Below are positions 1-40,111 of a DNA stretch of 40,111 nucleotides, one piece after another. The position numbers and the translations under genes are program-made. The first letter of the stretch is position 1; each line of letters starts with the position of its first letter. The DNA is from a bacterium (GTDB taxonomy: Bacteria > Patescibacteriota > Microgenomatia > Levybacterales > UBA12049): positions 1-40,111 of the forward strand of contig JAKALN010000003.1 of assembly GCA_021824155.1 (NCBI GenBank), in the 5' to 3' direction. Below the pieces are notes generated by a model that ran no database searches, was not told the origin of the DNA, and worked only from the letters and a program-made list of their open reading frames with translations.

Positions 1-2071
1 TTTCCGGCCAACCGAAATTCGGATCAAGTAAAAAAAGGCTGTTTGCATCGCTTAATATCTGATAGAAATCTTCCGTAGCAAGATCATCATCATCCAATCC
101 TAATCCTAAAAGTCTCCTATAATCTTCACTAATTTCGGCAAGTTCCTGTGTTCCTGTTTTTACTTCCGCTGAAGATAGAGCTTCATTACCTGAATTATTG
201 GCAGTTGTCTGCAAAGAAACCAAACCGTTAATCTTTTCCGAAACCAGTCTTCGCTGTCTATCAATTTCATCCAACTGCGGCTTATATCTTTCGAAAATTA
301 TTGTCCTAGCATCATCGTACCTCGAATTATATGTTTTTTCGCTTTCCCCGGCTCCTCTGGGCGGAATACCGTTTATATCCGCTTGTCTCAACGTCTTAAT
401 TCTCTCAGACTCTCCCGGAAGATCGTGAATTGTAATTGGAATCCCGTTTTCATCGGGAATAGTTATATCAGGTGCGCCTACAACACTTATTGATGCCCTT
501 AAGGCATTCAGCGCGTCTTCGTAGCCCAAAGTATTACCTCCTTGGATTATTTTTGACAATGCTTCCCGGATAGATTCGCGGCTGCCTTGCACCGTAAGAA
601 CCTTTTCCCTATAACTAACTATTTTTGGCTCCGCTTCTCCAACCGCAGTCTTATCTTGCTGCAGTCTTTGATGTTCTTCCGTTGCTTCTTTTTTCCTGCT
701 TTGAAGAGCTGTTCCTCCTTCTTGTCTTGCGTCAATCGCTTTCGTTAAAAGTTGCCCGACATCTTCCCTTGGCCTGTTTTCCCGCATAACCTGGGCGAAT
801 CTGTCCATTAAGGCGCCTTCCTGCGCTCTTCTGTATATATCCCTGGCTGCATCAATTGCAATTCCGGGAGCGCGTCCTCCCAATTCTTCGAAACGGCGTT
901 GAACATCTGCTGTCATTTTGTTGTCAATCTCTTCAGGCCTTTGCCCCAAAGAGTTAAGGAATTGGTCGGATAATGCATCCAGTCTTTGCGGCGGTACTCC
1001 AAGATCTGTCATATACATTGCCCTTAGATAAATTAAGCGGACTGCTTCCGCCTCTACTTTTTCCCCTCCTCTTACGGAAAGTTCCGGATGAGCAGGATCT
1101 ACTCCTATAAGATATTTTGAACGAAGCTGTTCTCCCGGTCTTTGAGCTTGAGCCAATACATCCTGGTCATCTGTTAGTACCAATCTTGGCCCTTCGCGTG
1201 TTAGCCTTCCGACCCCTGTAGCAATTGCGCTAAATGCCGAAGAACCGGCTACGGCGCCTTCGACTAAACCTACAGGACCACCAACAAAAGTTCCGCCTAT
1301 TGCTCCCAATAATCCTCCCGCAGCGCTCCAGGGACCAAGCCCTCTTGTTATTGCGGATATGTTACTCCTGTCTCCTGCTCTTCCGCCCTGTTCTTCCGGC
1401 CTTCTCGCCCACTCATCTAACCTGTTATAGCTTTCCCTTAACCTTCCCTGGTCTATCGGAAGATCCACTGTTCTTCTTAATCTATCCGTGTTTGTTCTTG
1501 TACCGGGCCTTGCCATCTCTGCCCTAACGCCCAAAGCCGCTAAACTGTCCCTGGCATATCTCTCGGCAACGGCCATAAGGTTTTGCATCATAAGTGGATG
1601 TTCTAAAATCATGGCATTAACCTCATCGGCGCTTTTTATCACTCTCTGTCCGTTTTCGATTTTAGAGAAAGCTGCAAGCATTGCCTCGTCCTCCTGATAA
1701 TTTAAATCTATGCCAGCCTGCTGGTTTTTCATGGCTTCGTAAACCGTGGTTGTTGTACCGCCTACTGTAATCGGTGTTTTCTGTAAATCAATAAGCTTAT
1801 CTACGTAAGTCACCGCAAAATCCCTAAGCCCGGAAACAACCTCCGAGCTAAACTCTACTTTTGCTTCCGGCCTCACTCCCCCTGCAAGAGCTCTCTCTCC
1901 GGGACCGGTTGCGGGCAAACCTATAATACTACCATCAAACGCACTTCTGTCAAATTTTACCCGGGGGCCCGTGGGTTCTGCTATTTTTTGCCTTTTTGCC
2001 GGCGTAAACGGATGAGGAGTTTTTTCGCTGATAACATTAACTGCGGCTGTTGCCGCGCTTATCTCGGCCAT
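1..2071 (-). CDS. Large orphan protein, C-terminally truncated by the window edge (at least 690 aa); charged/helical with an internal Gly/Ala-rich hydrophobic segment
   Basis: Absent from the ORF track because no stop lies in the window. Manual reverse-complement translation from ATG at 2071..2069 (MAEISAATAAVNVISEKTPHPFTPAKRQKI...) stays open to position 2 (...ILSDANSLFLLDPNFGWPE). Only short plus-strand ORFs compete. Contains GLGPWSAAGGLLGAIGGTFVGGPVGLVEGAVAGSSAFSAIATGVG. No family motif recognised. Confidence 0.75.
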   Translation of the reverse strand, partial: MAEISAATAAVNVISEKTPHPFTPAKRQKIAEPTGPRVKFDRSAFDGSIIGLPATGPGERALAGGVRPEAKVEFSSEVVSGLRDFAVTYVDKLIDLQKTPITVGGTTTTVYEAMKNQQAGIDLNYQEDEAMLAAFSKIENGQRVIKSADEVNAMILEHPLMMQNLMAVAERYARDSLAALGVRAEMARPGTRTNTDRLRRTVDLPIDQGRLRESYNRLDEWARRPEEQGGRAGDRSNISAITRGLGPWSAAGGLLGAIGGTFVGGPVGLVEGAVAGSSAFSAIATGVGRLTREGPRLVLTDDQDVLAQAQRPGEQLRSKYLIGVDPAHPELSVRGGEKVEAEAVRLIYLRAMYMTDLGVPPQRLDALSDQFLNSLGQRPEEIDNKMTADVQRRFEELGGRAPGIAIDAARDIYRRAQEGALMDRFAQVMRENRPREDVGQLLTKAIDARQEGGTALQSRKKEATEEHQRLQQDKTAVGEAEPKIVSYREKVLTVQGSRESIREALSKIIQGGNTLGYEDALNALRASISVVGAPDITIPDENGIPITIHDLPGESERIKTLRQADINGIPPRGAGESEKTYNSRYDDARTIIFERYKPQLDEIDRQRRLVSEKINGLVSLQTTANNSGNEALSSAEVKTGTQELAEISEDYRRLLGLGLDDDDLATEDFYQILSDANSLFLLDPNFGWPE

Positions 2072-2077
2072 ACCCTA

Positions 2078-2116
2078 TTATTAGTTGATTTGACAAAATA
2101 TTTCAACTATTATAAT
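2078..2116. promoter_or_regulatory. Overlapping divergent promoter pair in a 51-bp intergenic region
   Basis: Plus strand: TATAAT at 2111..2116, 6 nt before ATG 2123, with TTGACA at 2090..2095 (short 15-nt spacer). Minus strand: TTGAAA (2106..2101), 17 nt, TAATAA (2083..2078), 6 nt before ATG 2071. Motif-based only. Confidence 0.45.
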
Positions 2117-2122
2117 CATAAT

Positions 2123-3499
2123 ATGAGTGAAGCAGCCGAAGCAGGCGCCCCACCGCCTCCAGCTCCCGAAAAAACTGTTGCACCCGAGCAAAGGGAAAAT
2201 ATCAGGAAAAAAGCACAGGAAGCAGCAAAAGTTGTCGGAAAACGGTTAATCCACAGAAAAGCCAGAGAAATTGCGGAAAAAGACGACAGCGAATTAGAAG
2301 GGGACGGACACGGACATGAAAGGGCCATAAAAGTTTTTGTAAAAAATAAATCTGCTACCGAAACGGCGGGCAAAAACATGAAGCCCCAGGCGCTTGATAT
2401 TCCTCTTACAGACGGAAAACCAATAACTGTCCATGCAGAAATTAACGGAATAAAAAAAGACGTCCAAATAGCAAGAATTGTAGGAACAGTAAACCGAAAC
2501 GGAGTTGCAATGGCACAGTACGAATATGCCGAAGGGGCGGGAATAATATCTAATCCTACCGCTCCTTTTGAAATACCTTGGGAAGAAGTGATAAACGGTC
2601 AAATATTATCAGAGCAAGAAGCGTTTGCTCAAAGTCTGCAGGGAGACGAAAGAATAATGTTTGAGTACTACGCTGCAAATCTTGCGGGAGGAGAAAGAGC
2701 GCAAGATTTAGATGAACAGCTCTTTGGCGATGACAAGCTTGACGCTACAAGAGAAACTATACAAAAAGCGGCAAGAAAAACAGGGATTCTAACAAAAGAT
2801 GACGTGGAAGCTTTTATTGATTCCCGTATGCCAAAAGTTGAGGCAGGACAAACGCCTACGGTAGAACAGCAAGCCCAAATGACGCAGCTGGAACAAGTAA
2901 GAACGCTTTTAGGGGACGAAACCGTTGTCAGCGGAGAAACTCTTTCTAAAATAATAACAAATAATACAAATATAGACGCCGCCACAGTTAAGGAAGGGCT
3001 TTCTGCAGTAGAAAAAGAGGCAGGAGAAACATTCCGGCAGCTTGAGGCAATCAAATCAAAATTATCTAAAACTCTTTCCTCTTCCGAAGCTTCTGACCTT
3101 GAACAAAGACAAAATCAGCTTCAGGGAAAATATGATTCGCTTATGGCGCAAAGAGCTAGCTTACAGAACCTACATGAGCTCTCGGGTCTTTCCGAAACCG
3201 GGGGCATCCAAAATGTCGCAGAAGAATATTGGAGAAAACTTGAAGAAGGAGATATTTCAGAAGATTCTGCAAGAGGACTGGCAGAGGCTTTCCGTTCTGG
3301 TAATATGGACGGAATTTTAGACCAGCTGTTAGCCGATCCGCAAAAAGGAGCAAACGAAAGCCAGGAAGAATTTGAAAATCGTCAAAAAAAGATTATGGAA
3401 CTAAGAGAAATAAGAGACAAGGCAAAAAGCTTCGGTGTATTAACCATATTGGCTCTTCTTCTTGTAAGCTCAAGCGCAATAAAGGAATTTAAGATATAA
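2123..3499 (+). CDS. Orphan coiled-coil protein with C-terminal tail anchor (458 aa)
   Basis: ORF-track frame 1988..3499. The upstream TTG start would overlap the divergent gene, so ATG 2123 (MSEAAEAGAPPPP...) behind a TATAAT box is preferred. Highly charged E/K/Q-rich sequence. Single hydrophobic helix FGVLTILALLLVSSSAI ends 7 aa before the C-terminus. Confidence 0.8.
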   Translation: MSEAAEAGAPPPPAPEKTVAPEQRENIRKKAQEAAKVVGKRLIHRKAREIAEKDDSELEGDGHGHERAIKVFVKNKSATETAGKNMKPQALDIPLTDGKPITVHAEINGIKKDVQIARIVGTVNRNGVAMAQYEYAEGAGIISNPTAPFEIPWEEVINGQILSEQEAFAQSLQGDERIMFEYYAANLAGGERAQDLDEQLFGDDKLDATRETIQKAARKTGILTKDDVEAFIDSRMPKVEAGQTPTVEQQAQMTQLEQVRTLLGDETVVSGETLSKIITNNTNIDAATVKEGLSAVEKEAGETFRQLEAIKSKLSKTLSSSEASDLEQRQNQLQGKYDSLMAQRASLQNLHELSGLSETGGIQNVAEEYWRKLEEGDISEDSARGLAEAFRSGNMDGILDQLLADPQKGANESQEEFENRQKKIMELREIRDKAKSFGVLTILALLLVSSSAIKEFKI

Positions 3500-3503
3500 A
3501 AGC

Positions 3504-3529
3504 GGCATAAACCGCGTAGGGTTTATGCC
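3504..3529. repeat. Hairpin element H1a (10-bp stem, 6-nt loop); probable terminator of the minus-strand tRNA-Ser(UGA) and of the plus-strand gene ending at 3499
   Basis: GGCATAAACC-gcgtag-GGTTTATGCC. On the minus strand it is followed by GCTTTTAT. The 30-nt block 3501..3530 repeats at 4324..4353 with 1 mismatch. Confidence 0.7.
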
Positions 3530-3530
3530 A

Positions 3531-3642
<112 letters not shown>

Positions 3643-3686
3643 GAACATATTAAGGAGATTATTCCCAGGCTTGGGGCGACCTCTCC
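3643..3686 (-). repeat. 44-nt conserved 5' leader of tRNA-Ser(UGA), copy A
   Basis: gaacatattaaggagattattcccaggcttggggcgacctctcc. Matches 4995..5038 with 2 mismatches. In tRNA sense it begins with GGAGAGGTCGC, identical to the first 11 nt of the mature tRNA. Confidence 0.8.
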
Positions 3687-3776
3687 GAGCTAACTTCTGA
3701 CTTATAGATTATAGCTAATAGCCAATTGCATGTCCATTACCTTGACTATAAAACTCCAATACTATAAAGTAAAAAT

Positions 3777-4325
3777 ATGGCTGCCCATAAAGAACAAGAA
3801 AAACATAAGGAAGCTCCAAAAGAAAATTTTTCATACACCGAAGTAAAAACCCTTCTTGCCTGGACAGCCCCGGGGCGGCCTTTTAGAAAAAGGACTAAAC
3901 AGTATTATCTGACAAGTCTTTTAATAATGCTTTTTGTTGAGATAATTCTTTTCCTTTTTTCCCAATATATGCTGATGTTTGTAATATTATCTTTGGTTTT
4001 CGTGGCATTTGCCCTTGCGACTGTTCCCCCAAGGGACTTCCATTACAGAATAAGTACCGAAGGAATTATGGTTGAGGACCATTTTTTCCTTTGGCAGGAA
4101 CTTTATGATTTTTATTTTATAAAAAGAGAAGGAGCACAAGCCCTTCATATTAGAACTCATGCATTTATTCCAGGGGAACTCACGATTACACTTGGAGGAA
4201 TAAATGAAGAACACGTTAAGTCGGTTCTTTTACCTTTTCTTCCATACAGAGAATATATAAAACCCACTTTTATGGAAAAATCCGCAGATTGGCTTTCTAA
4301 AAACTTTCCTCTTGAAAACGTCTAG
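3777..4325 (+). CDS. Hypothetical membrane protein (TM hairpin followed by a small soluble domain)
   Basis: 182-aa ORF. Two adjacent hydrophobic helices (LTSLLIMLFVEIILFLF / MLMFVILSLVFVAFALA). TTGACT at 3742..3747, 17 nt, TAAAGT, 6 nt, ATG. The architecture resembles bacterial PH-like membrane proteins, but that is a guess. Confidence 0.7.
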   Translation: MAAHKEQEKHKEAPKENFSYTEVKTLLAWTAPGRPFRKRTKQYYLTSLLIMLFVEIILFLFSQYMLMFVILSLVFVAFALATVPPRDFHYRISTEGIMVEDHFFLWQELYDFYFIKREGAQALHIRTHAFIPGELTITLGGINEEHVKSVLLPFLPYREYIKPTFMEKSADWLSKNFPLENV

Positions 4326-4326
4326 C

Positions 4327-4352
4327 GGCATAAACCACGTAGGGTTTATGCC
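4327..4352. repeat. Hairpin element H2 (10-bp stem, 6-nt loop); probable terminator of the minus-strand tRNA/NUDIX array and of the gene ending at 4325
   Basis: GGCATAAACC-acgtag-GGTTTATGCC, starting 2 nt after stop codon 4323..4325 and 26 nt downstream (minus sense) of tRNA-Ser(GGA). Confidence 0.7.
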
Positions 4353-4378
4353 AGTCCTGAACTCATCGTAGTTTAGGG

Positions 4379-4465
4379 CGGAGGGGGCGGGATTTGAACC
4401 CGCGATACCCTTGCGGATATACCTGCTCTCCAAGCAAGCGCACTAGGCCACTATGCGACCCCTCC
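4379..4465 (-). tRNA. tRNA-Ser (anticodon GGA)
   Basis: Minus-strand read: GGAGGGG TC GCATAGTGGCCTAGTGC G CTTGC TTGGAGA GCAGG, then a long variable arm, T-arm GCGGGTTCAAATCCCGC, CCCCTCC G. No encoded CCA. Confidence 0.88.
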
Positions 4466-4472
4466 TAGATAC

Positions 4473-4904
4473 CTATATAACAATAGCTGTCATCAATTCT
4501 TGTACTTCTTTCCAAACATCTTTGTCCGATTTATACGTTAATCTTTCTTCTACTTTTTCAGGCCTTAGCCATTCAACATTTTCCATTTCAAAATCATGAT
4601 TATTTATATCTCCGGATAGATATTCCATTAAATAATAATAAACCTTCTTTTTTATTTTCTCCCCTTCGAATACGTACCAGTATCCAACTGGTTTTAACTG
4701 TTTTATTATTCTACCACGAACTCCGGTTTCTTCTTCAACCTCCCTTAAAGCGGTTTCTTCTTTTCCTTCGTTTTCTATATGGTCCCCTATTAAACCTTTG
4801 GGAAATACCCAGCCGTGATGCTGGGAATGTTGACATAATAATATTTCAATGCCGTTTTTGGTTTTTTGAAAGACAACTCCACCTGCTGAAAATTCAAATT
4901 TCAT
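4473..4904 (-). CDS. NUDIX hydrolase
   Basis: 143-aa ORF with a Nudix box, GLIGDHIENEGKEETALREVEEETGV (G-x5-E-x7-REVxEExG pattern). Flanked by tRNA genes at 7 nt (3' side) and 3 nt (5' side). Confidence 0.9.
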   Translation of the reverse strand: MKFEFSAGGVVFQKTKNGIEILLCQHSQHHGWVFPKGLIGDHIENEGKEETALREVEEETGVRGRIIKQLKPVGYWYVFEGEKIKKKVYYYLMEYLSGDINNHDFEMENVEWLRPEKVEERLTYKSDKDVWKEVQELMTAIVI

Positions 4905-4907
4905 AAG

Positions 4908-4994
4908 CGGAGAGGGTGAGATTCGAACTCACGGTTACCTTACGGCAACAGCGGTTTTCGAAACCGCCGCACTAGTCCGCTATGCGACCTCTCC
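4908..4994 (-). tRNA. tRNA-Ser (anticodon CGA)
   Basis: Minus-strand read: GGAGAGG TC GCATAGCGGACTAGTGC G GCGGT TTCGAAA ACCGC, then a long variable arm, T-arm GTGAGTTCGAATCTCAC, CCTCTCC G. Acceptor and D arm are identical to tRNA-Ser(UGA). No encoded CCA. Confidence 0.88.
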
Positions 4995-5038
4995 GAACGT
5001 ATTAAGGAGATTAGTCCCAGGCTTGGGGCGACCTCTCC
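4995..5038 (-). repeat. 44-nt conserved 5' leader of tRNA-Ser(CGA), copy B
   Basis: gaacgtattaaggagattagtcccaggcttggggcgacctctcc. 42/44 identical to 3643..3686. Confidence 0.8.
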
Positions 5039-5050
5039 AAACTTTAATTG

Positions 5051-5123
5051 CGTGCCCGAGAGGAATCGAACCTCCAACCGCCTGGACCGCAACCAGGTGT
5101 TCTGTCCGTTGAACTACGGGCAC
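5051..5123 (-). tRNA. tRNA-Arg (anticodon GCG)
   Basis: Minus-strand read: GTGCCCG TA GTTC AACGGACA GAAC A CCTGG TTGCGGT CCAGG CGGTT GGAGG TTCGATT CCTCT CGGGCAC G. Full 73-nt cloverleaf. U33 and G37 flank the anticodon GCG. Confidence 0.85.
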
Positions 5124-5249
5124 AAGCAACTTGTATTTTACTTTATTTATGGCTTTTTAACAAACTTGATCCCATTAAATTCTTCGCTTGGCTTAATTGG
5201 ATTTAGCGGGGTTGACATCCATAAAAAAATAGGACAAACTAAGCTTAGG

Positions 5250-6959
5250 ATGAAAATCGCTGTCCGTTTTCTTTTGATTGGATTACTAGCCTTTTTTAGC
5301 ATATTTTTCTTAGCTAAAACCTCCTTTGCCCAAACACAAAGCAATTACCCACCCGTAAACTCTTCTTATGCAGCTCCCAACACCAACCCTGATGTTCCCA
5401 ATAATCTTCACACATGGACACAAAATGTAATGATTGAAGTAATGTCTGCAATGAGCTGTCAGCTGGCAGGAATTGACCCGACTAATCCTTCTGCAAAATG
5501 CCTTGGCGTTGATAATAAAACAGGAAAAATAGGCTACGTACAAAACGGCGGAGGAGCCATAGGAATAATGGGAAATCTCATTGCCTTAACGCTTACGCCT
5601 CCTATTCATACAAGCGATTATATAGCTTATGTTTCAAGAAACTTTGGGATCGCCAAGCCTACATACGCTGCAAACCAAAGCGGATTTAATTCCCTCTCTC
5701 CAATTATGGGAACCTGGGTTGTATTTAGGAATATTGTCTATTTGTTGTTTGTGCTAATTTTCCTTGTAATAGGAATCGCAATCATGCTTAGGGTAAAAAT
5801 AGACCCCAGAACCGTTATGACAATTCAAAATCAAATTCCAAAAATAATAATTGGTCTTATTCTGGTTACTTTTTCTTTTGCTATTGCCGGTCTTTTGATT
5901 GATGTTATGTGGATTGTAATCTATCTTTTTATAAACGTACTATCTGCCGCAGACCCCAGTCTTGCAGCGGGAGGAGCAGGTAAAATTACCCAGGATCTTA
6001 ACAATACAACACTAAATTTTGCAAATAACCCGAATTTGTTCAGTGGAGGACTTTTGGGAGTTGCCGGCGGAGCAGCCGGCTCAATTGCAAGTATTATAGG
6101 CAGCATGTTTTCGGGAAGCGGCGCGGCAACACAAACTGCCGGCAATCCAATTATTGATTTAATTACTAACCCAATCGGAACAGCCTTGGGCGCAATAATT
6201 GGAGGACTTCTTACTATAGTAGGCGGAATTGCGGCTTTTTTCATAATTATGATTGCCCTTTTATGGGCGATGTTTAAGCTCTGGTTTTCTCTTTTAAATG
6301 CCTACATATTTATTCTTGTTGATGTTGTTTTTGCGCCTTTTTGGATAGTTTCCGGACTTTTGCCCGGAGGCCAATCAATGGGATTCAACGCCTGGTTAAG
6401 GGATATGCTTGGAAATCTATCTGCATTTCCTACTACAATCGCGATGTTTTTACTCGGAAAAATACTTATAGATTCTTTCGGAAATAATGGCAGCGCTCAG
6501 GGATTTTTACCTCCTCTTATAGGAAATCCTGCAGCGAGCGGAACAAATGTTTTCGGTTCGCTTATCGCCCTGGGAATAATATTTACCACTCCTCACGTTG
6601 TAAAAATTACCAAAGCCGCGTTTAAAGCTCCTAAGATTGACCTTGGGCCTATTGAAGAATCCGTAGGCGCCGGACAGGCAGTTGTCGGAGGATTTGTAGG
6701 CGGAGCAAGTAAGAGTGTTTTTAGAAGAGACCAATATGGCAGAGCAGAGGGACCTGGAGCACAATGGCTTGATACTAAAGTAAAAGTTAAAGCAGTAAGA
6801 ACACTTCTTGGTTGGAGAGATAAAAATTATAATCCATTTACTATCCAAGAAGATTTAACGGGCCCGGGAAAAAATCCAACCCCCACCCCGGTTACCAAAA
6901 AAGAAGTAAAAACTCCGCCGGCCCAACCGCCGGCCCCTGAAGGAAATAATAACGCTTAA
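5250..6959 (+). CDS. VirB6/TrbL-like polytopic T4SS membrane protein with signal peptide and Pro-rich C-terminal tail
   Basis: ORF-track frame 5052..6959, but its first 66 codons overlap tRNA-Arg. In-frame ATG 5250 gives MKIAVRFLLIGLLAFFSIFFLAKTSFAQ, a signal-peptide-like N-terminus. At least 6 long hydrophobic helices are separated by Gly-rich loops. C-terminus is GPGKNPTPTPVTKKEVKTPPAQPPAPEG. Family assignment rests on architecture and context, not on a search. Confidence 0.6.
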   Translation: MKIAVRFLLIGLLAFFSIFFLAKTSFAQTQSNYPPVNSSYAAPNTNPDVPNNLHTWTQNVMIEVMSAMSCQLAGIDPTNPSAKCLGVDNKTGKIGYVQNGGGAIGIMGNLIALTLTPPIHTSDYIAYVSRNFGIAKPTYAANQSGFNSLSPIMGTWVVFRNIVYLLFVLIFLVIGIAIMLRVKIDPRTVMTIQNQIPKIIIGLILVTFSFAIAGLLIDVMWIVIYLFINVLSAADPSLAAGGAGKITQDLNNTTLNFANNPNLFSGGLLGVAGGAAGSIASIIGSMFSGSGAATQTAGNPIIDLITNPIGTALGAIIGGLLTIVGGIAAFFIIMIALLWAMFKLWFSLLNAYIFILVDVVFAPFWIVSGLLPGGQSMGFNAWLRDMLGNLSAFPTTIAMFLLGKILIDSFGNNGSAQGFLPPLIGNPAASGTNVFGSLIALGIIFTTPHVVKITKAAFKAPKIDLGPIEESVGAGQAVVGGFVGGASKSVFRRDQYGRAEGPGAQWLDTKVKVKAVRTLLGWRDKNYNPFTIQEDLTGPGKNPTPTPVTKKEVKTPPAQPPAPEGNNNA

Positions 6960-9650
6960 TTAAACTTTGGTAAGCTTGCCGGTTGTTGATCTAAACCCCT
7001 TTAGGGCTCCTAAAAGACCTCCCGCTAAGGCTCCCCCCCCGCCCTCGGTTAAAAACATTCCAAATTCTGTTGTATGTGTAATTTTTCTAAGCTCGTTTAT
7101 TTCACTTTCTGTTAATATTCCTTTTTCCTTAATAAAGGCATAAATAGCCTGCATTTTAAGCATATTAAATCTTTCCTGGTCGCTGAATACATTTCTGTGG
7201 GATTCTATTTCTGCCTTAACCAGATATTCAAATACCCCCTTCCAAAGAAGTTGCCTCATCTCTGACGCCTGTATTTCGGCTACATCTACTTCTCCCACGC
7301 CGGACATATTCCAAACTTTCTGTTTTTCTTTTTTACCTGCAAGCCGTTTTGCTTTTCCCTCGTCAGTAAGCTCTGCCAGCTTCTTAGCTTCTACCTCCTC
7401 TGCCTGCCTTTTGAGTATTTTTACAATCTCTGGCCCAAATAACTCCATGAGAATCGGCATGTTTTTGGCAACAGGATCCTCTCTTTTTATTTTCCCGGTT
7501 TTATAATCCGAATTGTCTTCCTCCGTTATTTCTGTCTCCCAGGTTCTTACCTTTTTACTATAATCGGTACCTCCCCAAGTAGAAGCCCAATACCTTATTG
7601 CCTTATCTACTCCGTCGATAATCTTATTAGCTTTTTCATAATCAATAACGGGCCTTCCCATAACATCAAAGGTGAGCATATTCTGGAAATTAAACCCGTT
7701 ATGGTCAATTAAAAACTCGAGGAGAGTAAAGGAGTTCATTATGTGATTGGACGCAAAACCCCTCATGCTGTTTTCCGCAAAAGTTACTTTTGTAGGAAGC
7801 TCTCTTAAAGCTTGTTTTATGTTGATATCACTTCCTTCTCCCCCCTGAATAACTTCTATTATTGTTCTGCCTTTTTCGTCCCGTATTCCCTCAAACCAGT
7901 TGAGCCCCAATCTTTTTATTCCAAGCATATTAAAAATGTTTCCATATAAAGCATTCCTATGTTCTGCCATCTGCCTTAATCTGTATTCTTGCACATTTAA
8001 AGCTTTTGTCCAGGCGTCATGGCCAACCGCACCCGTATCATTTTTTGCGGCCAATCCGGTCCATTTAGTCATAGAAAACGCCCACGCTTCGGCGTACTTT
8101 GCCTCGTCGTAATCAAGGCCCATTTCCTGCATCACAGACTGGACCATCCTTTCCCTAACCTCCGAAATTATTGCCTCACTTTTTTGGGGACCCGGAGCGG
8201 TAAATACATTAATAAATTTAAGATATTCTCTTCTTACTTTTGGGTCGTTAATTTTAATTTTTCCTTCTGAGTCATACCAGGAGCTTCTGTCATAGGCCTC
8301 TCCTGTGTTTCCTTCTTTATTCGTCCCTTTCTTTTTTCCTTTAATATTTCCGTCGGCGTCTATTTCGTCATATTCTTGTGTAAATAATGCTATATCGTCT
8401 TTTGTAAAAAGCTTTTTGAGCATATCGTGGTCATAAATATAATAATAGGCCAAAAGAAGCCTTCTTGTTGCCTGCCCAACTCCAAAATTTTTTTCAAGCT
8501 TATCCTGTATTTCCCTTCCCTCTTGCAAGACCTCTCCTTGGGCCTGCCTCATTGAGGGCATACTCATAATCGTTTCCAGAAAATTGCTCCTTGTAAAAGT
8601 ATTCGGGGTATAAAGTTTATATATGGTTTTTGATAGTTCCGGTTCGTTAAATTGGTTTGCGACGTATTCAACGTGATTATTCCTTGAAGTATTAAATAGA
8701 AAAGCTTCCAACAAAAGCTCGTTTTTTAATGCTTCATAATCGTCGTTCTTGTGAAGGGTAGTTCTTTTAACCCTCAGGTCATCCTCCGGATTTGAAGTAG
8801 GCGGTTTAAGCAACGTCTCTTCTCTTTTCTCCAAGAAATAACTTCCTGTTAAAACCATATCCGCTAAGTTAACCTGGCTCCAGCGTGACTTTACAAATAT
8901 TCGCGAGAAAAAATCAACAGTTTCCGTAGGGCTGAATTCGTGGACTTCAATCATCCTTTTCCTTGCCCATGCGAGAAAATTCTCCTTATTAACTCTTCCT
9001 TCATAGTCAACAAGCTCTTTTTTACCTCCTGTTTTCCACTGTGCGCTCTCGGACTTCATAATAAGGACAGCCAAGTCTTCCAACGATTCGGGAATATCCG
9101 GGGCCACAGCTTCTGCGCTAACAAAATGCTCCCTTATTTCTTTTGAAAAATCCGGTAATATCCTTTTTATTTCAGATATATTCCCTTGTGATTTTAATTC
9201 CCTCAATCTTTCTATTACGGGCCTGTAACTATCTTCATATACTGCTTCTGCCAGTTGTTTGGTTTTATCGGCATAATAGAGAAAATTTTCTAATTCATCC
9301 GCTACGTTGGGATCGTCCAAGCTTTGGCCGTGCAGTATTACCCTAATCCCTTCTCCAAACTTTTTTTGAAATTCCTTCACGGGGTCTTCTATTTCCGGCG
9401 CTTCTACCTGACCCCTGCTTAACGCCGCTTCTCTTATTGATTCCCGGGAATTCCTAATTGCCTCCCTCCCTCTATTTATTTGTTCTTGCAAACTCAAGTT
9501 TTCTTGGGGCTCTTCTCTATTTTCTCCTGAGTTATCTGCGGGAGGAGTTTCTCCTCTCCCTGGTTCGGGCATAAAATTCCTTTCACCTTCCAGTCTAGGA
9601 AGATTGGATTTGTTTGTCAACTCAATATTTATCGGTTCTTGTTCTTTCAT
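6960..9650 (-). CDS. Large orphan protein (896 aa) with C-terminal Gly-zipper-like hydrophobic segment
   Basis: Long uninterrupted ORF. Acidic low-complexity N-terminus. No motif recognised. Ends ...FGMFLTEGGGGALAGGLLGALKGFRSTTGKLTKV. Its stop abuts the stop of the convergent VirB6-like gene (6959/6960). Confidence 0.85.
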   Translation of the reverse strand: MKEQEPINIELTNKSNLPRLEGERNFMPEPGRGETPPADNSGENREEPQENLSLQEQINRGREAIRNSRESIREAALSRGQVEAPEIEDPVKEFQKKFGEGIRVILHGQSLDDPNVADELENFLYYADKTKQLAEAVYEDSYRPVIERLRELKSQGNISEIKRILPDFSKEIREHFVSAEAVAPDIPESLEDLAVLIMKSESAQWKTGGKKELVDYEGRVNKENFLAWARKRMIEVHEFSPTETVDFFSRIFVKSRWSQVNLADMVLTGSYFLEKREETLLKPPTSNPEDDLRVKRTTLHKNDDYEALKNELLLEAFLFNTSRNNHVEYVANQFNEPELSKTIYKLYTPNTFTRSNFLETIMSMPSMRQAQGEVLQEGREIQDKLEKNFGVGQATRRLLLAYYYIYDHDMLKKLFTKDDIALFTQEYDEIDADGNIKGKKKGTNKEGNTGEAYDRSSWYDSEGKIKINDPKVRREYLKFINVFTAPGPQKSEAIISEVRERMVQSVMQEMGLDYDEAKYAEAWAFSMTKWTGLAAKNDTGAVGHDAWTKALNVQEYRLRQMAEHRNALYGNIFNMLGIKRLGLNWFEGIRDEKGRTIIEVIQGGEGSDINIKQALRELPTKVTFAENSMRGFASNHIMNSFTLLEFLIDHNGFNFQNMLTFDVMGRPVIDYEKANKIIDGVDKAIRYWASTWGGTDYSKKVRTWETEITEEDNSDYKTGKIKREDPVAKNMPILMELFGPEIVKILKRQAEEVEAKKLAELTDEGKAKRLAGKKEKQKVWNMSGVGEVDVAEIQASEMRQLLWKGVFEYLVKAEIESHRNVFSDQERFNMLKMQAIYAFIKEKGILTESEINELRKITHTTEFGMFLTEGGGGALAGGLLGALKGFRSTTGKLTKV

Positions 9651-9685
9651 ACTGCGGAAATTTTATGCCCATATAGATAAAAAAA

Positions 9686-9715
9686 CTTGATATTTAACTA
9701 ACAAAAAAATTACAA
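9686..9715 (+). promoter_or_regulatory. Sigma70-like promoter of the ATPase/wHTH regulator
   Basis: TTGATA (9686..9691), 18 nt, TACAAT (9710..9715), 10 nt before ATG 9726. Confidence 0.5.
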
Positions 9716-9725
9716 TACATTTACC

Positions 9726-11054
9726 ATGGAACCCACTCACTTTGAATCTATGTATCCGGAAAACACAAGAGCTCCGGAAATTGATAAACTTTTACAATTC
9801 GTAAAAGAAGGAAATTCCTGTCAGCTTATCGGGATTCCGGGAGCCGGACGCTCTAATGTTTTAGGGCTTTTGGCCTACAACAAAAACGTCCGGTTAAAAC
9901 ACCTGGGAGAAAACCAGAAATGGTTCCACTTTGTACTTTTAAATTTTTCAGAAATAAGAAATAAACCTCTTTTGGAAGCTACCAAATTCATATTTTTAGG
10001 ACTTTTAGATTCTTTACGGGAAAGGCAGATGAATAAAGAATATGAAACGGTAAATAAGATTTTTAAAGAAAGCGTAGTGATAAATGACGCGCTGGTTTTA
10101 TTCCAAGGGCTAAAAAAAACTGTTGATTTTTTGGCGATAGAAAATGAACTTACAATAGTTTTTTTATTTGACAGGTTTGAAGAATACGTTTCCTCTCTTA
10201 CTCCTGATTTTTTTGCAAATCTTAGAATTTTAAGGAACAGGGCAAAATACAGATTTTCTGTTGTATTTGCAGTGTCAAGGCCGGTAGAAGATGTTTTAGA
10301 ACCCGCTTTTTTTGCGGATTTTTATGAATTTATGGCCGGAAAAACTGTTTACATGTCAATCTATGACAAACCCGGGCTTGATTTTAGAATTTCATATCTT
10401 GAAAAAATAACAGGCAAAAAAATTAAAAGCGGAGTGCTTGAAAAGGTTATTTTTCTTTCGGGAGGCCACGGAAATTTAACGCGTCACTGTCTGGAAGCTG
10501 TCTTGGCAGAAAACCAAAAAGTAAAAGGAGACTTGAACGAATTTCTTTTAAAACAAAAGCCTGTCAGAAGCGCGCTTTTTGGAATTTGGAATGCGTTAAA
10601 CCCTTACGAGCAAAATAAGCTTTCTTTACTTAATTTTGAAGGTTCGGATATTTCTTATCTGGAAAACATCGGTTTAATAAAAAACGGTAAATTAACAATT
10701 CCTCTTTTAAAAGATTATATAAAAGAAAGCGCAAGAATACGCTCGGAAAACACAGGTCAAATAGTTTTTGATCAAAATACAAATCAGATTAAAAAAGGTG
10801 AGGTAGTTTTTTCCGATAAACTGACCTCTTCCGAATTCAAACTTTTAAAATTTCTTATAGCAACGGGCGGAAAAGTCGTTGACCGGGAAGAAATTATAAA
10901 TGCGGTTTGGGGAGAAATGCAGTCAACTGCAGGAGTAACAGACCAGGCCCTGGACCAGCTTATCTTTAGGCTCAGAAAAAAAATTGAGAATGATCCCAAC
11001 GTTCCAAAACATATTCATGCAATAAAAGGAAGGGGTTTTAGGTTTGAACCCTAG
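9726..11054 (+). CDS. P-loop (AAA/STAND-like) ATPase fused to a C-terminal OmpR/PhoB-type winged-helix DNA-binding domain
   Basis: Walker A-like GIPGAGRSNV. Walker B-like IVFLFDRFEE. C-terminal ~95 aa fit the trans_reg_C pattern: LTSSEFKLLKFLIATGGKVVDREEIINAVWG...DQLIFRLRKKIE...IHAIKGRGFRF. Confidence 0.75.
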   Translation: MEPTHFESMYPENTRAPEIDKLLQFVKEGNSCQLIGIPGAGRSNVLGLLAYNKNVRLKHLGENQKWFHFVLLNFSEIRNKPLLEATKFIFLGLLDSLRERQMNKEYETVNKIFKESVVINDALVLFQGLKKTVDFLAIENELTIVFLFDRFEEYVSSLTPDFFANLRILRNRAKYRFSVVFAVSRPVEDVLEPAFFADFYEFMAGKTVYMSIYDKPGLDFRISYLEKITGKKIKSGVLEKVIFLSGGHGNLTRHCLEAVLAENQKVKGDLNEFLLKQKPVRSALFGIWNALNPYEQNKLSLLNFEGSDISYLENIGLIKNGKLTIPLLKDYIKESARIRSENTGQIVFDQNTNQIKKGEVVFSDKLTSSEFKLLKFLIATGGKVVDREEIINAVWGEMQSTAGVTDQALDQLIFRLRKKIENDPNVPKHIHAIKGRGFRFEP

Positions 11055-11057
11055 ATA

Positions 11058-11086
11058 TTGCATTTAATTTATTCTTAGATTACGAT
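11058..11086 (+). promoter_or_regulatory. Sigma70-like promoter of the pilin/T4SS operon
   Basis: TTGCAT (11058..11063), 17 nt, TACGAT (11081..11086), 6 nt before ATG 11093. Confidence 0.5.
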
Positions 11087-11092
11087 TAGTTT

Positions 11093-12247
11093 ATGAGTAA
11101 AAAAATTCTAAGTATTTTTCTTGGAATAATTATTCTGTTTTCTTTTCCTTTTGTCTCTTCATTATCCGTGGCAAATGCAGATTTTCTCTGTTCGGTTTCT
11201 CCTTCAAGCATAAGTAACACCAAAAATCCTGTTACTTTTACTGTTGATAGCCACGGAAACCTTGCGGGCGGCAAATATTATGTTTCTGCCGGCTCGGCAA
11301 AAATAGGAGCAAACCGCGCTAGTATTGGAACCTTGTTTGACGCATCCGGCGGAAAAATAACCGTAACCGTTTCAAGAACTTATGATGTAGGAACTTGGCA
11401 GGTTGGAGTTTATCCTCAATATGATTCAGGGCATAATCTGTGTCAAAATGCCTCTTTTAGCGTATACGGTTCAAGTTCGGGCGGCAACACATGCGCCCTT
11501 AGCTTTACAAAACCAGATCCGTTTAACCCCAAACCATCGGACTACATAGCCGCTAAAATAACAAACCTTAGCGGCAATTTTGCTTCCGACGGACCGGATG
11601 CCCTATACCATACATACATCAGAGAAAATAATAACGATGGCGCTACTGTTTGGGACGGCTGTATAAAGAAAAGCAATTTTACAGATCCGAACGGATTTGG
11701 TTTTGGATATCTTTCAACGGGAAAATATTATATCCAGGTAAATGATAAGTGCGGAGGAGGATTCCTTTTTATAAACGCGGAAAATCAGGCATGTTATTCT
11801 TCTTTTTTTGTTGACCCAAGCGGAGGAGGAATAGGGCAAAGCGGAAGTCCGGATAACCCCGCTCCAAACACTCCGTGCCTTAACCACGACAAAAATGGCG
11901 CTTGCCTTTCGGTTGCCACAGGCCTTGGCGTTGACATAGGAACAAACCCTGCTAGTATAACCAGCTCGCTTTTTGGAATAATTCTGGGTATTTCAGGAGC
12001 AATTGCCCTGATCTTAATTATGATATCCGGATATCGAATCCTTGTCTCCCAAGGAAACCCGGAGGCTTTAAAAGGGGCAAGAGAACAGCTTACAGCTGCG
12101 ATTGTCGGGCTTTTGTTTATACTCTTGTCCATTGTGGTATTACAAATAATTGGAATAAATATTCTGCACCTGCCGGGATTTAGCGGCGGAGGAGGAGGTT
12201 CTGGCACATTTTTCCCCAACGGCAAAAACGGGATTGGAGTGCAATAA
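11093..12247 (+). CDS. Secreted Cys-rich two-module protein fused to a C-terminal VirB2/TrbC-like T4SS pilin domain
   Basis: Signal peptide MSKKILSIFLGIIILFSFPFVSSLSVANA. Two similar modules each carry GKYY[VI] and bracketing Cys. The C-terminal ~100 aa (SLFGIILGISGAIALILIMISGYRILVSQGNPEALKGAREQLTAAIVGLLFILLSIVVL) align with the three downstream small pilins. Confidence 0.7.
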   Translation: MSKKILSIFLGIIILFSFPFVSSLSVANADFLCSVSPSSISNTKNPVTFTVDSHGNLAGGKYYVSAGSAKIGANRASIGTLFDASGGKITVTVSRTYDVGTWQVGVYPQYDSGHNLCQNASFSVYGSSSGGNTCALSFTKPDPFNPKPSDYIAAKITNLSGNFASDGPDALYHTYIRENNNDGATVWDGCIKKSNFTDPNGFGFGYLSTGKYYIQVNDKCGGGFLFINAENQACYSSFFVDPSGGGIGQSGSPDNPAPNTPCLNHDKNGACLSVATGLGVDIGTNPASITSSLFGIILGISGAIALILIMISGYRILVSQGNPEALKGAREQLTAAIVGLLFILLSIVVLQIIGINILHLPGFSGGGGGSGTFFPNGKNGIGVQ

Positions 12248-12251
12248 AATT

Positions 12252-12593
12252 ATGAAGGAATTAGCATTAAGTCTTCCCGGCGGATATTCCATTTCCCCTC
12301 CGGGCGGTATCCCGCAAAACGGGATGACAAGCGGAGAGAATCTGCTTCAGGCAGCGCTTACTATTACCTTTACCATAGCCATTGCTCTGTTTATTGCTTT
12401 TATAGTTTACTCCGGAATACAGTGGGCAATATCCGGAGGAGACAAACAAAAGCTTCAGCAGGCACGAAGCAGAATCACCTTTTCCATAATCGGGCTTATT
12501 GTGGTATTGGCAGCTTTTTTTATAGTGCGTATTGTCTTTACCGTCTTGGGCGGTTCGGGAACTCCTGGGCTTTTCTTCCCCAACACCCCTTGA
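12252..12593 (+). CDS. VirB2/TrbC-like T4SS pilin paralog
   Basis: Two-TM hairpin with the shared loop motif: ...FIAFIVYSGIQWAISGGDKQKLQQARSRITFSIIGLIVVLAAFFIV. ATG 12252 is preferred over the TTG 12234 of the ORF track. Confidence 0.7.
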   Translation: MKELALSLPGGYSISPPGGIPQNGMTSGENLLQAALTITFTIAIALFIAFIVYSGIQWAISGGDKQKLQQARSRITFSIIGLIVVLAAFFIVRIVFTVLGGSGTPGLFFPNTP

Positions 12594-12632
12594 CAAATCA
12601 ATAAAAACACTATATTCTCAGAATAGACAGCT

Positions 12633-13046
12633 ATGAAAAGAAGTCTTGGAATTATAACAGGTTTTGGATTTTACTTAGCAAACTTAACTTCAGCATATGC
12701 GGTCGGCGGAATAGGCGAAACCGTGCCTCTTCAAACACCAACCGGCTCAATAGGCAACATTCCCCTGCAAAACATCCCCCAATTTATCATTACTCTTCTT
12801 TTTATAATAGGCGTTCTTGTTGCTGTTGCTTTTCTAATTTATGGCGGAATTAAATGGATACTTTCAGGCGGAGACAAAGCAGCCGTAGATGCCGCAAGAA
12901 AACATATTGTTGCCGCAATAATCGGTCTTGTTATAGTAGCCGGAGCATTCTTTATATTAAACGTTGTCTTTACTGTTCTTGGAGTAAGCAATCCTTTGTC
13001 CGGAGGCAAATTCTGCATTCCAAGCCTTACCAGCCCCACCTGCTAA
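12633..13046 (+). CDS. VirB2/TrbC-like T4SS pilin paralog with signal peptide
   Basis: MKRSLGIITGFGFYLANLTSAYA signal, then ...VAFLIYGGIKWILSGGDKAAVDAARKHIVAAIIGLVIVAGAFFIL. The C-terminal tail has 2 Cys. Confidence 0.75.
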   Translation: MKRSLGIITGFGFYLANLTSAYAVGGIGETVPLQTPTGSIGNIPLQNIPQFIITLLFIIGVLVAVAFLIYGGIKWILSGGDKAAVDAARKHIVAAIIGLVIVAGAFFILNVVFTVLGVSNPLSGGKFCIPSLTSPTC

Positions 13047-13086
13047 TCCTCTTGTCTTTTGTTTTCTTATTTGTTACGCTAATTTT

Positions 13087-13401
13087 ATGATTGATTGGGG
13101 TTCATGCGTACAGGGAGCGGATAGCGTTGCTACTCTTCAGTGCCTTCCCGTTGTATTTAGTAATATTATTTTTTGGATAGGCGGACTTGCCGCCATAACA
13201 ACAGTTTTTTTTGTAATATTTTCCGGAATAAAGTTTCTAAACTCAGGGGGCGACCCAAAACAGGTCGAGGGAGCAAGAAAAACCCTTACGTTTGCGATAA
13301 TAGGCTTTGTTATAATTTTGCTCTCTTTTACTATAATAAAAGCTATTGCAGCTTTTACAGGAACCCAATGTGTTACCCCTTTTCTAAAGTTTCAGTGTTG
13401 A
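13087..13401 (+). CDS. VirB2/TrbC-like T4SS pilin paralog
   Basis: ...VFFVIFSGIKFLNSGGDPKQVEGARKTLTFAIIGFVIILLSFTII. 4 Cys, 2 N-terminal and 2 C-terminal. Confidence 0.75.
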   Translation: MIDWGSCVQGADSVATLQCLPVVFSNIIFWIGGLAAITTVFFVIFSGIKFLNSGGDPKQVEGARKTLTFAIIGFVIILLSFTIIKAIAAFTGTQCVTPFLKFQC

Positions 13402-13489
13402 TTTTTCACGGATAGCCTCATTCTTAATATTTTTTGACATAGTTTGATAATCTTGAAACGTAATTTTTCACGTTATACACTCGTTTTAT

Positions 13490-14719
13490 ATGGAAAATCA
13501 CCCTATTCCCCAAGATATAACCGGTTTTCAGTTTAAACTTATAGGCGACATGACCGTAAAACAATTTGCATATCTTGCCGGCGGAATAGTTCTTGCCTGG
13601 GTTTTTTTCGCAAGCCCGCTTTTTGTAATCATAAAACTTCCTCTTGCCGCTTTGTCTGCTTTTTTGGGAGTAGGGCTTGCCTTTTTTCCTATTGAGGGAC
13701 GTCCGATGGATTTAATGTTCACAAACTTTGTGAAAGCTATTGTATCCCCAACTCAGTTTATTTATCAAAAAACAGGAGGGCATCTTTGGGTACAAACCCC
13801 TCAAATAAAAAATCCTAACGCAAAATTCGTCCCCCAGAAAGAAACAACCGCTTTGTCCGGAGAAGAGCTTAAAGAGTATCTGCGCACGCTGCCCAAGAGA
13901 CCAAAAAATCAACTGGATCAAAAAGAGATGGTGTTTTTTGAATCACTGGCCAACATGTATAACAAAGGGCAGGCACAGCAGCCGGCTCCAATTCCGGAAG
14001 CTGTAACGCCGCATGTCTTTGCCAACCTGGTGCCGGCCAAACAGCAAATAACCTCAGAACCGGTAAAAAAAGAGCCCGCTCAAGCACCCTCCGACAAAGA
14101 AGCCTCTCTGCAAAAAGAAGCTTTGGTCTTGGAGCAACAGTTGGAAGCGGCAAAAGCTTTGGAAGCGGCAAGAGCCGGCTCGCAGGAATACAACGAAGCA
14201 CACAGAAAAGTATTGGAGCTTGAAAGCATGCTTTCCGAAACTGCAAGTCAAAAACAAGAACTGGAAAAACAAATTGCCCTTTTGCAAAAACAGCTTTCAA
14301 CAGAACACAAACAAGTTTATACTCCTTCCATGGCAAAGGAGCCAATAAAAGAAACCAGAAATGTCAGAAGTATTCCACAGGGACTTGGAAAAAGTATAGG
14401 CCTTCCCATAGCTCCGGAGTTTCCAAACATAATAACCGGGATAGTTAAAGACCCGAGAGGAAACCCTTTACAAAATATCCTGGTAGAGGTTAAAGATGCA
14501 GACGGAAATCCCGTAAGGGCATTTAAAACTAACCCCCTTGGACAATTTGCTTCTGCAACTCCTATAGCAAACGGCACATACACAATAGAATTTGAAGACT
14601 CAAAAGGAGAGAACAAGTTCGATGTCATAGAATTCAGCGCAACAGGACAAATAATACTGCCCATAGAGATTATATCCGTTGACACAAGAGAAGAATTAAG
14701 GAGGTCTCTTTTTAATTAA
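13490..14719 (+). CDS. PrgI/VirB3-like membrane protein fused to a coiled coil and a carboxypeptidase-regulatory-like beta-sandwich domain
   Basis: The N-terminus MENHPIPQDITGFQFKLIGDMTVKQFAYLAGGIVLAWVFF fits the PrgI-family signature ([VI]P.DI ... K[IL].G..T..QF plus TM hairpin). Q/E/A-rich coiled coil in the middle. C-terminal ITGIVKDPRGNPLQNILVEVKDADGNPVRAFKTNPLGQFA...GTYTIEF resembles CarboxypepD_reg-type domains. Confidence 0.6.
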   Translation: MENHPIPQDITGFQFKLIGDMTVKQFAYLAGGIVLAWVFFASPLFVIIKLPLAALSAFLGVGLAFFPIEGRPMDLMFTNFVKAIVSPTQFIYQKTGGHLWVQTPQIKNPNAKFVPQKETTALSGEELKEYLRTLPKRPKNQLDQKEMVFFESLANMYNKGQAQQPAPIPEAVTPHVFANLVPAKQQITSEPVKKEPAQAPSDKEASLQKEALVLEQQLEAAKALEAARAGSQEYNEAHRKVLELESMLSETASQKQELEKQIALLQKQLSTEHKQVYTPSMAKEPIKETRNVRSIPQGLGKSIGLPIAPEFPNIITGIVKDPRGNPLQNILVEVKDADGNPVRAFKTNPLGQFASATPIANGTYTIEFEDSKGENKFDVIEFSATGQIILPIEIISVDTREELRRSLFN

Positions 14720-15388
14720 ATGGCTAAATCTGCCCGAAAAATCAACGCAACGACACAAAGATTTACCGAAATACAAGATATAGTCGACGATGTTGTAATC
14801 TTATCCGGAGGAAGCGCGTGCCTTGTAATCGAGGTAACGGCCACAAACTTTGCCCTCCTTTCCGCAGAAGAGCAGGATTCCAAAATCTATTCTTACGCGG
14901 CATTATTAAACTCGCTTTCTTTTCCTATTCAAATATTAATAAGGAGTAAAAAACTGGATATATCGTCTTATTTAAAGCTTTTGGATAATGAATCAAAAAA
15001 AACCCAAAACCAAATGCTTGCCGAGCAAATAAGGCTTTACAGAGACTTCGTACAGGAATTGGTAAAAGTTAATACTGTTTTGGATAAAAAATTCTATATT
15101 TCTATTCCCTTCTCTTTCCTTGAAAAAGGAGCTGGAGCTGCGGCAACTACTGTTAACAAAAAAAGCTTTGACGCTTCTTCTATTGCCCAAACGGCAAAGT
15201 CCGCTCTTCATTCAAAGGCCGAATCTCTTCACTCCCAGTTGTCAAGATTAAATTTAAGGGCAAGGACCCTTGAGAAAGAGGAGTTGGTTAAGCTTTTTTA
15301 TGAAATCTATAACGATAATATTATTGAAACAGGGCAAGCGGGAGACAACATTAACGCACCTGTAGTCAAAAGCAGGGAAAATGTATGA
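14720..15388 (+). CDS. Free-standing protein resembling the N-terminal domain of VirB4/TrsE-type ATPases
   Basis: IQDIVDDVVILSGGSACLVIEVTATNFALLSAEEQDSKIYSYAALLNSLSFPIQILIRSKKLD parallels the region upstream of the P-loop in VirB4-family proteins, including the next ORF. No Walker motifs. Start abuts the upstream stop (14719/14720). Its stop overlaps the VirB4 start (ATGA at 15385..15388). Confidence 0.5.
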   Translation: MAKSARKINATTQRFTEIQDIVDDVVILSGGSACLVIEVTATNFALLSAEEQDSKIYSYAALLNSLSFPIQILIRSKKLDISSYLKLLDNESKKTQNQMLAEQIRLYRDFVQELVKVNTVLDKKFYISIPFSFLEKGAGAAATTVNKKSFDASSIAQTAKSALHSKAESLHSQLSRLNLRARTLEKEELVKLFYEIYNDNIIETGQAGDNINAPVVKSRENV

Positions 15389-17334
15389 AATTATTTGATA
15401 AAAAAAATAAAAAAACACAAGCTCCGCAAGCCGTAAAACAAACGGGAACCCCCGCCGCAATAGGCTCTCTTGAAAAAGGAATGGTTTCCCTTACGGATGT
15501 AATAGCTCCTTCCTCTATAGAGGTTGATTTTCATTTTATAAGAATCGGGGAAAATTTTTATAAAACCTCTTTTGTTGTTGGATACCCTCGCTTTGTTTCT
15601 CCAAACTGGCTCCAGCCTTTAATTGATTTTGACCACTCCATGAATATTTCTATGTTTATTTATCCAACATCCTCCCCGGACGTACTGTCTGATTTAAGGA
15701 GAAAAATTGCAGAGATGGAAGCAACAATATCTTCTCAGGTTGAGGAGGGTCAGCTTGTTGATCCTAAAGTAAAGGCTTCTTTAGACGATGCTTTGGCTGT
15801 GCAGGAGGAGCTTGCAAAAGGCGTTGAAAGATTTTTTCAGTTTAGCCTTTACGTAACTTTGTCTGCGGAAAACGTCAAAGAGCTTGATGACGCATCAAAA
15901 AGACTGAACACAACGCTTGGCTCCATCCTTATGCTTTCTAAAACAGCTACTCTCCAAATGGAAGACGGATTTAAATCAAGCATACCGCTTGCCCAAGACA
16001 GGCTTTTTATTACAAGAAATATGGATACAACTTCGCTTGCTTCAACTTTTCCTTTTACATCCGCAACCCTTGCCCAAGATAAGGGGGTAATGTATGGAAT
16101 AAACGAACAAAACGGTTCTTTGATAATTTTTGACCGGTATTCTCTTGAAAACGCCAACGAGGTTGTTTTGGGAAAATCCGGGGCGGGAAAGTCATATCTT
16201 ATTAAGCTTGAGGCAATGAGGCAATTTATGTTTGGAACAGAAGTAATAATAATAGACCCTGAGGGGGAATATGAAAGCCTAACAAAGACCATGGGCGGGG
16301 AACACGTTTCATTTACCCCATCGGATCCTGTAAGGATAAATCCTTTTGATATGTCCGGCCTTTACGAAGAGGGAGAAAATGAGCTTGGGCTTAAAATCTT
16401 ATCCCTGCACGGACTCTTAAGGATTATTATGGGCGACCTGGATGCCTCACATGATGCAATTTTAGACAGGGCGCTTGTTGAAACGTACAGACAAAAAGGT
16501 ATAACGGCCGACCCGGCAACCCAAAAAAACCAGCCGCCTTTAATGGAAGATTTATATAAAGTGCTTCTTGGAATGGAAGACCCTTCCGCAAGAGAGCTTG
16601 CTCTAAGACTTGAGAAATTTATTAAAGGAAGTTTAAGCGGAATATTTAACCAACAATCAAACTTTGACATTAAAAATCCCCTTACGGTGTTTAATATTAA
16701 GGCCCTTGAGGAAGAATTAAGGCCTGTTGCGATGCATATAGTGTTAGACTTTGTTTGGACAAGGGTAAGAAAGACCCTAAAAAAAAGGCTTCTTATCCTT
16801 GACGAGGCGTGGTATGTAATGAAATACCCCGATTCCGCATCTTTTGTATATAGCGTAGCTAAAAGGTCAAGGAAGTACTATCTTGCCTTAACAACAGCAA
16901 CTCAAGACGTGCAGGATTTCCTTTCTACCGATTACGGAAAAGCAATCTTGTCCAATTCCTCAATTCAGATGCTTTTAAAGCAAAGCCCCTCCGAGGTTGA
17001 CCTGGTTTCGCAAATATTTTACCTTTCCCAGGGAGAAAAAGAACTTTTGCTTTCGGCAGACATCGGTGAGGGATTGTTTTTCGCAGGACAAAGTCACGTT
17101 GCAATAAAAGTAATTGCCGCTCCTTTTGAACACACCCTGATAACATCAAACCCCCAAGAAATCCTAAAAATGCAGGAAGACGCTGTAGTGCCCCAAACCC
17201 CCGACATAACACTGCCAGAGCCCCCTACAGTGACACAAGATACTGTAGCAACACAAAGCGCTCCCTCGCCAACCGAACCGGTTTCTCCACTGCATAATAA
17301 CCCCGGTCAAACAGAGATTCAGAAACCTACTTAG
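15385..17334 (+). CDS. virB4: VirB4/TraC/PrgJ-family T4SS ATPase
   Basis: Walker A VLGKSGAGKSYL. Walker B KRLLILDEAWYVM. Family-typical length and layout. Pro/Thr-rich C-terminal tail. Confidence 0.88.
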   Translation: MKLFDKKNKKTQAPQAVKQTGTPAAIGSLEKGMVSLTDVIAPSSIEVDFHFIRIGENFYKTSFVVGYPRFVSPNWLQPLIDFDHSMNISMFIYPTSSPDVLSDLRRKIAEMEATISSQVEEGQLVDPKVKASLDDALAVQEELAKGVERFFQFSLYVTLSAENVKELDDASKRLNTTLGSILMLSKTATLQMEDGFKSSIPLAQDRLFITRNMDTTSLASTFPFTSATLAQDKGVMYGINEQNGSLIIFDRYSLENANEVVLGKSGAGKSYLIKLEAMRQFMFGTEVIIIDPEGEYESLTKTMGGEHVSFTPSDPVRINPFDMSGLYEEGENELGLKILSLHGLLRIIMGDLDASHDAILDRALVETYRQKGITADPATQKNQPPLMEDLYKVLLGMEDPSARELALRLEKFIKGSLSGIFNQQSNFDIKNPLTVFNIKALEEELRPVAMHIVLDFVWTRVRKTLKKRLLILDEAWYVMKYPDSASFVYSVAKRSRKYYLALTTATQDVQDFLSTDYGKAILSNSSIQMLLKQSPSEVDLVSQIFYLSQGEKELLLSADIGEGLFFAGQSHVAIKVIAAPFEHTLITSNPQEILKMQEDAVVPQTPDITLPEPPTVTQDTVATQSAPSPTEPVSPLHNNPGQTEIQKPT

Positions 17335-17352
17335 TTTTGTTATTATTAGTTT

Positions 17353-18369
17353 ATGGACCAAAATCAAGACCAGGAAGAGCGCAAAAAAGAAGGGCCGCTT
17401 ACCCGCTCTATCAACACAGTTAATAGAGGCAGAGACTATTTAAGGTATGGTAAACAACTAAGAAATTTGGCTAGGGTCGGCCGGGCCGCGCAGGGAGCTG
17501 AAGCAGCGGGAGAAGGGATAATGGCTGCTGCGGGAGCAGGAGAAGGGGCTGCGGCATTAGCCGGCGGAGCGGGAGCCGCAGGCAGCGCAGGAGCCGCTGC
17601 GGGAGCAGGAGCAGCAGGTGGTGCGGTGGCCGCCGGAGGCGCTGCTGCTGCAGGAGGGGCAGCTACCGCGCCCGCATGGATCCCAGTTGCTGCTGTTTTG
17701 GGAGTGTGTTTGGTTGTAGTTATTATTGTTGTTGTTTTTTTCGGAGGCGCTCCGACGGCTAATGGAGGCGACCTAAACACACCCGCCCCGACAGAATCAG
17801 CAAGCCCTTCCCCGTCCGGCCAATTCCCAAACAACATCACCAACTGGGCAAAACAAATAAGCGATAAGATTGAACCCTTTTATCCGCCCTGTGGAAATAT
17901 TTTTATGAATAATGTTATGCTGCAAACCGTAACAAATGGTACATACACCGCGCACAAAAAACCAGGCTCATCTTGCGGAATAGCCGCAAGTACTTATTAC
18001 TGTTCGGATTTAATAATAGATTCTTATAATCTTTCGGGGGTTAAAGTGGGTTTTTGGGAATGGGTTCCTAATATGATTAGCGGCTGGTCATCTGTCCCGG
18101 GATTAAGCGTTAGAAAAACCAACAACGTTAACGGGCTACAACCCGGGGACGCTGTTTTTTGGCTTACTAACGCCAATAATTATGGTTCTGCGCAACACGT
18201 TGACATGATATACAATATTGACGTCGGCCAAAGCGGAAACGGCACTGTTACCACAATAGATGCAAACACTAACAATAAATTTAATACGTTTTATGTTAAG
18301 AATTGGGGTATAATTGGAATCTGGACAGACGGAGCAAATAGCCCGTGGTTTGGGCTGGCGCCAAGATGA
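17353..18369 (+). CDS. Membrane-anchored papain-fold (NlpC/P60- or CHAP-like) cell-wall hydrolase with a long N-terminal Ala/Gly low-complexity tract
   Basis: Ala/Gly tract at aa 42-107, TM helix WIPVAAVLGVCLVVVIIVVVFF, then a C-terminal domain with candidate Cys (YYCSDLII), GDAVFW, candidate His (AQHVDMIY) and TIDANTN. The position after VirB4 matches PrgK-type hydrolases. Confidence 0.6.
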   Translation: MDQNQDQEERKKEGPLTRSINTVNRGRDYLRYGKQLRNLARVGRAAQGAEAAGEGIMAAAGAGEGAAALAGGAGAAGSAGAAAGAGAAGGAVAAGGAAAAGGAATAPAWIPVAAVLGVCLVVVIIVVVFFGGAPTANGGDLNTPAPTESASPSPSGQFPNNITNWAKQISDKIEPFYPPCGNIFMNNVMLQTVTNGTYTAHKKPGSSCGIAASTYYCSDLIIDSYNLSGVKVGFWEWVPNMISGWSSVPGLSVRKTNNVNGLQPGDAVFWLTNANNYGSAQHVDMIYNIDVGQSGNGTVTTIDANTNNKFNTFYVKNWGIIGIWTDGANSPWFGLAPR

Positions 18370-18821
18370 ATAATGTTTTTTTAATTCTTGCTAAAAAATA
18401 TTTTGTGTTTATTGCTTTTGGGCTTTTCTTATTAGCTTTGTTTATTTTGGCTTTTTTACCAAAAAATAAACCACCTGCAACGCAAATAGCCCCTTCGCCA
18501 ACCGTCCAACCAATAATAAACCCAGGACAATCACAATCGGAAAAACAAGGACAAGCCGACTATCAATACAATAAGGCTATTAACGATTTTTATTCCTCAC
18601 ATCCATGGTACAATAAAATTCCTCCAAAAAATAATGATTATTTTATCGGGTACGATGCTTCAACAAGTAGTTTTTTTGTTGAGCTTTATCCAAAAACAAC
18701 ATCTGGTGTTTCTGTTAACGATCAGGTCGCACGGCTAAAAAACGAGGTTATCCAAACTCTTAATTTGATTGGGGTTGACACATCTTCTTATAAAATAGAT
18801 TGGTTGGTATACCCTCAATAA
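18366..18821 (+). CDS. Small bitopic membrane protein (positional analogue of PrgL/VirB8-like components)
   Basis: ATG 18366 overlaps the upstream stop (ATGA). N-terminal TM FVFIAFGLFLLALFILAF followed by a ~110-aa soluble domain. The functional call rests on gene order only. Confidence 0.6.
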   Translation: MNNVFLILAKKYFVFIAFGLFLLALFILAFLPKNKPPATQIAPSPTVQPIINPGQSQSEKQGQADYQYNKAINDFYSSHPWYNKIPPKNNDYFIGYDASTSSFFVELYPKTTSGVSVNDQVARLKNEVIQTLNLIGVDTSSYKIDWLVYPQ

Positions 18822-18825
18822 ACCA

Positions 18826-19935
18826 TTATCCCTGCACTCTGATTGGCATTATTAAATGAAGGAAGGAGTTGTCGCCCGATGCTTTAAACACTCCCGCACC
18901 CAAAGGACCTGACATTTCAAAAACAACGCTTTCTTCTTCCGTGTTTGCAAAAAAATCTAAAAGGTACCTCCCGTTAAACGCTATTTCATTTTCTTCTCCG
19001 GAGATTTTTGCCTCCACCTCAACCGTATCTTCACCAACGCTCGGACTGTTTGCCGAAACAACAACCTTATCTTTTTTTAAAGAAAACTTTACTATGTTTG
19101 CTGTTTCCCTGGCAAACACCGAACATATTTTTACAGCCCGTTGCATTTCGTCCCTATCAAATTCTGCTTTTGTGTCAAACCCTGAGGGAATTATTTTTTC
19201 ATAGTTTGGGTACTCTGCCTCTATCAACCTGCCAACCAGAACCGTCTCCCCCTGTGTAAAAATAGCCTGGTTGTTTTTACCGGAAACGTTTAGCACGATT
19301 TCCTCGTCTTGTTTTATGGAAATCAATTCCCTTATTGCCCTTGCCGACAAAAGAAGCTGCTCAGCACCTTCCCCTTTTTTTGTTTTTAACAAAACGTTGT
19401 TTTTTAAAGAAAGCCTGTATCCGTCTGTTGCTACAATCAAAAACCCTCCGCCTTCCTTCTTGATTAAAACCCCCGAAAGCGCCGGTCTTCCACTGTCTTG
19501 GCTTGCCGCAAAAACCACCCTGTTGAACTCCTTAACAAGTGTCTCTTTTTTTAGGGTTGCTATCTCTTCCCCTTTGTCCGTGTAAAGTTTTGGGAAATCC
19601 TCTGCCGGCATTGTCTGAAAAGTCATTCTTATTTTTTTGCCTTTTAATTCCAGGTTTTGTCCTTTTGTTTCAAGGGTTATTTTTTCTTCCGTTATGTTGT
19701 TTATCAGGTCAAAAAACGTTTTTGCCGGAACCGTTGTTTCCCCTTCTTCCTCAACGTTTGCGGGAATAGAAGAAGATATGCCTATCTCTAGATCTGTTGC
19801 GCTAATGGTAAGTTTTCCTTTTGATGCATTAAGAAGAAAATTGGAAAGAATCTCCAATTGACTGTTGCCGGAAACGGCATGGTTTAAGAAAGATATTTTT
19901 CCCCGCAAGTTTTCTGTTAAAAAAGAAACAATCAT
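18826..19935 (-). CDS. dnaN: DNA polymerase III beta sliding clamp
   Basis: 369 aa, typical three-domain clamp length and sequence character, immediately downstream of dnaA. Confidence 0.93.
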   Translation of the reverse strand: MIVSFLTENLRGKISFLNHAVSGNSQLEILSNFLLNASKGKLTISATDLEIGISSSIPANVEEEGETTVPAKTFFDLINNITEEKITLETKGQNLELKGKKIRMTFQTMPAEDFPKLYTDKGEEIATLKKETLVKEFNRVVFAASQDSGRPALSGVLIKKEGGGFLIVATDGYRLSLKNNVLLKTKKGEGAEQLLLSARAIRELISIKQDEEIVLNVSGKNNQAIFTQGETVLVGRLIEAEYPNYEKIIPSGFDTKAEFDRDEMQRAVKICSVFARETANIVKFSLKKDKVVVSANSPSVGEDTVEVEAKISGEENEIAFNGRYLLDFFANTEEESVVFEMSGPLGAGVFKASGDNSFLHLIMPIRVQG

Positions 19936-20007
19936 ATTAAATACTTTTGTTGTTGTTGTAGTTTATCTTGAAAAGTGGAAAAAAGCAAGGGAACATGGGC
20001 AAAAAAA

Positions 20008-20049
20008 TGTTGATAAAAAGGGCAAATCTTTGTTGATAAAAAGGGCAAA
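20008..20049 (-). promoter_or_regulatory. Two 19-bp direct repeats, each carrying a one-mismatch DnaA box (TTATCAACA)
   Basis: TGTTGATAAAAAGGGCAAA at 20008..20026 and 20031..20049, period 23 bp, in the dnaA-dnaN intergenic region. On the minus strand the box reads TTATCAACA versus the consensus TTATCCACA. Confidence 0.55.
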
Positions 20050-20060
20050 AAACAAGTCTT

Positions 20061-21410
20061 TTAATATTCCGCAAGTTTTCCACCGTCAAAATTCTTTATC
20101 CCCAAAATTTCTTGAGAAAAACCGTTTGTTTCTACCATTTTTTCCACTTTTTCCACACCATACATTACCGTTGTGTGGTCTCTTCCGCCCAAAATATTTC
20201 CAATTTCAACATAGGTTAAGTCCAGGTCTTTTTTTAAAACATACATAGCGACCTGTCTTGCCCTAACTAAAGAAGCGTCTCTTTTTGAGCTTTTTATTTG
20301 GGTTGGCTTAATCTTGTAGTATGCGCAAATGTTGTTAATTATGTCGTCGGGGTGGAAAGGCTTTTTTACTTCTGTGCCATTGTCTAAAACACTTAAAACA
20401 AGGGCGCTGTCCATAGAAACCCCTTTTGCCTCCGCCTCTGTCATGACCCTAAGCAGCGCGCCTTCAAGGCTTCTTGCATCCTGCTCTTTTTCGGCAATCG
20501 TTTTTGCAACATCAATTGACAAATCAAAGCCGTATTTCTTAGCCTTTATAAGGGTGATGGCCGTTCTTAATTCAAAATCAGGAGTATCGATGTCGACCGT
20601 AAGCCCCCCGGAAAATCTGGATAAAAGCCTTTTTTCAACTTTTTTTATTTCGGACGGTGGTCTGTCGGAAGAAAGCACAATTTGCGAGCCGTTATCAACA
20701 AGAATATTAAACGTGTGAAAAAGTTCTTCCTGAACCTTTTCCTTTCCCGCTACAAACTGTATATCATCTATTATTAATACTCCGGCGTTTCGAAACCTTT
20801 TTTTCATCTGCGCGGTGCTGTTTGTCCGTATGGCGTCTACAACCTCGTTTGTAAACTCCTCGCTGGTTGTATAAATTATTTTTTTACTTGAGTCTTTTTG
20901 GTAAATTTCGTTTGCTATGGCCTGCATGAGATGGGTTTTCCCAACTCCGGTTGGCCCATAAATAAAAAGAGGGTTATAAGCGGTTCCGGGTTTTTTTGCA
21001 ACCGTTGTTGCGCTTACATACGCCAACTGATTACTGGATGAAACGGCAAGGTTTCCAAAGGTGTAATCCGGTCTGACTCTTGGGAGGTGACCAACGTAGC
21101 TTTCAGTTTTTTCTTCATGTTCAAAAAGAGGGCCCGCGTCTTTTGTTTTGTCTTCGGCTATGGTGGTTTTTGGGACAAACACAATTTTTGACTCCTCCCC
21201 TATGTTTTTATCTACAGATTTTTTTATAACGTCATAAAACCTTCTTTGTAAAAGGTCTATTATCATTACAGAAGGAGCGGCGATTGTTAGAACTCCGTCT
21301 TGGCAGGATAAAAGCGTTGTTCTTTTGAAAAGAGTTAGATAATTTGCCTTTGAGACTTCGAGTTCTATTTCTCCTAAGATTTTCTCCCAAAGTTCTTTAT
21401 TTTCGTCCAT
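20061..21410 (-). CDS. dnaA: Chromosomal replication initiator DnaA
   Basis: 449 aa. AAA+ Walker A GPTGVGKTHL. C-terminal DNA-binding domain (...VRARQVAMYVLKKDLDLTYVEIGNILGGRDHTTVMYGVEKV). Confidence 0.96.
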   Translation of the reverse strand: MDENKELWEKILGEIELEVSKANYLTLFKRTTLLSCQDGVLTIAAPSVMIIDLLQRRFYDVIKKSVDKNIGEESKIVFVPKTTIAEDKTKDAGPLFEHEEKTESYVGHLPRVRPDYTFGNLAVSSSNQLAYVSATTVAKKPGTAYNPLFIYGPTGVGKTHLMQAIANEIYQKDSSKKIIYTTSEEFTNEVVDAIRTNSTAQMKKRFRNAGVLIIDDIQFVAGKEKVQEELFHTFNILVDNGSQIVLSSDRPPSEIKKVEKRLLSRFSGGLTVDIDTPDFELRTAITLIKAKKYGFDLSIDVAKTIAEKEQDARSLEGALLRVMTEAEAKGVSMDSALVLSVLDNGTEVKKPFHPDDIINNICAYYKIKPTQIKSSKRDASLVRARQVAMYVLKKDLDLTYVEIGNILGGRDHTTVMYGVEKVEKMVETNGFSQEILGIKNFDGGKLAEY

Positions 21411-21433
21411 ATCGGTAAAGTGCAGTTTAATAA

Positions 21434-21442
21434 TGTGGATAA
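21434..21442 (-). promoter_or_regulatory. Perfect consensus DnaA box inside the putative dnaA promoter
   Basis: Plus strand TGTGGATAA equals minus strand TTATCCACA. It lies between TTGACA (21453..21448) and TAAACT (21429..21424) upstream of the dnaA ATG at 21410. Confidence 0.65.
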
Positions 21443-21524
21443 CTTCTTGTCAAGATGAGAAAATAGATAAAACTATGTCTCTTTTTTTTTGGCAAGGCTA
21501 GCTCTTTTAAAAGCATTTTTATTT

Positions 21525-21533
21525 TGCTATACT
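21525..21533 (+). promoter_or_regulatory. Extended -10 promoter of rpmH
   Basis: TGcTATACT, ending 7 nt before ATG 21541. Confidence 0.45.
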
Positions 21534-21540
21534 TAAAAGA

Positions 21541-21675
21541 ATGGAAAAACTCAGAAAGCTTAAAAAGCTAAAAAGAAAAAGAAAGCACGGATTTTTGTCC
21601 AGGAAAAAAACAAACGGAGGGAAAAAAGTTCTTAAAAAAAGAATTGCAAAAAAAAGGAAAAAATTAACAGTTTAG
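21541..21675 (+). CDS. rpmH: 50S ribosomal protein L34
   Basis: 44-aa ORF, below the ORF-track size cutoff: MEKLRKLKKLKRKRKHGFLSRKKTNGGKKVLKKRIAKKRKKLTV. It matches the L34 pattern (KRKR.HGF..R......G.KVL..R..KGRK.L). Canonical position before rnpA. Confidence 0.9.
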   Translation: MEKLRKLKKLKRKRKHGFLSRKKTNGGKKVLKKRIAKKRKKLTV

Positions 21676-21678
21676 TTA

Positions 21679-22023
21679 ATGCTTAGTAAAAAATACCGTC
21701 TGCTTGAGGGAACAAGACTTAACGAGTCAATAACTACCCCATTTTTTGTTATAAAAACCGCAAAAAATGAGAAAGCGTATAGTAGGTTCGGTTTTACGGT
21801 TTCTAAAAAAATAGACAAAAGAGCGGTTGTGCGAAACAGGATTAAAAGACAAGTGCGCAGCTGTGTAGAACAAAATCTGGAAAAAATAAAACCGGGCAGA
21901 GACATTCTCTTTATAATAAAGAAAGGGGCGGTAGGAAAAGAAACGGGAACACTTTGTCAGACGGTTTTAAAAGAATTTGAAAAAAACAAATTTCTAAATA
22001 ACGCTCTTAAGAAAGAAACATAA
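21679..22023 (+). CDS. rnpA: RNase P protein component
   Basis: 114 aa. RFGFTVSKKIDKRAVVRNRIKRQVR motif. rpmH-rnpA synteny. Confidence 0.9.
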   Translation: MLSKKYRLLEGTRLNESITTPFFVIKTAKNEKAYSRFGFTVSKKIDKRAVVRNRIKRQVRSCVEQNLEKIKPGRDILFIIKKGAVGKETGTLCQTVLKEFEKNKFLNNALKKET

Positions 22024-22053
22024 GATAATCTAAGCAAACCAAAGGTTGGAGTT

Positions 22054-22272
22054 ATGAAAAAATTTATTTTAACAACAATAGATATTTATCAAAAAATAAT
22101 TGCGGTTGTTTTATTTAACTTAGGGTTAAAGGGAGATTGCAGGTTTTCCCCTACATGTTCTGAATACGCAAAAATTTCAATAAAAGAGAAAGGGGTTATA
22201 AAAGGCACACAGCTTGCGATTACCCGTCTTTTAAAATGTCAGCCTTTTTATAATAGTAAACAATATGTTTAA
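22054..22272 (+). CDS. yidD: Membrane protein insertion efficiency factor YidD
   Basis: 72 aa. CRFSPTCSEYAKISIKEKGVIKGTQLAITRLLKCQPF is characteristic of YidD. Lies between rnpA and yidC. Confidence 0.9.
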   Translation: MKKFILTTIDIYQKIIAVVLFNLGLKGDCRFSPTCSEYAKISIKEKGVIKGTQLAITRLLKCQPFYNSKQYV

Positions 22273-23098
22273 TCTTGTCGGAGACGTTTTTCATTCCCTG
22301 TTGTTTGTGCCAATGATAAATATCTTGGTTGCGGTTTATAAAGCTCTAATTTTTGTTCATCTTCCCTTTGCTCTCGGTTTTTCAATAATTATTTTAACAA
22401 TTATTATTCGTTTCATCCTTTATCCCCTGACAGCTTCTCAGCTTAAGGCCTCAAAAAAAATGCAGGAATTAAATCCACACCTGGCAAGGCTTAAGGCAAA
22501 GCATAAAAACGACGCAAAAACCTTGCAGCAGGAAACAATGAAGTTATATAAAGAACATGGTGTAAATCCTGCAGCCGGGTGCCTTCCTGTAATCGTTCAG
22601 CTTCCGATAATCTGGGCCTTGTATGCTACTCTTCAGCAGATAGTGCACATGACACCTGTTGCGGTAAATAAAATAGTTTATTCCGATTTTTTGAAAATAA
22701 GCAAACAATGGGATCCTAATTTCTTTGGCGTCTCCCTTGCAAGTAACCCTTCCCATCTTATAAGTACTGTTGGACCAATCATTTTGGTAGTCCCTCTTTT
22801 AACGGCACTTCTCCAGTTTATCCAGTCAAAAATGCTTTTTGCAAAGCCTCCTCAGCCGGAAGAATTAGTTAAAGATATAGAAAAAAAGAAAAATGAAGAT
22901 TTTGCCACCGCTTTTCAGTCGCAATCCTTGTACATATTTCCGCTTATGATAGGATTTTTCTCTTACACTTTCCCGATAGGACTATCTTTATACTGGAATA
23001 CGTTTACGATTTTTGGTATTATACAGCAATACAAAATTTCAGGCTTAGGCGGACTTGAAGAATGGATAAATAAAATCTATGGCAAAAAAGGAAAATAA
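22265..23098 (+). CDS. yidC: Membrane protein insertase YidC/Oxa1 family (short form)
   Basis: 277 aa, multi-TM. LYKEHGVNPAAGCLPVIVQLPIIWALY motif. Synteny supports the call. Confidence 0.92.
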   Translation: MFNLVGDVFHSLLFVPMINILVAVYKALIFVHLPFALGFSIIILTIIIRFILYPLTASQLKASKKMQELNPHLARLKAKHKNDAKTLQQETMKLYKEHGVNPAAGCLPVIVQLPIIWALYATLQQIVHMTPVAVNKIVYSDFLKISKQWDPNFFGVSLASNPSHLISTVGPIILVVPLLTALLQFIQSKMLFAKPPQPEELVKDIEKKKNEDFATAFQSQSLYIFPLMIGFFSYTFPIGLSLYWNTFTIFGIIQQYKISGLGGLEEWINKIYGKKGK

Positions 23099-23534
23099 AA
23101 AAATAAAAGATACAGCGGAAAAACTTTTTAAACTTCTTGAAATTGAAGGGGGATTCGAGATTTCCGAAACCGAAGAAGCAATTGAAATAAACCTCGACAC
23201 CCAAGACAGCGGAATTGTAATTGGGTACCACGGTGATACCCTGGAGTCTTTGCAGCTTGTTCTTTCATTATGTTTTGCCAAACAAACAGGAGAATTTAAA
23301 AGAGTGTCTATAGAGGTTGGAGAGTATAAGAAAAAAAGAGAGGAATGGTTAAAAACACTTGCTTTGGAAACAAAAGAAAAAGTGCTTTCCCAAAATAAAG
23401 AAGTATACCTTTCCGATTTAAAATCCTGGGAAAGAAGGGTTGTTCATCTGCTTTTACAAGATGATCAGGAAGTTGTTTCAGAATCTATTGGAGAAGGTAA
23501 GGATAGGGTTTTGGTTGTTAAACCAAAAAACTAA
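23079..23534 (+). CDS. jag: Jag/KhpB-like RNA-binding protein (KH plus R3H domains)
   Basis: 151 aa. LKSWERRVVHLLLQDDQEVVSESIGEGKDRVLVVKP is R3H-like. Canonical position after yidC. Confidence 0.8.
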   Translation: MAKKENKKIKDTAEKLFKLLEIEGGFEISETEEAIEINLDTQDSGIVIGYHGDTLESLQLVLSLCFAKQTGEFKRVSIEVGEYKKKREEWLKTLALETKEKVLSQNKEVYLSDLKSWERRVVHLLLQDDQEVVSESIGEGKDRVLVVKPKN

Positions 23535-24840
23535 ATATTCCCACGTCTTTTTTTATTTTCTCCTTATTTTTTTGCCGACCCAATTTGGCAGACATTTTTG
23601 GCCCGATTTTTCTTATATTTACGGAATAAGGGTAGATTATTTATCCCCCACTTTTTATTTTACCGATTTACTAATTGTTCTATTGCTGACGTCATGGATT
23701 CTTGAAAATATTAATTGGTCTCATCGGATAAAAATAAGCAAAAAAACATTTATTAAAATGGCTGCGTTTTTGTTAGTCGTGCTTTTTTTGATTTTAGGAA
23801 TTATAATCTCCGAAAGTCCTCCAGCCGGATGGTACGGGTTAATAAAGTTTTTTGAATTTTCTTTTTTGATTTCCTATACCGCGAAAAATTTTAGAAAGCT
23901 AAACAAAAAGCTAATTTATTCGAGTTTTTTTATAGGAGTTTTTTTTGAATCATTATTAACAATCTTTCAATACATAAATCAGGGTTCAGTAGGCGGAGTC
24001 ATGTATTTTTTGGGAGAAAGAAGTTTTAATCCCGAAACACCCGGCATTGCAAACGCCTCTATTAACGGACAGTTATTCCTGCGGCCATATGGAACCTTCT
24101 CACACCCCAATGTTTTAGCAGCCTATTTATTTATTTCCATGTATCTAATTTTACTTTTATCCACACGGCTTAACTTTAAGTATAAAAAACTCTTTACATA
24201 TTTCATTTTGTTTTTAGGAACAGTGTCAATTTTTCTGTCATTTTCAAGAACTGCGATTTTTATTTGGACATTTTCTTTATGTATGTTTTTTATACCAATA
24301 TTTTGGAAAAAAACTGGAATAGATTTTGTAAAGAAATTTAAATTTAAAGCTGCAGAGAGCTTAGCGGCATTTGCTTTTATTTTAGTTATTGTTATTGTTG
24401 CGTTTTATTCTCCTATACCGGGACGTTTTTCAAATATCTCCCTTTCCGATGAAAGCATAGTACAAAGGGAGCAGCTTATGAAAGATGCCGTGGTTATTTT
24501 TAATAAAAATTTTTTTTGGGGGACCGGCTTAAATAATTTTTTAATAAACCTTCCGCCGGCTGAAAAAAATTTGCACCAGCCTTTTTATCTTCAGCCGGTT
24601 CATAATATTTTTTTTCTGGTCATTGCGGAAACCGGAATTCCCGGATTCACATTGTTTTTAATTTTATTAACGGCCATTTTTATAAGAATTAAAAGCAACA
24701 GGGAGGCCTTGATTTTATTCTTAGGAGTAATTTTTCTTGGTTTGTTTGACCATTATTTTCTTACTCTTCAGCAGGGACAAATTTTGTTTTCCCTGTTAAT
24801 AGGGATTGCACTTTCTTTCCCAAAAAACGCACAAAGGTGA
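23515..24840 (+). CDS. O-antigen ligase/polymerase-like (Wzy_C family) integral membrane protein; start uncertain
   Basis: ORF-track frame 23440..24840. The 23440 TTG start would overlap jag by 95 nt, so in-frame TTG 23515 is preferred. About 10 or more TM helices. LSFSRTAIF and HNIFFLVIAETGIPGF resemble Wzy_C motifs. Confidence 0.7.
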   Translation: MLNQKTKYSHVFFYFLLIFLPTQFGRHFWPDFSYIYGIRVDYLSPTFYFTDLLIVLLLTSWILENINWSHRIKISKKTFIKMAAFLLVVLFLILGIIISESPPAGWYGLIKFFEFSFLISYTAKNFRKLNKKLIYSSFFIGVFFESLLTIFQYINQGSVGGVMYFLGERSFNPETPGIANASINGQLFLRPYGTFSHPNVLAAYLFISMYLILLLSTRLNFKYKKLFTYFILFLGTVSIFLSFSRTAIFIWTFSLCMFFIPIFWKKTGIDFVKKFKFKAAESLAAFAFILVIVIVAFYSPIPGRFSNISLSDESIVQREQLMKDAVVIFNKNFFWGTGLNNFLINLPPAEKNLHQPFYLQPVHNIFFLVIAETGIPGFTLFLILLTAIFIRIKSNREALILFLGVIFLGLFDHYFLTLQQGQILFSLLIGIALSFPKNAQR

Positions 24841-24853
24841 TAATATAATTTAT

Positions 24854-26104
24854 ATGTTCCATTTTACCGTAGCAAAAAACACCATATATCAAATTCTTGC
24901 CAAGGCGACCACCTCTTTTGTAGGATTTTTAATCACAATAATTATTGCAAGGGAATTTGGAGTTGTCGGTTACGGCGATTTCACGAAAATAACGGCCTTT
25001 ATTGCCCTGTTTTATCTTTTTGTTGATTTTGGTCTAAATGCGGTATATCTGCAGCAAGAAGAAGGGGAGGATAAAAACGCAAATAAATTTTTCTATCTTA
25101 GAATAGGGTTTACTTTTTTTATTTTCGCCGTATCAAATATAGTCGCTTTTTTTCTTCCGTTTAATAAAGCGTTAGATTTAGGCTTTTCTCCCTTTATCCG
25201 GCTTGGAATATTTATTTATTCTTTTTCGCTTTTTAGCCAGGCTGTTTTGACTTCTGCTTCTGCGTTTTTCCAAAAAAAATTAAATTACTTTCCTTATTTT
25301 ATTTCTGTTTTTATCGGCTCTTTAATAAACTTAGGAGTAGTTTTTATTTTTACATATTTAGGCTTTTCAATTCTTTATATTGTTTTTTCTTTTGTCATAA
25401 GCGGTTTTATAACAGGGTTAACTTCACTTTATTATATAAGAGATAAAATTTTTCCCGTATCTTTTGATTATGCCCTTTCCAAAAAACTTCTTGTAAACGC
25501 TTTTCCTATAGGCATAATGCTTGTTTTTAACCTTATTTATTTTAGGGCGGATATGTTTTTGCTTTCACTTCTAAAACCGGCAAGGGACGTTGGAATATAC
25601 GGTTTATCTTATAAATTCTTTGATTTTCTTCTTGCGCTTCCGCTTTTTTTGTCTAACGCCCTGTATCCGTTTCTTCTTGCGAATAAGAACAGTCCGCAAA
25701 AGTTTTTTAGAATAGTAAAGCGCTATCTGGTTGTATTTTTATTTTTTTCATTTGCGGTTGTGGTCCCTTTTTGGTTTTTATCGCCATTTTTGACTTTAAT
25801 AAAATCGGATTATTTCCCCGCAATCGTCCCCTTTAGAATACTTCTTGTTTCGATACCCTTTTTCTTTTTAACAAGTTTTCTTCAGTGGATTCTTATTAGT
25901 CTTAAGAAACAAAGATTTTTGGCATTTATATATGCGGTATCTACGGTTATAAATATTGTTTTAAATTTAATTTTAATTCCTCAGTTTTCATATATTGCTT
26001 CGGCCGCAATAACCGGAATTTCCGAAGTTTTCATTTTTGCACTATTGGCGTTTAAGGTCTATTCTGTTAAAATTTTCCTATTAAAAAAGGAACGAAATGA
26101 ATAA
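24854..26104 (+). CDS. MOP/Wzx-type polysaccharide (oligosaccharide) flippase
   Basis: ATG 24854 is in frame within ORF 24806..26104. N-terminus KNTIYQILAKATTSFVGFLITIIIAREFG. About 12-14 TM helices, typical of Polysacc_synt-family flippases. Confidence 0.75.
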   Translation: MFHFTVAKNTIYQILAKATTSFVGFLITIIIAREFGVVGYGDFTKITAFIALFYLFVDFGLNAVYLQQEEGEDKNANKFFYLRIGFTFFIFAVSNIVAFFLPFNKALDLGFSPFIRLGIFIYSFSLFSQAVLTSASAFFQKKLNYFPYFISVFIGSLINLGVVFIFTYLGFSILYIVFSFVISGFITGLTSLYYIRDKIFPVSFDYALSKKLLVNAFPIGIMLVFNLIYFRADMFLLSLLKPARDVGIYGLSYKFFDFLLALPLFLSNALYPFLLANKNSPQKFFRIVKRYLVVFLFFSFAVVVPFWFLSPFLTLIKSDYFPAIVPFRILLVSIPFFFLTSFLQWILISLKKQRFLAFIYAVSTVINIVLNLILIPQFSYIASAAITGISEVFIFALLAFKVYSVKIFLLKKERNE

Positions 26105-26519
26105 CGTTTATATATATACAGACGGTGGGGCAAGGGGCAATCCCGGTCCGGCGGCCCTTGGAGTTTATATAACCAATGATAAAGGAACCAAGCTTGCCTC
26201 AATGGGTAAAAGAATTGGTGATGCGACAAACAATGTAGCAGAGTACAGGGCAGTAATAGAAGCTCTTTCTTGGCTGATTGAAAATAAAGAAAATATAGAA
26301 AAAGACACAAAGGTCACTTTTTATCTGGACTCACAGTTGGTTTATTCTCAAATAAAAGGATTGTTTAAGGTTAAATCGGAAAGTATCAGGGAATTGGTTT
26401 ATACGGTTAGAAAAAAACTTGAAGCAATAGAATACGCAGTTGAATGGAACCATATCCCCAGGGAAAAAAATAAAAAAGCAGACGAACTTGTAAACTTAGC
26501 CCTAGACAACCTTATCTAG
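26097..26519 (+). CDS. rnhA: Ribonuclease HI
   Basis: 140 aa. DEDD catalytic pattern in the correct order: YTDGGARGNPG, NNVAEY, YLDSQLV, KKADELVN. Confidence 0.85.
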   Translation: MNNVYIYTDGGARGNPGPAALGVYITNDKGTKLASMGKRIGDATNNVAEYRAVIEALSWLIENKENIEKDTKVTFYLDSQLVYSQIKGLFKVKSESIRELVYTVRKKLEAIEYAVEWNHIPREKNKKADELVNLALDNLI

Positions 26520-26537
26520 AATTCCTACAATTAGTTT

Positions 26538-29213
26538 GTGGCGAGGTCTTCTTTTATTACGTCGGAAAGAAACGAAGAAAACCCCATACTAATAGTTGAT
26601 AGAGTTGGGGCAATAGGTGATTTACTCCTTAGTCAGTTAAAAGACGAGTCTCTGGTTGTGTACGTAAGTCAAAAACAGCCCTCGGTGTCGGATAACGTAG
26701 TACACATTCCTTTTTTAAAAAAAATTCCTACAGTTCCGGATAATACTTACTCCCACATTTTTATAATAGACGACGGTACAAAGGCAACGAAAGACTCTCT
26801 CCCGAGTTTTATAAAAAAAGCGCAAAACGACAGGGGAGTATTTTTGTTTGCAACGCCAATCTCAAATATAAATGAAAAATATGTGCAGGGAATTTTAAAT
26901 ATTTATTCAAAAGCCAAGGTTGTTGTTTTTGGAGATGTATTTTTTAAGGATTTTATTTTTGATTCAAAAACGATTGTAAATAAATTTATTTATGAATCAC
27001 AAAATTTTGGGAAAATTAATGTTCCGGGGGACGGGACAAGGACAACATATCCCGTTTTTGCCGAAGATGTAGTTTCCGGAATTTTTGAGGCGGTGTTTGG
27101 TGAGGGCCAGAACAAAAACCTTTTCTATTTGTTCCCAAAACACGGAGCAACAAATATTACGCTTGCCCACATGATTCAAAAAATAAATCCGTCCGTGACT
27201 ATAGATTTTACAAAAGAAAAGAAATCAGATCAGAGTAATTTCGTTTTTTATCCCGAAGCAACATACCTTCTTGGGGAATATGATCTGGAAGAAAAAATAA
27301 AAAAAGTGGAACAAAAAAAAGACTACAAAGCGTTTCCTGCTTCGGCAAAGCCCGAAGAAGAAAAAAGGGGAAGATTTATTCTTCCGTTTTTTTGGCTTTT
27401 ATTTTGTATTGCGTTTTTTTTGTTTTTACCTCTTTTAACCACTTTGGGAGCGTCATTTTTAGGGCTGGAATCTTTAAAAAACTCCAAATCGGCTTTGGAT
27501 AAAGGCGATTTTGTTACTGCCCAAAGCAATATAGTAAGCGCGAATAAATTTTTTTCTCTGGCTCAAGGCACCTCAATGATACTTTTTTCAGAAGGAGAAT
27601 TAATAGGGCAGCCTAATATTTTTTCCACATTAAACAGCGACGTAAGCATGGGAAAAGATGTTTCAACTGCGGGGGTTTATCTTTTAAACGCATCAAGTTC
27701 TCTTGCAAAAGCGCTGTCGGGTAATCCGGCGGACGCAGCCTCCAATTTTACCGACGCTTCCAATTATCTTAAAAATGCCATTGTTATCTTTGAAAAAGAA
27801 AAAGCACAGGGGCAAAATTTCGCAAACATAACGGAAAAAATAGACCCGCTGATTACTTTTGCGTCAAATACAGTAAATGTATGGCCCGACCTTTTAGGAT
27901 ACAACGGCAAAAAGACATATATGATTCTTTTTCAAAACAATATGGAGCTTAGGCCCGGGGGAGGATTTATAGGTTCATACGGGATATTGAATTTAGACAA
28001 AGGCAAAGTTTCGGATTTTAAAATTTATGACGTGTATGACGCAGACGGACAATTAAAAGGACACGTAGAGCCGCCATTTGCCATCAGGCGTTATCTTGCG
28101 TCTGTCCACTGGTATTTAAGAGATAGTAATTTTAACGTCAGCTATGTTGATTCTGCTGCACAGGCTGCAAACTTTTTAAACATAGAAAAAGGGCAGATGG
28201 TTAACGGAGTAATCGGAGTTGACCTTTCTTTTGTAAAAAACATACTGAATGCAATGGGGGAAGTAAATGTTCCCGAGTATAATGAAAAAGTTAACTCCGA
28301 AAACGTCTTTCAGCTGACGGAGACACATGCGGAAAAGAATTTTTTTCCGGGCTCTACCCAAAAAAAAGATTTTCTAAGATCCTTGCTGGTCGCGATGGAA
28401 AATAAAATAACGGCAAAAAAAGGTATTTCCTATCTTTCCCTGGCTAAGGCAATCGGCGATTCAATTTCCCAAAAACATATACTTTTTGCATTCGATAACT
28501 CAAGTATCCAGAACCTTTTTACGGTTAACGGATGGTCGTCCTCTTTATGGGACGATAGGAGCTCCGATCCTAATGTAACAAACGATTTTATAGGCATAAA
28601 TGAGGCAAACCTTGGAATAAATAAAGACAACTACTTTATTAAAAGAAGCGTCTCTCAAGTAGTTAACATCGATGATAAGGGAAACGTGGAAGGAAATCTT
28701 ATGGTTGCATATAAAAATACAAATACAAATGGAGTTTGGCCCGGGGGGATTTATAAAAATTATATTAGGTTTATCCTGCCTCTTGGTGCAAGCGTAACTG
28801 CGGTAAAAATTAATGGACAGGTTCAAACTACGGTAGATGCAATTACAGACCCGCAAATTTATGAAAATAAAAATTTTACTCCTCCCGATAAGCTTGAAGT
28901 GGAAAAATATGTTCAGGAGGGAAAAACAATATACGGATTTCTAACCATTGTACCTGTAAATTCATTACAGACAATAAGCATTGATTATTCCCTGCCTCAG
29001 CAGGTTTCGGTTTCGTCGCCAGAAATAAGTTATGATTTGAAGGTTTTTAAACAACCCGGGACAGACGAGTACCCATTTGATTTTTCCCTTACATATCCTT
29101 CATCCTTTAAGGTTATTTCAACAACAGACGGACAAGACTCCGACGGCAGAGTTACATATTCGACAAGCCTAAACAGCGACAAGGAAATTCTTGTAAATTT
29201 AGCCAAAAAATAA
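26538..29213 (+). CDS. Large envelope protein: degenerate Rossmann-like N-terminal domain, TM helix, DUF4012-like extracytoplasmic domain
   Basis: GTG start. N-terminal ILIVDRVGAIGDLLLSQL resembles an epimerase GxxGxxG motif with the first Gly lost. TM helix FILPFFWLLFCIAFFLFLPLLTTL. ILFQNNMELRPGGGFIGSYG matches the N.E.R..GG signature recalled for DUF4012. Confidence 0.7.
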   Translation: MARSSFITSERNEENPILIVDRVGAIGDLLLSQLKDESLVVYVSQKQPSVSDNVVHIPFLKKIPTVPDNTYSHIFIIDDGTKATKDSLPSFIKKAQNDRGVFLFATPISNINEKYVQGILNIYSKAKVVVFGDVFFKDFIFDSKTIVNKFIYESQNFGKINVPGDGTRTTYPVFAEDVVSGIFEAVFGEGQNKNLFYLFPKHGATNITLAHMIQKINPSVTIDFTKEKKSDQSNFVFYPEATYLLGEYDLEEKIKKVEQKKDYKAFPASAKPEEEKRGRFILPFFWLLFCIAFFLFLPLLTTLGASFLGLESLKNSKSALDKGDFVTAQSNIVSANKFFSLAQGTSMILFSEGELIGQPNIFSTLNSDVSMGKDVSTAGVYLLNASSSLAKALSGNPADAASNFTDASNYLKNAIVIFEKEKAQGQNFANITEKIDPLITFASNTVNVWPDLLGYNGKKTYMILFQNNMELRPGGGFIGSYGILNLDKGKVSDFKIYDVYDADGQLKGHVEPPFAIRRYLASVHWYLRDSNFNVSYVDSAAQAANFLNIEKGQMVNGVIGVDLSFVKNILNAMGEVNVPEYNEKVNSENVFQLTETHAEKNFFPGSTQKKDFLRSLLVAMENKITAKKGISYLSLAKAIGDSISQKHILFAFDNSSIQNLFTVNGWSSSLWDDRSSDPNVTNDFIGINEANLGINKDNYFIKRSVSQVVNIDDKGNVEGNLMVAYKNTNTNGVWPGGIYKNYIRFILPLGASVTAVKINGQVQTTVDAITDPQIYENKNFTPPDKLEVEKYVQEGKTIYGFLTIVPVNSLQTISIDYSLPQQVSVSSPEISYDLKVFKQPGTDEYPFDFSLTYPSSFKVISTTDGQDSDGRVTYSTSLNSDKEILVNLAKK

Positions 29214-29816
29214 CTTGTGGTCTTTGTTTCTCCTTATGTCTCTTCCGTAGGCTATAAGAAGCAGTGTAACCCTCGGCCAATCTTTTTTATCGAATAATTT
29301 CATCAGATCCTTTTCAATTTTTTCAGGATCGGTATTTTTTGTAAAACCCAATTCTTCGGAAACCTTTCTTACATGGGTATCAACAGCAATGCCTTCTATT
29401 TTCCCAAAGGCATTATAAAGGACAACGTTTGCAGTTTTTCTTCCTACTCCTGGAAGAGTAGTTAATTGGTCCATTGTTTTTGGAATCCTACCTTGGAATT
29501 TTTCCAGAATCTTTTGTGATGCAAGTTTAATGTTCTTCGCTTTTGTTTTGTATAAGCCTACAGAGTTAATATCTTTTTCCAGCTTGTTTAGATCTGCTTT
29601 TGCGAAATTAGATATTTCCTCAATTTCACTTTTACCTGCGTATTTTTTAAATAATATAGGAGTTATTTTGTTAACTTGTCTGTCTGTGGTTTGGGCGGAA
29701 AGCATGACGGAAATTAAAAGTTCAACATTATTGGAATAGGCAAGCGCTATTTTAGTATTGGGGTATTTTTTCTCCAATGCAGCCAAAATTTTTTTTGCTT
29801 TTTGTCTGTCCATCAA
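29199..29816 (-). CDS. nth: Endonuclease III-like HhH-GPD DNA glycosylase lacking the Fe-S cluster loop
   Basis: 205 aa. HhH-GPD LTTLPGVGRKTANVVL with catalytic Lys, and IAVDTHV with Asp. The protein has no Cys at all and ends ...LLLIAYGRDIRRNKDHKLFFG, where the 4-Cys loop normally starts. Confidence 0.8.
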   Translation of the reverse strand: MMDRQKAKKILAALEKKYPNTKIALAYSNNVELLISVMLSAQTTDRQVNKITPILFKKYAGKSEIEEISNFAKADLNKLEKDINSVGLYKTKAKNIKLASQKILEKFQGRIPKTMDQLTTLPGVGRKTANVVLYNAFGKIEGIAVDTHVRKVSEELGFTKNTDPEKIEKDLMKLFDKKDWPRVTLLLIAYGRDIRRNKDHKLFFG

Positions 29817-29838
29817 AAAGATTATACCTTAAAAAGAC

Positions 29839-30057
29839 TTATTCAGTAGATTTTTTTGCGGCATCAAAAACAGGAATTAATCTTGTTGTCTTTAAATCGA
29901 TTTCTCCCCGTTTTGCGATTATCTTTATTCCGGTATCGGGATGTATGAATCTTCCTACCCCGTCCTGTCCCTTAAAAGCATCGGCCGTTTCGCCGGGTTG
30001 GGCCAACAAGTCCGCCATGCTTCTTTCCGCTCCTGGTAAAAATTCTGCAAGTGACAT
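29839..30057 (-). CDS. Small hypothetical protein (72 aa)
   Basis: The only protein-like frame in this gap (MSLAEFLPGAERSMADLLAQPGETADAFKGQDGVGRFIHPDTGIKIIAKRGEIDL...). The overlapping plus-strand ORF looks like noise. No family recognised. Confidence 0.45.
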   Translation of the reverse strand: MSLAEFLPGAERSMADLLAQPGETADAFKGQDGVGRFIHPDTGIKIIAKRGEIDLKTTRLIPVFDAAKKSTE

Positions 30058-30139
30058 AAAAATACTATAGAAGGTTTATCTTCCATTCGCTTGACTCAAT
30101 AAAGACCGTTTTTTGACAAAAACCTGACAAAATAAATCA

Positions 30140-30168
30140 TTGATAAAAACCCGTAATGCAATTACAAT
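30140..30168 (+). promoter_or_regulatory. Sigma70-like promoter of the second ATPase-like/wHTH gene
   Basis: TTGATA (30140..30145), 17 nt, TACAAT (30163..30168), 12 nt before ATG 30181. Same hexamers as the promoter at 9686..9715. Confidence 0.5.
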
Positions 30169-30180
30169 AGGTGCACTAAT

Positions 30181-31485
30181 ATGGATAAAACAATAGGGGC
30201 GGCAAATTACCCGATATATTTTAGGAAAGAGGACGCAGAAGATTTGGGGGAGCATATAAGACACAGGCACTCGGTTGTTCTTTTGGGTATAAAAAGAGTA
30301 GGGATAAGTAATTTTCTTAATTTTTTTATTGGTAACAGGGAAGTGCAGGACACTTATGTTAAAGGGAAATCAAAACATCTTTTTATCCCCGTAGATTTAA
30401 ACGATTTGGTGGAAAGCGAAATTCAGCCGTTTTGGACGCTTACGTTAAAAAGAATAGTCGATGCCGTTGAGGTTTCTCCAATGAACCCTACTGTTAAAAA
30501 AGAAATAAGCGAATTATTCTTAGAAAGTATTCAGCTTCAGGATTTGTTTTTTACAATCGATAGCGTAAGGCTTTCGATTAAAAAGATAATAGACCAGGGA
30601 TATTTACCCACTCTTTTTCTGATAAGGTTCGATAGATTGATGAACTCGGTAACACCCGAATTATTTGCAAACCTTGCTGGGCTTAGAGACGGAGCGCATC
30701 AGCAGCTTTCTTATGTATTCACAAGTTTTTTGCCTTTTAAGCGGATTTTTCCGGATGTTTTTCAGCACGCGGCGCTTTTAGTTGGGTATAAAAACGTTTA
30801 TATAAAGCCGGCAAAAAAAGAAGACGAAAGGATAATTCTAAATACCTACAAGAAAAGATACGATGTTGAACTCGAGGACGAAACAGAAGAGTATTTGCTT
30901 AAGCTTGTTGACGGCCATTTCAGATATTTACAGCTGGCTCTTATTATTCTTCATGAGCGGGGAATGGCTAAAAAAAATAAAAAAGACCTTTTTGACTATC
31001 TTGTTTCCGACGAAGGGATTAGGCTGCAGTCAGAAGAGTTATGGGAAAACTTAAATAAGGACGAGCAGACAATCCTTCTTAAAATTGTAAAAAAAGAAAA
31101 AATATCAAAAGAGGAAAAGAAAAAAGGGGAATATTTATGGAACAGCGGTTTTATAAAAGACGATAATAATGATCAGAGAATATTTAATTCCTTTTTTGAA
31201 TATTATGTTAAAGAAAGAGAGAAAGAAGAGCAAAAAGAGAATTCGGCAGAGTTCAGCAAAAAAGAGCTTTTGCTTTTTAATTTTTTGAAAGACAATAAGA
31301 ATGAAATTTGCGAGAGGGAAAGAATTATAGAGGAAGTCTGGCCCGAGGAAGAGGAGATGGGAGTTTCGGATTGGGCAATAGATAAGCTTGTTGGAAGAGT
31401 TAGGGGAAAATTAAAAAACCAAAATAATAATTTTGAGATACAAACCGTTAAAACAAGGGGTTATAAACTTATAGAATCCGTTTGA
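30181..31485 (+). CDS. Paralog of 9726..11054: degenerate P-loop ATPase-like domain fused to an OmpR/PhoB-type winged helix
   Basis: Shares VTPELFANL (versus LTPDFFANL) and the overall layout with the first regulator. The Walker A position reads GIKRVGISNF, with no Lys/Arg-Ser/Thr. C-terminal FSKKELLLFNFLKDNKNEICERERIIEEVWP...DKLVGRVRGKLK...TVKTRGYKL is trans_reg_C-like. Confidence 0.7.
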   Translation: MDKTIGAANYPIYFRKEDAEDLGEHIRHRHSVVLLGIKRVGISNFLNFFIGNREVQDTYVKGKSKHLFIPVDLNDLVESEIQPFWTLTLKRIVDAVEVSPMNPTVKKEISELFLESIQLQDLFFTIDSVRLSIKKIIDQGYLPTLFLIRFDRLMNSVTPELFANLAGLRDGAHQQLSYVFTSFLPFKRIFPDVFQHAALLVGYKNVYIKPAKKEDERIILNTYKKRYDVELEDETEEYLLKLVDGHFRYLQLALIILHERGMAKKNKKDLFDYLVSDEGIRLQSEELWENLNKDEQTILLKIVKKEKISKEEKKKGEYLWNSGFIKDDNNDQRIFNSFFEYYVKEREKEEQKENSAEFSKKELLLFNFLKDNKNEICERERIIEEVWPEEEEMGVSDWAIDKLVGRVRGKLKNQNNNFEIQTVKTRGYKLIESV

Positions 31486-31516
31486 ACGCTTTTTGAGGCT
31501 ATGTTAGAATAAACTG

Positions 31517-33691
31517 ATGGATAAAATCTATAACAATAAAAATGTAGAAGAGAAAATATACAAGAAATGGGGAGATAAAGGCTTTTTTAAGCCTGAAGAA
31601 AGGTTTGGCAGCAAAAAAAAGTTTTCTATAATTTTACCTCCCCCTAATGCCAATGCTCCGCTTCATTTCGGCCATGCAATGTATGTAACAGAAGATATTC
31701 TGGTCCGTTTCCACAGAATGAAAGGACATAAGACCCTTTGGCTTCCCGGAGCCGACCACGCGGGATTCGAAACGCAATTTGTTTACGAAAAAAAACTTCA
31801 GGAGGCGGGAGAATCACGTTTTGATTATAAAAGGGAAGAGCTTTATAAAATGATATGGGATTACGTGCAGGAAAACAGAAAAGGAATGGAAAACCAGTTA
31901 AAAAGATTGGGTTTTTCTCTTGATTGGGAAAGACGCAAGTTCACTCTGGATGAAGATATTACAAAAATTGTTTATCAGACGTTTAAAAATCTTTATGACG
32001 ACAGATTGCTTTATAGACAAAAAAGGCTTGTTAATTACTGTACTTTTGACGGTACCAGTTTTTCCGACCTTGAGGTAATCTACGAAGAAAGGAAAAATCC
32101 GCTTTTCTATATTAAATACGGCCCTTTGGTTTTGGCCACCACCAGGCCGGAAACTAAGTTTGGGGATACTGCGGTTGCAGTTAACCCGGAAGATAAGAGA
32201 TACCAAAAATACATTGGCAAAGAAATAGAAATAGAAACCGTTTTAGGAAAAGCAAAGATTAAAGTCGTTGCGGATAAAATGGTTGATCCAAGCTTTGGAA
32301 CGGGTGCGGTTAAGATAACTCCCGCCCATGATTTTGATGATTTTGAGGTTGCCCAAAGACACAATCTGCCTATGGTTGCGGTAATAGGTTTTGATGGGAA
32401 AATGAATAAAAAAGCAGGCAAATTTGAAGGTTTATACGTAAGGCAAGCAAGAAAAGCGGTTGTTGAGGAAATGCAAAAAAAAGGTTTAATAGAAAAAATA
32501 GATGAAAATTATGTGCACAGAATTGGAGTCTGTTACAAATGTAAAAACCCCATAGAGCCTCTTCCTATGGAGCAATGGTTTGTAAAAATGCAGCCTTTGG
32601 CAAAAAAAGCTATAGATACTGTTAAAAAAGGAGATATAAAAATCCACCCTAAAAGTTTTGAAAAGCTTTATTTCCAATTTTTGGAAAATATCCATGACTG
32701 GAACATTTCAAGACAGCTTGTGTGGGGGATTAGGATACCCGCTTTTAAATGTGAAAAATGCGGGGAGTGGGAAGTGACAGAAGGTGAGCTTCGGGAAAAA
32801 TGCGGGAAATGCTCGGGAAAAATGGTCCAGGACACCGATACGTTTGATACCTGGTTTTCTTCCGGACAATGGCCGTACGCCACTTTAAAAACAACAGACA
32901 GTCTTGAATTTTATCCTACAAGCGTAATGGAGACAGGATACGATATTTTGCGTTGGTGGGTAGCAAGGATGGTAATGCTTGGAATATATATACAAGAGAA
33001 AGAGGGGATAAAAGACGTAAAGCAGCAAGTTCCGTTTGAAAACGTTGTTTTACACGGACTCGTAAATGATCCTCTTGGGAAAAAAATGAGCAAAAGTAAG
33101 GGGAATGTAATTAATCCTTTGGAGTTGGTTGACCAGTATGGGGCGGATGCGGTAAGGTTTGCCCTTGTGTATGGAACAGCCTTGGGAAATGACCAATCCC
33201 TTTCTTATCCAAAGCTTCAGGCAATGAGAAACTTTACAAATAAGCTTTGGAATATGGCAAGGTTTATAGAATTCCAAGGAAATGAAAGGACTTTCAAAAC
33301 ATCAGAATTATCAATAAAAGAAATGCAGATTTTATCAAAAAAACATGGAGACGAAGATATATGGAAAAGTGACAGAGAGATGGTTCAGAAAATAGAAGAA
33401 ATAACTTCTGAGGTGACTAGACTTTTGGAAAAATACGATTTTAATCATGCCGCACAAAACCTGTATGATTTTACCTGGCATGAGTTCGCGGATATTTATA
33501 TAGAAGAATCGAAAAGAACGTTGAACAATAATGATGCTTCTGGTAAAGATACTTTTGAGGTTTTAAGCTCTTCTTTTTTAATTCTCCTTAAATTAATTCA
33601 TCCCTTCATGCCATTTGTAACGGAAGAAATTTATGACGTGCTCTACGGCGGGGAAGAGGATTTGATTGTAAGTAAGTGGCCTTCTTTATGA
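31517..33691 (+). CDS. valS: Valine--tRNA ligase, short form (724 aa)
   Basis: PPPNANAPLHFGHA (HIGH), LWLPGADHAGFETQ, editing-domain motifs TTRPETKFGDTAVAVNP and GTGAVKITPAHDFDDFEV, and KMSKS. Ends shortly after LIHPFMPFVTEEIY. Confidence 0.9.
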   Translation: MDKIYNNKNVEEKIYKKWGDKGFFKPEERFGSKKKFSIILPPPNANAPLHFGHAMYVTEDILVRFHRMKGHKTLWLPGADHAGFETQFVYEKKLQEAGESRFDYKREELYKMIWDYVQENRKGMENQLKRLGFSLDWERRKFTLDEDITKIVYQTFKNLYDDRLLYRQKRLVNYCTFDGTSFSDLEVIYEERKNPLFYIKYGPLVLATTRPETKFGDTAVAVNPEDKRYQKYIGKEIEIETVLGKAKIKVVADKMVDPSFGTGAVKITPAHDFDDFEVAQRHNLPMVAVIGFDGKMNKKAGKFEGLYVRQARKAVVEEMQKKGLIEKIDENYVHRIGVCYKCKNPIEPLPMEQWFVKMQPLAKKAIDTVKKGDIKIHPKSFEKLYFQFLENIHDWNISRQLVWGIRIPAFKCEKCGEWEVTEGELREKCGKCSGKMVQDTDTFDTWFSSGQWPYATLKTTDSLEFYPTSVMETGYDILRWWVARMVMLGIYIQEKEGIKDVKQQVPFENVVLHGLVNDPLGKKMSKSKGNVINPLELVDQYGADAVRFALVYGTALGNDQSLSYPKLQAMRNFTNKLWNMARFIEFQGNERTFKTSELSIKEMQILSKKHGDEDIWKSDREMVQKIEEITSEVTRLLEKYDFNHAAQNLYDFTWHEFADIYIEESKRTLNNNDASGKDTFEVLSSSFLILLKLIHPFMPFVTEEIYDVLYGGEEDLIVSKWPSL

Positions 33692-34095
33692 AAAAAATAA
33701 CTGCCATAAAACCGCAATTCCCGAGGATTTCCCGCATTTTCCCCGAAAGCCATAAATTTGTTCAGTTCATAACAATTTTTAAAAAAATGTTTTTAGCGTT
33801 TGTTTTTACTTCGATATTCGTTTTTATGTTATTTATATTGGCAGACTTATACAGAAATTACGGGGAAAACCAAATAGTTCAGGCGCAAAGGGAAAAGCTG
33901 ATAAGCGAAATAAATACATGGAAGTCCTTTTCGCAAAAATACCCTAATTACAAAGAGGTATATTTCCAAATAGCGGTTAGGGAGTTTGAGCTTGGAAAAT
34001 ATTCAGAGGCAGGTAATTATCTTCAAAAAGCTTTATTTATAGATCCAAGTTACGGGGAAGCACTAAAATTAAAAAAAGCGCTGACAGGAAAATAA
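33688..34095 (+). CDS. Small membrane-anchored protein with a TPR-like repeat
   Basis: ATG 33688 overlaps the valS stop (ATGA); GTG 33676 or a later ATG are also possible. TM helix FLAFVFTSIFVFMLFILADL. TPR-like YFQIAVREFELGKYSEAGNYLQKALFIDPSYGEA. Confidence 0.6.
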   Translation: MKKITAIKPQFPRISRIFPESHKFVQFITIFKKMFLAFVFTSIFVFMLFILADLYRNYGENQIVQAQREKLISEINTWKSFSQKYPNYKEVYFQIAVREFELGKYSEAGNYLQKALFIDPSYGEALKLKKALTGK

Positions 34096-34096
34096 A

Positions 34097-34816
34097 TTAT
34101 TGAGCGGGAGCTTCTGCCGGTTTTTCTTCGTTTGGTTTTGCTTCTTCTGCAGGTTGTTCTCCCTCCGCAGGAGCTTCTCCTTCTGCCGGTGCTTCCGCAC
34201 CCGCTTCTGCCGCCGCAGCCTCAGCTGCCGCAGCTTCCTCTGCTGCCTGTTCCTGGGCTTCCTTACTTACTAATTCACCTATTTTTGCAACAACCTGTTC
34301 TGCTTCCGTAAGAATAGTAACTCCCTGAGGAACCTTAAGGTCAGAAACGGTAATTTGATCGTCAACTGCTGCTAAATGTTCAACATTTACTTCAATGTGC
34401 TCGGGAAGATCTTCGGGAAGCGCTTCTACTTCAACTTCTGAAATAATATTCATCAAAAGTCCGACTTTGTCTGTTTCTGCTTTGGGTTCACCTATAACTT
34501 CCAAAGGAACAGCTGTTTTTACTTTCTCTTTAAGGTTTACCTGGAAAAAATCTGCGTGTAAAACATTATTTCTGTAATCGCTTTGTACGTTGTGGATAAG
34601 AACCGGAATCATTTTTCCGTCCAGCTCCAAATCAATGAGTCCTGTTTCTCCTGATTCTTTAAAAACTGCTGCAAATTCTTTTATTGGGAGCTCAACAGCG
34701 GTAGATTTAATATCTCCTCCATAGACGTTTGCGGGTAAAATACCTTCTCTTCGGAGTTTTTTAACCTGTTTGCCCAAGATTTTTCTCTTTTCTACTGCCA
34801 GTTTTTGTCTTTTCAT
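34097..34816 (-). CDS. rplY: 50S ribosomal protein L25/Ctc form with Ala/Glu/Pro-rich C-terminal tail
   Basis: N-terminus VEKRKILGKQVKKLRREGILPANVYG is typical of L25/Ctc. The last ~55 aa are low complexity (AAEEAAAAEAAAAEAGAEAPAEGEAPAEGEQPAEEAKPNEEKPAEAPAQ). Confidence 0.88.
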   Translation of the reverse strand: MKRQKLAVEKRKILGKQVKKLRREGILPANVYGGDIKSTAVELPIKEFAAVFKESGETGLIDLELDGKMIPVLIHNVQSDYRNNVLHADFFQVNLKEKVKTAVPLEVIGEPKAETDKVGLLMNIISEVEVEALPEDLPEHIEVNVEHLAAVDDQITVSDLKVPQGVTILTEAEQVVAKIGELVSKEAQEQAAEEAAAAEAAAAEAGAEAPAEGEAPAEGEQPAEEAKPNEEKPAEAPAQ

Positions 34817-34888
34817 TAAGTTCTTATTCTACAGGAAATGCCAATTTATTACAATAGCCATCAATTGTGATAATATAGTCTTGAAATA

Positions 34889-35368
34889 ATGACGATACTT
34901 GGAATTGACCCCGGAATTGCAAGATGCGGATGGGCAGTGCTGGAAGCTAGAGGAGTGAAGCTGGAGGCTAGAGATTTCGGATGCATTGAAACGCCGAGCT
35001 CAATGGAGGTTTCTTTAAGGCTTTCGGTGATTTATAAAGAAATTACAAAATTAATAAAAAAATACTCTCCGGATGCTCTGGTTTTGGAAGAACTGTTTTT
35101 TAATACAAACGCAAAAACAGCTTTTGTAGTAGGTCAGGCAAGGGGAGCGGTTCTTTTATCGGGGGCGGAAAATGGCCTTAAAAACTATATATATACTCCA
35201 TTGCAGGTAAAAATTGCAGTAACCGGATACGGAAGAGCGGAAAAAGAACAGGTAGGAAAAATGGTAAAAACAATTCTAGCCCTGGAAAAGATTCCAAAAC
35301 CCGATGATACCGCGGATGCTTTGGCAATAGCAATAACGCATGCTTTCTCTGCGAAAATGGCAAAATGA
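34889..35368 (+). CDS. ruvC: Holliday junction resolvase RuvC
   Basis: ILGIDPGIARCGWAV N-terminus. ADALAIAITHA near the C-terminus. 159 aa. Confidence 0.92.
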   Translation: MTILGIDPGIARCGWAVLEARGVKLEARDFGCIETPSSMEVSLRLSVIYKEITKLIKKYSPDALVLEELFFNTNAKTAFVVGQARGAVLLSGAENGLKNYIYTPLQVKIAVTGYGRAEKEQVGKMVKTILALEKIPKPDDTADALAIAITHAFSAKMAK

Positions 35369-35396
35369 CCTGTGTTATAATCTACTCAATTGGAAT

Positions 35397-35972
35397 ATGA
35401 TAGGCTCTCTTAACGGAACAATTGAAATACTGGATAGACCTTATGCGATAGTTGATGTTAACGGAGTCGGATACAAAGTATTGGTTTACGACAGCCTTTT
35501 TGCAAAATTATCCCCTAAAGAAAAAATTAAACTTTTTACTTACACATACGTTAGGGAAGACGCTTTGGAACTTTTTGGCTTTGAAGACGCCTCCGATTTA
35601 AAACTTTTCGAAAAACTTATTTCTGTTTCGGGAATCGGCCCGAGAACCGCCCTAAATATTTTTTCGGTTGGAACAAGGGACCAGATAACGGATGCTGTTG
35701 TAAGGGGAGACGTTTCGTTTTTTACATCGGTTCCCAGGCTTGGAACAAAAAACGCACAGAGAATAATTATTGAGCTTAAAAATAAACTTGGTGGCACAGT
35801 TGATATTGACCTTTCCGGGAAAGAACAAATGGAAAACAACGAAGTAATACTGGCTCTTAAAAATTTCGGGTTTTCAACATCTGAAGCCCAGAAAGCATTA
35901 AGGGAAATAAAAACAGCAGGATTAAAAACGGAAGAGAAAATAAGACTGGCCCTTAAGGCGCTATCGCGCTAA
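35397..35972 (+). CDS. ruvA: Holliday junction branch-migration complex subunit RuvA
   Basis: In-frame ATG 35397 gives MIGSLNGTIEIL...VNGVGYKV, a typical RuvA N-terminus. HhH region LISVSGIGPRTAL. Confidence 0.9.
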   Translation: MIGSLNGTIEILDRPYAIVDVNGVGYKVLVYDSLFAKLSPKEKIKLFTYTYVREDALELFGFEDASDLKLFEKLISVSGIGPRTALNIFSVGTRDQITDAVVRGDVSFFTSVPRLGTKNAQRIIIELKNKLGGTVDIDLSGKEQMENNEVILALKNFGFSTSEAQKALREIKTAGLKTEEKIRLALKALSR

Positions 35973-36025
35973 AAAGATTTAAGAATAAAGATTCATGAGT
36001 CATGAGTCGTAACTTATAAGTAACT

Positions 36026-37060
36026 ATGGCAGATAAAACAAAAAATATAAAGAAAGACGAACAGGAAACACCCGAGGAGGAAGTTCTTTTTACGTCTTTG
36101 CGGGCATCGGACTGGAAAGAATTTTACGGACAAAAGAAATTAAAGGAATCATTAAGAATAGCAATCTCCGCGGCTAAAAAAAGAAACGAATCAATTGAAC
36201 ATATCCTTCTTTATGGCCCTCCGGGTTTAGGAAAAACAACACTATCCCATTTAATAGCAAAAGAAATGGGGGTTAATATAAGAATTACTTCGGGGCCGGC
36301 AATAGAAAGAGCAGGCGACCTGGCTTCTATTCTGACTAATTTAGAAAAAGGGGACATACTATTTATAGACGAGATACACAGGCTCAACAAAGTAGTTGAG
36401 GAAACTTTGTACCCGGCTATGGAGGATTATGCTTTAGATATAATCCTTGGTAAAGGACCCAGCGCCAGAACCCTAAGGATGGATTTGCCTCAATTTACAA
36501 TAATAGGGGCAACAACAAGAATTGGCCTTTTGTCCGCGCCCCTTAGAGACAGATTTGGAGTAATCCACAGACTTTCTTTTTATGAGCCAAAAGATTTGGA
36601 AGAAATAATAGAAAAGGCAGCATTAAAATTAAAAGTTCCGGTAGATAAAGAATCAATATTAGAAATTGCAAAAAGAGCAAGGGGAACGCCAAGAATTGCG
36701 TTAAAACTTTTAAAAAGAGCAAGGGATTATGTTCAGGTTAAAGGGGAAGGAAAACTTACAAAAGGTTTAATTAAAGAGGCACTGGATATGCTGGAGGTGG
36801 ACGAAGTCGGTTTGGATTCTTCTGATGTAAGATACCTTAAATCCATAATAGAAAAACACGGCGGAGGACCGGTTGGAGTTGAAACAATTGCTTCGACAAT
36901 ATCGGAAGATATAGGAACAATAGAAGAAGTAATAGAGCCCTATCTTCTTCAAATAGGATTTCTTAAAAAAACAACAAGAGGAAGAGTTGCAACCCCTGCT
37001 GCCTATAAGCATTTGGGAATGGCTTTGCCGAAAGAAAACAAACAGGAGAAACTACTTTAA
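36026..37060 (+). CDS. ruvB: Holliday junction ATP-dependent DNA helicase RuvB
   Basis: [13 protein letters not shown] Walker [11 protein letters not shown] Walker B, 344 aa. Confidence 0.95.
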
Positions 37061-37711
37061 TTCTTCCAGAATTACAACTTCGGAATTCGTAACCAGTTTT
37101 TTAAAATTTTCTTCGGTGTCTTTGTACTTTTCTCCTAAAAACCTTCTATAATGCATTGGAATTGTAAATTCTGCTTTTATCGTATTTGCTGCGGCAGCTG
37201 CTTCTTTTTCGTCCATTGTATAATGGCCTCCTATCGGAAGCATGGCAATATATAAATGCATATCCGTAAGGCTTTTCATTTCGGGAATAAAATCCGTATC
37301 TCCGGCATGATACACTTGTTTTCCGTTTAACTCAAAAATGTATCCGACCCAGTTATTTTCTTTAGGATGAAAGGCAAGTTTTTCCGGGTGATTGTTGTAA
37401 GCAGGAATGGTTTGGAATTTAAATTCTTTTACTTCATATTTGGCATTGGGCTCAACAAGTAATTTCCTATCTTCGGAGATATCAATTTTTTCCAAAATAT
37501 CCGGGGGCGCAATAATAATAGTATCCTCTTTTATTATTTTTTGAATATCCGTTTGGGAAAAATGGTCGGGATGGGCATGGGTAATAAAAATCAAATCGGC
37601 TTCTTCAAGCTTTTGAGGCTTTAAATCGAAAGGGTCAACATAATATATTCTATTGCCGTTTTCATCGACAAAAGAAAAACTTGCATGTCCAAACCAGTTA
37701 ATGTTTTCCAT
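37052..37711 (-). CDS. MBL-fold metallo-hydrolase
   Basis: ITHAHPDH metal-binding motif, 219 aa. TATAAT (37722..37717) lies 5 nt before the ATG. The 3' end overlaps the ruvB 3' end by 9 nt. Confidence 0.85.
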
Positions 37712-37751
37712 AAGGTATTATAATAGCAGATTGTTAAACTACTGTAAAAAA

Positions 37752-38165
37752 TTATCTTCTCGGATGGCTTTGGTGGCTTATTCCTCCTCGGTCTTGATTT
37801 GCCCTGCCTCTTCTGCAATTTCCCAGACTTTTTCCTTCGGTACCTGTTGGGGCTAAAAATTCACCCTCCCGGATTTCTTCACCCGGATAGGTAAAAACAA
37901 TGCCGGCGCGGGGTCTGCTGTCTATGTCTCTAGATTTTCTGCGGCCTTCGCTTCTGCTTTTCCCGTCGTCTCCGCTTCTGATTCTTTCCGCTCTTCGTCC
38001 TCCGATATTGCCATTTGCCAGTTCTCTGGGGCTCGGGTCGGAATCTGTTTTGTGAGACGGCTTGGCTTCAGAGGTTGGCGAGCCGTATAAAACTCTTCGA
38101 ATCTGGTCAAGAGAAGCCGGTTGGGCATTTTGATAAATTCTAAAAAGTCTGTCAGGCGAACCCAT
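37752..38165 (-). CDS. Doubtful ORF: Arg/Gly/Ser/Asp/Glu-rich, predicted-disordered 137-aa protein in a purine-rich, GC-elevated tract
   Basis: Open frame between comM and the MBL gene, using AGA-type Arg codons like the rest of the genome. A second same-strand frame (37922..38128) is also open, because the coding strand is T-poor. The ORF may be an artefact of composition. Confidence 0.3.
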   Translation of the reverse strand: MGSPDRLFRIYQNAQPASLDQIRRVLYGSPTSEAKPSHKTDSDPSPRELANGNIGGRRAERIRSGDDGKSRSEGRRKSRDIDSRPRAGIVFTYPGEEIREGEFLAPTGTEGKSLGNCRRGRANQDRGGISHQSHPRR

Positions 38166-38203
38166 GTGATTTATATCACTTTATCAAAAAAATATTTTCC
38201 GCG

Positions 38204-39736
38204 TCAATAGGTAATTTCAACTTTTGGCCGGTATTGCAAGCTTTCTGCAATATGCGAAGGTTTAATATCTTTTTCCCCTTCAAGGTCCGCAATTGTTCTG
38301 GATAGTTTTATAATCCGGTGATATGACCTTGCCGATAAATTCATTCTGGCAACAGCCATTTTTAAAAGGGAGACGCAGTCTTTCGATAATCCACAAAATT
38401 TTTTAATATCTTTATTTGTCATTTCCGAGTTTGAAGTTATTTTAATATTCTTAAAACGGTTAAGCTGGATGTCTTTTGCTCTTTGTACCCTTCTTCTTAT
38501 TTGGACCGAAGTTTCCCGTTTTATGCCGTCAGTTGAGGTTAATTTTTCAACTTTTACTGCCGGAACCTCCAAATGTATATCAATTCTGTCAAGCATAGGC
38601 CCGGAAATTCTTTTTTGGTACCTGGCTATTTGGGAAGCGCTACAGCGGCAGGCATGGGTTTTATCCCCAAGATATCCACACGGGCATGGATTCTGCGCCG
38701 CAACAAGCATAAATTTTGAGGGAAACGTGATTCTTCCTTGAGCTCTTGAGATTGTTACAAATCCGTCTTCCATTGGCTGTCTTAATGCTTCCAAAACATG
38801 TCTTGGAAATTCCGGGAATTCATCCAAGAACAAAACTCCTCTGTGGGCAAGTGATATCTCCCCGGGTTTTGGAATAACTCCTCCGCCTATCAGTCCTATA
38901 TAAGAAGTGGTGTGGTGGGGGGAGCGAAACTGCCTTTTTGTGATAATAGTATCTTTATCCAGAAGGCCGGAAATACTGTAAATTTTTGTTACTTCCAGTG
39001 CTTCTTCAAGGCTAAGCCTAGGAAGAATAGAAGGGAGCGTCCTTGCTATAAGAGTTTTTCCCGCTCCCGGAGGTCCTTTAAGCAAAATATTGTGTCCTCC
39101 GGCAGCAGCTATTTCCATGGCTCTTTTAGCTTGTTCCTGTCCTTGGACTTCATTCATATCAAAATCAAATGAGTCATTTTTTAGATATTCGTTTAAACTG
39201 CTGTGTTTAATAGGCAGGATTTTTTCTTCGGACGTCAAATATTTTGCCAAAGACAATAAATTTTTAATGGGATAAACTTCAACCTCTTTTATAATCGCCG
39301 CTTCATTTGAATTTTCAAAAGGGACAAAGGCATTTTTTATTTTTCTTTCTTTTGCCATAATAATTTGGGGCAGAATGCCGTTTGTCTGCCTTAATTTTCC
39401 GTCAAGTGAAAGTTCTCCTGTAAATAAAGAGTTGGAAAAGTCTCCTTTTATTTGTCCTGAAGCGATTAAAATCCCTAAAGCTATAGGTAGGTCATAAGAA
39501 GGGCCTTCTTTTGGAAGGTCTGCCGGAGCAAGGTTTACGGTTATTCTTTTTGCGGGAAATTCCGCCCCCGAATTTTTAATAGCGCTTCTTACTCTTTCTT
39601 TTGATTCTTCAACTGCTTTGTCGGGAAGACCGACAATCGTAAAAGAGGGGAGCCCCTGGGAAGCGATATCTACCTCAACCTCTATGGGGGTTCCGTTTAG
39701 TCCGACTACTGCTGCGGACAAAACTTTGGCGAGCAT
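38204..39736 (-). CDS. comM: YifB/ComM family Mg-chelatase-like ATPase
   Basis: 510 aa. N-terminal Lon-protease-like domain (MLAKVLSAAVVGLNGTPIEVEVD...), LLKGPPGAGKT Walker A, VLFLDEFPEF Walker B, CPCGY zinc-motif region. Confidence 0.92.
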   Translation of the reverse strand: MLAKVLSAAVVGLNGTPIEVEVDIASQGLPSFTIVGLPDKAVEESKERVRSAIKNSGAEFPAKRITVNLAPADLPKEGPSYDLPIALGILIASGQIKGDFSNSLFTGELSLDGKLRQTNGILPQIIMAKERKIKNAFVPFENSNEAAIIKEVEVYPIKNLLSLAKYLTSEEKILPIKHSSLNEYLKNDSFDFDMNEVQGQEQAKRAMEIAAAGGHNILLKGPPGAGKTLIARTLPSILPRLSLEEALEVTKIYSISGLLDKDTIITKRQFRSPHHTTSYIGLIGGGVIPKPGEISLAHRGVLFLDEFPEFPRHVLEALRQPMEDGFVTISRAQGRITFPSKFMLVAAQNPCPCGYLGDKTHACRCSASQIARYQKRISGPMLDRIDIHLEVPAVKVEKLTSTDGIKRETSVQIRRRVQRAKDIQLNRFKNIKITSNSEMTNKDIKKFCGLSKDCVSLLKMAVARMNLSARSYHRIIKLSRTIADLEGEKDIKPSHIAESLQYRPKVEITY

Positions 39737-39793
39737 AAAATTAGCGTAACAAAAAGGGGAGAGGTATTCAAGGGAAATCCCAAAACAGGATAT

Positions 39794-40111
39794 TTAAATA
39801 TTGTGCGACGCCAAAACGAACTTTTCTATTACTGCCGCAACTCCGTCTTCATCGACTGTTGGAGCAACGAAATCCGCGATTTTTTTAAGCTCGTCATCCG
39901 CGTTTCCCATGGCAACTTTTAGCCCGCAAGCCATAAGAAGCGGAAAATCGTTGTATCCGTCTCCAACCCCGATCATGTCTTTAGTGGATATATTTAAAAG
40001 TTTTGAAACCTCGATAATTCCATGCTGTTTAGTAGCCAGTGCGTGTGAAATTATTACATCCGTCATCCCTTTTTTCCATGAGGGGGCTTTTACGACAGCT
40101 ATGGTTGAAAT
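39794..40111 (-). CDS. HAD-superfamily Cof-type phosphatase, N-terminus outside the window
   Basis: The frame stays open from 40111 (ISTIAVVKAPSWKKGMTDV...). Motif IV is GVGDGYNDFPLLMACGLKVAMGNA. Confidence 0.8.
   Translation of the reverse strand: MSTIAVVKAPSWKKGMTDVIISHALATKQHGIIEVSKLLNISTKDMIGVGDGYNDFPLLMACGLKVAMGNADDELKKIADFVAPTVDEDGVAAVIEKFVLASHNI

Follow-up and report, generated by a model that had tools for sequence, protein, structure and literature searches.

Gene content of the locus

The 40,111-bp stretch of DNA that we analysed (the window) carries, directly beside dnaN and dnaA, a run of genes related to T4SS components (Table 1). tRNA genes are located at 3553-5123, just upstream of this locus, and comM and ruvCAB are also found within the window. 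An initial annotation had described the region from 5250 to 18821 as a Prg-like scaffold combined with VirB2-like pilins. Direct reading of the sequence confirmed all of its open reading frames (ORFs), the two VirB4 motifs and the gene junctions, and profile searches of the ORFs confirmed the four VirB2-like pilins, the PrgI/VirB3-like protein and the VirB4 ATPase. The genes for an 896-aa protein and for an ATPase-wHTH regulator fall inside the same range but were missing from that list. From 13490 to 18821 the genes are closely packed: the TAA codon at 14717-14719 is followed immediately by the ATG at 14720, neighbouring genes overlap by ATGA at positions 15385 and 18366, and virB4 is separated from the hydrolase gene by 18 nt. 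These tight or overlapping junctions fit the single operon that had been proposed for this segment.

Table 1. Features of the T4SS locus and its origin-region anchor
Feature	Coordinates	Strand	Characteristics
Putative VirB6-like polytopic membrane protein, 569 aa	5250..6959	+	Signal peptide and ~5 hydrophobic helices
Conserved 896-aa soluble protein	6960..9650	-	Convergent with the VirB6-like gene, abutting
Candidate regulator	9726..11054	+	P-loop (GIPGAGRS) N-terminal region, OmpR-type winged-helix C terminus
Long pilin, 384 aa	11093..12247	+	PF18895 28.6 bits (GA 26.6), residues 288-352
VirB2-like pilin 2	12252..12593	+	PF18895 36.9 bits; NF045849 E 1.4e-4
VirB2-like pilin 3	12633..13046	+	PF18895 36.7 bits; NF045849 E 4.6e-4
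VirB2-like pilin 4	13087..13401	+	PF18895 35.7 bits; NF045849 E 1.6e-6
PrgI/VirB3-like membrane protein	13490..14719	+	PF12666 PrgI 32 bits (GA 27), residues 5-88
TrsD-like protein (detached VirB4 N-terminal part)	14720..15388	+	NF045975 positions 98-280, E 1e-10
VirB4 ATPase, 649 aa	15385..17334	+	Walker A GKSGAGKS, Walker B LLILDEAW
Single-pass membrane hydrolase, predicted papain fold	17353..18369	+	TM helix 112-130; CHAP/NlpC-P60-like ectodomain (C217, H282)
Small N-terminally anchored partner ("bitopic") protein	18366..18821	+	One N-terminal TM helix
dnaN and dnaA	18826..21410	-	Pfam matches; origin-region anchor of the T4SS locus

All four pilins exceed the Pfam gathering score of PF18895 (T4SS_pilin), with 28.6-36.9 versus 26.6 bits, and their pilin domains share 19-46% pairwise identity. 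For each of them the best NCBIfam match is NF045849, a "pilin-like" model of the Mycoplasma ICE. The first gene of the array encodes a long pilin, in which a signal peptide and a Cys-containing N-terminal domain of ~260 aa precede a C-terminal VirB2-like two-helix pilin domain; likeness to pilins is confined to residues 288-352. A single long pilin of this kind was seen in 33 of the 36 arrays. For pilin 2, the ATG at 12252 chosen by the gene caller is the more likely start, and is preferred over 12234.

The PrgI/VirB3-like protein continues into a long extension that contains a coiled-coil-like region and a CarboxypepD_reg Ig-like domain (PF13620, 33.3 bits, residues 315-369). Its gene lies directly 5' of the TrsD-like gene in 75 of 80 loci, and the TrsD-like gene itself is present in 79 of the 80, with a median identity of 58%. 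The VirB4 ATPase, 65-89% identical over 80 Levybacteria loci, reaches 389 bits with the NCBIfam model NF045971 (VirB4-like, CD1110 family; cut-off 325), matches PF19044, DUF87 and AAA_10, and aligns with the VirB4 C-terminal domain in PDB entry 4AG5 (E 2e-47). These profile and PDB matches suggest that the ATPase is related to the MPF-FATA class. On NF045975, the model of the full-length Mycoplasma-ICE VirB4, it occupies positions 275-893 and continues where the TrsD-like protein ends, which indicates a split VirB4 and bears out the earlier description of the 14720..15388 product as "VirB4-N-like". A full-length match to NF041427 (TrsD, E 8e-5) and a precomputed match to PF26593 (TraC-like) point the same way. 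PDB sequence and profile searches with the TrsD-like protein were uninformative, and an hhalign profile-profile comparison of its family with the VirB4 N-terminal region, in which both alignments were shallow, returned nothing.

The initial annotation had also named the 5250..6959 product VirB6-like, an assignment that we retain with moderate confidence. The protein itself has no Pfam or NCBIfam match, whereas PF04610 (TrbL/VirB6) is matched by 4 of 45 homologues of ~50% identity (best 1.3e-7), and three of the homologues listed have a precomputed PF04610 match. Foldseek searches of the PDB with an AF2 model (pLDDT 69) returned R388 TrwI/VirB6 chains as the top four of five matches, and also DotA (best E 0.022, probability 0.99; range E 0.02-0.35, TM 0.27-0.40). 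Synteny of the gene extends to at least 17 loci of Levybacteria, and the start at 5250 agrees with the family consensus, the gene caller having chosen 5166. The gene for the 896-aa protein is syntenic in at least 15 loci with an identity of only 22-48%, and searches of Pfam, NCBIfam and the PDB gave no match; from its position, the protein may belong to the T4SS. The candidate regulator matches PF00486 (Trans_reg_C, 70 bits) over residues 365-440, and in 37 loci its gene directly precedes the pilin array, inverted in some. A full-length paralog of the regulator is encoded at 30181-31485 (24% identity, E 1e-22).

Chromosomal position and descent

The cumulative GC skew reaches its minimum at ~19-21 kb of the window, i.e., at dnaN-dnaA. 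We found 275 relatives, nearly all of them in MAGs of Levybacteria or Patescibacteria; the closest loci belong to MAGs named Levybacteria, Microgenomates or "Patescibacteria group", and the source organism is a member of the Levybacteria (Microgenomates, Patescibacteria/CPR). Some of the relatives' records read "uncultured Gammaproteobacteria", yet their synteny is identical, and the label is therefore probably an artefact.

In 64 related Levybacteria genomes the T4SS locus is located against dnaN-dnaA in the same position. The conserved gene order is VirB6-like gene, 896-aa gene, regulator, four to five pilins, PrgI, TrsD, VirB4, a variable slot and dnaN-dnaA. Median identity among relatives is 74% for VirB4, compared with 65% for DnaA, 62% for YidC and 57% for DnaN, and the divergence of VirB4 correlates with that of chromosomal markers (Pearson 0.69-0.75; r 0.75 versus DnaA). 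The conservation of VirB4 above DnaA argues that the T4SS is vertically inherited and is not an ICE, in agreement with the chromosomal, non-mobile apparatus envisaged in the initial annotation.

A domain scan of ORFs over ~54 kb (the 40-kb window, 4 kb leftward on the same contig and ~10 kb rightward in near-identical genomes) found no T4CP, relaxase, VirB11 or integrase, which confirmed the absence previously noted for the 40 kb and extended it. The window contains no domains of a VirB7/9/10-like envelope core, and no VirB8-like component was found in the locus. We considered whether the genes could nevertheless represent an integrated conjugative element, or a remnant of one, whose DNA-processing genes lie elsewhere. 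Among VirB4 models, those of conjugative CD1110/CTn2-type elements and of the Mycoplasma ICE come closest to the VirB4 of the window, tRNA genes are situated just upstream, and VirD4-like proteins (T4CP) have been reported in many Patescibacteria, often distant from virB4. An element of this kind is difficult to reconcile with a position fixed relative to dnaN-dnaA in all 64 genomes, with a VirB4 that is conserved above DnaA and diverges together with it, with the lack of integrase, relaxase and T4CP in the ~54 kb, or with a G+C content resembling that of the flanking sequence; moreover, relaxases occur in only 103 Patescibacteria genomes in a published survey (Quinonero-Coronel 2025). Synteny and co-divergence led us to reject this explanation, which we regard as highly improbable.

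The variable slot between virB4 and dnaN

The hydrolase and its small partner occupy a slot between virB4 and dnaN that ranges in length from 20 to 6557 bp across loci. The hydrolase consists of a cytoplasmic Ala/Gly-rich N terminus, the TM helix, a GGDL motif with a Pro/Ser linker, and the ectodomain. Word-indexed homologue searches yielded two proteins with the hydrolase domain and eight with an alignment to the bitopic protein, and an exhaustive HMMER search was needed. Across the 55 remote hydrolase homologues obtained in this way, C217 and H282 are the sole invariant residues; 13 of these homologues match CHAP, 6 NlpC/P60 and 1 Amidase_6. Transitive homology thus supports the papain fold predicted for this enzyme in the initial annotation. 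PDB searches were uninformative, with 7CFL (an NlpC/P60 protein; 0.19) as the only match.

The ectodomain of the small partner is predicted by AF2 to adopt an alpha-beta-beta-alpha-beta fold (pLDDT 88-97 over residues 60-150). Neither Foldseek against the PDB nor profile searches gave a VirB8/NTF2 match, the PDB search was uninformative, and a likeness to the EscJ ring-building motif (E 0.06) was too weak to be used. The partner is found only 3' of the NlpC/P60-like enzyme (7 of 7), and its presence follows the hydrolase type and not the core machine. Its relatives bear an additional Big_5 Ig-like domain, which the 18366..18821 product lacks. Fold and distribution together led us to reject a VirB8-like identity. 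The bitopic protein thus does not correspond to PrgL in the prgI-prgJ-prgK-prgL order that had been read into this operon.

Neither gene behaves as part of the core machine. The closest relative (L001) lacks the pair, and tblastn with the window proteins detected the hydrolase in 7 and the bitopic protein in 6 of 80 loci, which at first gave the impression of gene loss. That impression was rejected in favour of cassette replacement: the CHAP/NlpC-P60-like ectodomain of the window occurs in only ~9 of 65 loci, and elsewhere the slot is filled by other enzyme domains. The first proteins 3' of virB4 nearly all have a single TM helix, and the recognisable wall-hydrolase ectodomains in the slot comprise Amidase_3 plus Glucosaminidase, M74, M23, SLT and SLT_3. 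Several enzyme and partner types received no name from Pfam or NCBIfam, and the term "wall hydrolase" is therefore provisional for several of the enzymes. In a comparison of two loci (L002 and L003), nucleotide identity of 88-93% extends to just past the TM/GGDL region and resumes at dnaN, with unrelated sequence between, placing a breakpoint at the boundary where the constant N-terminal module gives way to the exchangeable enzyme domain at the C terminus.

The downstream gene co-varies with the enzyme domain. Enzyme types were defined by clustering of C-terminal tails, as single-linkage clustering of ectodomains had merged most of them via low-complexity linkers. Enzyme type T7 is followed by partner type T6 in 6 of 6 cases (plus locus L044), T8 by T9 in 5 of 5 and T4 by T11, T13 or T21 in 9 of 9; the pairings of T1 with T3 (10 of 14) and T2 with T5 (6 of 11) are looser, and a partner gene is missing for roughly one in two HExxH-type enzymes. 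Up to three cassettes are present per locus. The hydrolase and its partner are thus an accessory, swappable cassette of enzyme ectodomain and cognate small partner, not a part of the core. We found no description of such a slot in the literature, and it is possibly a new detail.

The CHAP/NlpC-P60-type enzyme, a predicted cell-wall amidase or peptidase, would most likely open peptidoglycan, either the cell's own or that of the host, where the machine is located; the small partner would most likely restrain or guide it, and its action as an inhibitor or immunity protein is conjectural. The cassettes could alternatively be polymorphic wall toxins with immunity proteins, delivered against hosts or competitors at the contact site and perhaps helping to set the host range. 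The constant N-terminal module, the exchangeable enzyme domain, the co-varying small gene, the boundary breakpoints and the presence of up to three cassettes speak for such a system, and studies of Xanthomonas and Stenotrophomonas (X-Tfe/X-Tfi) describe a precedent in T4SS-linked wall-degrading effectors whose genes adjoin those of small envelope (immunity) proteins. The X-Tfe effectors are soluble proteins that depend on VirD4 and bear a secretion domain at the C terminus, whereas the enzymes here are N-terminally anchored with no T4CP nearby. Anchoring in the producer's own membrane makes translocation not obvious, and some cassettes lack a partner. In Gram-positive conjugation systems, moreover, anchored wall hydrolases (PrgK, TraG, CwlT) serve purely for remodelling of the self wall. 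We therefore judge effector delivery to be possible, if somewhat unlikely. It is tempting to speculate that the slot is a recombination hotspot for polymorphic anchored wall-enzyme and inhibitor/immunity cassettes that open the host wall to the pilus and thereby help to set which hosts each lineage can use; this proposal is tentative and we consider it unlikely as a whole.

Relation to known systems and proposed function

Several known systems share parts of this gene set. The conjugation systems of pCF10 (PrgH, PrgI, PrgJ, PrgK, PrgL, PcfC, PcfG) and CTn2 (CD1110) have the same broad type of VirB4, a PrgI-family VirB3, a VirB6-like protein and, encoded after virB4, a wall hydrolase of the CHAP/NlpC type anchored in the membrane; a VirB6-like protein and such a hydrolase are predicted here. 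In contrast to these, no coupling protein, relaxase or surface adhesin was found in our locus, the partner is not VirB8/PrgL-like, pilins are present, VirB4 is split, and the locus resides in the chromosome and is passed on vertically. The Mycoplasma ICE (Mbov_0395, pilin-like; Mbov_0397, VirB4) resembles the locus in its pilins, with NF045849 matches of E 1.6e-6 to 4.6e-4, and in the collinearity of the TrsD-like piece and VirB4 over NF045975, although these scores lie below the NCBI curated cut-offs and hence do not amount to membership. In that element VirB4 is a single polypeptide and the module is part of a mobile element.

The closest correspondence is with the T4SS described from Patescibacteria. 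Systems of this clade combine an MPF-FATA-related VirB4, a TrsD-like protein, PrgI/VirB3, VirB6 and a divergent PF18895 pilin array, have no relaxase or T4CP nearby, lie close to the origin by dnaA/dnaN and encode wall-degrading enzymes directly 3' of virB4. The VirB4, TrsD, PrgI/VirB3 and pilin array, the position and the Patescibacterium host were all found for the present locus. T4SS of the same architecture beside dnaA/dnaN have been published for Patescibacteria, Microgenomatia included, and monoderm-type T4SS with pilins, without a relaxase and near oriC, possibly serving uptake or host contact, were reported by Wang 2023 (Cell) and Quinonero-Coronel 2025 (Microb Genom); the same concept appears in a perspective in PNAS (2024) and in a FEMS review (2025). 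The view that monoderm systems are not known to use VirB2-type pilins is thus outdated, and the reading offered in the initial annotation, including its analogy with ComB, is already in print; the locus adds no new system type. In Southlakia epibionticum (SEML1_0006-0019, Wang et al. 2023), epibiotic growth requires the genes for the T4SS and its pilins, and no coupling protein or relaxase is recognisable. That system belongs to a different class and has six pilins, as opposed to the four in conserved order of the Microgenomatia/Levybacteria locus. In a cultivated relative, tubular structures that are maybe T4SS pili extend into the host envelope.

Taken together, the locus is very probably a vertically inherited, origin-proximal Patescibacteria T4SS with a monoderm (MPF-FATA-like) core and an accessory enzyme cassette, presumably used for host contact and not for conjugation. 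Its core would comprise the VirB6-like channel, the PrgI/VirB3-like protein, the TrsD-like piece with the VirB4 ATPase and the four pilins, with the regulator alongside. We propose that VirB4 powers the assembly of a pilus or tube from the pilins through a VirB6/VirB3 membrane platform, and that this structure may serve an obligately host-attached life by contacting or penetrating the host envelope and moving material, as opposed to conjugation.

An alternative that has been proposed for Saccharibacteria on the ComB precedent is the uptake of DNA or other nucleic acid, with pilus and VirB4 importing it from the host or the environment for a nucleotide-auxotrophic cell. Helicobacter pylori ComB, a set of VirB-like components, likewise has a pilin, VirB3, VirB4 and VirB6 (the last only putative in our locus) but no T4CP or relaxase, neither of which was found within ~54 kb here; comM and ruvCAB share the window, and the cultivated relative with the tubes imports host RNA. 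ComB, however, is built around a diderm core (ComB7/9/10) that is absent here, and sequence says nothing on the direction of transport. We know of no import demonstrated for any monoderm T4SS of this kind. Southlakia cells without comEC lost competence but stayed viable, whereas the T4SS is essential, and the essential role is therefore not ComEC-linked transformation. Uptake as the function of the locus appears very doubtful to us.

Host contact by a vertically inherited T4SS, our preferred reading, is of interest since Patescibacteria, which live on the surface of other microbes, account for a large part of bacterial diversity, and the T4SS proved essential in the only member species examined. 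The variable enzyme-partner cassettes are candidates for wall opening where the cells touch, and perhaps for host specificity. For Microgenomatia, the Quinonero-Coronel survey found VirB6 to be scarce and VirB3 rarely near virB4, whereas VirB3 and a putative VirB6 are present here in conserved synteny. The Levybacteria retain an intact set of VirB6-like protein, VirB3, split VirB4, four pilins in fixed order and the regulator, held in place at the origin and constrained above DnaA, which fills gaps in that survey.

Components and conserved order of the secretion locus

All ORFs of the initial annotation were recovered at their positions, together with the abutting TAA/ATG junction at 14719/14720 and the ATGA overlaps at 15385 and 18366; the gap ahead of the hydrolase start is 18 nt. 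The reading of the 649-aa protein as a VirB4 ATPase was borne out by profile matches to P-loop_TraG, DUF87 and AAA_10. The protein also falls within the NCBIfam CD1110 (CTn2) VirB4 family (389 bits against a curated cut-off of 325) and matches the C-terminal domain of Thermoanaerobacter VirB4 (4AG5) at 2e-47. A full-length VirB4 model from Mycoplasma ICEs is matched in two parts, at positions 98-280 by the 222-aa protein and at 275-893 by the ATPase. Because the 222-aa protein additionally gives a full-length match to the NCBIfam TrsD family and a precomputed "TraC-like" Pfam match, it is the N-terminal portion of VirB4, here encoded as a separate protein, in line with its earlier VirB4-N-like label. 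PF12666 (PrgI) likewise supports the PrgI/VirB3-like call, matching the 409-aa protein at residues 5-88, and the protein bears a CarboxypepD_reg-like domain too. Its length is four times what is usual: past the membrane hairpin it continues into a long Gln/Glu/Ala-rich helical stretch and then the Ig-like CarboxypepD_reg domain, an architecture conserved in 75 loci.

The VirB6-like protein itself gave no profile match, and 4 of 45 homologues (about 50% identity) matched PF04610 (TrbL/VirB6), the best at 1.3e-7. R388 TrwI/VirB6 chains account for four of the top five PDB matches of its AlphaFold model (pLDDT 69) and Legionella DotA was also retrieved, all as weak matches (E 0.02-0.35, TM 0.27-0.40). 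A VirB6 identity is likely rather than proven.

Coordinates of the features discussed in the text
Feature	Position	Strand	Remarks
960-aa gene	1-2071	minus	no known domains
ORF	1988-3499		458-503 aa, no annotation
Four tRNA genes	3553-5123	minus	three tRNA-Ser (TGA, GGA, CGA anticodons), tRNA-Arg (GCG)
VirB6-like gene	5250-6959	plus	
896-aa gene	6960-9650	minus	
Regulator paralog	9726-11054		
Four pilin genes	11093-13401		
PrgI/VirB3-like gene	13490-14719		409 aa
TrsD-like gene	14720-15388		222 aa
virB4	15385-17334		649 aa
Hydrolase gene	17353-18369		
Bitopic protein gene	18366-18821		151 aa
dnaN	18826-19935	minus	
dnaA	20061-21410	minus	
Regulator paralog	30181-31485		

The 649-aa ATPase served as query to gather relatives from a single genome for each species, which returned 275 relatives, the best 80 at 65-89% identity and nearly all from Levybacteria, Microgenomates or "Patescibacteria group" MAGs. 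A large number of the nearest loci (L002, L003, L005-L007 and others) are filed as "uncultured Gammaproteobacteria bacterium"; these records combine full Levybacteria-type synteny with 70-87% VirB4 identity and therefore look like mislabelled MAGs. Across the 80 loci the gene order is kept: VirB6-like gene (plus), 896-aa gene (minus), ATPase-wHTH regulator, pilin array, PrgI, TrsD-like, VirB4, a variable slot, dnaN and dnaA.

The 896-aa gene, which meets the VirB6-like gene stop codon to stop codon, is syntenic between the latter and the regulator, with just 22-48% identity among relatives; it encodes a soluble protein with a Gly-rich hydrophobic C-terminal tail, for which no family or structural relative was detected. 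The regulator is of an unusual type that joins a P-loop/AAA-like N-terminal region to an OmpR-type winged helix. Its two paralogs in the window are related over their full length (24% identity, E 1e-22), and one paralog keeps its place beside the pilin array in 37 loci, in some of them with inverted orientation.

All four proteins proposed as VirB2-like pilins exceed the Pfam gathering score for PF18895 (T4SS_pilin), the 384-aa protein being pilin-like at residues 288-352 only. Of the 36 arrays that could be scored, 27 contain four genes and 8 contain five, and one long pilin is present in 33; from locus to locus, each paralog finds its best match at the corresponding array position, and the paralogs in the window share 19-46% identity. 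Taken together, these sequence features suggest subunits that are old and distinct, not an array that switches fast. The best NCBIfam match of all four is NF045849, the "Mbov_0395 pilin-like conjugal transfer protein" of a Mycoplasma ICE, at E values of 1.6e-6 to 4.6e-4, which are below the cut-off. This suggests that two-helix pilin-like proteins are also present in monoderm ICE modules and, with the collinearity between the split VirB4 and the Mycoplasma-ICE model, hints that such proteins may be part of the monoderm module itself and not a loan from diderm systems.

The slot between virB4 and dnaN

Compared directly with Pfam, the hydrolase gives no match. An exhaustive HMMER search yielded 201 representative homologues; in a set of 55 of these, Cys217 and His282 are the sole invariant residues, and 13 match CHAP, six NlpC/P60 and one Amidase_6. 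The enzyme is a single-pass membrane protein with its papain-like domain outside the cell. The gene order had initially been likened to prgI-prgJ-prgK-prgL, and a prgK-like role for the enzyme is reasonable, but the equation of the bitopic protein with PrgL was wrong: its ectodomain, modelled as a small alpha-beta-beta-alpha-beta fold (pLDDT 88-97), gave no VirB8/NTF2-like match in a structure search, and we rejected a PrgL/VirB8-like assignment. This order of elements is that of secretion-system ring-building motifs, the match to EscJ being weak (E 0.06). In most bitopic relatives (225-286 aa) a Big_5 Ig-like domain separates the membrane anchor from the conserved C-terminal domain; the window's protein and a few short relatives (146-155 aa) lack this Big_5 domain.

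The hydrolase and the bitopic protein are detectable in 7 and 6 of the 80 loci, respectively. The slot ranges from 20 to 6557 bp and holds zero to three two-gene cassettes, some loci carrying two or three enzyme-partner pairs in a row. In nearly every locus the first gene past virB4 encodes a single-pass membrane protein. This protein begins with 40-720 cytoplasmic residues, has a linker rich in Gly and Pro following its helix, and bears an outer domain that differs between loci, recognisable as Amidase_3 with Glucosaminidase, Peptidase_M74, Peptidase_M23, SLT or SLT_3, together with a near-threshold C39-like peptidase and, in L001, the closest relative, an HExxH motif; several enzymes showed no recognisable domain in Pfam/NCBIfam profile searches. 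Downstream of each enzyme type comes a small protein, anchored by its N-terminus, of a type specific to that enzyme. The window's enzyme type precedes its bitopic type in 6/6 cases, a further, seventh case being a locus with an internal enzyme domain, and other pairings hold in 5/5, 9/9, 10/14 and 6/11 cases.

In the sister genomes L002 and L003, nucleotide identity is 88-93% through virB4 and the first ~83 enzyme codons, breaks off shortly after the helix and a GGDL motif, and resumes at dnaN. The middle parts are unrelated, 1347 bp encoding an NlpC/P60-like domain and partner versus 637 bp with an HExxH-type domain: ectodomain and partner have been replaced together. The hydrolase and bitopic protein are thus an accessory cassette and not core machinery. 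We found no description of such a slot in a full-text search or in the sections consulted of the papers cited below; its functional reading is tentative.

Descent and possible working of the system

As initially noted for the 40 kb, profile searches found no coupling protein, relaxase, VirB11 or integrase in the window, and none occurs in the 4 kb that reach to the left contig end or, in near-identical genomes, in ~10 kb to the right. Conjugation is disfavoured by this lack of nearby genes for DNA processing and by the constant chromosomal location. Median identities across Levybacteria loci are 74% for VirB4, 65% for DnaA, 62% for YidC and 57% for DnaN, and VirB4 divergence correlates with that of the other three (Pearson 0.69-0.75). 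Constraint on VirB4 is unusually strong for a secretion ATPase, and comparison at the sequence level shows a locus that is vertically inherited and not mobile.

By analogy with known T4SSs, this conserved, vertically descending set of parts with its modular cassette could work as follows. VirB4, the TrsD-like piece and the VirB3-like protein would energise assembly at a VirB6 platform, and the four pilins would form a surface filament or tube, with the large extra domain of the long pilin possibly at tip or base. The anchored enzyme would open peptidoglycan locally, restrained or directed by its partner. Such an apparatus may export effectors, import host material or serve contact only, readings between which sequence does not distinguish.

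The initial interpretation of a domesticated T4SS pilus for uptake or host contact is right in its core and already in print. Wang et al. (2023) describe an essential Southlakia T4SS, most like Gram-positive conjugative systems, in which a series of pilins is essential and neither coupling nor relaxase proteins are recognisable, and suggest a non-DNA role. The survey by Quinonero-Coronel et al. (2025) reports a distinct Patescibacteria VirB4 clade related to MPF-FATA, with TrsD as the most abundant component, PrgI present, relaxases rare, VirB2 genes in arrays of 2-11 that abound in Microgenomatia, and proximity to dnaA/dnaN. A 2024 perspective raises the ComB analogy, and a 2025 review treats Patescibacteria systems as the exception among monoderm T4SSs, speculates on a pilus conduit and notes that comEC loss ends competence with viability unaffected. 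A 2026 preprint on a cultivated relative able to take up RNA from its host shows tubes, perhaps T4SS pili, that extend into the envelope of that host. The window's addition is modest, comprising VirB3/VirB6 synteny in Levybacteria, the Mycoplasma-ICE pilin/VirB4 hint and the cassette slot. In the survey, VirB3 and VirB6 are poorly detectable or poorly associated in Microgenomatia, whereas in Levybacteria VirB3 adjoins virB4 and the VirB6 candidate is syntenic.

Genomic setting

The window spans the region around the replication origin in a small genome of the Patescibacteria (CPR), and its cumulative GC-skew reaches a minimum at about 19-21 kb. Beyond dnaN and dnaA lie rnpA, yidD, yidC and jag, and farther right envelope-polysaccharide genes, a DUF4012 protein gene, nth, a class I tRNA synthetase gene, L25, ruvCAB and comM. 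Immediately upstream of the VirB6-like gene, a NUDIX gene and a 182-aa membrane ORF are interspersed among the tRNA genes; ORF 5052 of the mechanical list overlaps tRNA-Arg, so its true start lies later. The window begins within the 960-aa gene, a stretch of raised G+C (0.465) and strongly negative GC and AT skew, and the ORF next to it likewise has no annotation.

Follow-up and report, generated by a model that had tools for sequence, protein, structure and literature searches.

In the stretch of DNA analysed here (the window, 40,111 nucleotides in all), which comes from an uncultivated, ultra-small Patescibacteria bacterium of the Levybacterales, a type IV secretion system (T4SS) operon has as its first structural gene one for a pilin of 384 amino acids with a predicted folded region ahead of its membrane hairpin. 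The operon is a known Patescibacteria T4SS. Systems of this kind are widespread and lie by the replication origin (PMC12102498, PMC10633639, PMC11665869), and in the one species tested, a Saccharibacterium, epibiotic growth requires the T4SS (Wang et al. 2023, PMC10633639). VirB2-like pilin arrays are found near dnaA, and a survey detected no adhesin (Quinonero-Coronel et al. 2025, PMC12102498). An earlier interpretation of the same DNA (the sequence-only reading) had proposed a pilin fused to a duplicated, Cys-bracketed secreted domain, a candidate pilus-tip adhesin and specificity determinant.

The long pilin and its operon

The long pilin gene (11093..12247, forward strand, as are all features below) is an open reading frame of 384 codons plus stop. 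Hydropathy and sequence indicate a signal peptide (residues 1-29, 11093..11179) with a KK n-region, a hydrophobic core and a predicted cleavage site VANA|DF; the peptide is probably cleaved there, and in homologues the A-x-A site stands two to three residues ahead of the first Cys. Two putative Ig-like beta-sandwiches follow, module 1 (residues 30-127, 11180..11473; eight strands at pLDDT 76-88 in the AlphaFold2 model) and module 2 (residues 128-243, 11474..11821; strands in 135-240), and then a Gly/Pro linker with a Cys loop (C262...C271) and a pre-helix segment (residues 244-285, 11822..11947). The pilin hairpin (residues 286-362, 11948..12178), delimited by a Pfam match, hydropathy and the AlphaFold2 helices, consists of two hydrophobic helices, the connecting loop SQGNPEALKGAREQ and a conserved PGF motif at its end. 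The Gly-rich, variable C-terminal tail (residues 363-384, 12179..12244, pLDDT <50) is missing from most homologues, which end in PGFG, PGFK or PGFS. The pre-helix segment has the consensus TGLGxxIGTxP, conserved even in long pilins with unrelated ectodomains. The open reading frame, Pfam and AlphaFold2 agree on the fusion of signal peptide, two-module Cys-stapled ectodomain, Gly/Pro linker and complete pilin that had been read from the sequence; the interval then singled out (11093-11944) corresponds to residues 1-284, all of them upstream of the hairpin.

Residues 288-352 match PF18895, T4SS_pilin (28.6 bits, cut-off 26.6; positions 7-70 of the 71 in the profile), and the hydropathy profile (hydrophobic segments 287-321 and 329-365) shows two helices with a short polar loop and an export signal upstream. 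TrbC/VirB2 (PF04956) does not match the long pilin at E <=0.1 and gives weak matches in 8 of 55 relatives (best E=0.0019). The PF18895 match and the T4SS operon identify the protein as a VirB2-like type IV secretion pilin rather than a type IV pilus subunit. Its size departs from that of PF18895 arrays: the three neighbouring pilins have 104-137 residues, and described precursors about 100-150. Neither an LPxTG motif nor PrgB adhesin domains, which mark the Gram-positive T4SS surface adhesin, are present in the long pilin by sequence and Pfam. Filament polymerisation is established for no PF18895 member (PMC12857230).

This unusual length for a VirB2-like pilin is the sole basis for suspecting that an assembly chimera or frameshift near 11900 joined the genes of a secreted protein and a pilin, an explanation that retains virtually no probability. 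Homologues of the long pilin number 59 by word search and 110 by profile search, and the architecture is common to at least 55 clusters (PF18895 in 53 of the 55) from independent assemblies and to six syntenic loci. In three runs, Logan contigs span the join with zero differences (10829-13080, 9782-12451 and 9688-12464). The chimera, which the sequence-only reading had itself named as a way to be wrong, is ruled out by these observations.

Directly upstream of the long pilin lies a regulator gene (9726..11054; 442 residues with a winged-helix Trans_reg_C C-terminus, PF00486, E=1.7e-19), which occupies the same place in six related loci (L001, L002, L004, L005, L006 and L007), where it is 60-75% identical. 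Downstream are short pilin 2 (12252..12593; PF18895, E=4e-9, and alignment), short pilin 3 (12633..13046; 137 residues with its own signal peptide; PF18895, E=4.5e-9) and short pilin 4 (13087..13401; 104 residues; PF18895, E=9.4e-9); the start of short pilin 2 is more likely the ATG at 12252 than the listed TTG at 12234, which overlaps the long pilin. Next come a PrgI/VirB3-like membrane protein (13490..14719; PF12666, E=1.9e-7) with a C-terminal CarboxypepD_reg beta-sandwich (PF13620, E=6.1e-8), a TrsD/TraC-like protein of 222 residues (14720..15388; NCBIfam TrsD, E=8.3e-5, and the N-terminal part of VirB4_plasma, E=1e-10, both below cut-off), whose homologues carry the TraC-like PF26593, and a VirB4-type T4SS ATPase of 649 residues (15385..17334; PF19044, E=2.8e-26, DUF87 and AAA_10) that is 86-89% identical among related loci. 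A hypervariable protein of 338 residues (17353..18369; a Gly/Ala-rich region, a transmembrane stretch at 102-139 and a Cys-containing C-terminal domain), with no match in Pfam or NCBIfam, is 20-34% identical to the products of syntenic genes. A polytopic membrane protein with at least five hydrophobic segments (5052..6959) has syntenic counterparts in L001, L002 and L004 and gave no family match; it might be a VirB6/PrgH-like channel subunit, and its true start is probably downstream of a tRNA-Arg gene (5050-5123).

The operon beside dnaN-dnaA (regulator, long pilin, three short pilins, PrgI, TrsD, VirB4) has an identical gene order across the six related loci, each adjoining dnaN/dnaA, and more distant Levybacteria-type loci likewise have the long pilin first. 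Neither a relaxase nor a coupling protein was seen in the 40-kb window. Promoter-like sites (23, versus 18.1 +/- 4.9 in shuffles) are not above expectation and no promoter is claimed; metatranscriptomes of the same study gave no match on 9000-19000.

Fold, disulfides and duplication of the ectodomain

AlphaFold2 with a 20-sequence alignment (mean pLDDT 70, pTM 0.34; a single-sequence run reached pLDDT 42) predicted two all-beta domains with strands in 34-125 and 135-240, a disordered linker (242-258, pLDDT <50) and helices at 286-318 and 323-356. A fold search returned 50 PDB matches at E <=1e-3, of which the named top ones are Ig/FN3-type multi-domain proteins aligned over 205-250 columns; the tandem Ig/FN3 matches have probabilities of 0.96-1.0, and a viral library agrees. 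TM-scores are low (0.15-0.36 over the two-domain span), the matches being generic, at the level of fold class, with an uncertain inter-domain geometry. At that level the ectodomain is predicted to be a tandem Ig-like/FN3 beta-sandwich, and the repeated fold whose absence would have told against the sequence-only reading was recovered. PF18895 is the sole Pfam match of the long pilin, and no curated Ig-like family matches at E <=0.1. A profile of the two modules weakly matches Big_5 and SprB repeat proteins; several giant proteins (P0060, P0064, P0096 and others) were rejected as pilin relatives, their matches being repeat-driven ones to Big_5/SprB-like Ig domains. A family-profile sequence search of the PDB found nothing meaningful (best match tetranectin, E=0.059), and no binding-site feature was identified in the ectodomain.

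The two modules had been described as similar. In pairwise comparison they are not (BLASTP E=22), and hhalign on 20 sequences gave a probability of about 10%; with 55 diverse sequences, hhalign aligned module 1 to module 2 at 95% probability (P=4e-8, score 41.4, against a mean of 8.2, sd 1.5 and maximum of 13.1 in 150 column shuffles). By this comparison the modules are homologous, the product of an internal duplication that is visible only with the 55-sequence profile. The register pairs C33 with C134, GTWQVGVY with GKYYIQVN and C117 with C234; the two GKYY strings that had been taken as equivalent are out of register, 27 and 75 residues past the first Cys of their modules.

All eight Cys residues of the long pilin (33, 117, 134, 190, 220, 234, 262 and 271) lie in the predicted extracellular part, C33 and C117 flanking module 1 and C134 and C234 flanking module 2. 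Conservation was assessed in 55 relatives that are mutually <=50% identical: all of them have C117, C134, C234 and C262, and 52 of 53 have C33, which upholds the earlier description of a Cys at the start and end of each module. That description overlooked a second co-varying pair within module 2, C190 and C220: of the 55 sequences, 32 have both, 18 have neither and 5 have only one (Fisher p=1.5e-9). From conservation and co-variation, we infer disulfide bonds joining the first strand of each module to its last, and C190 to C220.

Variation of the ectodomain among lineages

Mean pairwise identity falls from about 74% in the pilin domain to 43% in module 2 and 28% in module 1, and identity to orthologues ranges from 45% to 77% for module 2 and from 19% to 69% for module 1. 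Saturation of dS in almost every pair leaves dN and third-position identity as the usable measures of divergence; dN is 0.23-0.68 in module 1, 0.015-0.22 in the hairpin and 0.03-0.10 in VirB4. Between the window and L004, module 1 has 24% amino acid identity and a third-position identity of 0.33, the random level, whereas module 2 shows background divergence; identity patterns are mosaic in both L004 and L006. Module 1 has apparently been replaced as a cassette between these two lineages, with module 2 retained. Other long PF18895 proteins combine the same hairpin and junction with unrelated Cys-rich or beta-rich ectodomains. In the source metagenomes, the regulator, PrgI and VirB4 genes recruited co-occurring relatives at >=85% but 11004-12339 did not, and population contigs from three runs have zero variants inside the long pilin gene. 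The expectation of elevated diversity is thus borne out between lineages, where no other part varies nearly as much as the ectodomain, and module 1 in particular, and fails within the population.

Such variability, together with 23S_rRNA_IVP/Avd-like genes inside the operon of three related loci (L001, L004 and L007), might point to hypermutation by a diversity-generating retroelement (DGR), as had been suggested, but this is very improbable. The 40-kb window lacks a reverse transcriptase (its single RVT_3 match is an RNase H), an Avd-like gene and a template repeat, direct or inverted repeats touching 11093-11944 being absent; for the population contigs, no variant positions within the gene are listed, and the variation covers whole modules, with indels and cassette replacement, rather than A-site substitutions. 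Ectodomain diversity appears to be a matter of between-lineage divergence and cassette replacement, not of DGR-like hypermutation.

Possible role of the ectodomain and comparison with known pilins

The long pilin is best read as an ectodomain-bearing VirB2-like pilin of the chromosomal T4SS of Patescibacteria, and the reading of the ectodomain as a displayed contact or specificity domain is somewhat favoured. The fusion and the position as first structural gene are upheld, and the variability of the ectodomain, greatest in module 1, fits a specificity determinant, as had been proposed; the possible DGR raised with that proposal is not supported. With its conserved hairpin and its fast-evolving, swappable outer domains, the long pilin is a good candidate for contact with the host cell. 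The short pilins, an 896-aa gene and the 338-aa gene are highly variable too, so that module 1 has competitors as a candidate determinant.

According to this proposal, the long pilin would be exported by Sec and cut by signal peptidase after VANA. The two Ig-like beta-sandwiches would fold outside the membrane, each with a first-to-last-strand disulfide and module 2 with the additional C190-C220 bond, and the flexible Gly/Pro linker and small Cys loop would tether them to the conserved two-helix hairpin, which by analogy with VirB2/TraA pilins would lie in the membrane with both ends outside until it is extracted, presumably to polymerise with the three short pilins into the filament or conduit of the T4SS. 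In VirB2-type filaments the N-termini of the pilins are on the outer face, which would expose the Ig-like pair on the surface, or at the tip if the long pilin were the first subunit incorporated. The distal module 1 diverges fast and is apparently swapped as a cassette while the hairpin stays constant, the pattern expected for contact with a variable partner such as a host-cell surface, or for phage or host-defence pressure. A 250-residue appendage on every subunit might be sterically hard to pack, which argues for a minor subunit and gives no location; the data are compatible with the tip, with lateral decoration or with a non-polymerised membrane anchor, and a tip or cap position and adhesion are conjectural.

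Ig-like tandems are spacers as often as binders, and the hairpin might instead be only a membrane anchor or a stalk subunit of the T4SS, the Ig-like pair and the beta-sandwich of the PrgI-like protein together forming an extracellular scaffold that spans the cell wall; this alternative is unlikely. The neighbouring PrgI/VirB3-like protein does bear an extracellular beta-sandwich (CarboxypepD_reg), most of the Ig/FN3 tandems that Foldseek matched serve as stalks or spacers, and wall-crossing components are needed in monoderm T4SSs (PMC12857230). A scaffold touching conserved parts of the machine would nevertheless be expected to be conserved, and here module 1 is the most variable part and is replaced wholesale, while among lineages whole ectodomains differ over an unchanged hairpin. 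Less probable still is that the long pilin is a pro-protein whose N-terminal 250 residues are removed at a conserved junction to leave a short pilin and a free Ig-like protein or discarded pro-region. The characterised pilins of the VirB2/TraA/TrbC type start out as long-leader precursors and are then trimmed, and the junction PPC...C..TGLGxIGTxP is conserved whatever the ectodomain and resembles the mature N-terminus of short pilin 3; however, no protease gene or cleavage motif was identified for such processing, the folded, disulfide-stapled two-domain architecture of 53 of the 55 clusters exceeds the needs of a leader, and the linker has the character of a flexible Gly/Pro tether.

Neither the operon nor the pilin family is new, and the fold is a generic Ig-like tandem; what the locus adds, on the preferred reading of a displayed contact domain, is a long pilin with a fast-evolving, exchangeable ectodomain as a testable candidate for the missing host-contact element. 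Residues 30-243 are a defined soluble fragment for structural and binding studies, and the module-1 type offers a sequence marker to set against host taxa in metagenomes. A more speculative possibility, to which we give a minority weight, is that a Microgenomatia-type T4SS filament is primed by one display pilin whose hairpin docks and whose outermost cassette is the host-recognition determinant; that module 1 is this cassette here, with an unrelated Cys-rich ectodomain as its counterpart in other lineages, is put forward equally tentatively. Were this so, lateral cassette exchange would re-target the epibiont to new hosts. A VirB2-family pilin with its adhesin built in would then be a first, and it would allow the host range of uncultivated CPR bacteria to be read from their genomes.

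With the VirB2-like arrays of Patescibacteria the operon shares PF18895, PrgI/VirB3, TrsD, VirB4, several divergent pilin paralogues and the dnaA/dnaN position. The pilins of those arrays as described are short and structurally similar, unlike the long pilin, and the descriptions include no long member with a folded ectodomain of about 250 residues or a constant first position (PMC12102498, PMC10633639). The VirB2/TraA/TrbC pilins of F, T and RP4 pili likewise have a hydrophobic two-helix hairpin, a short polar basic loop, an N-terminal leader and a gene cluster with VirB3/VirB4; the long pilin differs in its 250 extra residues before the hairpin, its monoderm host and the lack of a PF04956 match. 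Characterised mature VirB2/TraA/TrbC pilins, some of them in head-to-tail cyclised form, have about 70-120 residues and lack a folded appendage. Mycoplasma ICE pilin-like conjugal transfer proteins (NF045849 and NF045848, matched far below cut-off at 20.8 bits against 40 and 19.5 against 90) also have monoderm T4SS hairpins, and one family (322 aa) is extended, but C-terminally of the hairpin.

VirB5/TraC-type minor pilins and tip adhesins (at the T-pilus tip, and CagL on the cag T4SS) are minor surface-exposed subunits of T4SS filaments that contact the target cell, and share with the long pilin its proposed role only. VirB5 proteins are separate, helical and unfused to a VirB2 hairpin, whereas the all-beta ectodomain of the long pilin is fused to its hairpin and resembles them in neither sequence nor fold. 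Big_5 (PF13205) repeats and RbmA (PDB 5g50), a tandem FnIII matrix protein with the best TM-score by target length (0.36), share the beta-sandwich and its G-x-Y-x-V-x-V strand motif; in comparison with these, the first-to-last-strand disulfide staple and the fusion to a pilin are specific to the long-pilin family.

Domain layout and genomic context of the long pilin

The ORF at 11093..12247 (+) encodes a 384-aa protein, here termed the long pilin, which consists of a signal peptide recognized from the protein sequence (residues 1-29: KK n-region, hydrophobic core, cleavage site between VANA and DF), two Cys-bracketed segments (module 1, residues 30-127; module 2, residues 128-243), a segment rich in Gly and Pro that leads into a small Cys loop, C262...C271 (residues 244-285), a hairpin of two strongly hydrophobic segments connected by the loop SQGNPEALKGAREQ (residues 286-362), and a Gly-rich tail (residues 363-384). 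All eight cysteines (33, 117, 134, 190, 220, 234, 262 and 271) are located in the predicted extracellular part. Residues 288-352 score 28.6 bits against T4SS_pilin (PF18895), for which the gathering cut-off is 26.6, and the Pfam search returned no other family at E <= 0.1. The signal peptide, and the Gly/Pro linker leading into a pilin domain, are as an earlier sequence-only reading of 11093-11944 described them; that interval precedes the residues matching PF18895, and is therefore the entire non-pilin part of a longer gene. Identity as a type IV pilus pilin is rejected: PF18895 comprises VirB2-like pilins that belong to the type IV secretion systems (T4SS) of Patescibacteria.

Upstream of the long pilin is a Trans_reg_C regulator (9726-11054), whose domain layout is shared by a second regulator of 434 aa (30181-31485, with a C-terminal Trans_reg_C). 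Downstream are three short PF18895 pilin paralogues (12252-12593, 12633-13046 and 13087-13401; pilins 2, 3 and 4), just 17-28% identical to the hairpin of the long pilin, then genes for a PrgI/VirB3-like protein (13490-14719), a TrsD/TraC-like protein and the VirB4 ATPase, two genes without assignment, and dnaN and dnaA on the strand opposite to the operon. The PrgI/VirB3-like protein (409 aa) has a long, charged middle rich in Ala, Glu, Lys and Gln and a C-terminal CarboxypepD_reg beta-sandwich, and is therefore a second T4SS membrane component with a beta-sandwich domain, which is probably extracellular. Farther upstream than the regulator is a hypervariable 896-aa gene (6960-9650, minus strand), and a polytopic membrane protein farther upstream may be a candidate VirB6-like subunit. 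The long pilin and pilin 2 share a Gly-rich C-terminal tail with FFPN (GTFFPNG, 12190-12244; GLFFPNT, 12552-12593), which is missing in most long-pilin homologues, these ending directly after PGFG, PGFK or PGFS; pilins 3 and 4 end instead in Cys-x(n)-Cys loops (CIPSLTSPTC; QCVTPFLKFQC).

A word-based search identified 59 homologues of the long pilin, approximately 20 of them full length, and 110 proteins were identified when a profile of just the two-module region was searched exhaustively. In an alignment of the window protein with 54 profile matches (approximately 255-555 aa, mutual identity at most 50%), nearly all matches cover both modules in a single stretch, and PF18895 is C-terminal in 53 of the 55 representatives. 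The gene order (regulator, long pilin, three short pilins, PrgI, TrsD, VirB4) is the same in six related contigs, and a long pilin with a different ectodomain is also first in more distant Levybacteria-type loci. The join suspected near 11900 is spanned, with zero differences, by assembled contigs of three separate runs. The common architecture, the synteny and these contigs exclude an assembly chimera or frameshift, and the chance that the fusion is an artefact is negligible.

Genome records with relatives are MAGs of Levybacteria/Levyibacteriota, Daviesbacteria and the 'Patescibacteria group', and the window sequence was found in mine-drainage metagenomes. Several MAG records with this Patescibacteria-type pilin/T4SS locus (L008, L010, L013 and L015) bear the title 'uncultured Gammaproteobacteria bacterium'; the assemblies have probably been mislabelled taxonomically. 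Small 23S_rRNA_IVP genes (PF05635), absent from the window, lie between T4SS genes of three related loci (L001: 5773-6144, 7560-7916, 10480-10866 and 12165-12536; L004: 6111-6509 and 10472-10882; L007: 5080-5457). Some have faint or weak matches to bAvd (Avd-like four-helix bundle), a GIY-YIG gene is nearby in L001 and L004, and no reverse transcriptase was seen beside them in these loci; they may be selfish insertions or connected with the operon.

Elsewhere in the window, three tRNA-Ser genes (tga, gga, cga) are clustered with a tRNA-Arg gene (gcg) on the minus strand at 3501-5123. Their repeated flanks are 81-85% alike (3501-3581 with 4324-4404; 3555-3691 with 4907-5043) and contain a AGCGGCATAAACC...GGTTTATGCC element able to form a hairpin; the GTG listed as the start of ORF 5052-6959 is overlapped by the tRNA-Arg. 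An inverted repeat of 30 nt (32790-32819 / 33718-33747, 93% complementary, arms 898 nt apart) has one arm within the gene for a class-I tRNA synthetase (31517-33691) and its second arm where the following ORF begins.

Predicted fold, cysteines and duplication of the modules

AlphaFold2 gave a pLDDT of 42 without an alignment and a mean of 70 with 20 homologues, the model comprising two all-beta domains, the first with pLDDT 76-88 and the second with 60-84, which a disordered linker connects to a helical hairpin. Foldseek returned 50 PDB matches at E <= 1e-3, the top ones mostly tandem Ig/FN3 pairs aligned over 205-250 columns, i.e., both modules (contactin FN1-3, PECAM Ig1-2, NCAM Ig5-FN1, neogenin FN5-6 and V. 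cholerae RbmA, for example), and matches in a viral structure library were Ig-like, Big and FN3 proteins. TM-scores were low (0.15-0.36), as expected where the hinge differs, and the Ig/FN3 assignment therefore holds at the level of fold class only. The predicted fold is a generic Ig-like tandem; the module profile had weak distant matches in giant surface proteins, to their Ig-like repeats of the Big_5 and SprB types.

The two modules, previously described as similar, have no simple sequence similarity (BLASTP E=22), and comparison of 20-sequence profiles gave a probability of approximately 10%, but hhalign on the 55-sequence alignment supports their homology (95% probability, P=4e-8, score 41.4, against a mean of 8.2 and a maximum of 13.1 in 150 column shuffles). 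The modules are therefore true duplicates, though of an old event, in a register that pairs C33 with C134, GTWQVGVY with GKYYIQVN, and C117 with C234; the GKYY-to-GKYY pairing of the sequence-only reading is out of register, a coincidence of a common beta-strand motif. Each module starts and ends with Cys, as that reading stated. No variation occurs at C117, C134, C234 or C262, and 52 of 53 sequences have C33. In the model, the opening and closing Cys of each module map to its first and last strands, respectively, a placement compatible with a predicted first-to-last-strand staple. C190 and C220 co-vary (both in 32 sequences, neither in 18, discordant in 5; n=55, p=1.5e-9), which is good indirect evidence of a 190-220 disulfide.

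Variability gradient and cassette replacement of module 1

Among the 20 closest relatives, mean pairwise identity falls from 74% in the hairpin to 53% in the linker, 43% in module 2 and 28% in module 1. Between the window and six syntenic loci, identity is 86-89% for VirB4, 75-82% for dnaN, 60-75% for the regulator, 73-75% for the long pilin hairpin, 45-77% for module 2 and 19-69% for module 1. In every locus compared, at least two of the three short pilins have a less conserved hairpin than the long pilin, and usually all three do (identity: pilin 2, 46-61%; pilin 3, 43-82%; pilin 4, 56-73%). Synonymous divergence is saturated and dN/dS therefore uninformative; dN is 0.23-0.68 in module 1, 0.015-0.22 in the hairpin and 0.03-0.10 in VirB4.

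The pattern is mosaic: relative to the window, locus L004 is 77% identical in module 2 and 22-24% in module 1, and L006 shows the opposite bias, with 69% identity for module 1 against 52-56% for module 2. Third-position identity to L004 is at background in module 2 (0.49; regulator, TrsD and VirB4, 0.50-0.52) but at the random level in module 1 (0.33) and the signal peptide (0.25); therefore, module 1 is a cassette that has been replaced, the putative breakpoint being in the short Ser/Gly connector that joins the two modules. Other long PF18895 proteins (250-476 aa) have the same hairpin and pre-helix junction with unrelated Cys-rich or beta-rich ectodomains, in which no Pfam match was found.

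Relatives that co-occur in the source metagenomes contributed contigs, recruited at 85% identity or more, to the genes for the regulator, PrgI and VirB4 but not to 11004-12339; depth there remains that of a single strain, and the contigs have no listed variants. The divergence thus exists between lineages and not as hypermutation within the population. The hypothesis that a DGR targets this region is very improbable, as neither a repeat involving it nor a reverse transcriptase was found in the window and no intra-population variants are listed.

Two genes flanking the conserved T4SS core, 6960-9650 (minus strand) and 17353-18369 (plus strand), are just 20-34% identical to their syntenic counterparts, and their products have no family matches. 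The latter encodes a 338-aa protein that has a single TM segment, a C-terminal domain with Cys and a Gly/Ala-rich tract, which lifts local GC to 0.51. Both genes match module 1 in variability, and their products could equally face the host.

Possible function and comparison with known systems

After predicted Sec export and signal peptide cleavage, disulfide bonds would form in the ectodomain, and the hairpin would have both ends outside, as in VirB2/TraA; the protein would be built into a filament or conduit together with the short pilins, leaving its N-terminal Ig-like pair exposed on the outer surface. The sequence-only reading proposed a pilus-tip adhesin; the reading we favour, with some reservation, is a T4SS pilin that displays a contact or specificity domain. 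An ectodomain acting as a structural spacer or scaffold is considerably less probable, weakened by the extreme variability, and a pro-protein from which the ectodomain is cleaved is less probable still. The high conservation of the hairpin suits, but does not prove, a subunit docking on conserved machine parts, e.g., an initiating and hence tip-located one. Display of a contact or specificity domain is an attractive and testable hypothesis, its basis being comparative only and the organisms uncultivated.

In the literature searched, no VirB2-family pilin with a folded ectodomain of approximately 250 aa, no fixed first array position of such a long pilin and no modular exchange of a pilin ectodomain were found, and public records name the homologues merely 'pilin' or 'hypothetical'. 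The operon and the pilin family are already known: the operon is the Patescibacteria T4SS of Quinonero-Coronel et al. (PMC12102498), which is MPF-FATA-like, has VirB2-like pilin arrays, whose abundance is greatest in Microgenomatia and Saccharimonadia, and is located near dnaA, usually with no relaxase and with no adhesin detected. The role of the Patescibacteria T4SS is still termed unknown (PMC11665869; PMC12857230), and the T4SS is essential for epibiotic growth of Southlakia epibionticum (PMC10633639).
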